From Dehalococcoidia bacterium (GTDB lineage Bacteria > Chloroflexota > Dehalococcoidia > Lucifugimonadales > UBA3495): a stretch of DNA of 64,000 bases. The notes under the pieces are model-generated. The model searched no databases and was not told the origin of the DNA. It was given only the letters and a program-made list of their open reading frames with translations. This document shows, one piece after another, positions 1 to 64,000 of this stretch. The first letter of the stretch is position 1, and every line of letters starts with the position of its first letter. Location: NCBI GenBank assembly GCA_963666865.1, contig OY763072.1, positions 842,572 to 906,571 of the forward strand, given 5' to 3'. The position numbers were made by a program, and so were the translations under genes.

Positions 1-110
1 AACCTGCTGCGGATGATATCGCGAAACAGGGCGCCGTCGGGGATATATTCCTCCGGCGGACTGACAATAGGCCAAAGGTACGATAGCTCGTTGTAGAGGC
101 GCTGCGTCAT
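1..110 (-). CDS. 5' end (cut by window edge) of a probable class I SAM-dependent methyltransferase
   Basis: ATG at 110..108, 7 nt after the stop of the upstream gene. MTQRLYNELSYLWPIVSPPEEYIPDGALFRDIIRSR resembles methyltransferase N-termini. Only 36 codons are visible. Confidence 0.35.
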   Translation of the reverse strand, partial: MTQRLYNELSYLWPIVSPPEEYIPDGALFRDIIRSR

Positions 111-117
111 TGCTGGT

Positions 118-1085
<968 letters not shown>

Positions 1086-1099
1086 CGACGGCGGAACTG

Positions 1100-2631
1100 C
1101 ACCGTGATGGACCGCGAACAAAGCGTCCCTCAAGATCAGGAAGGTCGAGCCCGGTGAACCTCCGGCCGATGAGCTCGGTCCACCAGCTCTGGACGCTGCC
1201 CGCCCACGTCCTGACCGCGGCCAGGACGGACGGCCCGCTCTCCTCCGGCTCGGTGGACCGGGAACTCGTATCCCGGCAGTTGCCGTCGGACGAGTCGTAC
1301 TGGAGCGTGACGCCGATCTGGTCGATCCCGTCCCGGCCGTCGTTCACCGCAAGGTCAATCATGATGAAGCCATCGACGGTGTCCAGGTCCCTGGGGATGG
1401 TGCGGGACACCCGGATCACGCCCCAATAGGCCTCTCCGTCTTGACCGTGCTCACGGTGAAGTGGGCGTCCGCTATCTCGTCAAAGCCGGTGACGCGGTAG
1501 AACTGCAGCCGGTCGCCGTCCCGGGCGTAGGCGGTGACCCGGCCCACCTCCGTGCCGGCGCCCGCGTCGCTGCCGGCGGGCCATTCCAGGTCCACCGCGC
1601 CGTCCCTGGGGTGGCGGTCAGCCGGCTGGTGGCCTGGGGTTCCGGCCGCGTCGCCGGCGCGCCGGGACCGCCACCTGGTGGCCGGCCTGGTTGCCCAGCC
1701 CGGCGAAGTCGAGCATCACGTCGTTGCCGTCGCCGTCCCGGATGGGGTGTCCGCTCACTTCGAAGGGGTTGGCGGGGATGCCCACGCCGTTGTCGTCGCG
1801 GTCCCACTGCCCGACGGTGTAGTGGAACCGGAGGGTATCCGTGCCGCTGCCTCCGGCGAATTCCGCCTCCCGTGCCCCGGCGCCAATCTGGAGCCGCAGG
1901 GCAGGGGAGCCGGTTACGTACACGACTTTACTGAACTGGGCCTCGACCTCGATGACGTCTCCGGGCAGATAGGCGCCGGGGCCGTTCACCTGGGGAGTGG
2001 GCGCGGAGGTTATGGACAGGCCGGTCAGGCAAGGCGGGTTTTTCGCGGCGACGGCTTTCCAGTCTGGATTCAGCGAAAACTCGTTGTTGGCCGGCCGGTG
2101 GTCCAAGTAGGTGGCGGAGTGCTCGGTGTACCCGTCGGGGATCGTGTTGCCGTCGCACGGGAGGTCCCTTGGGGGCGGAGTATCGTCATCCCGGGTCCCG
2201 GTGCGCACGCAGTAGTCCTGGTGGTTCTTGATGGAACCGGTGACCGGCTCGGTGACGTCCCCGTTGAGTTCGGCGACGATGGTCCGCGTCTCGCCCTCGG
2301 ACTGGCGCAGGCCGACGCGGCGATATTCCTTGTGCTTGAGTTCGCCAATGTCCCACACGTCGGTCTGCAGGTCGTAGTCTTCCGAGTCGGCCCGGAGAAC
2401 TTCATCCCGGCTGGCAGCGTCACCGGGACCCGCACGGCCGGCGCGTGGTCCGGGCCGTGGTTCGTCGCGGTCACGGTGAAGGCCACCTGGTCACCCGCCG
2501 TCATCCCGCTCGCAGCCGGCGTCGCCTTCACCTCCAGGTCCGCCATGGGGCCGACGTGGAAGGTATAGGTCTCGGTGGCGCAAATCTCTGGTTGACGTTG
2601 TTGGTGTTGGGATCGCAGTCTTCGTCACCGT
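1100..2631 (-). pseudogene. distal part of a large secreted repeat/adhesin-like protein, separated from its 5' part by the IS and frameshifted
   Basis: DUF11-type segment (DLEVKATPAASGMTAGDQVAFTVTATNHGPDHAPAVRVPVTLPAGM) and adhesin-type repeat (TLRFHYTVGQWDRDDNGVGIPANPFEVSGHPIRDGDGNDVMLDFAGLGNQAGHQ) are spread over at least 3 frames (ORFs 2070..2546, 1618..2358, 829..1419). The 3' limit is uncertain. Confidence 0.55.
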
Positions 2632-2878
2632 CTAGTATTACAGTCGCGCTTAGTTTGATAGTATGAGCCCATGACTACTGGTGAGAGCGGAGGGGTTGGA
2701 GATGGGTCGGGCGTTGCTGGAGGGAGAGGCGGTCCTGAGGGAAGTGCTGGAGTGGGAAGTTGGGTTGCGGGCGCTGCACGAGCGTATCGGTCATCGTTTT
2801 AGTCGCAGTGAGTCGCGGCAGCGGGTTCTGTCGTACCTGCAAGGATTGCTGGGGTCGGTGGAGCGCAAGAACGGGTGG

Positions 2879-2893
2879 TCCGCCTGCGGCGGA
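2879..2893. repeat. TCCGCC-N3-GGCGGA palindrome (loop TGC) in IS701-like tnp
   Basis: tccgcctgcggcgga. Coincides with the switch from the 2681 frame to the 2875 frame. Confidence 0.9.
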
Positions 2894-2928
2894 CCGAGTA
2901 CGCTGGGGACGCCACCCCCGACGGGGTG

Positions 2929-2943
2929 TCCGCCGGAGGCGGA
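2929..2943. repeat. TCCGCC-N3-GGCGGA palindrome (loop GGA) in IS701-like tnp
   Basis: tccgccggaggcgga. In frame (SAGGG); the region is 2 aa longer than in the homologue at 55.6 kb. Confidence 0.9.
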
Positions 2944-3620
2944 CTGGCGGTGTACCACTGGGATGCGGATGAGGTGCGGGATGATCTGCAAGGGTACGTG
3001 GTGGAGCATCTGGGAGACCCAGAGGCGGTGCTGGTGGCGGATGAGACGGGGTTTCTGAAGCAGGGGAGGAAGTCGGTGGGGGTAAAGCGACAGTACAGCG
3101 GCACGGCGGGGAAGGTGGAGAACTGTCAGATCGGAGTGTTTTTGGCCTATGGCAGTTGTTACGGCGCCGCTTTTCTGGATCGGGAGTTGTATTTGCCCCA
3201 GGAATGGGCGGAGGATGTGGAGCGGCGGCAGGAAGCTGGGGTGCCGGAAGAGGTAATTTTCCATACCAAAGGGGAACTGGCCCAAACCATGATTGCCCGG
3301 GCGGTGTCGGCTGGGGTGCCCTTTGGCTGGGTGGCTGGCGATACGGTGTACGGCAACGACCGGCGACTGCGGCGGTGGCTGGCGGAGCAGAGCCTGCCCT
3401 ACGTGCTGGCGGTGAAGAGCAATGAGCCCCTGTGGGCCGACACGGAGCGTGGCTCGGCCCAGGTGGCGGCCCGGGAGTTGGCCCAGCAGATACCCGATGA
3501 CCAGTGGCAACGTCTCAGCGCTGGAGACGGGTCCAAAGGGCCACGCCTCTAAGATTGGGGCCGATTGCCGATCCGTCCCTGGTCAGAACCGGACCCGGGG
3601 CATTGGCTGTTGGTGCGTCG

Positions 3621-3635
3621 TCCGCCGCAGGCGGA
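3621..3635. repeat. TCCGCC-N3-GGCGGA palindrome (loop GCA) in IS701-like tnp
   Basis: tccgccgcaggcgga. Sits between HWLLVRR and TDPEDLAYY, which are in different frames. Confidence 0.9.
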
Positions 3636-3821
3636 CCGATCCCGAAGACCTGGCCTATTACGCCTGTTTTGGAGCGGCGGAAGTGCCGCTGGCCGAACTG
3701 GTGCGGGTGGCGGGCAGCCGCTGGATCATCGAAGATGCCTTCAAAGAAGCCAAGCAGGAAGTGGGTCTGGACGAATACGAGGTGCGCCGATGGGTGGGAT
3801 GGTACCGGCACATCACCCTGG

Positions 3822-3836
3822 TCCGCCTGAGGCGGA
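3822..3836. repeat. TCCGCC-N3-GGCGGA palindrome (loop TGA) in IS701-like tnp
   Basis: tccgcctgaggcgga. Sits between WYRHITL and [10 protein letters not shown], which are in different frames. Confidence 0.9.
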
Positions 3837-4102
3837 CTGGCCCATGCCTTTCTGGCAGCGACCCGGCGCTACGCCGTCGGTGGCCATGGCAAAAGGGGGC
3901 GGTCCCCCCGGGAGAACTCATCCCGTTGACCGTGTCCGAGGTCAGACTGCTGCTCTGCCGGCTGCTGTGGCTACCCCGAGGCAGTCCTGCCCTGACCATC
4001 CAATGGTCAGGATGGAGACGCCGGCATCAGGCCCGGGCTAGACAGTGTCATTACAAGAGACGCTTTCTGAGACTTTCACCACAAGCGCGACTGTAATATT
4101 AG

Positions 4103-6097
4103 GATCCAGACCAGGTCACGGTGACCCGGTTGGTCTCGGTTGATTCGTTTCCATTCGGGTTCCAGAAACGCAGGTAGTACGTGTGCGTTCCGGCCGTGCT
4201 CTTGGAGCGATACGCTGACCCGAACGCTCCGGATGCGCCTTCGCGGTCCGTTTCAGAGCCATTAGTCATCTCCACTAAGATGAAGGACAGTTGACTTGCG
4301 TGCACCGGCGGGTTTTGTATCGTTACGCTCAACTTCACTGATTGCCCAACGTTGGGAGAAGTATTGCTGACGTCTAGCGTGGCCTGGGAGATGGGACCCA
4401 CCTCGATCAGCACGCCGATGGTGTGGTCGACGGTGTCGTTGGCATCCTTGCCGTCGCTCACTCCCAGCGTCAGGTCGTAGGATGGTTCGGTTTCGTAACG
4501 CAGATTGGCGCCACTGGCGACTGCAACCTGGGCGTCGCCCGAGACCGACGATACGGTGCATTTGTCCGCGCCTGCCCCGGTCAGAGTGAAGGTCAGCGTG
4601 TCGCCGGAGTTGGGTTCCTTGACTGGTATCGGGTCACCCACAGGGGTTCCAGCCGGGGACTTATCCAGCACCGACCGCGTTATCTGGAACATCGGGTCCA
4701 CGTTGCCGCTGCTCACTACCGCGATCACAGCCGTGTTGTTCGACGGATCCGTGTCCAACACCGGCAACTTGTATTTCTCCACGGTCTTCCCGTTATCCTC
4801 GGTTTCCGTGATCTTCACGCGCTCCGTGGCGGATATGGCCGCTTTCAAGTCCAACTCCTGTCCGTGGGTCCCGCATCCACCGTGGCCTTGATGGTCAGGG
4901 TCTTCGAGGCGCCGGACGCCAGGCTGCCGGCGTCCCAGGTCCAGACACGATCGCTGTCGCTGTCGGCGAAGGTATCGCTGGCCGGGGCGTGAGACGAGTA
5001 GGTCAGTCCCGGAGGCAGAGTGACGTCAACGCTGGTTTCGGGCGCAGTCTCCGGGCCCGCATTGCTGGCGGTAATTGTGATGGTTACCGTGTCATTAGGC
5101 GAGGGGTTGTCCGGCGTGACCGTAGCCGTGACGCCGAGGTCGGCTTCTGCGACCACATGAATGATGTACGTCCGCATGTCGCTAGTCACGCTGTCATCCG
5201 GGCTTATGGGCTTCAGACCATCGGACCGTTTGGTAGCGTGGTTGGGGTTGCCCCTGATGTGCACCTGGAACTCGTAAGTGCCGCGGCTGGTGAAGAACAA
5301 CCTGGGGCGTTCGTACCCTCCGGACGCCACCTGCATTTCGGCGACCTGTGCATTGGTCGAATTCCATGGAAGAGTTTCCTTTCGTACGCGAGCGTGTACC
5401 TCGGGTCCTGCCTGTCGATATCAGTTTGGTGAACGTGGTCCAGCAGGTACTCGACCACGAAGCCGTCTTTTTCGTTCAGATCAGTCCAATCCAACGGATT
5501 CAGCAGGGCGGCGGAGAAGGTGATACACAAATCGTTGCTCGCGGGGGTCCCTTCCGGGGGACACGCCGGCAACGCCCATACGATGCCGTCGCCAACTCCA
5601 TCGGGCGTACCGTTGTCGTCGGTGTCGCGGTCTTCCTTAGCGTCGGCTATCCACAGGTCCCCGTACTTGGTCTTTGGATAGTCGGTTTCGTTCAGAGTGA
5701 CCTTGGCGCTATTCGGGATGGGGATGATGGTTTTATCGATGTCGATGCTGGACGGGAAGCGGTCATCCCTGGCCGTATGGCCTCCACGGCCTTTCTGCTC
5801 CGGAACGTGCGTCACCGTGGGCGGGCAGGAGGTGTTGGTCAGCTCCTTCTCGACCGGGTTCCAGTACACGTCGAACAGTGCGACGTGGACGGAATCGACC
5901 AAACTGACCGCCACATCGTTGGTATTGCCTTTCTCACCCGGACAAGGTTTAGGCGCAGCATGGCGCGGGGTTGGGGTCTTGCTCTGCGGTTGTGGCAGCA
6001 GGCTGTCGCTGCCGCCAGAGGTCGGGAGTGCGGTGGTGGCCAGGGCGGCCGCCGCAAAGACGGAAAGTTGCATTCTCTTTCGGTTCATGGTATTCAT
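4103..6097 (-). pseudogene. 5' part of the secreted repeat/adhesin-like protein (signal peptide, DUF11 and cadherin-like repeats), frameshifted and cut by the IS
   Basis: AAGGAGA precedes ATG 6097. Signal peptide MNTMNRKRMQLSVFAAAALATTALP. Frameshifts near 5340 and 4855 (ORFs 5213..6262, 4845..5336, 4099..4854). The present stop lies inside the IS inverted repeat. Confidence 0.7.
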
Positions 6098-6406
6098 ACC
6101 TTCGTATCTGTCTCCTTTTTGGAGGGGGTTCGGATGCCGGGGAGCACCAGGTGTCAGCCAGCGTTGCTCCCCATTTCTATTCCGTGCCGGACTTTTGCGT
6201 TTTGGGCTAGTCCAGCGACGTTTTCCGACACACGCGCGGATGGATTCGGATTTCCGGCGCATACCTGGAGCGGGCCGCCTCCGGGGCTGGCTCGTTGGGT
6301 GTGGAAGGCGGAAGCAAAGCCGTTGCCGGGGCCGCGGCGAACGCGGGCCGAGGGCAAGGCGCCGGGATGAAACGGTCAGCCAAGGCTGCTCCGTGGGACG
6401 CTTGGG

Positions 6407-7706
6407 ATGCGGCAGCCGGACGACCGCGACCGTGAGCTACAGATCCTGCGGAAACGCCTGTCCCGGCTCAGCGAGGCCAGCCGGCGGATCAACGAGAGCC
6501 TGGAGCTGGACACGGTGCTGCAGGAGGTGCTGGACAGCGCCCGCTCCCTGACCGGAGCCCGCTATGCCGTGATTACCACCCTGGACCCGGCCGGGCAGTT
6601 GGAGGACTTCCTGGCCTCCGGCCTGACTGCGGCGGAGGTTCGGGGCCTGTGGGAGATGCCCGAGGGGATCAGGTTCTTCGAGTACCTGAGCAACCTCCCG
6701 GGACCGCTGCGCGTCGGCGACTTTGCCGGCTACAGCCGGGCCATGGGCCTGCCCGAGTTCCGCCCGCCCGGCTCCCACGGGGGCTTCCTGATGGCCCCCA
6801 TCCGGCACCGGGGCGAGGGCGTCGGCAACATCTACCTGGCCAAGACCGAGCCCGGCGAGGAGTTCAGCCGGGAGGACGAGGAGACCCTGGTGATGTTCGC
6901 CGCCTCGGCGGCGCTGGTCATTGCTAACACCCGCCGGCACCGGGAGGAGCGGCGGGCCCGGGCCGACCTGGAGACCCTGGTCAATACTTCACCGGTGGGC
7001 GTGGTGGTCTTCGACGCCAGGGCCGGCGCGCCGTTGTACGTGAACCGGGGGCGCGGAGGATCCTGGGCGACCTGCGGACGCTGGACGGCGACCTGGAGCA
7101 GTTGTTGGAGGCGCTGACCTTCCAGCGGGCCGACGGGCGGGAGGTCTCTCCGGCAGAGTTCCCCTTGCCCAGGCCCTCAGCGCCGTCGAGACGGTACGGG
7201 CCGAGGAGATCGTCATCCAGGTGCCCGACGGCCGGTCGGTGACCACCCTCATCAACGCCACGCCCATCCACGCGGAGGATGGTAGTCTGGACAAGGTGGT
7301 GGTCACGTTGCAGGACCTGGCGCCCCTGGAGAATCTAGATCGGAGCGCCGTGCGCCGTCCACCGGCTGTGTCGCCGGCAGAGACTTTCATGCTGGGCGAC
7401 TTGACCTTGGATTACGCCCAGCGCGCGGTCAGCGTGGCCGGCCATCCGGTGCGTCTCACCCCCACGGAGTACGACCTGCTCTGCGAGCTGTCGGTCAACG
7501 CCGTGCGCGTGCTGACCTTCGACCACCTGGTGGCGCAGGTCTGGGGGCCGGAGCACTCCGGGGGCCGGGGGAGCGTGCGCACCTACGTGAAGCGGTTGCG
7601 CCGCAAGCTGGGGGAGGATGCCATCAGCCAGAAGTACATCTTCGCCGAACCCCGCGTCGGCTACCGCATGGGCCGGTCGGAAGCGTCGGGGGAGGCCGAG
7701 CAATAG
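6407..7706 (+). pseudogene. GAF-PAS-OmpR/PhoB winged-helix transcriptional regulator with two frameshifts
   Basis: GAF-like N-terminus (ORF 6407..7117); PAS-like middle section readable only after a shift near 7050 (ARRILGDLRTLDGDLEQLLEALTFQRADGREV) and a second near 7165; C-terminal trans_reg_C domain (LTPTEYDLLCEL...VRTYVKRLRRKLGEDA...VGYRM, ORF 7221..7706). Confidence 0.75.
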
Positions 7707-7931
7707 GCCGCCGGTTGCAACTTGGGTCGGCTGGCCCGGTGCGCGTCTGTCCACGCGTGAGCGAGCGCCAGTATGCGCGGTCCGCACAGTCGAAGTAGTT
7801 GTACTGCTTTCAGAGAGAGACACTACCGACAAATGCGGAGATTTCACGCCCAGCAGCGCGTGTGCTACAATGCGGTCACCGGGCGGGACGGCTGTGGTCC
7901 GCCCGACAACAAATGCCAGGGAGGTGCCACA

Positions 7932-8564
7932 ATGGCCGAATCCGATTTCACCGTTTATTACGACTTTCGTTGACCCTTCGTGTACAACGCTGCCATGTGG
8001 TGGGCGAAAGTACGCGAGAACACCGACCACGAAATCACCGTGGATCTGAAGCCGTTCTCGCTGGTTCAGGTAAATCACGACAACAACAATGACGACGGGT
8101 TCAAGTACTGGGAGCAGGACGACTCTGACAACACCCTGCTGGAACTCCGGGCCGGCATCGCCGCCCAGCGCCAGGGTGAGGAGATCTTCGACCGCTTCTT
8201 CATCAACCTGCTCAAGGCTCGCCACGAGGACCGCATTGACCTGACCGACGCCGATGCCATCAACGCGGTGGCCGAGGCCTCCGGCGTGGACATGGGCCAG
8301 TTCGCGGAAGACCTGGCCGACCCTGACGTCCTCCGGGAAATCGGCGAGAGTCACACCGAGGCTGTGGAAGTTCACGGCGCGTTCGGCGTCCCTCTGTACG
8401 TCTTCCCCAACGGCAACTCCGCCTTCGTCAAGATGTTCATTCCCTCCGACGACGAGTCCGGCGCCATCTATGACAACCTCGTCGAGATGATGGCCGACCA
8501 CAAGCACGTCGGTGAGGTCAAGCGGCCCTCCCCGCCGTGGCCCTACGAAGGTGTGCGCGGATAA
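7932..8564 (+). CDS. DsbA-like thioredoxin-fold oxidoreductase; candidate selenoprotein (in-frame TGA 7971..7973)
   Basis: GGGAGGTG lies 7 nt before ATG 7932. MAESDFTVYYDFR-TGA-PFVYNAAMWW..., same frame as ORF 7980..8564. The TGA falls at the Cys of the DsbA-type YxDxxCP(F/W) motif. GTG 7980 has no RBS. Confidence 0.6.
7977..8018 (+). promoter_or_regulatory. candidate SECIS-like hairpin downstream of TGA 7971
   Basis: Outer stem uucguguac/guacgcgag (9 bp including 2 GU); inner stem cgcugcc/ggugggcg with one bulged G; apical loop AUGU at +25..+28 from the U of UGA. Confidence 0.35.
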
Positions 8565-8580
8565 TCGTATCCCGACCGAG

Positions 8581-9315
8581 ATGAGTTCGCCCGGCGGACA
8601 TCGACCCGTCGCCGAACTGGAACAAGCCCTGGGCCTGAGCTTTCGGGACCGGGGCTTGTTGGTTCAGGCGCTGACCCACCGTTCCTACGTGAACGATACC
8701 GGCGGAACGGAAAGCGATTCCTACGAGCGACTGGAGTTCCTGGGCGATGTGGTGGTTCGCCTGATTGTCAGTGACGAGCTGTACCGTCGTCTGCCGGAAT
8801 GCAACGAAGGCGGTTTGACCCGACGGTTGGCGACACTGGTAAGCCAGCGCTCGCTGGCTGCCGCCGCGGCGACCATGGACCTGTCCGAGTACGTGCTGCT
8901 GGGACGGGGGGCCGAATCCACCGGCGACCGGTACAGCGACGGCGTTCGGGGCGACGTGATGGAGTCCGTAATCGCCGCCGTGTACCTCGACGCCGGTTAC
9001 GAAGCAACGGAGAGCTTCGTACTGGCTGCGCTGGCTGATGAGATTGATGCGGCGTGCCAATCCGACTGGAGGCCGGATAATCCCAAAGCGGAACTACAGG
9101 AGTTGCTGCAAGGACGAGGGCAACCCACTCCAACCTACCGCGTGGTCACATTCTCCGGTCCGGCGCACCAGCCGGAATTCACCGTTGAGGTAGCGTCGGA
9201 TGGCGACGTATTGGGCGTCGGCACCGGCCGGAGCAAGAACGCCGCCGAAACCGAAGCGGCGCGGGCGGCGTTGGCGGTCCTGACGAGTGGGCAATCGGGT
9301 GAGGGCAGTGGATAA
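8581..9315 (+). CDS. rnc: ribonuclease III
   Basis: ERLEFLGDVVV signature, dsRBD at the C-terminus (GPAHQPEFTVEV...GTGRSKNAAETEAARAAL). ATG at 8581. Confidence 0.9.
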   Translation: MSSPGGHRPVAELEQALGLSFRDRGLLVQALTHRSYVNDTGGTESDSYERLEFLGDVVVRLIVSDELYRRLPECNEGGLTRRLATLVSQRSLAAAAATMDLSEYVLLGRGAESTGDRYSDGVRGDVMESVIAAVYLDAGYEATESFVLAALADEIDAACQSDWRPDNPKAELQELLQGRGQPTPTYRVVTFSGPAHQPEFTVEVASDGDVLGVGTGRSKNAAETEAARAALAVLTSGQSGEGSG

Positions 9316-9371
9316 TCGGAGCATAATCTATAATAGAAACACCCACGCCATGGCTGTTGGGAGGAATGCTG

Positions 9372-9701
9372 ATGATTGAGCTGACTAAAGAGGTCAAACA
9401 GCAGGTAATCGACCTGGTCCGGGCCGACCTGGCCGAGAAGTTCGGCCCCGAAGACCCCATCGTGTTCGGCCCCATCGTCATAGATCCCAGACTCGACCCG
9501 GACGGGGATGAGTACTTCCATATCTACGTGGTCTATGACGGAGACGATGATCTGATGGAACCGCTGTGGACCGCAGATATGACCTGGCGGCTGTGGCCCA
9601 AGTTGACGGCCATGGGAATACCGGAGTCGCCGACCAAATCCTTCGTCGAGAAATCGGAGTGGGAAGAGGTTCTGGCGGAAAAGTTCCGTGAATCCCAATG
9701 A
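9372..9701 (+). CDS. small acidic hypothetical protein, upstream partner of a HEPN-like gene
   Basis: GGGAGG lies 8 nt before ATG 9372. The stop overlaps the next gene by 14 nt. No family recognised. Confidence 0.5.
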   Translation: MIELTKEVKQQVIDLVRADLAEKFGPEDPIVFGPIVIDPRLDPDGDEYFHIYVVYDGDDDLMEPLWTADMTWRLWPKLTAMGIPESPTKSFVEKSEWEEVLAEKFRESQ

Positions 9702-10173
9702 CCTGATTGACTCCGCCCGACAACGGGCCGGCGGAGCGGTCCCGCCCGGGCGAGGACGCCCACGGCAAACCGACCTGCAACGGGCGGTGAGCGACACCTA
9801 TTACGCTATGTTTCACACTCTGACAACCTGCGCAGCCAATGCACTGGTGGGAACCAGCCGCGCTGCCAGAAGGCAGCCGGAATGGCGTCAAATCTACCGT
9901 GCACTGGAACACGGCTATGCCAGGCGACAATGCAGCAACAATCGGGCACTTGCCCAATTTCCCACGTCGATACGGAGGTTCGGGCGTCATTTCGCAGACA
10001 CCCAACAGCTGCGCCATCTGGCCGACTATGACCCAGACAGCAACCTGACCCGCCGGGAAGTCCTACGTCTCATTAACGAAACCGAACAAATCACACAAGC
10101 ATTTGACCGTGCTCCCGCCGACCGCCGCCGCGCCTTCGCCATCTATGTCCTGTTCCGCACCCGGACAGCTTGA
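9688..10173 (+). CDS. HEPN-like domain protein (putative toxin of a two-gene cassette)
   Basis: All-helical; AVSDTYYAMFHTL...QQLRHLADYD resembles the HEPN core helix and the R..ADY motif. GTG start overlaps the upstream ORF. Confidence 0.45.
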   Translation: MNPNDLIDSARQRAGGAVPPGRGRPRQTDLQRAVSDTYYAMFHTLTTCAANALVGTSRAARRQPEWRQIYRALEHGYARRQCSNNRALAQFPTSIRRFGRHFADTQQLRHLADYDPDSNLTRREVLRLINETEQITQAFDRAPADRRRAFAIYVLFRTRTA

Positions 10174-10230
10174 CCCAGCGGGAACTGACAACTTGCCGCC
10201 TACCAACTCCGCTGATAACCTTTCCTCACT

Positions 10231-11190
10231 ATGTTTTCCATATTCAAACGCAACCGGGCGGAGACGAACCGCCAGCAGACCGACGCCGGAGTGAAACGCA
10301 GCCGGGACAGCTGGTTTGGCCGCATCCGCAACCTGTTCACATCCCGGGAGTTGGACGATTCCATCTGGGACGAAATCGAGGAAATTCTCATCTCCGCCGA
10401 CGTCAGCGTCGATACGACCATGGCGATGCTGGACGACCTGCGAGCCGATGTCCGGGCGGGTCGTGTTGGCGATGGGGAGGCTGCCTTCTCCCGGCTCAAG
10501 GAATTGCTGGCGGCGGAACTGGCCGCCGAGGACGACCCCGACGTGTGGCTGGATGACGACAGCATCGCCGCGCCCTACGTGATACTGGTTTGCGGCGTGA
10601 ACGGCGTGGGCAAGACCACCAGCATCGCCAAGCTGGCGCACCACTTCACCGCATCCGGCAAGAAGGTGATGTTGGGCGCAGCCGATACCTTCCGCGCCGC
10701 CGCCGAGGAGCAGTTGGAGATTCTTGGCGAACGGGCCGGTGTGGACGTGATCAGCCACCAGCACGGCGCCGACCCCGGCGCGGTGGCTTACGACGCCTGG
10801 CAGGCCGCTCACGCCAGGGGCGCCGACATCCTCATCGTTGATACCGCCGGCCGGCTTCATACCCGCAACAACCTGATGGACGAACTGCGCAAGGTGCGGC
10901 GGGTCATCAACGGCCTGGACGACGCTGCGCCCCACCAGGTGCTGCTGACCCTGGACGCCACCACCGGCCACAACGGCCTGACCCAGGCCCAGGCTTTCAC
11001 CGACGCCGTGGGCTGCACCGGCATCTTCCTGGCCAAGCTGGACGGCACCGCCCGGGGCGGCATCGTGCTGTCCATCCGCCGCGAGCTGGGCGTGCCCATC
11101 CTGTTCATCGGCACCGGCGAGGGCTTGGACGACATCGCGCCTTTCGACGCCCACGAGTTCGTTGATGCCATGCTCGCGCCGGCATCCTGA
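10231..11190 (+). CDS. ftsY: signal recognition particle receptor FtsY
   Basis: [20 protein letters not shown] and [14 protein letters not shown]-GTPase motifs. Confidence 0.9.
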
Positions 11191-11211
11191 CCCTATTTCC
11201 ATTCTCTGACC

Positions 11212-13680
11212 GTGCCGGACATCATCGCCTGGATCGCCGTCCTGTGGGCGCTGTCCCTGGTGGCGTTTCCTTTCGCGTCGGGCCTATGCGGGTTGGGGCG
11301 GTTGGCCGACCGAGGGTGGGCGGTATCCCGGGCGCTGGGGCTCCTCGCGTTGGGTTGGCTGCACTGGATCGGCGGAACCCTGGGAGTCATACCCAACTCG
11401 GCCGGCGGCATCGCCGGGGTGTTGGGGCTGTTGGCTATCGCGGCGGTGTGGCTGGCCTATCGACAGCGGGTGGAACTGGCCGATTTCTTCCGCCGCCGCT
11501 GGACGGTGGTGGCGGCCACCGAGCTGATGTTCCTGGCGGTGTTCGCTTTCTGGGCGCTGGTGATCAGCGAAGTCCCGGCCATCAATCACACCGAGAAACC
11601 CATGGACTTCGGCATCTTGAATGCCGTCGCCAACGCGGACGGGTTCCCACCGGAGGACCAGTGGCTTTCCGGTCACAGCATCGCCTACTACTACGGTGGA
11701 CACCACATGGCCGCGACGCTGGCGACGCTGACGGGAGTGGCTACCGATAAGGCGTACAACCTAGCGGTTGCGACGGTCCCAGCGATGCTGGCCGCCGGGT
11801 TGTTGGGGCTGGTGTACAACCTGCTGCGCTTTTCCGGCGCGCGGGTGGCTCCCGCGCTGGCGGTCGGCTCACTGGCGGCCCTGGGCGTGGTGATGCTGGG
11901 CAACCTGTCCGGCGTGCTGGAGCTGGCCTACGTCCGAGGAGTGGGCGGCGATTGGTTCTGGCAATGGGTGGGCATCAAGGGCCTGGAACCGCCGGCCGGT
12001 GGGGACGGTTGGTTGCCCGACGGTTTCTGGTGGTGGTGGCGCGGCACTCGGGTCATAGACACGCTGGCGGAAGGGGGCGCGTCGCTGGACTACACCATCA
12101 CGGAAGTTCCTTTCTTCAGCTTCCTGCTGGGAGACCTGCACGCCCACGTTACGTCTTTGCCTTTCACGGCGCTGGCCCTGTCCCTGGCCTTGGCCATGCT
12201 GGTGGCGGCGGAGCCGCCGGGGTTGGATTGGCTGCGCCGGCGTCCGGGAGAAGCCGCCGCGTTGGCGCTGACCCTTGGGGCGCTGGCATTCATCAACGCC
12301 TGGGACTTCCCGCTCTACGTAGCGATTGTGGCCATGGCCGCCACCGCGCATTGGTTGTCCTTTGGCCTGAGACCACAAGCTCCGGCTGCCTTTGATCTTT
12401 CAACCGGGGAAGGCTTATCCATCGGCAGCGCCTTGACGCAAGGGCTGGGTCGCGCGGCGTTACTGGCCATCGCATTGGCCGCCGCCGGGGTAGTGCTCTA
12501 CCTGCCTTTTTACGTATCCTTCGACAGCCAGGCCGGAGGTATTCTGCCCGTAACGGGTCCGGCGACGCGCCATTTCCTGTTCCTGGTGGTGATGGGAGTG
12601 CCGGCCGTGCTGGCGTCGGGTCTGGTGGCCCGGGCCGTGCTGGAAATGGGTTGGCCGACGGCGGAGTTGCGGAAACTGGGCTGGCCAGTATTGGCAGTGA
12701 GCCTCGCGCCCTTTTTCGTCTGGCTAATGGGGGTTGCCGTGTTGGTATCGGTTTCGACCAGCGACGTGAACCTGGCGGAAGGGTTGGTGTGGCGGCGTCT
12801 CACGCTGGCGGTACCCCTTCTGCTGGCGGGAGGACTGGCGGCGTATTGCGCTCTCGTGTTGTCCGCCGGACGCCGACCGATGCAGTGGCTCGTTTTCGCC
12901 CTGATCCTGGCGGCGGCCGGGTTCTATCTGCTGGCGGGCGCCGAGCTTTTTCGCATTTCCGACCTGTTCGGAAATCGGATGAACACCGTGTTCAAAGTGT
13001 ATTACCAGGCGTGGATCCTGTTGGGTATCGCCGGCGCCGTGGGGTTTTATTACATTGTGGCCGCTCCCATCCGGCGGCGGTGGGCGGATTACCGGGCCGG
13101 ACTATTGCGGGCCATTGGATTGGGATGGGCAGTGGTGGTTACGGCGCTGATGCTTGCATCCGCCTATTATCCTGTCGCGGCCGCGCTGGAACGGACGGGT
13201 TGGTTTCAGGACGGAGAAAGTTGGGCGGACAATACCCTCTCGGGACTGGATTACCTGCGACGCAGCGAGCCGGACGAGTATGACGCCATCAGGTGGCTGA
13301 ACACGTCGGCGGAACCCGGCCGCATCGTTGAAGCGGTCGGCGACGGGTACAGCGATTACGGAAGGATATCCGGCGCCACGGGCCGAGCCACGGTGCTAGG
13401 TTGGGAGGGTCATCAACAGCAATGGCGCGGCGAAGACCAGCGTAACCTGCTGGCCGGCCGGCGGCACGATGTAGCAACCATCTTTCAGGATGAGGACGGC
13501 ACCGAGGTGTTACGATTACTCCGGCTCTACGACGTGCGTTGGCTGGTGGTCGGTCCCCGCGAGCGGGAAACCTACGGCAGCGAAGTTGAGCAACGAATGG
13601 AGCAATGGGTTACGGAGGGATGGCTCACGCCGGAATTCTCATCCGGCGATATAGTCATCTACGAAGTCAGAAGTCAATGA
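11212..13680 (+). CDS. DUF2298 / Chlor_Arch_YYY-domain integral membrane protein (822 aa)
   Basis: Polytopic, with SIAYYYGGHH motif, long ORF, GTG start. Confidence 0.8.
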   Translation: MPDIIAWIAVLWALSLVAFPFASGLCGLGRLADRGWAVSRALGLLALGWLHWIGGTLGVIPNSAGGIAGVLGLLAIAAVWLAYRQRVELADFFRRRWTVVAATELMFLAVFAFWALVISEVPAINHTEKPMDFGILNAVANADGFPPEDQWLSGHSIAYYYGGHHMAATLATLTGVATDKAYNLAVATVPAMLAAGLLGLVYNLLRFSGARVAPALAVGSLAALGVVMLGNLSGVLELAYVRGVGGDWFWQWVGIKGLEPPAGGDGWLPDGFWWWWRGTRVIDTLAEGGASLDYTITEVPFFSFLLGDLHAHVTSLPFTALALSLALAMLVAAEPPGLDWLRRRPGEAAALALTLGALAFINAWDFPLYVAIVAMAATAHWLSFGLRPQAPAAFDLSTGEGLSIGSALTQGLGRAALLAIALAAAGVVLYLPFYVSFDSQAGGILPVTGPATRHFLFLVVMGVPAVLASGLVARAVLEMGWPTAELRKLGWPVLAVSLAPFFVWLMGVAVLVSVSTSDVNLAEGLVWRRLTLAVPLLLAGGLAAYCALVLSAGRRPMQWLVFALILAAAGFYLLAGAELFRISDLFGNRMNTVFKVYYQAWILLGIAGAVGFYYIVAAPIRRRWADYRAGLLRAIGLGWAVVVTALMLASAYYPVAAALERTGWFQDGESWADNTLSGLDYLRRSEPDEYDAIRWLNTSAEPGRIVEAVGDGYSDYGRISGATGRATVLGWEGHQQQWRGEDQRNLLAGRRHDVATIFQDEDGTEVLRLLRLYDVRWLVVGPRERETYGSEVEQRMEQWVTEGWLTPEFSSGDIVIYEVRSQ

Positions 13681-13713
13681 TACCCGGTACACACCGGCAA
13701 CCAGGAGGCAAAC

Positions 13714-14148
13714 ATGGAATTCAACGACGTAAGGCAGTTCTTTGCCAGCAACCACCGGGGCGTAATCAACACCTTCCGCCGGGACGGTTCGGCGCAGACC
13801 AGCATTGTGGTCTGCGGCGTGTCCCCCTTTGAGGGTGACGACGGGCCGATCTTCGTCACCGTCCGGGGCACATCCTACAAGGTGCGCAACCTGCGCCGGG
13901 ACAACCGTTGCAACGTGATGGCCGTGGCCGAGGACTGGCGGCAATTCGCGGTGGTGGAGGGCACGGTAACGCTGAACGACTACCAGAACACCGACGCCGA
14001 AGAGATGCGCCAGATGCTTCGCACCGCCTTCAGGGCCTGCGGCGACCACGAACACCCGGACTGGGAGGAGTACGACCGCGCCATGGTGCAGCAGGACGCG
14101 GTGATCGTGAGGCTCACGCCGGAGCGGGTGTACGGGCTGATACGGTAG
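13714..14148 (+). CDS. PPOX-class (probably F420-dependent) pyridoxamine 5'-phosphate oxidase family protein
   Basis: 144 aa; RGVINTFRRDGSAQTSIV...RNLRRDNRCNV pattern typical of this split-barrel family. Confidence 0.65.
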   Translation: MEFNDVRQFFASNHRGVINTFRRDGSAQTSIVVCGVSPFEGDDGPIFVTVRGTSYKVRNLRRDNRCNVMAVAEDWRQFAVVEGTVTLNDYQNTDAEEMRQMLRTAFRACGDHEHPDWEEYDRAMVQQDAVIVRLTPERVYGLIR

Positions 14149-14155
14149 CGCTGGG

Positions 14156-16396
<2,241 letters not shown>

Positions 16397-16515
16397 TCAT
16401 GAGCGTAGTAAGGGAAGGGGTTCAATAGGATGCTATGCTCTACAAGATCGGATAGGCAGTTAGGCACCATTTCACGGGGTCGCCGTTCCAGATCTCGCAG
16501 GAATCGGCCAGTGCA

Positions 16516-17304
16516 ATGTGTACATCATCATCACACAACAGGGCCATGGCTACCCTCAGCATCCTTGTCTGTGCAGACTACCCACGCGATTTGTCCTGCG
16601 GACATCGCCCACGTATTTTTGGGTGGATGAGACGCTGTAAGAAAACGGCGACCCTCGCTGAAGTCTGGCGCAACGATTGGACCCTAGTCAACGTCCGTTG
16701 TGAAGCCCACACCTTAAAGTGCCCCGAGTGGTGGCACACAGTTCCCATTCGGGACGCCGCCGCCCTCCAGCACCGCATGATCGCCATAGACATGATCCAG
16801 CGCGAGATCGATTGCTCCCTTAACTCTGATACCCCAGTCTCCAAGCGAGAGGCACTGAGCGATGCCATCCACATACTGAAGTCTGGTCTCCCGACGGCCT
16901 CGCAGCCACTCATAATCCCATATGCAAGGAGCGTCGATTCGAGGGGCTTGGTTACTCCCAGCCACATCGAAAAAAGGCAGCACCCACTCTGCGGGATCCG
17001 CTTCTATAGGAGCCCGAAAATATGCAAGAATAGAGCGACCCGCGCCGAGGTGCACGCGGTCTATGGGAATAGTGCCACAGTCCGTTGCGACGAGCACGAC
17101 TTCCTCGGTTTGAGGTCCGCTAAGTGGGATTACTTCGCGTCTATCGAGGATGCTGCCGAAGTCCAGATGCGGGCCATGGCCCTCGGGTTCCTAGAGTCCG
17201 AGAATAATTACCGCCTCGGCTCGGACGCTCCTGTCTCCCAAAGAGCGGCACTTCGCGAGGCCATGGACTGGCTTCTTAGGAAACTCTCTTCATATCGCCG
17301 CTAG
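16516..17304 (+). CDS. hypothetical protein made of two tandem copies of an unrecognised ~110-aa domain
   Basis: ATLAEVWRNDWTLVNVRCEAHTL...IRDAAALQHRMIAIDMIQ...SDTPVSKREALSDAIHIL aligns with ATRAEVHAVYGNSATVRCDEHDF...IEDAAEVQMRAMALGFLE...SDAPVSQRAALREAMDWL. Lower GC. Start uncertain (16516 or 16546). Confidence 0.5.
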   Translation: MCTSSSHNRAMATLSILVCADYPRDLSCGHRPRIFGWMRRCKKTATLAEVWRNDWTLVNVRCEAHTLKCPEWWHTVPIRDAAALQHRMIAIDMIQREIDCSLNSDTPVSKREALSDAIHILKSGLPTASQPLIIPYARSVDSRGLVTPSHIEKRQHPLCGIRFYRSPKICKNRATRAEVHAVYGNSATVRCDEHDFLGLRSAKWDYFASIEDAAEVQMRAMALGFLESENNYRLGSDAPVSQRAALREAMDWLLRKLSSYRR

Positions 17305-17342
17305 GATAACGGACGACAACCCGCCAAAAGGAGGCTTCCACC

Positions 17343-17873
17343 ATGCCCGCTGCCGCCGACGGCCTCATCTCCGCTTTGGAAAACAACTTCACCACCGTTG
17401 ACCTCGCGCTGAAAGATCTCACCGACGAGGAATTTCACCGCATCCCGGCGGACGACTGCAATTCGGTGGCCTGGATTCTCTGGCACCTGTCCCGGGTAAT
17501 AGACTCGTTCATCCACACCAGACTCCGGGACCTGCCCCAGCTGTGGGACGCCAACAACTGGGAGCGGCATTTCACCATGCCGGCCGATGGTGAAAGTCGC
17601 GGCTTGGGCTGGACGCACCAGATGGTATGCGACTGGCAACCCCCGGCCCGCAGCTTGCAAATGGACTACTTCGAGCAGGTCCGCACCGCCCTGCGGGAAT
17701 ACCTGCCATCGCTCACGGAAGCCCAGATGCAGCAGGCGAAGATCATCCCGCCGGTGTCGGAGCCGCGCAGCGTGGCGGCGGCGCTGGGGCAGATGACCTG
17801 GGACTGCGTTTCCCACGGCGGCCAGATCGCCTACCTGCGCGGGATGTACAAGGGCATGGGCTGGCACCGCTAG
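17343..17873 (+). CDS. DinB-family (four-helix bundle) protein
   Basis: 176 aa; WILWHLSRV and C-terminal H..G(Q)I.YLRG pattern. Confidence 0.65.
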   Translation: MPAAADGLISALENNFTTVDLALKDLTDEEFHRIPADDCNSVAWILWHLSRVIDSFIHTRLRDLPQLWDANNWERHFTMPADGESRGLGWTHQMVCDWQPPARSLQMDYFEQVRTALREYLPSLTEAQMQQAKIIPPVSEPRSVAAALGQMTWDCVSHGGQIAYLRGMYKGMGWHR

Positions 17874-17886
17874 GCGCCGGCCCGCT

Positions 17887-18918
17887 TCACCGCACCGGCG
17901 TTAGAGTGTCACGTAGAATACCCGCGCAGGTCTCCCACGAAAAATTCAGGGCGTATTCCCGAACTTGCTCGCGGTGGCACGCCATCGCCCGCCGGACTGC
18001 CGCGGCAAGGTCGTCGTCCAACGCGCCGGAAATGCCGTCGGCGACCACATCCCGTGGCCCGGTGACCGGGTAGGCCGCCACCGGCGTCCCGCAGGCCATG
18101 CTCTCGGTGATGACGTTGCCGAAGGTATCGGTGCGGCTGGGAAACACCATCACGTCGGCGGATGCGTAGAACTGGGCCAGCTCATGCCCGCGCTTGAAAC
18201 CGACAAAGGCGACCCGGTCGCCGTAGCGCTGTTCCAGTTCTTCCCGGTATGGGCCGTCCCCAACCACCCAGCAACGGTGGCCGGGGATTGACGCCAGTTC
18301 GCAAAATTCATCCACGCTCTTTTCCCGGCTGACGCGGCCAACGTACACCAGCGCGGCCTCTTTCGGGTTCGCCAGATCGTACCAACCTTCGGTGCGCGCC
18401 GACGGGTGGAACAGCGTCGAGTCGACACCGCGGGGCCATACCACCAGGTTGCTGAAACCTGATCTTTGCAGATCGTCCTTCACGCTCTGGGTCGGTGCCA
18501 GCGTATGTTCTGCGCCGCCGTGGAACCAGCGCATATACGCGGTCACCAGCCCGGAAGGAAATCCGTACATCTCCTTCACGTACTCCGGGAACCGGGTGTG
18601 GTAGCTGGTGGTGAAGCGAAAACCCCGGCGACCACACCAGAATCTAGCCACGGTTCCTAACGGTCCTTCGGTTGCGATGTGGACGAAATCGGGATTGATG
18701 TCGTCGAGGGCGCGGTAGATTCGCACCGGTTCTATCGCGAGCCGTACCTCCGAGTAACGGGGCAATCGCACGGTCCGGAACAGCGCGGGGTGGACCACAG
18801 TTACGTCAACATCCCGCTTTTCCAGTTGCGGTATGACGTTGTTGAAGGTGTTGACTACGCCGTTGACCTGTGGCGCCCAGGCGTCGGTGACCAGGGCCAA
18901 CCGGTATCGTTCAGCCAT
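17887..18918 (-). CDS. GT4-family glycosyltransferase
   Basis: 343 aa; N-terminal VTDAWAPQVNGVV and C-terminal E..G....E(S)MACG motif. Confidence 0.8.
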   Translation of the reverse strand: MAERYRLALVTDAWAPQVNGVVNTFNNVIPQLEKRDVDVTVVHPALFRTVRLPRYSEVRLAIEPVRIYRALDDINPDFVHIATEGPLGTVARFWCGRRGFRFTTSYHTRFPEYVKEMYGFPSGLVTAYMRWFHGGAEHTLAPTQSVKDDLQRSGFSNLVVWPRGVDSTLFHPSARTEGWYDLANPKEAALVYVGRVSREKSVDEFCELASIPGHRCWVVGDGPYREELEQRYGDRVAFVGFKRGHELAQFYASADVMVFPSRTDTFGNVITESMACGTPVAAYPVTGPRDVVADGISGALDDDLAAAVRRAMACHREQVREYALNFSWETCAGILRDTLTPVR

Positions 18919-18926
18919 TGGCGCGC

Positions 18927-19352
18927 TCAGGAAGGCCGGTCCCGACGCTCCTGCTCTCGCTCCTCCGCCTTGTCGCGCAGGGGACGCCCCTTGTCCGGGG
19001 TCGGGTCTTTCACCAGGCCGTAGATGGCGCGGCCTTCGTGGTCTTCAGGAAGATATTCCGTGATGGGCAGACCGCCCTCCGTCACGAAAAGCAGTCAATG
19101 ACAGTACTTGTAGATCTGCATATCGTCGCAGGCGCAGATCCAGGTGCGGTGCTTGATCTCCTCCGTCTTACAGGGGTAGAAGCGGCAGGGGCAGAGGGGT
19201 CGGCCGAGTTCATCAACGTTCTGGGCGAGGCCCAGGATTACGGATTCGGCGATTCCCTCTTCCGGGTGCGTGAATGTGCCCGACTTCTCGCAATAGCGTT
19301 CGACAAACAGGCGCATCCGCTGGATGGCTTTTTCACTGGGCTGGTCAGCCAA
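18927..19352 (-). CDS. ferredoxin-thioredoxin reductase catalytic-subunit-like protein; candidate selenoprotein (in-frame TGA 19097..19095)
   Basis: AAGGAG lies 7 nt before TTG 19352. ...GRPLCPCRFY..WICAC..YKYCH-TGA-LLFVTEGG... The frame stays open 55 more codons to TGA 18929..18927, 8 nt before the downstream GT start. The TGA replaces the last Cys of the FTR CHC(M/L)LF motif. Confidence 0.65.
19065..19077 (-). promoter_or_regulatory. candidate SECIS apical stem-loop
   Basis: mRNA GGGC-GGUCU-GCCC; loop at +25..+29 from the U of UGA. Extendable by further pairs with two 1-nt bulges. Confidence 0.4.
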
Positions 19353-19575
19353 TTCAATTCTCCTTGGTGTGTGCGGCTATAGTGTTTCAAACCCTTCGCA
19401 TGAGTGGTCGAAAACGTCGCTCAATGATAATGGGATATGTTCAACTCTGCAATGCCGCGCCGGTGTGCGGCGCGCCGGCTGCCTTGACGCCGAATGTTGC
19501 CGGGCCGACAATGTCTGTCGCGTTTGAAACGGCGCGACGCCCGATTTTGACATTCCGGCAGGAGGCCAAATCGAC

Positions 19576-20898
19576 GTGGATATAACCGTAATCGGCTTGG
19601 GTTACGTGGGCACGGTGGCCGCCGCCAGCCTGGCCGCCGCCGGGCACCGCGTGCTCGGGGTGGACATTGACCACGACCGGACAACTTTAATGCGGTCGGG
19701 CGCGATACCTTTCTACGAACCGGGGTTGCAGGAGATTATCCAATCCGCCGTAGCCACCGGCTGCCTGCGTTTCGCGCACCGTGACACCGTGGCCGGACCG
19801 TTAGGAGAGGTCGCGCTCATCGCCACCGGAACCCCGCAGACGGAAGGGGGAGCCGCCGACTTGAACCAGGTGCGTTCGGCGGTGTCCTGGATAAAGTCGC
19901 AGCCGTCCAGCAACCCGGTGATCGTGATGAAAAGCACGGTACCGCCGGGCACCGGACAACGCATCATCGAGCACGATTTGGCCGGCTCCGGGCTGCGCTA
20001 CGTTTCCAACCCCGAGTTCCTGCGGGAAGGGCAAGCGGTTGAAGACTGGCGGAACCCGGACCGCATCGTCGTCGGCGCCAATCCCGGCGACGGCGAAGCC
20101 ATCGCCGCGATCAAGGCCATGCACGTGGGCATCGAGGCGCCCTACATCATCACCGACATCACCAGCGCGGAGATGATCAAGTACGCCAGCAACGCCTTCC
20201 TCGCCACACGAATTTCCTTCATCAACGAGATAGCGTCCCTGTGCGACCGGGTGGGAGCGTCCATCGATGCCGTGAGCGACGGCATGGCCATGGATCCCCG
20301 TACCGGCGGACGCATTTACGCCGGCGTGGGATACGGCGGCTCGTGCTTCCCCAAGGACGTGCGCGCGCTGGACCACCTGGGCCTGACCAGCGGCGCCAAC
20401 GTGGAGCTGCTGCGCTCGGTCATCAACATCAACAACCGGCAAAGGCTGCTGCCGCTCTACGCCCTGCGCGAACGCTTTGACGCCAACATGGCCGGTCTGC
20501 GCGTCGCCGTGCTGGGACTGTCCTTCAAGCCCGATACCGACGACATCCGCGATGCTCCATCCCTCGACCTCATCCGGGCGCTGGTTGACGAGGGCGCCAT
20601 CGTGAGCGCCTATGACCCGGAGGCAATGGAGGCCGCCCGGCCACATCTGCCGCCCTCGGTACAGCTGGCCGAAAACGCCCTGGAAGCGGCCAACCAGGCG
20701 CAGGCCGTCGTCCTGATCACGGAATGGCGTCAGTTCGTCAACGCCGACTGGCGAGACATTGCCCGGTCCATGCGACCGCCTCGTTTCGTATTCGACGGGC
20801 GCAACGCACTGGATGCGGTGGATATGCAGCGACTCGGCTTTGAATATACCGGCGTGGGCCGCAACAACTTGAACGGGATAGGGGATGGTGGGCGGTAG
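19576..20898 (+). CDS. ugd: UDP-glucose 6-dehydrogenase
   Basis: 440 aa; VIGLGYVG Rossmann N-terminus and GGSCFPKD catalytic motif. GTG start. Confidence 0.9.
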   Translation: MDITVIGLGYVGTVAAASLAAAGHRVLGVDIDHDRTTLMRSGAIPFYEPGLQEIIQSAVATGCLRFAHRDTVAGPLGEVALIATGTPQTEGGAADLNQVRSAVSWIKSQPSSNPVIVMKSTVPPGTGQRIIEHDLAGSGLRYVSNPEFLREGQAVEDWRNPDRIVVGANPGDGEAIAAIKAMHVGIEAPYIITDITSAEMIKYASNAFLATRISFINEIASLCDRVGASIDAVSDGMAMDPRTGGRIYAGVGYGGSCFPKDVRALDHLGLTSGANVELLRSVININNRQRLLPLYALRERFDANMAGLRVAVLGLSFKPDTDDIRDAPSLDLIRALVDEGAIVSAYDPEAMEAARPHLPPSVQLAENALEAANQAQAVVLITEWRQFVNADWRDIARSMRPPRFVFDGRNALDAVDMQRLGFEYTGVGRNNLNGIGDGGR

Positions 20899-20962
20899 TG
20901 GACTCGAACCACTGACCTCTTGCGTGTCGAGCAAGTACTCTAACCAACTGAGCTAACCGCCC
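20886..20962 (-). tRNA. tRNA, anticodon GAC (Val) if the canonical 7-nt loop is assumed; CCA encoded
   Basis: Cloverleaf by hand: acceptor GGGCGGT/ACCGCCC, D arm GCTC..GAGT, anticodon stem CTTGC/GCAAG with loop TCGACAC, T arm AGTGG-TTCGAGT-CCACT, A73, CCA. Position 33 reads C, which is unusual. Confidence 0.8.
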
Positions 20963-21078
20963 GCATTCTGTTGCTGCATCATAGCATAGACCCTCATTGC
21001 CCTTCAATCGGCTGTTCAACATTTGGTAGCGTTCCGCATCAGGCGGTTTGATTTCGGTGGACGCCGTAGCTAGTCTGG

Positions 21079-21106
21079 GTAGGGGCGAATAATTATTCGC
21101 CCCTAC
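21079..21106. repeat. REP-like perfect palindrome GTAGGGGCGAATAATTATTCGCCCCTAC
   Basis: 28-nt perfect inverted repeat in the tRNA-pncB intergenic region. Shares GTAGGGGCG...CGCCCCTAC ends with the elements at 25.2 kb. Confidence 0.7.
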
Positions 21107-21237
21107 AGATTTCAGTCACCAAATCACAGCGTAACGTAGAGAACGCCGCCGGTTTGACACTGCCGCCGGCCCACCGGATAATGCTGGCATTCTCCGGTCT
21201 TTCGCCATCGATTTCTGCTGTCCGGTCAGGTCCTGCA

Positions 21238-22638
21238 ATGAGCACTCAAAGCGCCTCTACTTATCTGCCGGCGCCGGCCGGCGAGTTGGGTCTGCTCACG
21301 GATCTATACGAACTGACCATGGCTCAGTCGTACTTTGCCGAGGGAATGGACGGCGAAGCCACTTTCAGCCTCTATGTCCGCGAGTATCCGCCGGACCGAG
21401 GTTATCTGATCGCCGCCGGCGTTGACGACGCGCTTGACTGCCTTGCGGCATTGTCCTTCAATGCGGACAGCGTGGACTACCTGCGCGACACCGGCATCTT
21501 CACTGAGGATTTCCTCGAATACCTGGGGGATTTCCACTTCACCGGCTGCGTGCGAGCCATGCCGGAGGGCCGTCTCTTCTTCGCCGACGAACCAGCGCTG
21601 GAGGTGAGCGGGCCAATCATCGCGGCTCAGTTGGCGGAGACCATCGTCATCAACCAGATCCAGTACCAATCGTTGCTGGCCACCAAGTCGGCCCGGTGTG
21701 TCCAGGCGGCCCAGGGCCGGCCCATCGCCGATTTCGCCGCCCGGCGCACCCACGGCGGCGAAGCGGCGCTGCGCATGGCCCGCGTTTCGTACATCGCAGG
21801 ATTCGGGGCCACCAGCAACGTGCTGGCCGCCCGGCGGTACGGCATCCCGCCCACCGGCACCATGGCCCATTCCTACATCACCAGTTTCGACGACGAAGCC
21901 GACGCATTCCGCGCCTACTCCCGTATGTTCCCCGACCGGAGCATTCTGCTGTTGGATACCTACGACACCATCAACGCGGCCCACACGGCAGTCAACGTCG
22001 CCCGCGAGATGGAAGCCCAGGGAAATCGGCTGACCGGCGTGCGCCTGGACTCCGGCGATTTCTACGCGCTGAGCCGGCAGGTGCGCCGCATCCTTGACGA
22101 CGCCGGGTTGGACTACGTCCGCATCGTCGCCAGCGGCGGCTTGGACGAATACGCGCTGGAACGGCTCGTCCAGGGCGGCGCGCCCATCGATATGTTCGGC
22201 GTGGGCACACGGGTTGGGGTGTCCGCGGACGCTCCGTCGTGCGACATGGTGTACAAGATGGTGGGTTACAACGGCCGGCCGGTGATGAAACTCAGCGCGG
22301 GCAAGGCGTCGCTGCCCGGCGCCAAGCAGGTGTTTCGCCGGTATGACAGCGACGGAGTGATGGCGGGAGACGTTATAGGTCTTGACGGAGAGGAAGTTGG
22401 CGACTGTGAACCTCTGCTGGATACCGTGATGATTGACGGCGACCGCCTCAAACCACCGGAAAGCATCTCCGACGCCCGCCAGCGGGTCGCCCGTGGATTG
22501 GACGCACTGCCCGAGGAATATAAGAGCCTCCGTAGTCCGGCACGTTATACGGTATCCATCAGCGCCGGCCTGGAACGCCTGGAGGGGCGAATCCGCAAGG
22601 AGATTGCCACCCCCGCATCAAGTGCGCGGTCGCAATGA
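21238..22638 (+). CDS. pncB: nicotinate phosphoribosyltransferase
   Basis: LLTDLYELTMAQSYF N-terminus and MAHSY motif. ATG 21238 chosen within ORF 21154..22638. Confidence 0.85.
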   Translation: MSTQSASTYLPAPAGELGLLTDLYELTMAQSYFAEGMDGEATFSLYVREYPPDRGYLIAAGVDDALDCLAALSFNADSVDYLRDTGIFTEDFLEYLGDFHFTGCVRAMPEGRLFFADEPALEVSGPIIAAQLAETIVINQIQYQSLLATKSARCVQAAQGRPIADFAARRTHGGEAALRMARVSYIAGFGATSNVLAARRYGIPPTGTMAHSYITSFDDEADAFRAYSRMFPDRSILLLDTYDTINAAHTAVNVAREMEAQGNRLTGVRLDSGDFYALSRQVRRILDDAGLDYVRIVASGGLDEYALERLVQGGAPIDMFGVGTRVGVSADAPSCDMVYKMVGYNGRPVMKLSAGKASLPGAKQVFRRYDSDGVMAGDVIGLDGEEVGDCEPLLDTVMIDGDRLKPPESISDARQRVARGLDALPEEYKSLRSPARYTVSISAGLERLEGRIRKEIATPASSARSQ

Positions 22639-22665
22639 CAATGCTGCAGTAAGGAGCCTGATGCA

Positions 22666-24528
22666 ATGAAGATCGCCGTCTGCGTTAAATTTGTCCCCGT
22701 AGTTTCGCGCATCGAGTTCGACTATGAGAACAAGGTGATACAACGGGAGGGTGTGCCGTCGGAGATTAATCCCTTCGACCTGTTGGGCATCAACATGGCG
22801 GTGGACCTGAAAGACGGCGATGCAGACTCAATAATCGCTTTGTCAATGGGTCCACCCAACGCCGCCGAGGGCCTCACGCAGTGCTACGCGCTGGGCGCCG
22901 ACCGGGCCTTGCTGCTGTCCGACCGGGCATTGGCCGGCAGCGACACGCTGGCGACGGCGCAGGCCCTGGCCCTGGCCCTGCAGCGTGAGGCTCCCGACCT
23001 CATCGTCTGCGGACGCAACAGCAGCGACGCCGAGACCGGCCAGGTGGGGCCGGAAGTCGCTGAGCTGATGGGACTGCCCCACATCAGCAACGTCCGCAAG
23101 CTGGAGGTGGACCGCTCCGCTAACCGCATCACGGTCGAGCGCGTGACCGACGAGGGCTATCAGGTGCTGGAATGCGGGCTGCCCGCAGTGGTGTGCGTCA
23201 CGGAAGGGGCCGGCCAGGAACGCTATCCGGGTCGGGAGGAAATGGCCGAGGCGGAGGGCAAAGCCATTGAGCAGTTGACCTGCGCTGATTTGACCGATCC
23301 GCCACAGGCGGACTTGTTCGGACTGGAAGGCTCGCCCACGTGGGTTGAGGACATCCGCCTGGTGGAACCCGACCGGCTGGGTGTGGTGATCCGGGACGAG
23401 ACGCCGGAGGACGCGGCACGGCAAGTCGCTGATATGCTCCGGGAACGGCTGGCCACGATAACCGCCGCAGGAGAGCAGGGTTCCGGCGACGCGGCGGCGG
23501 TGCGCTACGCCGGCGGGGACCGAAGCATCTGGGTGTTGGCGGAGTTGGCGGGTGGCGGCGTGCGGCAGGTTACGCTGGAAATGCTGGGCAAGGCCCGGGC
23601 GCTCGCTCCAATCACCCAGAGCGAGGTGGTAGCGGTTGTTATAGGCGAAGGTGCGCCGGATGAGGCCATCACCGGGCAATTGGCGGAGTACGGCGCCGAC
23701 CGCATCCTGACGCTGGATACCACCGGGCTGGGTATGCTCTGCGGTCGCGGCGTGGCGGACACGCTGTCCGATGCCATCGCGCAATCCGCCTCCGGCGGAC
23801 CCTACGCCGTGCTGTTCGCGGCCACCGCCGACGGGCGGGATCTCGCCGCCCGCATCGCCGCCCGGCAACGCCTTGGCCTCACTGGCGACGCCATCGACCT
23901 GGAGATCAACGACGCCGGCCAGTTGGTGCAGTTGAAACCGGCCCTGGGCGGCAACGTGGTTGCGCCCATTCTGTCCAAAACCCTGCCGAACCTGGTCACG
24001 CTGCGGCCGGGCGTGCTGACGCCGGCAGCGCCGGAACCGGGTGCGACGGCGCCCGTAGAAGCCATCGCTCCATCACCCGCCGCCGGCTCCGACGCAACAT
24101 TGGTCAGCGAGCATCTTTCCGAGGAACACGGCGCGCTGGAACTCACCTCCGCCGAGGTGGTGGTCGGCCTCGGTATGGGGGTGACGGAAGAGGGAGTGCC
24201 CGCCGCGCAGAAGTTGGCGTCAAGCATAGGCGCGTCCATCGCTACGACCCGCAACGTGGTGCATTCCGGCTGGCTGCCGCATCACATCCAGGTGGGCATC
24301 AGCGGGCGCACCATCGCGCCGCAGGTCTATCTGGCGGTGGGCATCCGGGGAGCGTTCAACCACACCGTCGGCATACAGAAAGCCGGCATTATCCTGGCCA
24401 TCAATCGCAACCACCGGGCGGCCATCTTCCGCGCCGCCGACTACGGGATAGTCGGCGACTGGAACGAATACCTGCCGCCGCTGGTTGAGGCCATCGGCCC
24501 GGTACTGGCGGAGCACGGGCTGGGATGA
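22666..24528 (+). CDS. fused electron-transfer flavoprotein, EtfB (N-terminal) plus EtfA (C-terminal), 620 aa
   Basis: N-terminal MKIAVCVKFVP...NPFD...GPEVAELMGLPH (beta subunit). C-terminal PQVYLAVGIRGAFNHTVGIQKAGIILAINRN (alpha subunit FAD site). Confidence 0.8.
   Translation: MKIAVCVKFVPVVSRIEFDYENKVIQREGVPSEINPFDLLGINMAVDLKDGDADSIIALSMGPPNAAEGLTQCYALGADRALLLSDRALAGSDTLATAQALALALQREAPDLIVCGRNSSDAETGQVGPEVAELMGLPHISNVRKLEVDRSANRITVERVTDEGYQVLECGLPAVVCVTEGAGQERYPGREEMAEAEGKAIEQLTCADLTDPPQADLFGLEGSPTWVEDIRLVEPDRLGVVIRDETPEDAARQVADMLRERLATITAAGEQGSGDAAAVRYAGGDRSIWVLAELAGGGVRQVTLEMLGKARALAPITQSEVVAVVIGEGAPDEAITGQLAEYGADRILTLDTTGLGMLCGRGVADTLSDAIAQSASGGPYAVLFAATADGRDLAARIAARQRLGLTGDAIDLEINDAGQLVQLKPALGGNVVAPILSKTLPNLVTLRPGVLTPAAPEPGATAPVEAIAPSPAAGSDATLVSEHLSEEHGALELTSAEVVVGLGMGVTEEGVPAAQKLASSIGASIATTRNVVHSGWLPHHIQVGISGRTIAPQVYLAVGIRGAFNHTVGIQKAGIILAINRNHRAAIFRAADYGIVGDWNEYLPPLVEAIGPVLAEHGLG
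23785..23799. repeat. TCCGCC-N3-GGCGGA palindrome (loop TCC), the only copy outside an IS
   Basis: tccgcctccggcgga, in frame (SASGG) inside etfBA. Confidence 0.8.
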
Positions 24529-24629
24529 GTTTCCCGATACTCGGACTTACCACCAGCGATATGGCCCTAATCAGGCAATGAAACTGACGATTGATCGGAC
24601 CGCATGCATCTGGAGAAGGGGAAGACAAT

Positions 24630-25232
24630 ATGACGCAGGCCAGTCGATTGCGGAGCGGCAACGTAACCGCGCCCACTACCGGAGTTTCTGTTTACCAAGC
24701 CATCCATGACCGGCGGATGAACAACGAGTTTTCTGCCGAGGTTCCACCCCGGGAGGCGCTGCGGCGTATGCTCGAGGCGGCGGTGTGGGCGCCCAACCAT
24801 CGGCTCACCAATCCGTGGCGGTTCTTCGTGTTGGAGAAGGGTGGAGCCAAACGCGCCGAGGTGGCGCAACTGGCCTACGACAATCTCTTCGCCCGCAGCG
24901 ACAATCACGAGAACGCCGACGGCAGCCGTCAGCGGGTGCTGGATTCGCCGGCCCTGATCTATGTGTACAGCGTTCCAGGCGACAGCGAGGAAATGACCCA
25001 GGAGAACTACGCCGCCGCTTGCTGCGCCGTCCAGAACCTGCTGCTGGCCGCCGTGGCCGAGGGGCTGGCCGGCGACTGGAGCACGGGCAACACCACGCGG
25101 CACCCGAACCTGGCCGAGACGATGGGAGGTGAATCGGATTGGACGATGGTGGGCGCGCTGTTCATCGGCTACCCGTCTCGGCCCTCCGCTTCCGTGCGGG
25201 CGCCGGCTGACGAAGTTACGGCGTGGTTGTAG
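24630..25232 (+). CDS. nitroreductase-family oxidoreductase
   Basis: EAAVWAPNHRLTNPWRFFVL motif. GGAGAAGGGGA precedes ATG 24630. Confidence 0.75.
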   Translation: MTQASRLRSGNVTAPTTGVSVYQAIHDRRMNNEFSAEVPPREALRRMLEAAVWAPNHRLTNPWRFFVLEKGGAKRAEVAQLAYDNLFARSDNHENADGSRQRVLDSPALIYVYSVPGDSEEMTQENYAAACCAVQNLLLAAVAEGLAGDWSTGNTTRHPNLAETMGGESDWTMVGALFIGYPSRPSASVRAPADEVTAWL

Positions 25233-25298
25233 GGGCAACCCTTGTGGTTGCCCAACGGCAGGGGAGGCCACCCACGGGGCGACCACAAGGGTCGCCCC
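25229..25298. repeat. pair of inverted REP-like hairpins (GTAGGGGCAACCCTTGTGGTTGCCC ... GGGGCGACCACAAGGGTCGCCCCTAC)
   Basis: Two near-identical hairpin units in opposite orientation, directly after the nitroreductase stop. Confidence 0.75.
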
Positions 25299-25357
25299 TA
25301 CAAGTTGCCCGACATACGCTATACTAGCCCGCGATTTGTCTAGCGAGGAGCCTTGCC

Positions 25358-25864
25358 ATGGCCTGGAATGACATCATTGTTGAAACACTGAAGAAGTGGG
25401 ATACGTCGCTGATCGCGTACGTGCCCGACATCTCCATCGACCGGGTGACCAGCCTCATCGAGGCCGATCCGTACTTCCACCTGGTGTCCTGCACCCGCGA
25501 GGAGGAGGCCGTCGGCGTGGCGGTGGGGAGCTACGCGGTGGGCCGCAACGCCGCCGTGTTCATGCAGTCCAGCGGATTCGGCAACAGCATCAACGGCATC
25601 GCCAGCCTGTGCCTGCCGTCTCGCACGCCGATACCGATCTTTATGAACTTGCGCGGTCAGGTGGGCGAATTCAATATTGCCCAGGTCGCAATGGGACGGA
25701 ACACCAAGCCTATCCTGGATCTGTTCGGCATCGCCCACTACACCATCGAGAGCGAAGACCGCATGGATACGCTGCTGGACGGCGTGATGAAGCTGTGCCA
25801 CGCCCACCGCAACCCGGTGGCGATTTGCATGACCCCGATGCTCCACGGAGGCAAAATTGCTTAG
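25358..25864 (+). CDS. ThDP-dependent decarboxylase alpha subunit (sulfopyruvate/phosphonopyruvate decarboxylase-like)
   Basis: 168 aa N-terminal PYR domain; split-gene arrangement with the next ORF. Confidence 0.6.
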   Translation: MAWNDIIVETLKKWDTSLIAYVPDISIDRVTSLIEADPYFHLVSCTREEEAVGVAVGSYAVGRNAAVFMQSSGFGNSINGIASLCLPSRTPIPIFMNLRGQVGEFNIAQVAMGRNTKPILDLFGIAHYTIESEDRMDTLLDGVMKLCHAHRNPVAICMTPMLHGGKIA

Positions 25865-26414
25865 GTTCGACGCCACCCAAATGGTCCTGCGCCACGCCGG
25901 GGATTCCCCCATCGTGGGCAACCTCGGCCCCACCAGCGACGAGTTGTACCACGCCGGCCACCGGGACCGGAACTTCTATACCTACGGCAACATGGGGCTC
26001 TGCTCGTCCATCGCCCTGGGGATGGCCCTTTCCACCGACGACAAGGTGATTTCCCTGGACGGCGACGGGTCTCTATTGATGAACCTGGGTACGATAGCCA
26101 CCATCGGGCGGGAGAACCCGACCAACCTGGTCGTCGTCGTATGGGACAACGAAGCCTGGGCGCAGACCGGCGGCCAACCCAGCCACACCTCCACCAACAC
26201 CAACCTGGAAGAAGTGGCGAAATCCTGCGGCATCGCCAAGACCGTCACGGTCAGTGATCTGGAAACGCTGGAGGAAGCGTTCGGACGGGCCATGGCCGAG
26301 CCGGGCCCATGGTTCATCGTCGCCAAGATCGAGGAGGCGGAGCAGTACATGCCCGTCGCGCCGGTGGAGCCGGAGTTCACGCTGTACCGTTTTCGGAATA
26401 CCTACGTGGGGTGA
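25857..26414 (+). CDS. ThDP-dependent decarboxylase beta subunit
   Basis: GDGSLLMNLG ThDP-binding motif. Overlaps the alpha subunit by 8 nt (TTG start). Confidence 0.6.
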   Translation: MLRFDATQMVLRHAGDSPIVGNLGPTSDELYHAGHRDRNFYTYGNMGLCSSIALGMALSTDDKVISLDGDGSLLMNLGTIATIGRENPTNLVVVVWDNEAWAQTGGQPSHTSTNTNLEEVAKSCGIAKTVTVSDLETLEEAFGRAMAEPGPWFIVAKIEEAEQYMPVAPVEPEFTLYRFRNTYVG

Positions 26415-26426
26415 TGGGGAGTTCAA

Positions 26427-27458
26427 ATGAGCACTGGCGACAAATGGCTGGGGGAAGTAGCCCAGCGGATGAAAGAGGAGATGGAGGGTGGTAACGCCCC
26501 AGGCCCGGAACGCCTTACCGTTCGTGAACTTATCGGCAAGTATGGCTACGTTGTGCGGAAGGGGTATGTAAACAGCCGTATCCAAAACCGACTGGAGGAA
26601 CTGAATTTGCGCTCCGTGCCGGATTTCGCCATCGTTTGGGCAGGCACAACAGTTTCAATTGAACTGGATCCGGAGTTCAATGGGGTGTTTCCGGATTCAA
26701 ACCGCCCCGATCCCACCCATAGAATCGATTCACTCGGCGCGGCGCACAACAAGCCGATGAGTGTACACTCCAATGACCCTCTCATCACCGCTACGACAGT
26801 GATGCAGTTGCACGGTTACTCGCAGCTGCCTGTAACGGACACACCGGATACTCCCCGCACAGTGAGGGGAATTATCAGTTGGCAGTCTATCGGCACACGG
26901 TTGGTACTGGGACGTGATTGCCAAACGGTTAGTGACTGCATGGAACCCGCTCGGGAGATTTCCAAAGATGCCACTTTACTTGAGGCTGTCAGCATCATTG
27001 CAGAGCACGGTTACGTGTTGGTCAGAGACAGACAGGCGGGAAACATCATCAGCGGGATCGTCACGGTCAGCGACCTTGGCGAGCAGTTCGCGCAACTGGC
27101 CGGCCCATTCCTACTTGTCGGAGAGATAGAAGGCCACCTGAAAAACCTTATCCATCGGAAATTCACTCTCGCGGAGTTGAGAGGCCAGTCTAACGCTGAC
27201 GGACCCGGCAAGGAAATAAACGGCACAGCTGACCTCACGCTTGGCGAATATTGCCGACTGTTACAGAACCCAGGCAATTGGGAACGCCTGAATCTGAAAA
27301 TCGACCGGGGAGTATTTTCAGAGCACCTGGACACCGTGCGTGAGATACGAAACAATATAATGCACTTCAACCCTGATGGAATTGATGACGAAGATATACG
27401 TGTCTTACGGGACGTTGCCCGCTTCTTTGAGGACTTGGTGCGGATAGGGGCGATGTAA
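26427..27458 (+). CDS. three-domain protein: unrecognised N-terminal domain, CBS pair, C-terminal Swt1-like HEPN domain
   Basis: CBS-like LITATTVMQLHGYSQLPV and LEAVSIIAEHGYVLV. C-terminal VREIRNNIMHF (R-x4-H). Lower GC than both flanks. Confidence 0.55.
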   Translation: MSTGDKWLGEVAQRMKEEMEGGNAPGPERLTVRELIGKYGYVVRKGYVNSRIQNRLEELNLRSVPDFAIVWAGTTVSIELDPEFNGVFPDSNRPDPTHRIDSLGAAHNKPMSVHSNDPLITATTVMQLHGYSQLPVTDTPDTPRTVRGIISWQSIGTRLVLGRDCQTVSDCMEPAREISKDATLLEAVSIIAEHGYVLVRDRQAGNIISGIVTVSDLGEQFAQLAGPFLLVGEIEGHLKNLIHRKFTLAELRGQSNADGPGKEINGTADLTLGEYCRLLQNPGNWERLNLKIDRGVFSEHLDTVREIRNNIMHFNPDGIDDEDIRVLRDVARFFEDLVRIGAM

Positions 27459-27762
27459 AGTCGCAATCAACTGGTAAATAAGGAAAAGCCCCGGAGTAGT
27501 CTGGGACTTTTATACGGATTGGGAACTACCCCGGCCCTCAACGGCGATCCGTACCACTCCGAAACCGCCGCCCGCCGGCTCTGCCGGCGTTCAACGAAAA
27601 GCGACTACTGCGCAGTCCTTTTCGCCGGCCGTAACCATCCCCAATCTCATCTTGATGCTATACCACCCTGGTATCTCAGTCAACGTTTGCCAGCCCCGCC
27701 CGGTTGGTCTATCATTGGGACAGGCGGCTGGGGCCGCCGACTTACGCTTGTGGCGCCAGGAG

Positions 27763-28809
27763 ATGACCAGCCCGATGACCCAAGCTAACGTTACCGATAG
27801 CGCAGTTGCCGTCGCCATCGATGGAATTGGCGCTGAGCTGCCCGAGGGTTTGACTGCCGCCGACCTGGTTGAGGTTTGCCGCCAGATGATCCTTGTCCGC
27901 ACCATGGACGAGCGGATTTGGATGATGAACCGGCAGGGCAAGGTTCCCATCGCCGCATCGTCCCAGGGACACGAGGCCGCCGAGATGGGATCGCTGCTGG
28001 CCGCGCAGAAGGACGGCCACTGTTTCCTGTTCCCATACTACCGGGATTTGGCCCTTAAAATGTCCGCTGGGTTGACGCCGCGCCAGGTCATGCTTTCGTT
28101 CATGGGCAAGGAGGGGGAACCATATTCCGGCGCGCGTCAGTTCCCGCTGCAGGGCGCCGACCTGCCCCGGAACATCATCCAAATCTCCAACGTGGTCGCG
28201 GCTGGCCTCACTCAGAGCGTTGGGTACGCCCTGGGCAGCAAGATGATGGGCGAGCCAACCGTGACCATCTGCTACTTTGGAGACGGCGCGTCCAGCCAGG
28301 GCGAGACCCACGAAGCCATGAACTTCGCTTCCATCCACAAACTGCCCGTCCTGTTCATCTGTGAAAACAACAAGTACGCCATCTCCACGCCGCTGGAGGC
28401 GCAGATGGTCGTCAGCGACGTGGCCGCCCGCGCCGAGGGGTATGGGTTCCCCGGCTTCGTCATCGACGGCATGGACTTCGTCGCCTGCTACGAAGCGACA
28501 CGCCAGGGCATCGAGCACGCCCGACGCGTTGGGCCGGCGTTGGTCGAGATGAAGGTAGAGCGGTTCATGCCCCACACCACCGACGACGACGACCGCCGCT
28601 ACCGGGACCGGGACGCCCTGGACGCGGCCCGTCAATTCGACCCCGTGACAATGTTTCCGTCGCAGATGCTGGAGCGCGGTATCGTAACGCAGGAACAATT
28701 GGAAGAATTCCGCGCGGACGCGCTGCATCAGGTCAACGATGCCACCGACTTTGCCGACGCTGCCGAGCCCCCGGACGCATCCACCATCTACGATCACCTG
28801 TACGTTTAG
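27763..28809 (+). CDS. 2-oxoacid dehydrogenase E1 component alpha subunit
   Basis: ThDP motif YFGDGASSQGETHEAMNFA. Start ambiguous (27763 or 27775). Confidence 0.85.
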   Translation: MTSPMTQANVTDSAVAVAIDGIGAELPEGLTAADLVEVCRQMILVRTMDERIWMMNRQGKVPIAASSQGHEAAEMGSLLAAQKDGHCFLFPYYRDLALKMSAGLTPRQVMLSFMGKEGEPYSGARQFPLQGADLPRNIIQISNVVAAGLTQSVGYALGSKMMGEPTVTICYFGDGASSQGETHEAMNFASIHKLPVLFICENNKYAISTPLEAQMVVSDVAARAEGYGFPGFVIDGMDFVACYEATRQGIEHARRVGPALVEMKVERFMPHTTDDDDRRYRDRDALDAARQFDPVTMFPSQMLERGIVTQEQLEEFRADALHQVNDATDFADAAEPPDASTIYDHLYV

Positions 28810-28822
28810 GAAGGGCCACGTT

Positions 28823-29806
28823 ATGCCGGAAATGACTGTAATCGAAGCGGTGCGTTCCGCCCTCCACGAGGAAATGGAACGGGACGAGCGCGTGTTCGTC
28901 ATGGGCGAGGACGTAGGTCAGCGCGGCGGCGTTTTCCTGGCGACTCAGGGGTTCATTGAGGACTTCGGCCCGCAGCGGGTTATCGACACTCCCCTTGCCG
29001 AGGCGTCCATCATGGGCATCGCCCTGGGCGCGGCGTTCCGCGGCATGAGGCCCATTCCCGAAGTGCAGTTCTCCGACTTCGTCTGGCCCGGCGTCAACCA
29101 GTTGATCGGCGAGGCGGCCCGCGCCCACTATGGCACCAACGGCGCGCTGAAGGTTCCCATGACCGTCCGCATCCCCTACGGCGGTGGGATCCGTGGTGGC
29201 CTGTTTCACTCGCAGAACGTAGAAGCCCTGTTTTTCCACACGCCCGGTCTGGTTGTGGTCACCGCCTCGACGCCCTACGAGGCTAAGGGCCTGCTCAAGT
29301 CGGCCATCCGCGACGACAATCCGGTGATTTTCCTGGAGCACAAGAAGACCTACCGACTGGTGCGCGGCGAGGTGCCGGATGAGGAATACACCCTGCCCAT
29401 CGGCCCGGCGGACGTGAAACGTGCCGGCTCCAACGTAACGGTGGTCAGCTATGGGCTGGCGATGCACTACTGCCTGGCGGCAGCGGCAGCCGTGGCCGGC
29501 GACGGCATCAGCACGGAAGTGGTGGATCTGCGGACGCTCAAGCCGTTGGACACGGAAACCATCCTGGCGTCAGTGCAGAAAACCGGCAAACTATTGGTGG
29601 TTCACGAGGACAACATCAGCGGCGGCATTGGCGCTGAAATCGCGGCGTTGGCGGCGGACGAAGCATTCGAGTATCTGGACGCTCCCATCGCCCGGCTCTG
29701 CGGTCCCGACGTGCCTACCATGCCCTTTGCCCAGTCGTTGGAAGACGCCTATATGCCCAGCCCGGAGGCCATCGCCGCCGAACTGCGCCGGCTGGCCGCC
29801 TACTGA
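28823..29806 (+). CDS. 2-oxoacid dehydrogenase E1 component beta subunit
   Basis: MTVIEAVRSALHEEMERDERVFVMGEDVG, a typical E1-beta N-terminus. Confidence 0.9.
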   Translation: MPEMTVIEAVRSALHEEMERDERVFVMGEDVGQRGGVFLATQGFIEDFGPQRVIDTPLAEASIMGIALGAAFRGMRPIPEVQFSDFVWPGVNQLIGEAARAHYGTNGALKVPMTVRIPYGGGIRGGLFHSQNVEALFFHTPGLVVVTASTPYEAKGLLKSAIRDDNPVIFLEHKKTYRLVRGEVPDEEYTLPIGPADVKRAGSNVTVVSYGLAMHYCLAAAAAVAGDGISTEVVDLRTLKPLDTETILASVQKTGKLLVVHEDNISGGIGAEIAALAADEAFEYLDAPIARLCGPDVPTMPFAQSLEDAYMPSPEAIAAELRRLAAY

Positions 29807-29834
29807 TGGCACACCGGGACAAGCGAGGCCCGCC

Positions 29835-30551
29835 ATGACTTCCAAATTACGCCCGCCGGCATATCCGGAGACTGATCCGCTCTACCCACCCAACGAGGAG
29901 CCGCGTCCGGACGGAATGCGCCAGGAAATCGTCATTACCCAACAGTTGCACGTATTCAGAGAACTCTTCCGGGATCGCTCCGACGTGGTGATGAGCACCA
30001 ACAACTTCATTTACTACGAACAGGGCAACCCGCGCGCCCGCGTTGCGCCCGACTGGTACGTCTCATTTGGCGTCAACCCGGAGGCCATCATCAGCCGGGA
30101 ATCCTACCTGCTGTGGGAAGTGGGCAAGGTTCCTGAGTTCGTCCTGGAGATTGCCTCCAGAACCACCTGGCGCAATGATTTGGGCCGGAAACGCGACTTG
30201 TACGCCGCGCTGGGTATCACCGAGTACTGGCGTTTTGATCCCACTGGAAACCGTTACTATCCGGAACCTCTGGCCGGTGAACGCCTGATTGGTGGAGTGC
30301 ACCGACCCATTGAGACGAACACAGGCGCCGACGGCGTGATCAGCGGCTACAGCAGCGAGCTGGATGTTCTCATTTGTTGGGACAATGGGGAGTTTCGTTT
30401 GCGAAACCCACGCACCGGCGAAGACATACTCAGGTACGACGAAGAGCGGGCAGCACGGCTGGTTGCGGAAGCAGAACGTGATGCCGCCGCTGCGGAAAAT
30501 CAGCGCCTGCGTGAACGGCTGCGGCAGCTGGAAGCGCGAGACTCCGAATGA
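29835..30551 (+). CDS. Uma2-family (DUF820) endonuclease
   Basis: VAPDWYVSF...PEFVLEIASRTT...RKRDLYAALGITEYWRFDP PD-(D/E)xK-type core. Sits between the E1b and E2 genes. Confidence 0.8.
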   Translation: MTSKLRPPAYPETDPLYPPNEEPRPDGMRQEIVITQQLHVFRELFRDRSDVVMSTNNFIYYEQGNPRARVAPDWYVSFGVNPEAIISRESYLLWEVGKVPEFVLEIASRTTWRNDLGRKRDLYAALGITEYWRFDPTGNRYYPEPLAGERLIGGVHRPIETNTGADGVISGYSSELDVLICWDNGEFRLRNPRTGEDILRYDEERAARLVAEAERDAAAAENQRLRERLRQLEARDSE

Positions 30552-30561
30552 GGACTGACCA

Positions 30562-31950
30562 TTGGCTCAACTGATTGAACTGCCCCACGTCGGCGAAAGC
30601 GTCGTCGAGGGCACTATCGGCAAATGGCTCAAGCAGCCGGGTGACCGCGTGGAGCGGTACGACCCGCTGGTGGAGGTGGTCACCGATAAGGTGACCATGG
30701 AAGTCCCCTCGCCGGTGTCCGGGGAGCTGGTGCGCATAATAGCCCAGGAGGGCGAGACCGTTCCCATGGGCGCGCCTATCGCCGAGGTTGAAGACGGCAG
30801 CGGCCCGGCCAATGCCGCCGCGCCGGCGCCGCCGGCAGCTGCCACGTCGGCACAGCCGGCCTCTTCCACACCCGCATCATATCTCATCATGGACGCCCGC
30901 CCGGTGGGTCCAACGGGAGGGTCAGCGGTTGAAGCGCAGAGCCAGGAAGACGACGCCGTTCCTACCGAGGCCGTCCCGTCGGCGTTAACCCAACCTGCGC
31001 CTTCGGTGACCGTCGCTGCCGGCAGAGAACCTGCCGGCCAACGCGCGCCCAACCGCCTATCTCCGGCGGTGCGCCGCCTGGCCCGAGAACACAACCTGGA
31101 CGTCAGCCGCGTCGCCGGCACTGGTTTGGGCGGACGAGTCACTCGCAACGACGTGTTGCGCCACCTGGAAACGCAACCGACCAGCATCTCGCCACCCACC
31201 GCCCCAACTCCCAGCGCGCCGGCGCTAGCGCCCCAGCCAATGCCGGCCGGCGCCGACGAAGAGCGCATCCCGCTGACGCCGGTGCGACGGATGATCGCCG
31301 AGGCAATGGTGCGCTCCGTTACCCAGATACCCCACGCCTGGAGCATGGTAGAGGTTGACATCACCAACCTGGTCGGCCTCCGCAACCGGGAGCGCGAAAA
31401 GTTCCAACAGCGCGAAGGCGTCAATCTGACTTACCTTCCGTTCGCGCTCAAAGCGGTGGCGTCGGCCCTGAAAGACAACCCGACGCTGAACGCTAGCTGG
31501 GGCGAAGACCATATCGTGCTGAAACGGCGCATCAACTTGGGCATAGCCGTTGCCGCGCCCACCGGCTTGGTGGTGCCGGTAATCCACGACGCCGACCGGC
31601 TCAGCATCGCCGGCCTGGCCCACGCCGTCGCCGACCGGTCGGCCCGCGCTCGCGCCGGTTCCTTGCGTCTGGAAGACGTGCAGGGCGGCACCTTCACCGT
31701 GAACAACACCGGCGCGTTGGGTAGCGTCCTGGGCGGGCCTGTCATCAACCATCCCCAGGCCGGCATCCTGACCACCGAGGCGGTGCAGCAGCGGCCCGTG
31801 GTGATAAGCGACGCCATCGCCATTCGCTGGATGATGAACCTGTGCCTGTCCTTCGACCATCGGATCAACGACGGCGCAGAATCGGGAGCGTTCCTTCAGG
31901 CTGTCAAGGATCGCCTTGAGGCGATGGATGACGACACTCCCATCTACTGA
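30562..31950 (+). CDS. dihydrolipoamide acyltransferase (E2)
   Basis: Lipoyl domain (VVTDKVTMEVPSP), SPAVRRLA E3-binding domain, catalytic DHRINDG. Confidence 0.9.
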   Translation: MAQLIELPHVGESVVEGTIGKWLKQPGDRVERYDPLVEVVTDKVTMEVPSPVSGELVRIIAQEGETVPMGAPIAEVEDGSGPANAAAPAPPAAATSAQPASSTPASYLIMDARPVGPTGGSAVEAQSQEDDAVPTEAVPSALTQPAPSVTVAAGREPAGQRAPNRLSPAVRRLAREHNLDVSRVAGTGLGGRVTRNDVLRHLETQPTSISPPTAPTPSAPALAPQPMPAGADEERIPLTPVRRMIAEAMVRSVTQIPHAWSMVEVDITNLVGLRNREREKFQQREGVNLTYLPFALKAVASALKDNPTLNASWGEDHIVLKRRINLGIAVAAPTGLVVPVIHDADRLSIAGLAHAVADRSARARAGSLRLEDVQGGTFTVNNTGALGSVLGGPVINHPQAGILTTEAVQQRPVVISDAIAIRWMMNLCLSFDHRINDGAESGAFLQAVKDRLEAMDDDTPIY

Positions 31951-32659
31951 ACTGCTGGCGGCCAACGCGGCAGACGGGATCTGTCGCATCATCCATGCCG
32001 GCATGGTGCCATACCCCGAAGCGTGGGACTGGCAGGTCCGAATCGCCGATGAGGTTCGTGAGGGCTACGCCCCGGAGACCCTGCTGCTGCTGGAGCATCC
32101 CCATACCTACACCCGGGGTCGGTTGGCGCCCGATTCTGACCTGCTGTTGGACGCAAAAACCCTGGCGGCGCGCGGGGTCAGCGTGGTAGAAACCGACCGG
32201 GGCGGCCTGATTACCTACCACGGGCCAGGCCAACTGGTTGCGTACCCCATTATCAGGCTGCGTGGACGCGGTGGGCCGCATTGGTACGTGCGTCTGCTGG
32301 AGCAGGTCATCATACGCAGTCTGGGCGAGTTTGGCTTGCCGGCCACCGTAGTTGACAGGTTGACCGGTGTCTGGACTGCCGACGGGCAGCGGAAGATAGC
32401 GGCCATCGGCGTCAAAATAGCCGGCGGAATCGCGTACCACGGTTTCGCCATCAACGTGAACCCCGATCTGCGGATGTTCGCGGGGATTGTGCCGTGCGGG
32501 ATCCGCGACAGAACCGTAACCAGCATCGCCGCCGAGTTGGGTACGGCGCCATCAATAGCCTCGGTTGCGGAAGCTGTAGTGTCCGCATTCTGCGAGGTTT
32601 TTGCGCTGTGGCCCTTGCGTGATCTCTCTGGCAATCAAGCCTATCATTTGCGAAATTAG
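31928..32659 (+). CDS. lipB: octanoyltransferase LipB
   Basis: EHPHTYTRGR and ITYHGPGQLVAYPI motifs. The 5' end overlaps the E2 3' end. Confidence 0.85.
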   Translation: MTTLPSTELLAANAADGICRIIHAGMVPYPEAWDWQVRIADEVREGYAPETLLLLEHPHTYTRGRLAPDSDLLLDAKTLAARGVSVVETDRGGLITYHGPGQLVAYPIIRLRGRGGPHWYVRLLEQVIIRSLGEFGLPATVVDRLTGVWTADGQRKIAAIGVKIAGGIAYHGFAINVNPDLRMFAGIVPCGIRDRTVTSIAAELGTAPSIASVAEAVVSAFCEVFALWPLRDLSGNQAYHLRN

Positions 32660-32732
32660 TGACGCCTCCGCCCTTGACAAGACCGCTGTAGCGATGGGGA
32701 TAATTGGCCTGCGGTTCGCGAGGTGCAAACTC

Positions 32733-33332
32733 ATGAGCGAAATTAGCTTAATCAACGACGAACTCGCTGCGATGCGGGATTTCTTTTCCGAGGTTGTGCG
32801 TATCATCCCGAGCTTCGACATCACGAATCCTGACATTTTGCCGTATGGCCTAAAACCGCATACCCGCTCGGTTAGCTGGATAGCGGAACAGGTCATAGTG
32901 CAGCAGGCAAAATACAATCGTCAGGCGCTTGGCGTCGATGACGTGGATTTCAGTATGCCCGATACGAGCTTGCATGATTGCATCGTGTTGAAAAGCGAGG
33001 CGGAAAGGTATTACGTCAACATAAAGATTACCAATGCGAACGGACGAAGAAACAAGAATGATATTGCTGCGGTTGAGAAGCTGTTTATGCAGTACACGGC
33101 TATGCCCGATTATCGCTTGATTTATGCCGTTTTCGCTTTCACTTTTGACAACACTACCATATCGTTTGTACGCGACAGCATCCACACATTTTCACCTCAA
33201 TTCCTGCCGATCTATGTCAATCCACGAAACGATAAGATCCAGGCTTATTACCACGCCCCGCCGGAACCGAGGACTCGGCAAGAGTTTTTGGAACTACTGC
33301 AAAGCAATTCAAGGAGCATCGTCCTGCGATGA
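32733..33332 (+). CDS. putative type II restriction endonuclease (partner of the adjacent methyltransferase)
   Basis: 199 aa, low GC. ATGA overlap with the MTase start. No family recognised by eye; assignment is by context only. Confidence 0.4.
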   Translation: MSEISLINDELAAMRDFFSEVVRIIPSFDITNPDILPYGLKPHTRSVSWIAEQVIVQQAKYNRQALGVDDVDFSMPDTSLHDCIVLKSEAERYYVNIKITNANGRRNKNDIAAVEKLFMQYTAMPDYRLIYAVFAFTFDNTTISFVRDSIHTFSPQFLPIYVNPRNDKIQAYYHAPPEPRTRQEFLELLQSNSRSIVLR

Positions 33333-34096
33333 ACTACTCGATTTACAATGAGGATTTTCTATCCGGCGTAGGCCGTCTTGACAACGGCTCGGTGGATTTG
33401 GTTATCGCTGACCCGCCCTATTGCCTCGGCAAGGACTACGGGAACGATTCTGATATGATGGATCCCGCCGAATTTTTGGAATGGACCCAAGCATGGGTCG
33501 AGGCGGTTATGCCTAAATTAAAAGAGACCGGCAGTTTGTACGTTTTCACCACTTGGCGATTTTCACCGGAGATTTTTTCTTTTTTGAAAACTCGGATGAC
33601 GATGATTAACGAAATTATCTGGGACCGCAAAGTTCCCAGCATGGGCGGAACAACACGCCGATTCTCATCAGTGCATGACACCATCGGGTTTTTTGCTAAA
33701 TCCAAGAAATACTATTTTGATATAGATTCAGTACGGATCCCCTATGATGCGGAGACGAAAAAAGCGCGCACGAGGTCTATATTCGTTGGAAAAAAATGGT
33801 TGGAAGTTGGTTACAATCCCAAAGACGTTTGGAGCGTATCCCGGCTGCATCGATTGCATCGAGAACGCGAGGATCACCCAACACAAAAGCCGCTGGAAAT
33901 AGTAGAACGGATGGTGAAGTCCAGTTGCCCAGAATCAGGTGTTGTATTAGATCCGTTTGCCGGATCAGGCACGAGCGTAGAAGCTTGCTACAAGAATAAC
34001 CGTCAATGCATTGCTTTTGAAATAAGTTCATATTATTGCCAACTAATACGAGAACGCATTGCCCGTCTGACGGCGCAACCGACGTTGGGTCTATAG
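33329..34096 (+). CDS. beta-class N4-cytosine/N6-adenine DNA methyltransferase
   Basis: DPPY (VIADPPYC) precedes HPTQKP and VLDPFAGSGTS, i.e. motif IV before motif I. Confidence 0.85.
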   Translation: MNYSIYNEDFLSGVGRLDNGSVDLVIADPPYCLGKDYGNDSDMMDPAEFLEWTQAWVEAVMPKLKETGSLYVFTTWRFSPEIFSFLKTRMTMINEIIWDRKVPSMGGTTRRFSSVHDTIGFFAKSKKYYFDIDSVRIPYDAETKKARTRSIFVGKKWLEVGYNPKDVWSVSRLHRLHREREDHPTQKPLEIVERMVKSSCPESGVVLDPFAGSGTSVEACYKNNRQCIAFEISSYYCQLIRERIARLTAQPTLGL

Positions 34097-34120
34097 CTCG
34101 AGTTATGGCACAACTTTGCG

Positions 34121-35713
34121 ATGCAGTACGACGTAATCATCATTGGCGGCGGATCTGCCGGCTGCGCCCTGGCAACCCGGTTGTCGGAAAACCCCAACCG
34201 CTCGGTGTTGCTGCTGGAGGCCGGCCCCGACTACGCGGAGTTCGAGCAGTGGCCGGCGGAGTTGCGCGACGGAACCAGCCAGGATGCTTCCACCCCAGGC
34301 GGGCCGTTCAACTGGTCATACCGGGCTATTGGCACCGACCGCCAGCCCGAGCCGATGCACATTGCCCGGGGCCGAGTGATGGGCGGCTCCGGCGCCGTCA
34401 ACGGCCAGGTCTTCCTGCGGGGCCTTCCCGAGGACTATGATTCCTGGGCGGAGCAGGGCAACGACCAATGGGCTTACCGGCACGTGCTGCCCTTCTTCCG
34501 CAAACTGGAAATCGACGCCGACGCCCACGACGACTTTCACGGCAGTGATGGCCCGATACCGGTGGTGCGCGCCCCGCGAGAAGCCTGGCATCCCTTCCAG
34601 CACGCCTTCGCTCAAGCGTGCGCCGACCTGGGTTATCCCGAAGACCCGGACATGAACCATCCGTCTTCCGAGGGTTTTGGGCCGGCACCGATGAACAATC
34701 CGGCCGGCATACGCATGAGTTCCGCCCTGGCTTATCTGTCCACGGCGCGTCACCGCCTCAACCTGACGATACGAGGCAACGTCGTGGCGCGGCGGATACT
34801 GTTTGAGCGTGGTTCGACAGGCTCACCACGAGCGGGCACAGCACTGCGGGCGGTGGGTGTGGAGGTGGAAAGCGGCGGCGAGGTGTTCACGGTGGGAGGC
34901 GACGAGATCGCTTTGTGCGCCAGCGGCATCGCCTCGCCGCAATTGCTGATGCTTTCCGGCATCGGCCCGGCCGACCATCTGAACGACCTCGGCATTCCGG
35001 TGGCGCGCGACTTGCCGGGCGTGGGCCGGAATCTGCGGGACCATCCCTTGGTGTACGTGGACTCGGCGCTACATCATGACTACCTTCCCACCGATTTTTC
35101 CGGCTCCCGCATCCAGACCCTGCTGCGCTACACCACCGCCGGCTCCACGACGCGCAACGATATGCACGTATATGTCAACAACGTCGCGTCTGGGCCAAGT
35201 CCCCTGGGCAGTGGCCCCGGAGCAGAGCGGCCGATGCTGCGTATGACGTGCATCCTGCAAAACGCGGACAGCGACGGCGAGTTGCGCCTTGCCTCGGCGG
35301 ACCCTCATGACAAGCCACTGATCGACTACCGCTATCTGCGTAGCGAATGGGACCGGCAGAGGCTGCGGGATAGTGTCCGCCTTTGCCGTCGCATCCTCGA
35401 TCAGCCTTCCTTCGCCGGCATCTCTGGAGGGCCGCTTTCGCCGACCCCAGAAGAACTGGAGTCGGATGATGCGCTGGATGACTGGCTGCTCCGCAATGTG
35501 TTCACCACTTTTCACACGTCGGGGTCGTGCCGCATGGGGCCGGCCGGCGATCCTTTGGCGGTGGTGGACCAGTATTGTCGAGTGCATGGCGTCAACAACC
35601 TGCGAGTGGTGGATATTTCCATCTGCCCCAACGTGGTGCGGGCCAACACCAACGCCACGGCGATTATGATTGCGGAGCGCGCCGCCGGCTGGATTGGCAA
35701 CGGCGGCGGATAG
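34121..35713 (+). CDS. GMC-family FAD oxidoreductase (choline dehydrogenase-like)
   Basis: YDVIIIGGGSAGCALATRLSE and C-terminal HTSGSCRMG motifs. Confidence 0.85.
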   Translation: MQYDVIIIGGGSAGCALATRLSENPNRSVLLLEAGPDYAEFEQWPAELRDGTSQDASTPGGPFNWSYRAIGTDRQPEPMHIARGRVMGGSGAVNGQVFLRGLPEDYDSWAEQGNDQWAYRHVLPFFRKLEIDADAHDDFHGSDGPIPVVRAPREAWHPFQHAFAQACADLGYPEDPDMNHPSSEGFGPAPMNNPAGIRMSSALAYLSTARHRLNLTIRGNVVARRILFERGSTGSPRAGTALRAVGVEVESGGEVFTVGGDEIALCASGIASPQLLMLSGIGPADHLNDLGIPVARDLPGVGRNLRDHPLVYVDSALHHDYLPTDFSGSRIQTLLRYTTAGSTTRNDMHVYVNNVASGPSPLGSGPGAERPMLRMTCILQNADSDGELRLASADPHDKPLIDYRYLRSEWDRQRLRDSVRLCRRILDQPSFAGISGGPLSPTPEELESDDALDDWLLRNVFTTFHTSGSCRMGPAGDPLAVVDQYCRVHGVNNLRVVDISICPNVVRANTNATAIMIAERAAGWIGNGGG

Positions 35714-35783
35714 TCCCCCCGGCGCTAACCCTGATTGCGGACGTGGTTCATATACCGCGCTATAATCGGCTCTACCAGAGCTT

Positions 35784-35916
35784 GTTAACATTTTCCCGTC
35801 ATTCCCGCGAAAGCGGGAATCCAGAGAGCATAGAGTGAGGCCAACGTTCCTGTCGCAGAGGCTTTTCTGGGTTCCTGCTTTCGCAGGAACGACGGTGCGA
35901 TTCTCAAAATGTTAAC
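35784..35916. repeat. MITE/REP-like element with 11-bp terminal inverted repeats and two internal hairpins
   Basis: gttaacatttt (35784..35794) and aaaatgttaac (35906..35916). Hairpins attcccgcgaaagcgggaat (35801..35820) and gttcctgctttcgcaggaac (35871..35890). Confidence 0.5.
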
Positions 35917-35983
35917 AGACCCTAGAAACATTGGTAGATATTTGGACAGTGATGCTCTCAAAACATGACCGCAGGAGGGGATA

Positions 35984-37426
35984 ATGCTGGATTTGATTAT
36001 CAAGGGCGGGACCGTGGTCACTCCGGCAGGAGTTGGCCTCAAGGACGTCGGCATCCAGGGAGAGCAAATTGCCGCGGTGGTCGCCCCAGGTATCCTGGAC
36101 GATTTAGGCGCGGGGGAGGTGATTGACGCGACCGGAATGATTGTTCTGCCCGGTGGTATCGAACCCCACGCCCACATCAACGTGCCGGTGCCCGATTATT
36201 GGGCCGGCGGCGACGACGGCGTGTTCACCCAACCGCCGGAAGCCGCCAGCCGGGCCGCTGCCTTCGGCGGAGTGACGACCTTCGTGGACTTTGCCGGCGC
36301 GTTGCCGCTGACGCCGGGAGCGGTGCCGCCATCAGATCCCATCATGGCCCAGATTGAAACCCGACGGGACATTTTCCGTGGCCATTCCTACATAGACCAC
36401 ACCTTCCACTACATCCTGGCCGGAGCTATCCCACCCAGCACCATGGGCGAGATTGGCGAAGCTATCCAGTCCGGCGTCGCCAGTTTCAAGATTTTCACCA
36501 CCTTCCACGCCCGGGTTCCCATGGGACACCTTTGGGAGATTTTCCAGGAGGTGGGCAAACACGGCGGCATCATGGCCGTTCACGCCGAGGAAGATGACAT
36601 CGTCACTTACATGGAGGAAAAACTGGAACGGGAGGGCCGCGACCACGCCTCCAACCTGCACCTGGCCCACAACAACATCTCCGAGGACATCTCCTTCCGC
36701 AAGGTGGTTCGGCTGGCCCAGAAGACCGAAACGGGCATCTATTTCGTCCACACCACGGCCAAAGAGGGCGTGGCCGCCATCGCGGAAGCCCGGGCCGCCC
36801 AGCTGCCGGTGTACGGCGAGGCCCTGCACAATTATCTCGAGTTCACCTACGACGACTACCTGAAGCCCGACGGTTTGGCCATCCACACCTATCCGGCCAT
36901 CAAGTTCTCCGACGACCGCGATGCACTGCAGCAGGGATTGGTGGACGGCCCCATCTGCACCACCGCCACCGACGAATGGACCACCTACAAGAACGTCAAG
37001 CTGGCGGGAGACACCATCCGCACCCTGTGCGGCGGCCACAATGGCATCGAGACCCGGATGCCGGTGACCTATACCAAGCTGGCAGCCAACGGGCGCATCG
37101 ACCTGGAACGGTTCGCGGCCATCACCTCAACCAACGCCGCGAAAATCCTGGGCATGTACCCGCAGAAGGGCGCGGTTGCCGTGGGCAGCGACGCCGACAT
37201 CGTCATCTTCGACCCCAACCTGAAGAAGACAATAACGGTGGACGAGCTGCACGCCAACTCGGACTATTCCATCTGGGATGGTTTCGAGTGCGAAGGCTAC
37301 CCGATCATGACGCTGCTGCGGGGAAAGGTCATCGTGCGGGACGGGCAGTTGCTGGGCAGCTCGGACGACGGACGCTGGCTTTCCCGCAAAGTGGCGCCAC
37401 GGGTGATTACGCAGACGTCGGTGTAG
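35984..37426 (+). CDS. cyclic amidohydrolase (dihydropyrimidinase/D-hydantoinase-like)
   Basis: 480 aa; LIIKGGTVV...PGGIEPHAH metal-binding N-terminus. Confidence 0.7.
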   Translation: MLDLIIKGGTVVTPAGVGLKDVGIQGEQIAAVVAPGILDDLGAGEVIDATGMIVLPGGIEPHAHINVPVPDYWAGGDDGVFTQPPEAASRAAAFGGVTTFVDFAGALPLTPGAVPPSDPIMAQIETRRDIFRGHSYIDHTFHYILAGAIPPSTMGEIGEAIQSGVASFKIFTTFHARVPMGHLWEIFQEVGKHGGIMAVHAEEDDIVTYMEEKLEREGRDHASNLHLAHNNISEDISFRKVVRLAQKTETGIYFVHTTAKEGVAAIAEARAAQLPVYGEALHNYLEFTYDDYLKPDGLAIHTYPAIKFSDDRDALQQGLVDGPICTTATDEWTTYKNVKLAGDTIRTLCGGHNGIETRMPVTYTKLAANGRIDLERFAAITSTNAAKILGMYPQKGAVAVGSDADIVIFDPNLKKTITVDELHANSDYSIWDGFECEGYPIMTLLRGKVIVRDGQLLGSSDDGRWLSRKVAPRVITQTSV

Positions 37427-37576
37427 GAACGAGGGCGTAGCCGCAATGTCGCGGTTGGGTGACCATCGCCATTCCGGCGGTTAAAAAGAAGGAGCGGCCG
37501 GTCCCGAGGGGGAGTCGCTGAAGGAGCGGCTCGCTGCCGGTCGCTGGAGTACGATTTTACCGCTGTCAACCGCCGG

Positions 37577-37606
37577 TTGCAACAGGCAGCACGGTTTCGC
37601 TACAAT
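37577..37606 (+). promoter_or_regulatory. possible sigma70-type promoter for the EF-G-like gene
   Basis: TTGCAA-N18-TACAAT, 44 nt upstream of ATG 37650. Sequence match only. Confidence 0.3.
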
Positions 37607-37649
37607 CAGCCATTGGCATCTGATTGACGAACGAAAGAGGGGTAACACG

Positions 37650-39677
37650 ATGGCCGTATCCGCCAGTACCATTCGCAACGTCGCGCTGCTATCCCATAGC
37701 GGCGCGGGCAAGACCACCCTTGCCGAGACCATGCTGTTCAACGCCAAGGTGATTAACCGGATCGGCCGTGTTGAGGACGGCAACACCGTTTCCGACTACG
37801 AACCGGAGGAAGCCAAGCGTTCCGCCAGCGTGCAGACCAGTCTGCTGCGGTTCTCGGAGGGAGACAACAAGGTCAACCTGCTCGACACCCCGGGCTATGA
37901 CGAGTTCCTGGGCGAGGCCGTTGCCGCCGTCCGGGTGGTGGAATCGGCGATGATCCTGGTGGCCGCGCCCACCGGCGTTGACGTCGGCACCGAGCGCGCC
38001 TGGGACATGGCGCAGGAACGCGGATTGCCCATCGCCATCGTCCTCAACAAGATGGACCGGGAAAACGCGAGCTTTGAGCGCAACGTACAGGAACTGGTGA
38101 GCATCTTCGGCAACCGCTGTGTCCCCTTCCAGCTGCCCATCGGCGAAGCCCAGGATTTCACCGGCCTGGTGAGTGTCATCGACCCGCCGGCCGACATCCC
38201 TGCCGGGGTGGTGGGCGATTTTGATTCCGCCCGCGAGCGTCTCATTGAGGCGGTGGCAGAGTCCGACGACGCCCTGGCCGATAAGTACCTGGAAGGCGAG
38301 GAAATCACCGCCGCCGAGGTAACCGCCGGCGCCCGCGAAGCCATCCGCAACGGCGACCTGGTTCCCATCCTAGTGTCCTCGGCAACGCAGAACATTGGCG
38401 TCGAAGAACTGGTCCAAGTGATACACGATTTCCTGCCGTCGCCAGCCGACCTGCCGGCGACCTCCGGCGATGACGACATAACGGCCGACGCCTCCGGCCC
38501 CGCCGCCGCGCTGGTGTTCAAGACCACATCCGACCCCTTCGTGGGCAAACTGTCAATGTTCCGGGTCTATCGTGGTACGGCCCATTCCAACGGCGAGATC
38601 TATAACGTCAACAAGGGAGAGTCCGAGCGGTTGGGCCAGTTGTACCTGCCCCAGGGCAAGAACCAGGACAACGTGGCCGAGGTGGTCGCCGGTGACATCG
38701 GCGCTGTGGGCAAACTGAACGCCACCCTCACTGGGGACACGTTGGCCGCCAGCGACAATCGCGTTACGCTGACCGGCATTGACTTCCCCAAGGGCTTCTA
38801 CTCGCTGGCCGTGGTTCCGGCGACCCAGGCCGACCTGGACAAGATGAGCACCTCCCTGGCGCGCATCGTCGAGGACGACCCCAGCCTCCAGTTCACCCGC
38901 AACCCCGAAACCAGCGAGAGCCTGCTCACCGGCCTGGGCGAAGTGCAGATTGAAGTGGCCCTGGACCGCATCAAGCGCAAGTTCGGCGCCAGCCTCAACG
39001 TCAAGCTGCCCGTGGTCCCCTACCGCGAGACCATCACCCAGATCACCAACTCAGAATACCGGCACAAGAAGCAGACCGGCGGCAGCGGCCAGTACGGTCA
39101 CGTCCTGCTCCGGATCGAGCCGAAGACCCGCGACGAAGGCTTCGAGTTCGGCAACGAGGTGGTCGGCGGGCGCGTGCCCCGGGAGTTGATACCCGCGGTG
39201 GAAAAGGGCGTCGTCAACACGCTGAGAGAAGGCGTACTGGCCGGCTTCCCGGTGGTGGACCTGAAAGCCGTCATCTACGACGGCAGCACGCACCCGGTGG
39301 ACGGCAAACCCATCGCCTTCGAGATCGCCGGCAGCCAGGCCCTGCGTCAGGGTATGCAGAAGGCGTCGCCCGTGCTGCTGGAGCCCATCGTCCGGCTGTA
39401 CGTCACCGTCCCGGAGAACTACACCGGCGACATCATCAGCGACCTCAACGGCAAGCGGGGCCGCATCCTGGGCATGAACCCAGAAAACCGCTACACGGTA
39501 ATCGAGGCTGAGGTCCCCCAGGCCGAGGTGCAGCGCTACTCCCAGGACCTGCGCTCCATGACCGGCGGCCGCGGCTCCTACCGCTACGAGTTCGACCACT
39601 ACGAGCAGGTGCCGCAGAACATCGAGCAGCGCGTCATCGACACCGCCAAGCAGGCCAAGGAGGGGGCAACGGCTTAA
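37650..39677 (+). CDS. elongation factor G paralogue (EF-G2-like), 675 aa
   Basis: AHSGAGKTT-type G1 motif (LSHSGAGKTTL), DTPG, NKMD. Stand-alone, not in an rpsL-rpsG context. Confidence 0.85.
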   Translation: MAVSASTIRNVALLSHSGAGKTTLAETMLFNAKVINRIGRVEDGNTVSDYEPEEAKRSASVQTSLLRFSEGDNKVNLLDTPGYDEFLGEAVAAVRVVESAMILVAAPTGVDVGTERAWDMAQERGLPIAIVLNKMDRENASFERNVQELVSIFGNRCVPFQLPIGEAQDFTGLVSVIDPPADIPAGVVGDFDSARERLIEAVAESDDALADKYLEGEEITAAEVTAGAREAIRNGDLVPILVSSATQNIGVEELVQVIHDFLPSPADLPATSGDDDITADASGPAAALVFKTTSDPFVGKLSMFRVYRGTAHSNGEIYNVNKGESERLGQLYLPQGKNQDNVAEVVAGDIGAVGKLNATLTGDTLAASDNRVTLTGIDFPKGFYSLAVVPATQADLDKMSTSLARIVEDDPSLQFTRNPETSESLLTGLGEVQIEVALDRIKRKFGASLNVKLPVVPYRETITQITNSEYRHKKQTGGSGQYGHVLLRIEPKTRDEGFEFGNEVVGGRVPRELIPAVEKGVVNTLREGVLAGFPVVDLKAVIYDGSTHPVDGKPIAFEIAGSQALRQGMQKASPVLLEPIVRLYVTVPENYTGDIISDLNGKRGRILGMNPENRYTVIEAEVPQAEVQRYSQDLRSMTGGRGSYRYEFDHYEQVPQNIEQRVIDTAKQAKEGATA

Positions 39678-39708
39678 ACCTCAGTGGCGAAACCGTGCAA
39701 CAAATGAG

Positions 39709-39729
39709 GGGCGGGTTTGCAACCCGCCC
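39709..39729. repeat. REP-like hairpin GGGCGGGTT-TGC-AACCCGCCC
   Basis: 9-bp perfect stem, followed by TAC as in the other GGGGCG...CCCCTAC elements. Confidence 0.5.
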
Positions 39730-39751
39730 TACTGGTACTCAAAAGGATAGC

Positions 39752-40048
39752 ATGACAACGCAAGCAGCAGCCCCGCTACCAGGCGTAGAACAACGTCTGG
39801 CGAGCATCGAATCCCGTCTGGCCGCTCTGGAGGCCACGATGGCGTTGTTCATTGAGGAACAGCGGCAGTACCGGGAGGAACAACGCCATTACCGGGAGGA
39901 ACAGCGCGCCGAACAGCGCGAGTTCCGGCAAGAAAACAACGCCCGGTTGGGCCGAGTAGAAGCCAACCTCACCCGGATTTACCTCACTATCATCGGGCTG
40001 ATGGGTACCATCATCGTTGGCGGCATCATCCTCAGAGTGCTTGGCTGA
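39752..40048 (+). CDS. small coiled-coil protein with C-terminal transmembrane helix
   Basis: AAGGA lies 5 nt before ATG 39752. EEQRQYREEQRHYREEQRAEQREFRQ repeats, then IIGLMGTIIVGGIIL. Confidence 0.45.
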   Translation: MTTQAAAPLPGVEQRLASIESRLAALEATMALFIEEQRQYREEQRHYREEQRAEQREFRQENNARLGRVEANLTRIYLTIIGLMGTIIVGGIILRVLG

Positions 40049-40086
40049 CGAGACTCTTACCTATTCGTAGGCAACGAAGTCGAAGT

Positions 40087-40248
40087 TCCCCAGGCTGAAG
40101 CGCGGTGCTACTCCTTGGGCGTGCGCTCCATGACCGGCGGCCGCGGCTCCTACCGCTACGAGTTCGACCACTACGAACAGGTCCCGCAAAAATCGAGCAG
40201 CGGGTGATCGACACCGTCAAGCAGGCCGAGGAGGGGGCGACGGCGTAA
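40087..40248 (+). pseudogene. displaced duplicate of the EF-G-like gene 3' end
   Basis: 40123..40248 aligns with 39551..39677: the first 54 nt are identical, then about 10 substitutions and a 1-nt deletion (cagaacatcgag versus caaaaatcgag). Weaker similarity continues back to about 40087. Confidence 0.8.
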
Positions 40249-40275
40249 GCGGTGCTATTGCAGTCCCGAACGATG

Positions 40276-40299
40276 CGGCGGCAAGTCAGTTTGCCGCCG
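40276..40299. terminator. hairpin cggcggcaa-gtcagt-ttgccgccg, possible terminator
   Basis: 9-bp perfect GC-rich stem followed by tactttatctt on the + strand. Lies between convergent features. Confidence 0.4.
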
Positions 40300-40303
40300 T
40301 ACT

Positions 40304-41056
40304 TTATCTTAAGTTAGATAAGGAACCGCCACTCATGACGGTGAACAAACAGTGGTATGTGAACATTAGTTCCTTTCCAGATTCCGTCATCTCTTGCGGG
40401 AATTTCTTCAAAATAGAATCACGGTATTCGTCAAATTCCTTGCCCTGCATCAGTTCCTTGGCAGTGCGTATAATTTGGCCTATGTCCATTTTTCCTGAGA
40501 ATTCCTCGTACTCCTTGGGCAGGAGTTGCGGTGCGATCGTCCTAGCAAGGGATGCCTGAGTGGAAAAGTGGGGTATTGAACCGAAAAGACCCGGGGTCTT
40601 TTTGTTGATGAGAAATCTTTCCACCGTCCGACCGAGCGCAATTATCTTAGCGTCCCGCATTGACACTAACCGCAGCTCTTCCTCCAGTAACGGGTACCAC
40701 ACGGCCCAGCGCTCTTTACGAGTCTCCTTGGCTTGGGCGGTCGGCATCCCTCCCTTCGCTACATCGGTAACGTGACACGACTGACCGGCTCGGCACAGAT
40801 ATTTGCGCAGGCAGAATTGCATTAAAAAATCTTCGTAAGATGCCATGAAGTTTCGGGGGACGTTTGATGGGCCATCGGCTTGGCCCGTACCGGATGGCTC
40901 CATAGCCACCAAAACGAAATCAACCGGGCCCTTGGGCTCGACATTCGGGAGGTAATAACTCTTCTCCGGGTAATCTTTCAAAAGCGTTTGGTTGTCAATC
41001 TGAATCCGATCTTTGAATTTAAGCTCCAACGCCCTGTATCGTTCTTCGAAAGTCAT
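40304..41056 (-). CDS. hypothetical protein, possibly uracil-DNA-glycosylase superfamily fold
   Basis: 250 aa, low GC. VLVAMEPSG and GSIPHFS resemble UDG motifs A and B. Weak. Confidence 0.4.
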   Translation of the reverse strand: MTFEERYRALELKFKDRIQIDNQTLLKDYPEKSYYLPNVEPKGPVDFVLVAMEPSGTGQADGPSNVPRNFMASYEDFLMQFCLRKYLCRAGQSCHVTDVAKGGMPTAQAKETRKERWAVWYPLLEEELRLVSMRDAKIIALGRTVERFLINKKTPGLFGSIPHFSTQASLARTIAPQLLPKEYEEFSGKMDIGQIIRTAKELMQGKEFDEYRDSILKKFPQEMTESGKELMFTYHCLFTVMSGGSLSNLR

Positions 41057-41086
41057 ACCGATCTCCCGTTTACGAGCTGGTTGAGT

Positions 41087-42769
<1,683 letters not shown>

Positions 42770-42781
42770 GGGAGGCTCCTG

Positions 42782-43219
42782 TCAGTCGTGGATATCAATA
42801 GCCATAATGATGTGATTGGGGTATTTGGTCAACAACTCACGAGCCGCGGGTATTTTGGCTGGATCCGGCGGATGGAAAATATCGTAGCTATGGCGCATCA
42901 AACTCAATCGTTCGGTTGGTGTAAAGATTTCGGCCGGCCAGCCCTGTTCCTCGGGGTCAAGTTGCCGAACCACCGTTGCGTTGCCCGGAACATCCTTCCA
43001 CCATTCGTTCTGCATATCATGGGGCAGCGGCGTGCTGTCGGCCAACCCCGGGGCTAGCCTTTGGCTCCACCGGCCTCCTATGACATACCATCCCACCCGT
43101 TCCTGCCTGGGATCATCCAGGATGGCTTCCATGGACAAGCAGGCGGCAGTCATTTCGACCGCATCGGGGATGGCTTGTTGGGTCTGAACGTCGGTTACAA
43201 CCCAAGAGTACGTGTGCAT
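42782..43219 (-). CDS. hypothetical protein (145 aa)
   Basis: ATG 43219 lies 1 nt after the upstream stop. No family recognised. Confidence 0.4.
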   Translation of the reverse strand: MHTYSWVVTDVQTQQAIPDAVEMTAACLSMEAILDDPRQERVGWYVIGGRWSQRLAPGLADSTPLPHDMQNEWWKDVPGNATVVRQLDPEEQGWPAEIFTPTERLSLMRHSYDIFHPPDPAKIPAARELLTKYPNHIIMAIDIHD

Positions 43220-43220
43220 A

Positions 43221-43460
43221 TTACGTTGCCTTGTCGTTGCCACTGATCGATCTGATGCCGGCATTGCTGCCAAGACCCAACAGCACTCCCACCGAAACCT
43301 TGATAATCCAGTCGGCAGTAATGAGCATATCGGATTGGGCCGTCGTCAACTCGTCGTCAGGAATCGGCGAGAGCCAGATCCAAATGCCGAAGCCAACGGC
43401 AAGCAGCACTAACGGTGCGAAGAGCTGCACAAAGGCAGCCACCCGACGCGGGTTATTCAT
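43221..43460 (-). CDS. small membrane protein (79 aa)
   Basis: Two hydrophobic helices (FAPLVLLAVGFGIWIWL, VSVGVLLGLG). Confidence 0.4.
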   Translation of the reverse strand: MNNPRRVAAFVQLFAPLVLLAVGFGIWIWLSPIPDDELTTAQSDMLITADWIIKVSVGVLLGLGSNAGIRSISGNDKAT

Positions 43461-43481
43461 GGCGTGGAGTCTCTGTGACCA

Positions 43482-43622
43482 TCAGTATTCGGATACATCC
43501 GACCGACCGGCTTTGCCGCGATTGCTGCGATACAGCAAGACAATCCGCCATACGCATGCCACGAAACCGATGGCGCCAAGACCCACCAGGGTCATGCCGA
43601 TGTACGGCGCAAATTGTTCCAT
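43482..43622 (-). CDS. very small membrane protein (46 aa)
   Basis: MEQFAPYIGMTLVGLGAIGFVACVWRIVLLY... Below the ORF-track cutoff, read by hand. Confidence 0.3.
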   Translation of the reverse strand: MEQFAPYIGMTLVGLGAIGFVACVWRIVLLYRSNRGKAGRSDVSEY

Positions 43623-43669
43623 GACGATTGTCCTCCCGTTTTGTTACTATGGTACAGCAGGATTGCGCA

Positions 43670-43927
43670 ATGCCGTACCTGCTCGACAGCCTGGCAAGGA
43701 GCGCACGCGCGATGAGTTGGATCAGCAACGCCGTAAGGAGCGCACGCGCGATGCGTTGGGTTACCAACGCAATCTTTTTCGTCGGGGTGCCCGCCGGCAT
43801 TGTTGCAGGGCTTGACGTGGGCGGGCAATGGGACGTTCCCGAGTGGCTCCTTTACACGTGCGCCCTGGCCATCGCAGTAGTCCTGGTAGCCGGGATAGCA
43901 GTGGTCATTTTCGCCAAGGCGGACTAG
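43670..43927 (+). CDS. small membrane protein with a 33-nt tandem repeat
   Basis: ARSARAMSWISNAV / RSARAMRWVTNA repeat (about 43696..43761), then two hydrophobic helices. Confidence 0.35.
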   Translation: MPYLLDSLARSARAMSWISNAVRSARAMRWVTNAIFFVGVPAGIVAGLDVGGQWDVPEWLLYTCALAIAVVLVAGIAVVIFAKAD

Positions 43928-46797
43928 CTGACTCCCGCCGTATCAGGGCCCGGCCCCGCCCGCTCCAGGTTCAGCGCCAGCAGTCGTTCCAGTATCTCCC
44001 CGTCCGCCAAATCGGCCGGCCAGCCATACGCCTCGGCAACGGCGGCATCCAGGGCGGCGTGGGCGTTGCTCAGCCAGGTGGGACGCTGGTTGTAGAGATT
44101 GGTCAGCGTGCGGCGGCGTCCGCCGAGGCGGACTCCGCTGAGGTCCGTCGGATTCAGCCAGTTCTCCCGCAGGCGGTTCAGCTCAGCGGCGGCCGCGACG
44201 ATGGCCTCCCGCTGCTCGCCGGCGGGATGGGGGAAGGGGAAGGTTTCAAAGCACGTTGTTGGCGTGTAGCGCAGTCCGCTCGTCGCTTCACGCAGCTGAG
44301 TACCCATCGCCGTCGCCCAGAGAATGTGTATTCGGCTTTGCAACACTCCAAAGAAATAATCGTCATCACGAGCGAACACAATAATAGTAGCGTCAGGCAA
44401 TACCTCACCATCAATCCAACGAAACATCCGGTGTCTGGACACCATGCTGGTGCCAACGTAGCGTCCTAAACCGGCCAATGCCTGCCGCATACCGGGGCGA
44501 GCCTCGGCATGTATCCACCACAGTTGAGCGTAACGTTTTCTTCTGTTTTGAATCCTGTCGGGCTTTACATTCGCCGCAACATACTCAAAGGGTGCCTCGT
44601 ACAGAGCGGCATCGGACTCCGGCATATCTACGCCGAAGTCAATTATCCACATATGCCGGGAGCGCTGGTTAATGTCTCTGCCTATCATCCAACGCCTGAT
44701 GACATCACTGTTTGGCTTGCCGTGAGGATTGGGGGCACTCAACATCTCCTTCGCAACTTCGCCAGTTATTTCAAAAGGACCAACCTTCGTATCCCCCATG
44801 AAACTGATACTTGCATTTTCTTCCAGCCTCCGCGCCAGCGCCAAATCAGCCCCTGCCGTCAAGTCAACATTGATATTTGTAACCGCATGACCGTCCAGAT
44901 AGCGGTCAGTATCGCTCCCGTCGTCAAAACAGACGATGGAGACATGCACGGCGGCTCCCTCCAGCACCCAATCCTTATCTGACATGGCGGCAAAAATATC
45001 GCCGGTCTCTTTGATGCGAGCAAGCACCGGCCGGTTAGACTGGAACCGTATTGCTTGTGTCGCCAACAGGCCGGTCCGCTTGGTAGCGCCCGATGCAATC
45101 TGGCCCCGCGCTTTTTCGAACCAATAGCAGCACAGGTCGCTGTAGTTGGGAATGCGGTTGCCGTAAAGCGAGTACGCTGCACTTACGTAGTCATCGCCTA
45201 GCGACTCACGAAAAGGGAAATGGCCCAAAAACGGCGGGTTCCCCACGATAAACTCCGCCGCCGGCCATTCCGGTTCCGCGGGATGCTCCGGGTTAGACAG
45301 GTCAAGAATAGCGTCGGTCTGGCGGATGGTATCCAGCGGGGTCAGTATCGGGCGGTGGGTGTAGGGGAAGCCGTTGGCCTGGTGCCATTGGATGTAGCCA
45401 ATCCAGAGGGCGGTGCGGGTCAGTTCGGCGGCGTAGTGGTTGATTTCGAGGCCCAGCATCTGGTCGGGCTGCACCGTGGGCGTCAGGCCATGCCAGCCCT
45501 GGGCCGCGGCGAAGTCGATGACCTGTTTCTCCAAATCCAGCAGCGAGCGCAGGGCCAGGTAGAGGAAGTTGCCGCTGCCGCAGGCCGGGTCCAGCACGCG
45601 CACGCCGGCCAGCCGCTTCTGGAACTCCTCCAGCCGTTGCCGCGCCGGCGTATCGTCAGAAGCAGGATTCGCCGGATTGGTGGGATTGACCGGATTGGGG
45701 GGTTCTCCATCATTGAACGGCTCCAATCCTGATAATCCTTCAAATCCCGAAAATCCTGCTTCTGACAAAAGCTCCTCAATCTCCCGCCGGGCGGCGTCCC
45801 ACTCCCGGCGTAGCGGCTCCATCACTACCGGGTCAATGACCAGCATGATGTCGTCGGCGCCGGTGTAGTGGGCGCCCAGTTGGGAGCGTTTGGAGGCGTC
45901 CAGGGCTCGCTCGAACAGGGTGCCGAATATGGACGGCTCGATGTTGCGCCAGTTCTTCTGGGTGGCTTCGCCCAGCCGTTGCAGGGCGGTGGCGCTCAAT
46001 TCCACCGTGTCCCCGGATCCTTGACCAAATCCCTTGAACAGGTCCCCGTTGAAGTGGGGAATCTCGTCGGCCCCGAACAGGCCGCCGCCGGCCATTTGGG
46101 CAAAGAGGTCGGCCACGGCCTGATTGAACAAGTCCTGGCGGCGGAACAGTTGGCGCACGGTACGGGTGAACAGTCCCTCGGGCAGCAGTCCGGCGTCCTC
46201 GGCGTAGAGGCAGAAGACAATCTGGTTGAGGTAGCGGGCCAGCCGTTCCGGCCCCGTATCGGAGTACGGGGTGACGTTGTCTATGCGGGCCTCCATGTCG
46301 GCCACGATGTCGCGGAACAGGTCGGCGGTTTCCTGGGTAACCTGCTCCACCGTGCGGTTGGGGCGGAACTCGGCCGGCGCGAAAAAGGCGTTGCGCAGCT
46401 TGTCCAGATGTTCGGGCCGGTCCAGCTCAGCGACGGGGATCACGTGGAGGATGGTTTCCAAGCCCGGAAAGTTGGTGCGTATCCGGATGGTGTCGAAAGA
46501 CGACACGATGAGCAGGGGCGGCGTTTTCAGATAGACCTGGTAGCGTAGCAACTGGTTGATGGCTTCCGGCAGCTGCGCGTCGCTGCTTTTGAACTCCCAG
46601 CCGAACCGCTCCTCCAGGTAGGCGTCGGCAAAGCCGCCGGGCACCGCCTTCTCGAAGGTGAAAACCTCCGGGTTGCCGTAGGCCACCGGCGTGGGATGAC
46701 CCACCAGGGCGCAGATGTCCAGGAACATCTCCTGCGACGCCTGCTTCTCGCCGAAAGTGACTCCCTGCCACTTGGCGATGAACTGCTGGGGAGTCAT
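43924..46797 (-). CDS. MmeI-like type IIL restriction-modification enzyme (nuclease plus N6-adenine methyltransferase in one chain)
   Basis: N-terminal GFADAYLEERFGWEFKS (D...ExK as in the MmeI family), LDPACGSGNFL (motif I), GNPPF (motif IV), 957 aa. GGAG lies 9 nt before ATG 46797. Confidence 0.8.
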   Translation of the reverse strand: MTPQQFIAKWQGVTFGEKQASQEMFLDICALVGHPTPVAYGNPEVFTFEKAVPGGFADAYLEERFGWEFKSSDAQLPEAINQLLRYQVYLKTPPLLIVSSFDTIRIRTNFPGLETILHVIPVAELDRPEHLDKLRNAFFAPAEFRPNRTVEQVTQETADLFRDIVADMEARIDNVTPYSDTGPERLARYLNQIVFCLYAEDAGLLPEGLFTRTVRQLFRRQDLFNQAVADLFAQMAGGGLFGADEIPHFNGDLFKGFGQGSGDTVELSATALQRLGEATQKNWRNIEPSIFGTLFERALDASKRSQLGAHYTGADDIMLVIDPVVMEPLRREWDAARREIEELLSEAGFSGFEGLSGLEPFNDGEPPNPVNPTNPANPASDDTPARQRLEEFQKRLAGVRVLDPACGSGNFLYLALRSLLDLEKQVIDFAAAQGWHGLTPTVQPDQMLGLEINHYAAELTRTALWIGYIQWHQANGFPYTHRPILTPLDTIRQTDAILDLSNPEHPAEPEWPAAEFIVGNPPFLGHFPFRESLGDDYVSAAYSLYGNRIPNYSDLCCYWFEKARGQIASGATKRTGLLATQAIRFQSNRPVLARIKETGDIFAAMSDKDWVLEGAAVHVSIVCFDDGSDTDRYLDGHAVTNINVDLTAGADLALARRLEENASISFMGDTKVGPFEITGEVAKEMLSAPNPHGKPNSDVIRRWMIGRDINQRSRHMWIIDFGVDMPESDAALYEAPFEYVAANVKPDRIQNRRKRYAQLWWIHAEARPGMRQALAGLGRYVGTSMVSRHRMFRWIDGEVLPDATIIVFARDDDYFFGVLQSRIHILWATAMGTQLREATSGLRYTPTTCFETFPFPHPAGEQREAIVAAAAELNRLRENWLNPTDLSGVRLGGRRRTLTNLYNQRPTWLSNAHAALDAAVAEAYGWPADLADGEILERLLALNLERAGPGPDTAGVS

Positions 46798-46880
46798 AAC
46801 CACGCTCCATGTTGAATGATGCAAAGTCTGGGAGTTATGCTACCATTGACTGACGATTACTGCTGGACGGGTACTTAATT

Positions 46881-47237
46881 ATGGCATCGTTATCCTTGAG
46901 CTCTGAAACTGCCACGGTAAGCGAGTTGTTGGAACGGGCCCGGCAGGTTTTAAAAACTGACCCACCGGAGTCGCCGGCGTTGCTGCTTGCGGCGGTTAAC
47001 AAAACCCTGGCAGAGATAGCGCCCGGCGAGGATCCCGCCGCCGCCATCAAGCGATTGGCCTCAAAGTGGAACCGCTGGGGGATTGAGGCCGGCTACGAAT
47101 CCTTGCTGTACTACTACGAGGACAGCCTTGACCCGATCAGATTCAGCTTCTGGCAAGCGCCAGGATGGGAATGGGAAACTCATTTTTGGGAAGTAGCAGA
47201 CGATTTGGTCAGGATCCTGCAAGAAGGCAATGGCTGA
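46881..47237 (+). CDS. small hypothetical protein, upstream partner of the next gene
   Basis: 118 aa. ATGGCTGA overlap with the next ORF. Confidence 0.45.
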   Translation: MASLSLSSETATVSELLERARQVLKTDPPESPALLLAAVNKTLAEIAPGEDPAAAIKRLASKWNRWGIEAGYESLLYYYEDSLDPIRFSFWQAPGWEWETHFWEVADDLVRILQEGNG

Positions 47238-47679
47238 CCGGATTCCAGAGGATTACCTCCAATCGGCCCGGCGTCGCTTGGACAACGCCGCTGACTTGTA
47301 CCGGCAGGCATCAACTCGCCACTACGACGATGCTTTTCTCGAGCTGGCAGACGTGGCAATGCTGATATGGAGCGCCGGCATAGACGTACTGTCGGTGCTG
47401 ATGCTTCTTGATGGCCACACGCGTTTAGGCACATCCAGCGAGCGGCATCATTATCTGCGCTACGGTCTGCACACTCTTTATCCGCAACGGGATTTACGGT
47501 TTGCCTGGTCGCGGCTGGCAATGTTGCACAATTTCCAGCATAACCTGGATTTGCCGGAGCCGCAGTTTATAACAGCGTGCCACCGTAGCGGCCAGTTAAT
47601 CGGCGAACTCAACGGCCTGCTCCCCGCCAATCTGCGTTTGCCGGCGGAATCCTACACTTGGTTGCAGAACGTGCAGTAG
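47230..47679 (+). CDS. helical hypothetical protein, possibly HEPN-like
   Basis: 149 aa; SARRRLDNAADLY...RLAMLH (R-x4-H). Weak assignment. Confidence 0.4.
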   Translation: MADRIPEDYLQSARRRLDNAADLYRQASTRHYDDAFLELADVAMLIWSAGIDVLSVLMLLDGHTRLGTSSERHHYLRYGLHTLYPQRDLRFAWSRLAMLHNFQHNLDLPEPQFITACHRSGQLIGELNGLLPANLRLPAESYTWLQNVQ

Positions 47680-48927
47680 TTACTTAACCACCCGCACGAA
47701 CCGCCGCCGGCCGGCCCGCACTACGTCCCCCGCCGCCAGCGCCGGCGCCTCGCCGGACGCCACGGGCACCCGCTCGCCATCACTGCGTATCACTTCCACC
47801 GCGCCCTGGCTCACCAGCCGGCGCGCCTCGCTGTTGCTGGACGCCAGGCCGGTTTGTACCAACAGGTGGTTGACGGGCAGGCCGGCCACGTCGGCCAGGG
47901 CGACCTCCGGCATTTCGTCGGGCAGGTCGCGGCGCTGGACCACCTGCTCAAAATTGGCCTCGGCAGCGTTGGCAGCATCGGCGTCGTGGAAGATGGCGGT
48001 GATGCGGCGCGCCAGCCCTTTCTTAAAGTCCATGGGGTTGGCCGTTTCCGACTCCATCGCCTGCTGCATCTCGGCGATGTCGGCGTCGGGCACGTCGGTC
48101 AGGTACTCGTAGTAGGACGTGATCAGGCTGTCGGGCAGGGACATGAGCTTGCCGTACATGTCCTGGGGCGGCTCTTCCAGCGCGACGTAGTTGTCCAGGC
48201 TCTTGCTCATCTTCTGGACGCCGTCGGTGCCGACGAGAATGGGCATCATGAAGCACTGTTGTGGCGTCTGGCCCATCATGCCCTGCAACTCCCGGCCCAC
48301 CAGCAGGTTGAACATCTGGTCGGTGCCGCCGAATTCCACGTCAGATTCTATGACTACGGAGTCGTAGGCTTGCATCAGGGGATACAGCATCTCGGTGATG
48401 GCGATGGGCTGGTTCTGCGAGTAACGGTTGGCGAAGTCCTCCCGGTGCAGAAACTGGTTGATGGTGAAACGGCTGGTCAGCTCGATGACGTTGGCCAGGG
48501 TGAATTCGCCGAACCACTGGCTTTGCCACTCAACTTGCGTCCGTTCCCGGTCAACTACCTTGAAGAACTGGCGCATGTAGGACTCGGCGTTTTCCAGCAC
48601 CTCGGCGTGGGTGAGCATGGTGCGGGTCGCCGAGCGTCCCGAGGGGTCGCCGATCTGCGCCGTCCAGTCGCCGACGATGAGGATGACCTGGTGGCCCAGG
48701 TCCTGCAATTGGCGCAGCTTGCGGAGGCCCACCACGTGGCCCAGGTGGATGTCGGGCCGGCTGGGGTCGAAGCCCATCTTGAGGCGCAGGGGACGGCCAC
48801 GCTGCAGCATGGCCGTGAACTCCTCTTCGGAGATGATGCGGCTCACCCCGCGCCGGGTGATGGTGGACAGGTTTTCGGGGATCTGTACTTGGCTGGTCAA
48901 CACACACCTCGTATGCCGGGTCATCAA
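47680..48927 (-). CDS. tyrS: tyrosyl-tRNA synthetase
   Basis: HLGH and KMSKS class I motifs, C-terminal S4-like domain. The exact start is uncertain. Confidence 0.9.
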   Translation of the reverse strand: MMTRHTRCVLTSQVQIPENLSTITRRGVSRIISEEEFTAMLQRGRPLRLKMGFDPSRPDIHLGHVVGLRKLRQLQDLGHQVILIVGDWTAQIGDPSGRSATRTMLTHAEVLENAESYMRQFFKVVDRERTQVEWQSQWFGEFTLANVIELTSRFTINQFLHREDFANRYSQNQPIAITEMLYPLMQAYDSVVIESDVEFGGTDQMFNLLVGRELQGMMGQTPQQCFMMPILVGTDGVQKMSKSLDNYVALEEPPQDMYGKLMSLPDSLITSYYEYLTDVPDADIAEMQQAMESETANPMDFKKGLARRITAIFHDADAANAAEANFEQVVQRRDLPDEMPEVALADVAGLPVNHLLVQTGLASSNSEARRLVSQGAVEVIRSDGERVPVASGEAPALAAGDVVRAGRRRFVRVVK

Positions 48928-48939
48928 TTGACCGGCGGA

Positions 48940-49926
48940 TTAGGCGTGGTCCAGCCGGTCGTGTTCCTCAAGAATGGAGCGGGCGTTCGCCACGTCCCGG
49001 TTCATCTGCGTGATGAGCGCCTCGATGCCGTCAAAGGTTTCCTGTCCCCGGAGGCGGGAGACAAACTCCAGGCGCAGGTTCTCGTCGTAAATGTCGTCGG
49101 AGAAGTCCAGCAGGTGGGCCTCGATGAGGCGCTGGCTCAGGCCGAAAGTGGGCCGCACGCCGATGCTGGTAGCCGCCATGTGGCGCACGCCGTTCACCGT
49201 GGCGTAGGTGGCGTACACGCCATCGGCAGGGATCACAAAGTTCTGCGTCGGGATGATATTGGCCGTAGGGAAGCCCAGTTGCCGTCCCATCTTCGCCCCA
49301 TGCACTACCACGCCGTCGGTGGCGTAGGGACGGCCCAGCAGGTATTCCGCGCCGTCCACGTTGCCGTCGGCCAGGGCGTTGCGCACGCGGCGGCTTCGAA
49401 TGGCGGAGCCTTCCAGTTCCAGCGGCGGGACGGTTTCCACCCAGAAACCCATGGCTTGACCGCGCCGCCGCAGGTATTCCAGGTTGCCGCTGCGGTTGCG
49501 GCCCAGGGCGAAATCCGGCCCGGTCACGATGCCGCGCATGTGCAGGCAGTCCACCAGCAGATGCGTAAATTCGTTGGCGTCAAGGTTGGCCAGGTCGTTG
49601 GTGAACTCGACGCAGATGACACAGCCCACGCCGGCGTCGTAGAGGAGGCTCACCTTCTCCTCGGGGGTGATGATCTTGGTGACGGTGCGCTCCGGGTTCA
49701 CCACCTCGGCCGGATGGTTGCTGAAGGTGATGACGGTGGAAACAAGCGGCGGCGCCGCCAATTCAAACATCCGCTGGAGGAGATGCCGGTGCCCGCGATG
49801 CACACCGTCGAACACCCCAATGGTGATGATAGTGCCAGCGCCGAGAGGGGGCGCGGCTTCGGCCAATGCCTGGCGAAACGCCTCGCCGCCGGGCGTCCGT
49901 GGTTGGGCGTTTTGCGGAGTGGACAT
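48940..49926 (-). CDS. ribF: bifunctional riboflavin kinase / FAD synthetase
   Basis: GVFDGVHRGH, and GFPTANI in the kinase half. ATG 49926 chosen within ORF 48940..50001. Confidence 0.9.
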   Translation of the reverse strand: MSTPQNAQPRTPGGEAFRQALAEAAPPLGAGTIITIGVFDGVHRGHRHLLQRMFELAAPPLVSTVITFSNHPAEVVNPERTVTKIITPEEKVSLLYDAGVGCVICVEFTNDLANLDANEFTHLLVDCLHMRGIVTGPDFALGRNRSGNLEYLRRRGQAMGFWVETVPPLELEGSAIRSRRVRNALADGNVDGAEYLLGRPYATDGVVVHGAKMGRQLGFPTANIIPTQNFVIPADGVYATYATVNGVRHMAATSIGVRPTFGLSQRLIEAHLLDFSDDIYDENLRLEFVSRLRGQETFDGIEALITQMNRDVANARSILEEHDRLDHA

Positions 49927-50101
49927 TGCTGCGTGGCTGACCGGCGAACCGAATGGGCAAACGTCACGGAAGCCGCAGTTGGCGCGGTGCGCCCAGCGCA
50001 TGATTGGTCAAGAGTACGGGCTAATATCCACTGCGGCGCAGTATAGCGGCAACGATGGTAGCACACCCCCGGCAACCGGGCAAGCATGAACGGGAGCCGA
50101 G

Positions 50102-51290
50102 GCAGGGCTATCGCATATGAAAAATTGAGGTGTCAGGTAAGATAGCGTCCAAACTGCTGAGGTGGGGAGGACACCATGAGCGAGCTAGCGGACGTATTTG
50201 GCGATTTGGAAGACCCTCGGGCCGTCAATGCGCGTCTCCATTCCCTGCACGACATTCTGGTCATCGCTCTATGCACCATCGTCTGCGGCGGTCAGACTTG
50301 CACCGACATGGAGCTTTTCGGGCATTCCAAACGGGAGTTTCTGGAGTCCTTTCTGAATCTGGAAAACGGCATTCCCAGCCACGACACTTTCTCCCGGGTG
50401 CTGGGCAAACTGGATCCGGAAGCTTTCCAGCGGTGGTTTTTGAGGTTCATGGAACAGTTCGCTCAAGGGGTTCAGGGAGTGGTGGCCATGGACGGGAAGA
50501 CCTTGCGGCGTTCTTACGACCACGCGGCAGGACAGTCCGCCCTGCATCTGGTCAGCGCTTGGGCGGAAGAGCGGCGCCTGGTGTTGGGACAATTGGCCGT
50601 TGACGACAAGTCCAACGAGATTACGGCGTTGCCCAAGCTGTTGGAAATGTTGACCTTGCAAGGCAAGGTGGTTACCGTCGATGCCCTGAATTGTCAGCGT
50701 CAGATTGCTCAGCAAGTGATTGACCAGGAGGGCGACTACGCGCTAGCGTTGAAAGGCAATCAAGGTACGCTCTACGACGATGTAAAACTGTTTCTGGACG
50801 ACGCGGACACGCCGGCAGCTCAGGCCACCCAGGTCAGCAAGGGCCACGGACACATTGAAACCCGCACCGCCAGTATTAGCGACGACGTAGCCTGGCTGCA
50901 GGAATGGCACGACTGGCCGGGCTTGCAGGCCGTGGGTAAAGTAACAGCGGTCCGCCGTAAAGACGGCGACACCAGCGAGGAAACTCGTTATTACCTGCTG
51001 AGCCAGGCCTTCCCGCCGGAGCATTGCAACGACATCGTGCGCGGCCATTGGGGCATTGAGAACCGGCTGCATTGGGTATTGGACGTAACCTGCAACGAAG
51101 ACCAGGCGCGGAACCGGAAAGGGCATGGCGCGGAGAACCTGGCGTTGCTGCGTAAGTTGGCGCTGAATCTGGCGCGGTTGGAACCAAGCAAGGGGTCCAT
51201 GCGGGGCAAACTGAAACGGGCCGGTTGGGACAACTGCTTCCTCATCAACATCCTCTCCCAATTCACCAAAATCCATATGCGATAGCCCTG
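50102..51290 (+). mobile_element. ISAs1-family insertion sequence, apparently intact
   Basis: Perfect 17-bp inverted repeats cagggctatcgcatatg (50102..50118) and catatgcgatagccctg (51274..51290). Confidence 0.9.
50176..51285 (+). CDS. ISAs1-family (H-repeat-associated) transposase
   Basis: 369 aa uninterrupted; DPR...H.L.DIL, AMDGKTLRRS, DALNCQ and HWGIENRLHWVLDV motifs. Confidence 0.9.
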   Translation: MSELADVFGDLEDPRAVNARLHSLHDILVIALCTIVCGGQTCTDMELFGHSKREFLESFLNLENGIPSHDTFSRVLGKLDPEAFQRWFLRFMEQFAQGVQGVVAMDGKTLRRSYDHAAGQSALHLVSAWAEERRLVLGQLAVDDKSNEITALPKLLEMLTLQGKVVTVDALNCQRQIAQQVIDQEGDYALALKGNQGTLYDDVKLFLDDADTPAAQATQVSKGHGHIETRTASISDDVAWLQEWHDWPGLQAVGKVTAVRRKDGDTSEETRYYLLSQAFPPEHCNDIVRGHWGIENRLHWVLDVTCNEDQARNRKGHGAENLALLRKLALNLARLEPSKGSMRGKLKRAGWDNCFLINILSQFTKIHMR

Positions 51291-51659
51291 GGCCATCGTC
51301 AGACGCAAACGACCGGGGTCAAGCGCATTGGCGCCCCCGGTTCCTAGTAGGGGACCTCGCGCCGGCGCCCGCTCCCCAATTTGAGCAAACACGCCCGGTG
51401 GCAGCATCCTTCGCTTGTTATCGGTTCGCGGCCGCTGCGTCTTCCGTTGGAGTTGAAGGGCGGCGGCGGCTCGCGTTGCTGACCCGGTAACGGATCATAT
51501 CGTTACGCACATCAATATATGCTATTGATAACCTTTAGCATATCAGTATATTTTATATCGGCAAACAATCCTGAAACGCAACAAGTGCGCATGGCAATCA
51601 AAGCGAACCGGCGAGCGTCGTCGGGGCCTGGTTGACCGTGAACGCGACATGGAGGCCAC

Positions 51660-52553
51660 ATGAATACGACGTACCGCCCGGTGATCAAAATTCCGCTGCT
51701 AGTCGCGGCGACAGTGGCCGCTTTCCTGGCAGTCGCGCTGCTGGCGTCGCCAGCCCTGGCTCTGGAACCCACGCTGGAGCCGAGAGCTGAGCATGACGCG
51801 GAACCTACGACGCCCGAACCCACCGGGCTGACCGTTGACGACCAGCAGGGTTCCCTTGCGGTAGCGGTGGACTGGAACGACGTGGCTGGGGCGGACCATT
51901 ACCTGGTGCGGTGGGGGTTGGCGGATCACGACGAGGGGCTCAATGACGAAGTGGAGGTACAGTCCTCCCAGGCAGAGATCACCCTAGCGAACTACGGCGC
52001 CTGGATAGTGCGGGTTCAAGCGTGCGACGACGGAGGATGCGGGAGTCCCGCAGCAAAGGGGTTTGAGGTCAAGTCGGATGCCAATCCCGCACCGTCCTTC
52101 CCGGTTGCGACCAGCGGCCTGTCGTTCCAGGAGGGCGAGGAGATTACCGAGACCACACTGCCCGAGGGGCTGTCCTTCGACCCGGCGACCCGCGACATCA
52201 CCGGCGCGCCGACCGCGGCCGGCGGCTATTCCATGACCCATACCGCCTCCGACGCGGACGGCGACGAGGCATCATTTGTTTTCACCACAACCGTGGACGC
52301 GACGACGGAGCGGTCCGCTGGGCAACGGCAAATACGGACCTTTATCGGCTGGGCAGAACTGTCCAGGCGCACGCCCGACAATCTCAGCGTCTCCCGCAAA
52401 CAGCTCGCTTCCCAGTCGAGTCCTGAGATGGTCATATCCTGGGATGCGCTTGGGAGGAATGGCATTGTCCATCAGAATGGGGCCTATGAACTAGCGGGTT
52501 ACCCGGCACAGTTGTCTCGCGTCAACCCGATTTGCCGAATTGTCATCGATTAG
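51660..52553 (+). CDS. secreted protein with FN3-like and putative Ig-like (He_PIG-type) segments; the C-terminal third looks non-native
   Basis: Signal peptide IPLLVAATVAAFLAVALLASPALA; LPEGLSFDPATRDITGAPTAAGGYSMT. AT-rich promoter-like region upstream. Confidence 0.5.
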   Translation: MNTTYRPVIKIPLLVAATVAAFLAVALLASPALALEPTLEPRAEHDAEPTTPEPTGLTVDDQQGSLAVAVDWNDVAGADHYLVRWGLADHDEGLNDEVEVQSSQAEITLANYGAWIVRVQACDDGGCGSPAAKGFEVKSDANPAPSFPVATSGLSFQEGEEITETTLPEGLSFDPATRDITGAPTAAGGYSMTHTASDADGDEASFVFTTTVDATTERSAGQRQIRTFIGWAELSRRTPDNLSVSRKQLASQSSPEMVISWDALGRNGIVHQNGAYELAGYPAQLSRVNPICRIVID

Positions 52554-52689
52554 TTTTGCAGGTTCACCTCCTCTGACTGGCCCCGCTGCTGGGCTGCATC
52601 AGTCCGATAGCTGGGGACGCCGAACTCGAGGATGACGGCGTGGGTGCCAGCGCCACCTACGAGGCGCAGATGAGAGCCGTTTATAGACC

Positions 52690-53092
52690 GGCTCCGCCGC
52701 CTTCGTGCCTCCGCCTCCGGAAGACATCCCCGCCCTGCTGGACGACCTGATGGCCTTTTGCAACGACGACGGGCTATCTCCCTTGGCCCAGGCCGCCATT
52801 GCTCACGCCCAGTTCGAAACCATCCACCCCTTCGTGGATGGCAACGGGCGCGCCGGATGGTCACTGGTTCACCTGGTGCTGCGCCGACGTGGGATAGCAA
52901 CGCGGTTTCGGCCGCCGGTCTCCCTGGTCCTGGCGACGTGGGCAGAGGACTACGTAACGGGGCTTACGACCACTCGCTACGTCGGCGAACCCAGGCTCGG
53001 AGGCTGCCCACAAGGGCATGAATCGCTGGGTCGCCTTCTTTCCCGGAGCGTGCCGGCGAGCGGTGTCGGACGCCCGACAGTTCGAGGATCCG
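52690..53092 (+). pseudogene. Fic-domain protein remnant (N-terminal part missing, 3' end run into IS)
   Basis: AAFVPPPPEDIPALLDDLMAF...AHAQFETIHPFVDGNGRAG (Fic HPFxDGNGR motif). Stop at 52684..52686 in the same frame just upstream. Confidence 0.75.
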
Positions 53093-53207
53093 GGCCAGCT
53101 GAGATAGCGGGGTGAAGTGAGACCATGCTGGGCGAGCGATCCGACCAGAGGGGCCTGTGGGAGGCGGACCAGTTGTACTTGGATCTGGTGGGTAAGGACA
53201 CGTTCTA

Positions 53208-53222
53208 TCCGCCCATGGCGGA
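53208..53222. repeat. TCCGCC-N3-GGCGGA palindrome (loop CAT) in IS1182-like tnp
   Basis: tccgcccatggcgga, at frame switch 1. Confidence 0.9.
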
Positions 53223-53617
53223 CTGGCCTCGTTGCGGGGCCAGCTGTTCCGCGACGCCGACTTCGCCGAGCTGTACTGCCTGGACAATGGCCGGGTCAGC
53301 GTGCCGCCCAGCCTCCTGGCCACGGCGCTGCTGTTGCAGACCCACGACAAGGTGAGCGACGCCGAGGCCAAGGCTCGGGCCGACTTCGACATCCGGTGGA
53401 AGGTGGCGTTGGGGATTGAGATCGAGGATCGGCCCTTTGCCAAGAGCACACTGCAGGTGTTCCGTGCCCAGTTGATCCTGCACGACAAGGTGCGTGAGGT
53501 GTTCGAGCAGAGCCTGCGGTTGGCCCGTGAGGCCGGCTACCTGAAGGGAAAGCGTGGGATGCGGGTGGCGATGGACACGACGTACATCCTGGGACGCGGT
53601 GCGGTGAAGGACACCTA

Positions 53618-53632
53618 CCCGCCTGAGGCGGA
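53618..53632. repeat. (C)CCGCC-N3-GGCGGA palindrome (loop TGA) in IS1182-like tnp
   Basis: cccgcctgaggcgga, at frame switch 2. Confidence 0.9.
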
Positions 53633-54105
53633 TTGGCCGACGGCATCGTGAAGCTGATGCGGGCTTTGGCGGCGGTGGAGGGTATTCCGATGCGGCGCTG
53701 GGCGGAGGGCCACGGTTACAAACGCTACGTGGGCAGCAGCGTGAAGGGAGAGGCGGCCATCGACTGGTCCAACCGTCGGGCGCGGCGGAGGCTGTTGGGA
53801 CAGATTGTGGCGGATGCCGACCGGCTGCTGGAATTGGCCCGTCAGGCCCAGGACGCGTTGGACGCCGACAGCGCCGAGCGGCAGGCGATAGTTGACGCGG
53901 CGGAGTTGCTGGGCCAATTACTGCTCCAGGACGTGAAGCGTGGTGACGACGACGATAATGGTGACGGCGGGGTGAGCCTGAAAGAGGGTGTGAGCAAGGA
54001 CCGGATGGTGTCGGTGCACGATCCGGAGATGCGCCACGGCCACAAGAGCAAGAGCAAGAGCAAGCGCTTTGACGGGCACAAGGCCGCGGTGGTGGTGGAC
54101 ACCGA

Positions 54106-54120
54106 TCCGCCTCAGGCGGA
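54106..54120. repeat. TCCGCC-N3-GGCGGA palindrome (loop TCA) in IS1182-like tnp
   Basis: tccgcctcaggcgga, at frame switch 3. Confidence 0.9.
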
Positions 54121-54205
54121 TTGATCACCGCGGTGGACGTTTTGGCGGGCAACGCTGCCGACAATCTGGGAGCGCTGGAGTTGGTGGAGCAGAGCGAGGC
54201 CAGCG

Positions 54206-54220
54206 TCCGCCGCAGGCGGA
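54206..54220. repeat. TCCGCC-N3-GGCGGA palindrome (loop GCA) in IS1182-like tnp
   Basis: tccgccgcaggcgga, in frame (VRRRR). Confidence 0.9.
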
Positions 54221-54950
54221 TACCGGTGGTGGAGGCCATGGGTGACACTGCCTACGGCGACGGTGGCACCCGCCAGGCTTTCGCCGACGCGGGGCGCAAG
54301 CTGGTGGCCCGAGTGCCGGGCCGTCCCAACCGGAAGTGTTTCCCCAAGGAAGACTTCATCATCGACCTGACCCAGGGAAGTTGCACCTGTCCGGCGGGAC
54401 AGGTCACCTGCACCATCGTGCCGGCGGGGAAACGAACCGACAGTGCTGGGACGGTGCATCGTCTGCAAGCCTTCCGCTTTGACGGTGCGGTGTGCCAGGG
54501 CTGTCTGCTGCGGTCCCGATGCTTTACCGCCACAGGCAGGAAGGGAAGGCAGGTGCTGATCCACCCGCAGGAAGGCTTGTTGCAAGAGGCTCGGGCGTTG
54601 CAGCAGAGCGCTGACTACGACCAGTACCGGCAACTACGCGTGGTGGCGGAGCATCGACTGGCTCGGCTGGAGCAGTTGGGCATCCGTCAGGCCCGTTACT
54701 TCGGGCGGGTCAAGACCAAGTTCCAGTTGTACCTGGCCGCCACGGTGGCGAACTTAACCCTGATGGCCAACCAAACCGGTGTGGTCGGTAATTCTGGCGA
54801 TGGCTCCGACTGCATCGTCGCCACCGCTCAAATTGGCGGTAATCTCGGCGTGGGTCGGCACCTAACGACAACCCGGATGCTGGCTTGGCTCAGGTCGCCA
54901 ACACTGGCCCTATCTCTCTCTCCGATCAAGGCTTTCCGGCCCGCTTTCTA

Positions 54951-55833
54951 GCAGCCAGTAGCCCTTGCCCGGTTCTCTCAGGGGACGTATTTCCACGGCG
55001 GCCCAGTCGTAGACCCGGGGGCCTTTGGCTCCATCGCCGGCGCTGCATCTGATCCAGTCGGCCTCGTCAACCTGCGCCGTCAACCGGTCAGCCCTCACCT
55101 GTCTGGGACCCTTGTCCGTCAAAGCCTACAGCTTCTCGTTGCGCTTGATGGCCAGCACGTGGGGAATCCCCTGACGCTCCAGCCACAGCCGCAACTTGCG
55201 GTCACTGCCGTAAACCTCGTCCCCGGTAAACCAAGCGAAGGGAACACCCGATGCCAGAGCCCGCTCCAACATCTGCCGGGCCAGTTGCCCCTTGGTCTGA
55301 AAGCCAACGCTCTCAGGCACCCTGGCCTCGCGCCGCCGCTCCCGGTCATCAGCCCACACCTGGGGCAGGTACAGCTCCCGGTCCAGCAGTGTCCTGCTAT
55401 TGGCCGAGGCATAGGACAGGAATGCCCCAATCTGACAGTTCTCGATCCGCCCCGCCGTACCGCTGTACTGGCGCTGCACCCCAGCCGATTTCTCCCCTTT
55501 CTTGATGAATCCGGTCTCGTCCACCACCAGGACCGCATCTCCGTCGCCCAGATGCTCGACCACATACTGTTTCAGATCATCCCGGACCAGGTCCGCGTCC
55601 CAGATGTAACCCGACAGCAGGCGCTGCACACCGTAGGGAGTGGCGTCGCCCGCTTGCTCCGCCAACTGCCAGCCGTTCTTGCGTTCTACCGGGCTGAGCA
55701 ACCCTTTCAGATACTCCAGGGCCCGCCTGCGCGGCTCCGGCCGCTGAAACCTGCCTGCGATGCACTGGTGTACCCGCTCAATGCCCTCGGCCCACCGGGC
55801 GACCTCCGCCACCTCGTCTCTCCCAACAACCAT
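54951..55833 (-). pseudogene. IS701-family transposase remnant (copy 2), 3' third removed by the IS1182 insertion
   Basis: [21 protein letters not shown]...[32 protein letters not shown]...; in-frame TAG (NEKL*ALTDKG) where copy 1 has Trp. Ends at ...GKGYWLL next to the IS1182 end. Confidence 0.8.
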
Positions 55834-55940
55834 CGCCTCACCTCAACACTCCTTTTGCCTGAAATTCTACCCTCTTCTGATCTGCAACTGTAGTACTAGG
55901 GCGTGTTCACACTATGTAGCGCGGCATTATAACGCGGCGC

Positions 55941-56755
55941 ATGGAAATTACGGAAGAACAGTACCAACGGATCGCGCCGCACTTCCCCGTACAGCGAGGC
56001 AACGTCAGCATCCCCAACTTGCAGGTGTTGAACGCTATCCTCTACGTCAATGAGCACGGTTGCAAATGGCGGGGTTTGCCTCCGTCCTTTGGTGACTGGC
56101 ACACCATCTATACTCGGATGAACCGCTGGTCCAAAAAGGGCGTGCTGGATCGGGTTTTCGCGGCCTTGCAGGAGGAGGGAATTGTCCGGGTCAATGTGGA
56201 GGTGACGGCCTTGGACAGCACCAGCGTGAAGAGCCTGCCCCGTACTGGATACGGGGTGCATCCGGACGGCGCTGGGGCGCTCAAAAAAGCGGGTTGCAAG
56301 CCATCGGCAAGTCCCGGGGCGGCTGGAACACCAAAATTCATCTGGTTGCCATCCGCCTGGGGCGGAAGCGCAATGCGGTGACCCCGTATCAGGTACGGGG
56401 CAGGCTCTTTGCGCTGTCGCCCGGGGAAGCTCATGACGGGCCGGAGGGCCGCCGCCTGTTGGAAAGTTTGGGGCCGCAAGAACCTGGGACCAAGTTGCTG
56501 ATGGATCGGGCCTATGAAGGCAACCCCACCCGCGGGTTGGCGGTGGAATTGGGGTATGACCCGGTAGTGCCGCCGTTGCGCAGTCGGAAAGAACCCTGGG
56601 AATATGATCGGGAGATGTACAAAAGGCGGAACGAAGTCGAGCGACTGTTCCGGCGGTTGAAAAGGTTCCGCCGCATCTTCAACCGATACGACAAGCTGGA
56701 TGCGATTTTCAGCGGCTTCATCCTGTTCGCCCTCATCTACGATGCCCTGCAATAG
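55941..56755 (+). CDS. IS5-family transposase OrfA/OrfB (two frames; a -1 shift is needed)
   Basis: OrfA ...NAILYVNEHGCKWRGLP...; OrfB QAIGKSRGGWNTKIH...MDRAYEG...RNEVERLFRRLKRFRRIFNRYDK. Contains three short palindromic extra segments, so activity is doubtful. Confidence 0.65.
56238..56256. repeat. CCCCGTA-N5-TACGGGG palindrome (loop CTGGA) in IS5-like orfA
   Basis: Lies within an in-frame extra 8-aa segment (SLPRTGYG) relative to the expected VKxH..AAGA. Confidence 0.8.
56283..56289 (+). promoter_or_regulatory. A6G slippery run at the orfA/orfB overlap (possible programmed -1 frameshift or transcriptional slippage)
   Basis: ctc aaa aaa gcg. A -1 shift gives ...LKK-SGLQAIGKSRGG. Confidence 0.45.
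56352..56366. repeat. TCCGCC-N3-GGCGGA palindrome (loop TGG) in IS5-like orfB
   Basis: tccgcctggggcgga. Part of an extra segment of about 11 aa between HLV and FALSPGEAHD. Confidence 0.9.
56382..56400. repeat. CCCCGTA-N5-TACGGGG palindrome (loop TCAGG) in IS5-like orfB
   Basis: ccccgtatcaggtacgggg, 15 nt after the previous palindrome. Confidence 0.85.
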
Positions 56756-56774
56756 TGTGAACACGCCCTAACCC

Positions 56775-56890
56775 ATGATGCCTTCCATCGGCTCTGGACC
56801 TACTACGGCAAGCTCGACGAGGACGACCTTCAGCGGTTCGTGTCCACGGCCTCCGCGATACTGGCCAACTACGAGGCCATAAGACCGTGA
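56775..56890 (+). pseudogene. orphan 3' gene fragment
   Basis: HDAFHRLWTYYGKLDEDDLQRFVSTASAILANYEAIRP-stop, directly after the IS end, with no upstream continuation. Confidence 0.3.
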
Positions 56891-57083
56891 GAATAATCAG
56901 CCTTCAGGGAGGCATAGCCTACCTGAAGAAGACCACGTGTAGGAAAACCAAGTGTGTTCGGGCGGGAGGGAGCGAGAGCGCCGGGCAACCAACGCGATAT
57001 TGAGACTCACGCGCACCCATTTTGTCATCGCGAGGAGTGAAGCGACGTGGCGATCTCGTTCCCGCAGTAACGTTCCTTGCCTC

Positions 57084-57855
57084 TCACGGCGTCACCTCGT
57101 ACTCCACCTGCGCCACCTTTCGCTCCCCGTCGTACATCATTACCCAGTAACGGCCCGTAACCCACCGGTCGGGATCGGAAGGACCCAGCGGAGTTCTCCA
57201 CCAACCGCTGGTTCTTCCTGGCTGAAAATAAAAGTCGAAAATCTCCCTGTCAAATGCGAAGCCGTCCATGTAGTACTCCACTGTCTCAAGGGGAACGGAT
57301 ATGAGTTCGGTGGATTGGGAGAACTCGAACCTCCGGTACAAGTACACCCGGCCCTCGATCTCCTTGAGCTCCGAGATCGACACTTGGGACGTCCGCGTGT
57401 CCGCGTCCGCCGGCCATTCCTGGTCCAGCGAGATGAATGCGTCCGCAATCCGCCCGTTGATGCTCGGTAGGCTGGGATCTGCCGGCCGATCATCCAGGTA
57501 GCTCAGGTCGTACGGCTCGGTACCGTAGTACCACCGGTTGATCACTGTGTCCACCGCTGCGATAACATCAGGCCCGGCGCCCTTTTTGAACGCATCGTCC
57601 ACCGCGTCAATGCCACCGTGGACGCTCCGTCCCTTTGTCGCTCGGTACAGGTTGCGGAACCCTTGCTGGAACTGATCCCGTCCCAGCGTCCGGTACAGGT
57701 CCAGGAACAGCCGTTCCCCCAGCGAGTAGTTGCAACTGAACTCCGCCCAGTAGCCGCCGCCTGGGTTCTGGGGATCCGCTCGGTCCAACTCGCCCAGGTT
57801 TGCGTAGTAGGCGCATGGACCCCAGTCCGCGGTCAGCGGTGCGCCGGTGAGCGTG
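57084..57855 (-). pseudogene. C-terminal fragment of an unidentified (possibly peptidase-like) protein, 5' part removed at the IS1182 copy 2 junction
   Basis: Coding-like 257 codons (…YYANLGELDRADPQNPGGGYWAEF…). The apparent ATG at 57872 lies inside IS-derived sequence. Confidence 0.5.
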
Positions 57856-57872
57856 TTATCCACGGTGATCAA

Positions 57873-57887
57873 TCCGCCTGAGGCGGA
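57873..57887. repeat. TCCGCC-N3-GGCGGA palindrome (copy of 54106..54120)
   Basis: tccgcctgaggcgga. Confidence 0.9.
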
Positions 57888-58354
57888 TCGGTGTCCACCA
57901 CCACGGCGGCCTTGTGCCCGTCGAAGCGCTTGCTCTTGCTCTTGTGGCCGTGGCGCATCTCCGGATCGTGCACCGACACCATCCGGTCCTTGCTCACACC
58001 CTCTTTCAGGCTCACCCCGCCGTCACCATTATCGTCGTCGTCACCACGCTTCACGTCCTGGAGCAGTAATTGGCCCAGCAACTCCGCCGCGTCAACTATC
58101 GCCTGCCGCTCGGCGCTGTCGGCGTCCAACGCGTCCTGGGCCTGACGGGCCAATTCCAGCAGCCGGTCGGCATCCGCCACAATCTGTCCCAACAGCCTCC
58201 GCCGCGCCCGACGGTTGGACCAGTCGATGGCCGCCTCTCCCTTCACGCTGCTGCCCACGTAGCGTTTGTAACCGTGGCCCTCCGCCCAGCGCCGCATCGG
58301 AATACCCTCCACCGCCGCCAAAGCCCGCATCAGCTTCACGATGCCGTCGGCCAA

Positions 58355-58369
58355 TCCGCCTCAGGCGGG
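58355..58369. repeat. TCCGCC-N3-GGCGG(G) palindrome (copy of 53618..53632)
   Basis: tccgcctcaggcggg. Confidence 0.9.
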
Positions 58370-58764
58370 TAGGTGTCCTTCACCGCACCGCGTCCCAGGA
58401 TGTACGTCGTGTCCATCGCCACCCGCATCCCACGCTTTCCCTTCAGGTAGCCGGCCTCACGGGCCAACCGCAGGCTCTGCTCGAACACCTCACGCACCTT
58501 GTCGTGCAGGATCAACTGGGCACGGAACACCTGCAGTGTGCTCTTGGCAAAGGGCCGATCCTCGATCTCAATCCCCAACGCCACCTTCCACCGGATGTCG
58601 AAGTCGGCCCGAGCCTTGGCCTCGGCGTCGCTCACCTTGTCGTGGGTCTGCAACAGCAGCGCCGTGGCCAGGAGGCTGGGCGGCACGCTGACCCGGCCAT
58701 TGTCCAGGCAGTACAGCTCGGCGAAGTCGGCGTCGCGGAACAGCTGGCCCCGCAACGAGGCCAG

Positions 58765-58779
58765 TCCGCCATGGGCGGA
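58765..58779. repeat. TCCGCC-N3-GGCGGA palindrome (copy of 53208..53222)
   Basis: tccgccatgggcgga. Confidence 0.9.
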
Positions 58780-59304
58780 TAGAACGTGTCCTTACCCACC
58801 AGATCCAAGTACAACTGGTCCGCCTCCCACAGGCCCCTCTGGTCGGATCGCTCGCCCAGCATGGTCTCACTTCACCCCGCTATCTCAGCTGGCCCGGAGT
58901 ATAACCTCCACTTCGCCAGGCGGGGTTTCCGGCCAGCTTTCTAGGGCGTGTCGTCAAATTATTTTAGTCCAGAGTGCGATGGCGCGGATCTGGCAGTTAG
59001 CCAAGAAAGAAGCGGCTTTCTTGGCATATCGGGTCGCAACCCCGCGCCATTGCTTGAAGTTGCAAAATCCATTCTCCACCAAGTGCCGCGCCTGGTACAA
59101 ATCCCGGTCGTATTCCCGCTGCTCCCGACGGTTGCTCCGGGGCGGTTTCACCACGTTCATCCCCCACGATGATGCCATGGCCACGATTTGATTGGTGTCA
59201 TACCCTTTGTCCGCCAGCAGATGCTCCGCCGCGATACCCTCGATCAATGCCAGCCCCTGAGTACAATCGGCAGTGGCGCCTGCCGTCAGTATCATCCGCA
59301 CCGG

Positions 59305-59319
59305 TCCGCCTCTGGCGGA
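59305..59319. repeat. TCCGCC-N3-GGCGGA palindrome (loop TCT) in IS5-like tnp
   Basis: tccgcctctggcgga, between DAH and PVRMILTAG (frame switch). Confidence 0.9.
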
Positions 59320-59537
59320 TGAGCATCCACCGCCAGATGGAGCTTACTGTTCAGCCCCCTTTGGTGCGCGCGATGGCCTGGTTCCCGCCCACGGCGCCAG
59401 CAGCATGAAGATGCACCTTGATATGACTGGCGTCAATCATCAGCCACTCAAAATCGGGGTCGTCAATCACCGCTGCCAGCAACCAGTCCCACACGCCCCG
59501 GTCCCGCCAGCGGCAGTAGCGACGATGAGTGTTCTTC

Positions 59538-59552
59538 TCCGCCTTTGGCGGA
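59538..59552. repeat. TCCGCC-N3-GGCGGA palindrome (loop TTT) in IS5-like tnp
   Basis: tccgcctttggcgga, in frame on the coding strand (PPKAE) inside DYG-PPKAE-KNTHRRY. Confidence 0.9.
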
Positions 59553-59817
59553 CCGTAGTCTGGGGGAAGGTCCCGCCAAGGCGCGCCGGTGCGTAGTATC
59601 CAGAATACGGCGTTGAGAAACCGGCGGTTGTCCGGGGCGGGTCGGCCCACCTTGCCCGCGCCGCCGGGCAAAGGGGGGCGAGGATTTGCCAAACTCGGTC
59701 GGAAATGTCGTGCCGGCGATGTGATGCTGCCATATGCTACCCTGCCTTTGACCCATGTACAGCACCAATTTATCATTACACCTCAATTTGACGACACGCC
59801 CTAGCAGCAGTAGGTGG

Positions 59818-59849
59818 CCTTGCCCGAAAATCTGGCTTTTCGGGCAAGG
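59818..59849. repeat. 13-bp perfect hairpin ccttgcccgaaaa-tctggc-ttttcgggcaagg
   Basis: The left arm continues a short IS701-like fragment (cagcagtaggtggccttgccc, compare 54951 cagccagtagcccttgccc). Confidence 0.6.
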
Positions 59850-60223
59850 TTGTGATTATAGAATTATACACTTCAGGGGCCGTCCGTGTCAGTTTTGGTT
59901 GGCCCCCGCCTTGCCGGAAAAGTAGCAATGCAGCGGAATTTTCGGGCAGAATCGCGCAGTGGACGTTATCCTCCTCTAGAGCGTGTGGACAATTAACTCC
60001 AGCACCTTTGGGTGCCTTGGTCCACCGCTTTGTATACAGCGGTCCGACCTTGGGCCACGGACGCCTCCGCTATAGAGGACGCATACGCCAGAGAATCGAA
60101 GCCGACCATGCGCGCTCTCGCCAAAACTAGGACTGGGACTGGCTGTAGGGTGGCGACTACCTGTAGCGCAAAGGATGCTTCGTCCCCACTACCGCAGCGT
60201 TCGTTGCAAATATTTGCAAATAC

Positions 60224-60508
60224 CTATCTAGCGGGCACATCCAGAATTTTCGAGAGCCGCTTTTCGTCATAGGTTGGCGCGATTTCGTCGGACGGTTTTT
60301 GAAACTGGAGTAGCGAAATCGCCTGAACAGAGTACAGTGTGCCAATTTTCAGCGCGCTATGACGCGGGACAGACACCCGATGCTCACGTCCCCTGATGTT
60401 GGTGACCAGCCGCATATGGCTGCCCCTCTGCCGTACAACCCGGTAGCCATAGTGGCGGCGGAGTAGCCCGACCAACTCCTCGCCGGACATATCTCTGGGC
60501 AGCATCAC
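60224..60508 (-). CDS. hicA: HicA-family mRNA interferase toxin
   Basis: LPRDMSGEELVGLLRRHYGYRVVRQRGSHMRL...VPRHSALKIGTL. GTGATG start overlaps the hicB stop. Confidence 0.7.
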   Translation of the reverse strand: MMLPRDMSGEELVGLLRRHYGYRVVRQRGSHMRLVTNIRGREHRVSVPRHSALKIGTLYSVQAISLLQFQKPSDEIAPTYDEKRLSKILDVPAR

Positions 60509-60714
60509 ACCGCGACGACCTCGTCCTTCACCAGCCGCAGCCGCAGCGTTGCCGGCGCAGGCCCGTCATCAAAATGGCACAGTACGGCGTCTTGTGCCAT
60601 CAGCTTCAGTTCTTCCTAGGAGTCGCCCTGGGTGATGATGTCGTGTCCCACTGCCGCAGCATAATAGCCGCCTTCTTCGGCTTCATGCACTTCACAAACC
60701 ACCTCGTCCGGCAT
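60505..60714 (-). pseudogene. hicB: HicB-family antitoxin with in-frame amber codon
   Basis: MPDEVVCEVHEAEEGGYYAAAVGHDIITQGDS-TAG-EELKLMAQDAVL... TAG at 60618..60616, where the family usually has Leu (GDTLEEL). Confidence 0.6.
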
Positions 60715-60751
60715 AATCGACTTGCCTCCATTCAATTGCAGTGATCGTTAC

Positions 60752-61603
60752 CTAAACCAACACCACGTTGTCAATCAGCCGCACCGCCCCCAAGCGTACC
60801 GCCGTCGCCACCATCACCGGCTTGCCGTCCCGCATGGTTTCAACCGGTTTCATGCTGTCTGCATCCACGACGCTCACGTAATCCACCGCTTCTATTAGGG
60901 TCTCGCGTTCCAGGATGTTGAAGGCAGCTCGCTGTATTCTTCCCGCGTCCCTTTCGCCCCGGCGCCAAACATCCTCCGCCGCGCAGAGCGCACGGTACAC
61001 CGCCGGCGCCGCCTCCCGTTGCTCCGGCGTCAGGTAGGCGTTGCGGCTGCTCAGGGCCAGGCCGTCCGGCTCGCGGATGGTGGGCATGGTCACCACCTCG
61101 ACGCCCAGGTTCAGGTCGTCGTTCATCTTGCGGATGACCGCCACTTGTTGGCCGTCTTTCTGGCCGAAATAGGCCCGGTCGGGGCGCGTTATGGTGAACA
61201 GCTTGGCGACTACCGTGGCCACACCGCGAAAGTGGCCGGGGCGGGCCGCGCCTTCCATTCCCTCGGCCACCGCTCCCGGCTCTATCCAAGTGTCGAAACC
61301 TTGAGGATAAACTTCGTCGGGGGGTGGAACGAATACCAGATCCGTTCCTTCCGCCTCCAGCAGTTCCAGATCGCGTTCCAGGCTGCGCGGGTAGCGGGAG
61401 AAGTCCTCGTTGGGGCCGAATTGGGTTGGGTTGACGAATATGGACGCGGCTACGGTGACGTTGTCCGCCCGAGCCTGCCGCGTCAGCGAAAGGTGTCCAT
61501 CGTGGAGCGCGCCCATGGTCGGGACCAATCCTAGAGGACGCGCCGCCTCTCGACATGCCGCCATCATTTCCGCGCAGGTTTCGACAACCCTCATTCTGAG
61601 CAT
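60752..61603 (-). CDS. panC: pantoate-beta-alanine ligase
   Basis: VPTMGALHDGHLSL and FVNPTQFGPNEDF motifs. Confidence 0.9.
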   Translation of the reverse strand: MLRMRVVETCAEMMAACREAARPLGLVPTMGALHDGHLSLTRQARADNVTVAASIFVNPTQFGPNEDFSRYPRSLERDLELLEAEGTDLVFVPPPDEVYPQGFDTWIEPGAVAEGMEGAARPGHFRGVATVVAKLFTITRPDRAYFGQKDGQQVAVIRKMNDDLNLGVEVVTMPTIREPDGLALSSRNAYLTPEQREAAPAVYRALCAAEDVWRRGERDAGRIQRAAFNILERETLIEAVDYVSVVDADSMKPVETMRDGKPVMVATAVRLGAVRLIDNVVLV

Positions 61604-61644
61604 CCTCCCCTATTTTGCGAACACAGCTCCGCGACGTCGTTCAT

Positions 61645-63336
61645 TCACTCTGGAGGAAACAGCTCGTCAATCTCCCGCTGGATCCGCTCGGCGTCCGTTT
61701 CGTCCAGCACGGGTACGCCGGCCACACCAGTGCCGGGCGCCATGTCCGCGTAGAATGCCTCGTCGTAGTCCCGGGGGCGCACCACCACGGGCATGGGTAC
61801 GGCGTGGCCGAACACCAGCGCCTGCTGTTTGCTATCCAGGCGAGCCAGCACATTGCGGAGCTGGCCGGCGTCCCGCGCCCCCATCAGGACGGCGTTCAGA
61901 TCTCGGTCGTCGTTCAGGGCGCAGGACAGGCGGGTTCCCAGCTGGCTCATCACCTCGGAGTCGATGCCGCTGGGCCGTTGGTCAACGATCATCAGCGTGA
62001 CGTTGTACTTCCGCAGTTCCCTGGCGATGGCGCCAAAAATGGTTTGCGAAGCGATGCCCGGCGTGAGGAACTTGTGGGCCTCCTCGACGAATATCACCAA
62101 CGGGCGCGGTTCGTCTCCCTGCCCGCCGTCGGCCAATTCCTTGCGGCGCACCCAGGTGTCGTGTATCCGACGGGTCAGCAGGTTGCTGACCAGCACGTAG
62201 GCTGAGGTGTCGCGTCCGTACTGACCGAATTCCAGAACCACGTGGTTGCCCCGCTCCAACTGCTCGATGATGCCGCCGGCGCTGGCGGCGCCCTGGCCGC
62301 TTTCGGACAGAAAACCGAAGCGGCCCCACCGGGTCAGACGGTTGTGCAACGCGCCCAACGCCGCCCGGTTCACTCCGATGTCGGCTGCCAGATCCCCAAG
62401 GTCGGCAGCGCCGTGACCGACAAACTCGCTCAGCCAGCCGGCGCCGAAACGCTGCCGCAGGTTCCACGCTGCCGACGCTGCCACCTCGGACAACTGCAAC
62501 GATTCGCGCAAAATCTCAATATCGGACGGCTCCACTTCGTCATGGCCGATGCGCACAACGCCGTCGGGCGTAACCCCCCGTCGCCGGCTGCTCGCCTCGT
62601 CCAGGGTGAAAGTAACCACCCGGCTGGGGAAGAGCTGCTTCAATCCCTTTACTTGACGCCGGCGGTCGTTGTCCTGACCCTGCCAGCCGTATTCGCTTTC
62701 CATGTCAAAGACCAGCGACACCGCCTGGCCCTGTTTCACCAGCCCGGCCAGCAACATCCGGGCGAGGAACGTCTTTCCCGAACCCGATGCGCCGAACACG
62801 CCCACCGACCGGCTGGCCAGTGTCCCCAGATCCAGCCGAATGGACGCCGCGTCCATCCCTTGCGGCGAACCCAGGGCGAATGCGCTGTTCCGCTCCGCGT
62901 TGAACACGGCGTCAATGTCGGCCTGGGACGCGGCGAAGACGGGGGCGAAGTGTTCCGGTATCGACTTGGCCGGCTCGGCAAGACTTGCGCCGGAGCCATC
63001 CAGCCCAGCGGTCATGCTGGGCATCACCGACAGCTGCCCGTAAGCCATGGTACCGGCCATTACCTCGGCGATGTAACCGTCTGGTGTGTCCGGCGGGAAA
63101 TGACGCACGCTGTCGTCCACCGCGCGCAGCTCCAAGTCGGTCACCACGGCAAAGTACCGCCTCCGCCGACCCTGGACTGTTACGAACGAACCGACGGCGA
63201 TATCCTCAAGGGATGCGCCGCTAACCGTGTCGAGGCGAACGTCCAGCCCCCGGGACAGGGAACCGCCCACCACCATCCCCAAATGGCGCTGGCCATGGGC
63301 AATATATCCTTTGGACCTGTCACCGTTCAGAGTCAA
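61645..63336 (-). CDS. HerA/FtsK-like (DUF87) ATPase with N-terminal HAS-barrel
   Basis: 563 aa; Walker A GASGSGKT, Walker B-like VIFVEEAHKF, IVDQRPS. N-terminal barrel-like GMVVGGSLSRGLDVRL...GSFVTVQG..RYFAVVTDL. Confidence 0.75.
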   Translation of the reverse strand: MTLNGDRSKGYIAHGQRHLGMVVGGSLSRGLDVRLDTVSGASLEDIAVGSFVTVQGRRRRYFAVVTDLELRAVDDSVRHFPPDTPDGYIAEVMAGTMAYGQLSVMPSMTAGLDGSGASLAEPAKSIPEHFAPVFAASQADIDAVFNAERNSAFALGSPQGMDAASIRLDLGTLASRSVGVFGASGSGKTFLARMLLAGLVKQGQAVSLVFDMESEYGWQGQDNDRRRQVKGLKQLFPSRVVTFTLDEASSRRRGVTPDGVVRIGHDEVEPSDIEILRESLQLSEVAASAAWNLRQRFGAGWLSEFVGHGAADLGDLAADIGVNRAALGALHNRLTRWGRFGFLSESGQGAASAGGIIEQLERGNHVVLEFGQYGRDTSAYVLVSNLLTRRIHDTWVRRKELADGGQGDEPRPLVIFVEEAHKFLTPGIASQTIFGAIARELRKYNVTLMIVDQRPSGIDSEVMSQLGTRLSCALNDDRDLNAVLMGARDAGQLRNVLARLDSKQQALVFGHAVPMPVVVRPRDYDEAFYADMAPGTGVAGVPVLDETDAERIQREIDELFPPE

Positions 63337-63926
63337 GCCGATACTTCCCTTAGCAACGCTTGCAGCCTCAGCGGTTCGCTGGACAATTCGCCGGCCAGTG
63401 CCCTACCGGCTCGCGTCAAAAAGCCGCGCCTGTCGTCAACCGAGTTCGCCGCCCGGCGTAGGAATAACGCCAGCGCCGTGTCCCCGGCCGGCGTGCGGTC
63501 GGCCAACATCAGCCGAAGCCATCGCAGGTCGGAGGCGAATGCCGCCAGTTCAGTACGGTCGCAAGTAAAAACGAAAGAGTGCAATCCGGGAGGTTGATCG
63601 GGCAGGCCCGGTCGCGGGTCCATTCTATCGCTATATCCCACCACCACTGCCGCAAACCTGGTGGTCAGCATGGCGCTCAGCTGCGGATTGGCGGCGTAGA
63701 TTTCGTCTTCAGACTCCAACGCTTCTCCCCGGGGCGCCAGCGGTCGGGTCGGGTCCAGGGGTTCGTGCCGGATTTCCCGGACTACCGCATATATCGGAGG
63801 CTCGCCAACACGAAGCAACGCTCCCAAAGGCGGCGCCCCGTGCAGCCGGTAACACTGTGCCTCAATCCGCTGGGTATGCGATACCATGACCTCGCCCACC
63901 CGTTGCGCTATTTGATTTTCGAGCAT
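63333..63926 (-). CDS. hypothetical protein co-translated with the HerA-like ATPase
   Basis: 197 aa. 4-nt overlap with the ATPase start. The N-terminus (VGEVMVSHTQRIEAQCYRL...GALLRVGEPPIYAVVREI) also looks like a small beta-barrel. Not NurA-sized. Confidence 0.5.
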   Translation of the reverse strand: MLENQIAQRVGEVMVSHTQRIEAQCYRLHGAPPLGALLRVGEPPIYAVVREIRHEPLDPTRPLAPRGEALESEDEIYAANPQLSAMLTTRFAAVVVGYSDRMDPRPGLPDQPPGLHSFVFTCDRTELAAFASDLRWLRLMLADRTPAGDTALALFLRRAANSVDDRRGFLTRAGRALAGELSSEPLRLQALLREVSA

Positions 63927-64000
63927 GGCGGGATTTTAGCACGGCACAGAGCGGCTACGTCAGGGCAATCGCATCATAGCCTACCCCATCGTCACTCCGG

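Follow-up and report, generated by a model that had tools for sequence, protein, structure and literature searches.

The window, the 64,000-nt stretch of DNA that was analysed, comes from a SAR202-type Dehalococcoidia bacterium and contains transposase genes of several kinds and an ETF beta-alpha fusion gene that carry copies of a short palindrome, TCCGCC-N3-GGCGGA (type A). There are 14 exact matches against 0.04 expected, a count reached in 0 of 100 shuffles, and one-mismatch copies at 53618 and 58355 bring the number to 16. The preliminary description of this DNA had counted 15, which fits neither tally; the coordinates it gave were all confirmed. Type A copies are listed below without a strand.

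2600..4100, + strand: DDE_5-type transposase remnant with four type A copies and one nonsense codon
2879..2893: type A in the DDE_5 remnant, about 9 nt replaced by 17 nt, net +8, frameshift
2929..2943: type A in the DDE_5 remnant, SAGGG in place of QRL, net +6, in-frame
3621..3635: type A in the DDE_5 remnant, net +7, frameshift
3822..3836: type A in the DDE_5 remnant, 5 nt replaced by 15 nt, net +10, frameshift
22666..24528, + strand: ETF beta-alpha fusion gene, ORF intact, two in-frame type A copies
23298..23312: type A in the ETF gene, PPQAD in place of DLS, net +6
23785..23799: type A in the ETF gene, SASGG in place of QP, net +9
44119..44132: possible decayed type A copy of 14 nt, an N2 variant (TCCGCC-GA-GGCGGA, flanks g..c)
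50176..51285, + strand: intact, hairpin-free ISAs1-type transposase gene (DDE_Tnp_1_assoc + DDE_Tnp_1)
53089..54960, + strand: IS1182-like copy A (DUF772 + DDE_Tnp_1_6), left end short by about 45 nt
53208..53222: type A in copy A, TGGGCTG replaced by 15 nt, net +8
53618..53632: type A in copy A with one mismatch (CCCGCC), 14 nt in place of AATCTA, net +8
54106..54120: type A in copy A, CAGCCAA replaced by 15 nt, net +8
54206..54220: type A in copy A, 6 nt replaced by 15 nt, net +9, in-frame (VRRRRI)
57860..58944, - strand: IS1182-like copy B with the true left end, ending 13 nt past the 57873 hairpin
57873..57887: type A in copy B, duplicate of 54106
58355..58369: type A in copy B with one mismatch, duplicate of 53618
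58765..58779: type A in copy B, duplicate of 53208

The full type A unit is a 17-mer, RTCCGCC-N3-GGCGGAY, a perfect palindrome with a 6-7 bp stem and a 3-nt loop, whose hairpin has a stability of about -7.3 kcal/mol as single-stranded DNA. Of the 30 copies in the clade sample, 29 have a 3-nt spacer, and a pyrimidine lies directly outside the arms in 48 of 52 flanks, compared with 52% after other GGCGGA hexamers. The loops are more variable than the stem, yet non-random, and metagenome matches are dominated by the same loops as the copies here (TGA/TCA, GCA/TGC and AGA/TCT). Within 261 kb of clade sequence, type A is the most recurrent hairpin. Type A is flanked by neither a GTAG nor a CGTC tag. 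The N2 variant at 44119 lies within an intact MmeI-like R-M gene.

The two IS1182-like stretches are copies of one IS, with 99% identity, so the three type A hairpins of 57860-58944 repeat those of 53089-54133, and 13 independent events remain in the window. Hairpin-bearing IS copies can still be copied. Undoing three +8 changes in copy A restores a single 600-aa ORF, and the hairpins are therefore its sole lesions. No intact IS1182-like copy of more than 91% identity was found among 5.8 billion proteins.

Two IS5-type elements hold further type A copies and, in element 1, a second palindromic unit (type B):

55897..56770, + strand: IS5-type element 1, 19-bp perfect terminal inverted repeats, ORFs still open
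56232..56256, - strand: reversed type B unit, AGCCTG + CCCCGTA-CTGGA-TACGGGG
56352..56366: type A in element 1, replacing codons around the family's 'AAD'
56382..56407, + strand: type B unit, CCCCGTA-TCAGG-TACGGGG + CAGGCTC tail
58941..59804, - strand: IS5-type element 2 (DUF4096 + DDE_Tnp_1) with two type A copies
59305..59319: type A in element 2, between DAH and PVR, net +8, frameshift
59538..59552: type A in element 2, D-W replaced by PPKAE, net +9, in-frame

The core CCCCGTA-N5-TACGGGG has two matches in the window (56238 and 56382), with 0 expected. Type B is distinct from type A: it is asymmetric, about 24 nt long (CCCCGTA-N5-TACGGGG-CAGGCT), makes a clean insertion and is found in IS genes. 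Relative to IS5 copies of Burkholderia and Cupriavidus, the unit at 56232..56256 cleanly adds 24 nt in-frame and encodes SLPRTGYG. IRLGRKRNAVTPYQVRGRL stands in for 8 family residues, the 56352 and 56382 copies jointly giving a net, in-frame +33 nt, so both segments are extra residues, as the preliminary description proposed. Near 56282 the frame changes at an A7 run, which is the normal programmed frameshift site of this IS5 group and is shared with the proteobacterial copies.

In element 2, the hairpin at 59305 separates ...HLAVDAH from PVRMILTAGATADC in a different frame, and 12 family homologues read DAH-GM-PVR here, in agreement with a net change of +8. The suggestion that 8 nt had simply to be removed was correct as to this net change but not as to the event, in which about 7 nt of target was replaced by 15 nt. 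The in-frame copy at 59538 also proved to be as described, and it removes a nearly invariant Trp of the element's family. Element 2 has, in addition, one unrelated frameshift near a C-run.

Filled and empty sites

Comparison of filled with empty homologous sites shows that each type A copy is a substitution-insertion, in which about 7 nt of target (range 5-10) is replaced by a 15-nt palindrome for a net gain that is mostly +8. The comparison covered ETF orthologues (94-98% identity), IS1182-like copies, DDE_5 copies, both IS5 types against their families and the DDE_Tnp_1_4 gene of locus L004, one of the relatives' loci (L numbers). Boundaries vary, with 13-17 nt inserted and 5-10 nt lost. The replaced stretch is bordered by a purine and a pyrimidine, and none of the filled/empty comparisons revealed a target-site duplication. 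Most hairpin-bearing transposase genes are broken by type A copies, which bears out the earlier proposal that the palindromes damage or inactivate their host genes.

Insertion polymorphism is evident in the ETF gene. Site 23298 carries the hairpin in the window, L003 and L001 but lacks it in L002 and in more distant orthologues; at site 23785 the hairpin is confined to the window and L003, L001 and L002 being empty. Two sites are also occupied in diverged IS copies. Site 53208 carries a hairpin both in the window and in L206, in IS copies that are 85% identical, and is empty in the closer relatives L207 and L004-L006. Site 2879 is filled in both DDE_5 copies compared (82% identical), with the loop reverse-complemented and a different boundary. 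Such same-site cases could reflect mosaic IS histories as an alternative to repeated targeting.

Concentration in IS DNA

Counted as independent events, type A occurs 11 times in the 7.2 kb of IS DNA in the window, twice in 49.7 kb of ordinary genes and not once in 6.0 kb of intergenic DNA. A binomial test of this concentration gives p = 2.8e-9 with the whole window as reference and p = 1.3e-3 with only intergenic DNA as reference. The same pattern recurs in relatives, in which IS genes hold 8 of 8 type A copies at L206 (DDE_Tnp_1, IS1182-like, Transposase_mut and DDE_5) and 3 of 3 at L004 (DDE_Tnp_1_4 and IstB), and no copy is present in 65.6 kb of the non-IS loci L002, L208 and L209. Eight transposase or IS-helper Pfam types bear type A in the window and relatives. 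Thus, the bias toward IS DNA is real and the strong concentration claimed at the outset stands, although the single type A copy then placed outside IS is actually two, both in the ETF gene.

Within genes, copies may lie only 47-50 nt apart (2879/2929, and 4759/4806 of L004), and the four hit IS show about 13 hairpin events as against 2 other lesions. The ISAs1-type gene at 50176..51285 has no hairpin, so some IS of the window are spared, and the IS110, IS21 and DDE_3 genes of L206 are likewise untouched.

Candidate explanations

Our tentative reading, to which we give somewhat less than an even chance, is that types A and B are the smallest members of the REP or small-dispersed-repeat class, hairpins inserted in trans with an integration bias toward IS. 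For type A, about 7 target bases between a purine and a pyrimidine give way to the 15-mer. The non-coding hairpins would be copied into new sites by a trans-acting enzyme, most likely a nuclease or transposase of HUH/Y1 (RAYT-like) type with single-stranded DNA hairpins as its substrate. Frame-shifting copies would persist only where frame is irrelevant, that is, in IS elements, and needed genes such as ETF would keep only in-frame versions. Indeed, the two net changes in ETF (+6 and +9) keep the reading frame and IS events are mostly +8, which suggests that selection filters the insertions. Because hits are far more frequent in IS DNA than in the rest of the dispensable DNA, integration itself is probably biased toward IS DNA or its sequence features.

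A link to REPs is suggested by an unrelated contig, L152, in which the type A 17-mer forms REP-like doublets, repeated 3 times, that adjoin a weak Y1_Tnp ORF, and by the loops shared with metagenome matches. Counting against a REP-like reading are the lack of a type A tag, of a Y1/HUH gene among the window ORFs scanned and of any donor or master locus in the sequence examined, together with an intergenic count of 0 for a unit likened to REPs, which are abundant between genes. A tblastn search with the L152 protein against about 2.3 Mb of sequence, insensitive to distant RAYTs, returned nothing. To our knowledge, target-base replacement is not the IS200/IS605-type mode of integration, which also counts against this reading, and simple copying fails to explain loops that vary more than the stem.

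Several observations could instead point to a dedicated process that recognises IS or repeated DNA, cuts it and seals it with a fixed hairpin cassette, thereby disabling the element, as a genome defence with a loose resemblance to fungal RIP. These are the strong IS bias, which holds against intergenic DNA too, the eight Pfam types affected, the closely spaced copies within genes, an IS1182-like copy A damaged by hairpins alone, the catalytic or conserved residues lost at 56352 and 59538 and the possible copy in the R-M gene (44119). We nevertheless consider this unlikely, because ETF is a housekeeping gene with two events, IS in the same loci (the window and L206) are untouched, one third of events are in-frame and the IS1182-like element was duplicated after being hit. 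No candidate gene is known, and a tolerance filter is enough to account for the difference between IS and ordinary genes.

A larger transposon with a preference for landing in other IS could have left the copies as scars on excision or in abortive transposition, the arms being the last 6-7 nt at either end of its terminal inverted repeats. This would account for constant arms around a variable centre, for the site preference at 53208 and 2879 and for loops that are often T-N-N, the commonest (TGA, TCA, TGC and GCA) being derivable from TG+CA; nesting within IS clusters is common. Yet a 3-nt centre in 29 of 30 copies is too regular for end-joining, target bases are lost without duplication and the window and close relatives contain no element that ends in this way. 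The hairpin-footprint idea of the preliminary description is weakened on the same grounds, and we rate it quite unlikely.

We give a low probability to template switching during replication or repair, whereby a nascent strand would leave its template, copy an extruded hairpin at another place by microhomology and rejoin a few bases downstream, producing a templated substitution-insertion. This would suit the variable boundaries without duplication, the occasional shared junction bases and the partly arm-like targets at 3621, 56352 and the second ETF site, but it leaves the IS bias, the pyrimidine outside both arms and recurrence at identical sites unexplained. Moreover, loops differ among copies and only 4 of 12 are present in the replaced target.

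Neutralisation of the hairpins in RNA or during translation, by bypass or frameshifting, which would leave functional transposases and ORFs under selection, is very improbable. The otherwise perfect ORF of copy A, the duplication of a hairpin-bearing IS and the open frames of IS5 element 1 would fit, but no single recoding solution could deal with net changes of +6 to +10, the sites read show neither slippery sequences nor matching codons for take-off and landing, conserved residues are destroyed and the protein search returned no near-identical intact copy. Chance, assembly artefact or conserved transposase-family parts, favoured by nothing but the high G+C of the window, are already refuted and carry negligible probability, given the shuffles, the presence of copies at the same orthologous sites in assemblies that were produced independently and with different methods, and family homologues that lack the segments, which are extra DNA as first described.

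Comparison with known systems

The opinion that no bacterial mechanism has been described for such hairpins was too strong, as REPs (PMC3733652), Rickettsia palindromic elements (RPEs) and cyanobacterial small dispersed repeats (SDRs) are known. REPs have stems of 5-13 bp and loops of 2-20 nt (PMC3733652; PMC3116915; PMC12306157), and intragenic REPs, two in one ORF and same-site matches in recB of two species have been reported (PMC3733652). Like REP/REPIN-RAYT systems, type A is a short, G+C-rich, repeated stem-loop with a stem and loop within these ranges, presence/absence polymorphism between relatives, intragenic, double and same-site copies, and, in L152, identical 17-mer doublets beside a Y1_Tnp-like ORF. 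Unlike REPs, which are typically extragenic, it is concentrated in transposase genes with none intergenic in the window; it lacks a GTAG/CGTC tag or tail, at 15-17 nt is at or under the lower REP size limit, replaces about 7 target bases and has no RAYT found here. Its copies are single units, whereas REPINs are inverted dimers.

The SDRs of Nostocaceae (Elhai et al. 2008, Genome Res 18:1484) are reportedly hairpin-forming, apparently mobile units of 21-27 nt within mobile elements. Both type A and type B resemble them as very small hairpin units inserted in mobile elements, and type B (about 24 nt) is in their size class. One source that touches on SDRs gives them as reported only in Nostocaceae (PMC5861425); the phylum here is another, and type A is smaller still and a perfect palindrome. 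We know of no report of target-base replacement or a transposase-ORF bias for SDRs.

RPEs are mentioned in PMC3733652 as selfish DNA lying in-frame in protein-coding genes. The PPQAD and SASGG segments of ETF are similar in being palindromic repeats tolerated in ORFs of functional proteins. RPEs, about 100-150 bp long, differ in that they show no IS concentration and add a peptide module, whereas type A mostly shifts the frame. Excision footprints, exemplified by Tc1/mariner and the P-element, share with MITEs and type A inverted repeats, a variable centre and no coding capacity, but type A has no target duplication, a fixed 3-nt centre and no parent element. MITEs are 70-300 bp long (PMC3733652). 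HIP1 of cyanobacteria, an 8-bp palindrome thought to arise by substitution without length change, occurs throughout all genes (PMC5861425). Type A is likewise a short palindrome far above chance, genes included, but each of its copies alters length and copies are concentrated in IS.

Fungal RIP inactivates repeated and selfish DNA by point mutations without inserting DNA, and yeast mitochondrial GC clusters and 'byp' inserts are small, G+C-rich palindromes that insert into genes, the GC clusters being 30-50 nt long and duplicating a target dinucleotide. Type A resembles RIP in its inactivation focus on selfish DNA and the GC clusters and byps as a G+C-rich palindrome in genes, but it is a bacterial element, and those systems are eukaryotic or organellar.

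Distribution of the hairpins in the window and its relatives

The window contains 14 exact copies of the 15-nt palindrome TCCGCC-N3-GGCGGA (type A), compared with 0.04 expected from dinucleotide-preserving shuffles, and two further copies with one mismatch, at 53618 and 58355. A second palindrome, CCCCGTA-N5-TACGGGG (type B), occurs twice against an expectation of 0. The coordinates given for these elements in a preliminary description of this DNA were all correct on re-check. Comparison of the window with itself reveals that 57860–58898 is a reverse-strand copy of 53089–54133 with 99% identity, and thus its three palindromes are duplicates, leaving 13 independent type A events in the following hosts.

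Hosts of type A events in the window
2600–4100 (+): DDE_5 transposase remnant; 4 events
22666–24528 (+): electron-transfer flavoprotein (ETF) beta-alpha fusion gene, 620 aa; 2 events
53089–54960 (+): IS1182-like element (DUF772 + DDE_Tnp_1_6), copy A; 4 events
57860–58944 (−): IS1182-like element, copy B; duplicates
55897–56770 (+): IS5-type element 1 (DUF4096 + DDE_Tnp_1); 1 event
58941–59804 (−): IS5-type element 2, different from element 1 (DUF4096 + DDE_Tnp_1); 2 events

A single palindrome had been placed outside transposase DNA; an outside copy does exist, but the ETF gene carries two. The fusion of ETF beta and alpha in one open reading frame (ORF) is shared with more than 100 Chloroflexota homologues of 614–625 aa.

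Independent type A events by class of DNA in the window
Unique IS DNA: 7.2 kb; 11 events
Other genes: 49.7 kb; 2 events
Intergenic: 6.0 kb; 0 events

The concentration in transposase DNA noticed earlier is therefore borne out, with a binomial p of 2.8e-9 for IS DNA against the whole window and 1.3e-3 against intergenic DNA. An intact ISAs1-type IS at 50176–51285 carries zero type A copies. Loci from relatives show where else the hairpins reside: all eight copies in L206, an IS-dense HiFi contig, are in IS genes (DDE_Tnp_1, IS1182-like, Transposase_mut and DDE_5), and the three in locus L004 are in DDE_Tnp_1_4 and IstB_IS21 genes. Type A is limited to the ETF copies in loci L001 and L003, is absent from the 65.6 kb of non-IS loci L002, L208 and L209, and is nearly absent from the remaining Dehalococcoidia loci (roughly 1.5 Mb). 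The ETF homologues (98% identical to the window in L003, 96% in L001 and 94–95% in L002) and 80 loci encoding IS1182-like transposase relatives all come from Dehalococcoidia or SAR202-type MAGs.

That other palindromes do the same in other Dehalococcoidia was considered and rejected: 28 IS1182-like copies from three other MAGs vary in length through tandem repeats and not through hairpins. Copies from a single MAG differ where GGCGAC or a 12-nt unit (CAGTGCCGTCCC) has expanded within the transposase ORF, as seen at alignment columns 905–917 (L073, L074, L076–L078 and L080) and 1774–1798 (L047, L063 and L076–L078).

The region from 43.9 to 60 kb, which holds a restriction–modification (R-M) gene, the ISAs1-type IS, a He_PIG protein, a Fic fragment and the IS cluster, looks like a genomic island. 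The Fic/DOC domain fragment (52705–53115) lies directly against copy A of the IS1182-like element, at the end where that copy is truncated on the left. Elsewhere, a 168-nt direct repeat (39510–39677 and 40082–40248, 87.5% identity) has one copy at the 3′ end of an EF-G-like gene and the other about 400 nt downstream.

Replacement of target bases

Comparison of homologous sites with the hairpin (filled) and without it (empty) reveals that type A takes the place of target bases. ETF orthologues differ in steps of about 5 residues, with TD-DLS-LFG aligned to TD-PPQAD-LFG at site 1 and AIAQ-QP-PYA to AIAQ-SASGG-PYA at site 2. The empty site 2 of L001 and L002 reads GCGCAG-CAGCCT-CCCTAC, and the filled site of the window and L003 reads GCGCAA-TCCGCCTCCGGCGGA-CCCTAC, a net gain of 9 nt. 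Site 1 (net +6) carries the hairpin in the window, in L003 and in L001 but not in L002, and this pattern indicates that the two ETF insertions were sequential and recent. The ETF protein has other 5-residue length steps elsewhere, which are not type A.

All four sites of the IS1182-like element are empty in nine related copies. At two of these, 15 nt stand in place of TGGGCTG and CAGCCAA; at a third, 15 nt substitute for six; and at the site AATCTA, 14 nt are substituted and a target C is retained, which accounts for the 'mismatch' type A copy. The net change is +9 where six nt are replaced and +8 at each of the other three sites. The best match to the window's own IS1182 lineage is 91% identical, and an intact copy of that lineage was not found. 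Net values in the DDE_5 remnant are +8, +6, +7 and +10 when it is compared with an intact homologue and with another copy that shares 82% identity.

Twelve family members of IS5 element 2 have DAH-GM-PVR and PPDYG-DW-KNTHRR. Relative to these, the net change at 59305 is +8, in agreement with the surplus of 8 nt proposed in the preliminary description, and at 59538 PPKAE replaces D-W (+9) with loss of a nearly invariant Trp. Burkholderia and Cupriavidus homologues of IS5 element 1 lack a clean 24-nt insertion (SLPRTGYG) and a 33-nt block in which a type A copy and a type B copy both lie, as expected if the segments are the extra residues they had been taken for. That they might instead be conserved parts of the transposase families, also considered at that stage, is contradicted by the homologues: type A segments are missing from 12 and 2 homologues of the IS5 elements, nine IS1182-like loci and two DDE_5 copies. 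The finding is real; neither chance nor artefact nor family conservation accounts for it.

Target-site duplication is absent at any of the roughly 12 filled/empty pairs. A model in which three bases are duplicated around CCGCC (XYZ-CCGCC-XYZ) was rejected, since just one site, position 9977 of L206, fits it. The loop was also considered as a possible relic of the target; its sequence is present in the replaced segment for only about 4 of 12 loops. Pre-existing GGCGGA half-sites near 2879, 56352 and ETF site 2 are not significant for a hexamer that occurs about once per 400 nt. Replacement of about 7 bases without duplication matches no transposition chemistry known to us.

Some sites are filled more than once. 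The window and L206 both have a hairpin at IS1182 site 53208, with identical boundaries and the loops CAT and TAT, in copies just 85% identical; the site is empty in the closer copies L207 (90%) and L004–L006. L206 likewise has a hairpin at DDE_5 site 2879, with a reverse-complementary loop (GCA versus TGC), a boundary displaced by 1 nt and one imperfect arm. Mosaic IS histories are a possible source of such sharing; segment-wise identities give no sign of a sister relation between the filled window and L206 IS1182 copies, and independent insertions would be the simpler reading. Events also cluster, with pairs 47–50 nt apart in two different IS and two events in the ETF gene.

Structure of the units and fate of their hosts

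The type A hairpin has a stem of 6–7 bp and a 3-nt loop, and is stable as single-stranded DNA (−7.3 kcal/mol). The 261 kb of clade sequence hold 29 exact copies, and of 30 copies there, 29 have a 3-nt spacer. A pyrimidine lies directly outside the arm in 48 of the 52 outward flanks of 26 events, as opposed to 52% after other GGCGGA hexamers. This bias indicates that the unit is a 17-mer, RTCCGCC-N3-GGCGGAY, and that the modal event converts R-N7-Y to R-15mer-Y. Loops are variable yet non-random, with TGA/TCA, GCA/TGC and TCT/AGA recurring.

The spacer exception is a 14-nt N2 copy, TCCGCC-GA-GGCGGA (44119–44132, flanked by g and c), which lies in an intact 966-aa MmeI-like R-M gene (43924–46824) and may be a decayed or frame-restoring type A in a third non-IS gene. 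The idea that GGCGGA(C) is the site of the MmeI-like enzyme was rejected because the half-site is not avoided (95 + 67 hexamers in 64 kb).

Type B is a separate, asymmetric unit of about 24 nt, CCCCGTA-N5-TACGGGG-CAGGCT(C), and the copy at 56238 is reversed. Another MAG has a third copy with an identical tail, inserted in-frame (+24) within a DDE_3 transposase gene, so that all three short-form copies are in IS5 or DDE_3 transposase genes. The type B core also occurs in longer CGTC-tagged intergenic palindromic repeats at L003 6263 and 8411 and L007 5345, of the form TCCGGCGAAAGAACGTCA-CCCCGTA-N5-TACGGGG-TGACGTTCTTTCGCCGGA, with CGTCA adjoining the stem. The short unit may derive from this longer family.

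Two further palindromes are intergenic. At gathering score, the only Rfam match in the whole window is a tRNA gene (20889–20962, minus strand), and the adjoining spacer holds a 28-nt perfect palindrome at 21079–21106 (GTAGGGGCGAATAATTATTCGCCCCTAC) that opens with GTAG and closes with CTAC, resembling a GTAG-tagged REP. In other Dehalococcoidia MAGs (L040, L049, L050, L068, L073, L076 and others), a repeat containing CGTCAT-TCCCGC-N4-GCGGGA-ATCCAAACCCCCGTC looks like a CGTC-tagged REP or MITE; as an ordinary intergenic REP-like family, it was rejected as a type A counterpart.

The IS1182-like copies A and B have three hairpins in common and differ in their truncations, copy A missing about 45 nt of its left end and copy B stopping 13 nt past a hairpin, which indicates that the element was duplicated after acquiring hairpins. 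The hairpin in question (57873–57887), beyond which copy B adjoins a 262-aa ORF without a Pfam match (57084–57872), may have served as the breakpoint. The frame change at the A7 run of IS5 element 1 marks the programmed frameshift site that is normal for this family and has no relation to the hairpins, whose position 40–65 nt from the A7 is wrong for stimulators of frameshifting. IS5 element 2 has an extra frameshift in its N-terminal part (59630–59700), between HRRHDISDRVWQILAPL and LPGGAGKVGRP near a C-run, with no palindrome involved.

In the four IS that carry hairpins, about 13 lesions are hairpins and 2 are of any other kind. A tolerance filter accounts for part of the contrast with ordinary genes: the +8 of most events would be lethal in a needed gene, and the two ETF events keep the frame. 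However, tolerance fails to account for hairpin-free intergenic DNA or for the otherwise complete ORF of IS1182 copy A, where reversing three +8 events yields 600 aa. By a rough rate argument, intergenic DNA would show dozens of differences between the window and L001–L003 at an IS-like rate, and 0 are seen. The transposase bias and the hairpins that are often sole lesions suggest that IS in these IS-rich genomes are inactivated by a major route that had gone unnoticed and could even be a defence. Hairpin copies also account for many 'frameshifted transposase' calls and for 5-residue inserts of the forms PPxA[DE], SAxGG and VRxRR that occur in the proteins of these MAGs, and the pattern of filled and empty sites marks strain history at a fine scale.

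Candidate sources and comparison with known repeats

A scan of metagenome contigs for the 17-mer gave at least 120 matches, mainly single and from unrelated taxa, and the same loops are over-represented among the matches listed. G+C is 43–57% in the six loci where it was computed. One unrelated contig, L152 (47% G+C), carries REP-like doublets of the exact 17-mer three times (140–200, 1715–1760 and 3980–4040), beside an ORF (4802–5482) barely at the Pfam threshold for Y1_Tnp (IS200/RAYT type). The repeat core is two adjacent type-A-like 17-mers with loops GCA and AGA, and the contig also has a LAGLIDADG-like ORF (988–1554).

Template switching accounts for neither the IS bias nor the symmetric R/Y flanks. 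It is possible, though unlikely, that a dedicated bacterial process recognizes transposase or other selfish or repeated genes, excises about 7 bp and seals in a fixed 15-nt hairpin that disables them; such a process would be a genome defence against insertion sequences by insertional scarring, without a described prokaryotic counterpart. An excision footprint should leave remnants of both transposon ends, flanked by duplicated target bases and meeting at a variable junction, and the parent should be present. Type A has no duplication, and its near-invariant 3-nt centre further disfavours a larger transposon as its origin. Nor is a possible parent, ending in TCCGCC.../...GGCGGA and with longer inverted repeats, seen in the window or close relatives. 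In distant genomes otherwise without type A, two stretches bounded by TCCGCC...GGCGGA (L033 7085–8339 and L045 14115–17908) have 16-nt perfect inverted repeats at their ends and are possibly IS with type-A-like termini.

REPs are short tagged palindromes thought to be mobilized by RAYTs, with stems of 5–13 bp and loops of 2–20 nt, and intragenic REPs, two insertions per ORF and same-site insertions in recB of two Xanthomonas species have been reported (PMC3733652). E. coli REPs are annotated at lengths down to 14 nt (PMC12306157). Together with the L152 doublets beside a Y1_Tnp-like ORF, these reports make a tagless minimal REP the closest fit for type A, whose stem and loop fall within the REP ranges. 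Membership of the REP class fails on three counts. REPs and REPINs bear a GTAG/CGTC tag at one end, whereas the flanks of the 26 events hold only R/Y; they are mostly extragenic, often downstream of ORFs, whereas type A is entirely in ORFs or IS, with 0 copies in 6.0 kb of intergenic DNA; and they often form head-to-head dimers (REPIN/BIME), whereas type A is single, with nearest neighbours 47–100 nt apart and doublets seen only in L152. REP genomes also carry a cognate Y1/HUH (RAYT) gene, usually flanked by repeats; none is present among the window ORFs scanned, and a single tblastn query with the L152 ORF protein gave no RAYT match.

MITEs also differ from type A, being IS-derived elements of 70–300 bp with terminal inverted repeats and target-site duplication; type A spans 15–17 nt with neither duplication nor a visible parent IS. 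SDRs (Elhai 2008) are said to be dispersed 21–27-nt hairpin units inserted within other mobile elements; by this description type B would fit in size and IS location, and type A is shorter. If mobile, type A would be roughly the smallest mobile unit of DNA yet reported and would extend REP/SDR-type elements to Dehalococcoidia, and the responsible enzyme, if found, could uncover a novel means by which short sequences are written into DNA. The description that suits type A best is that of a new and extremely small kind of palindromic mobile repeat, in the group that includes REP, SDR and RPE. It is unusual in taking the place of about 7 target bases and in building up within transposase genes.
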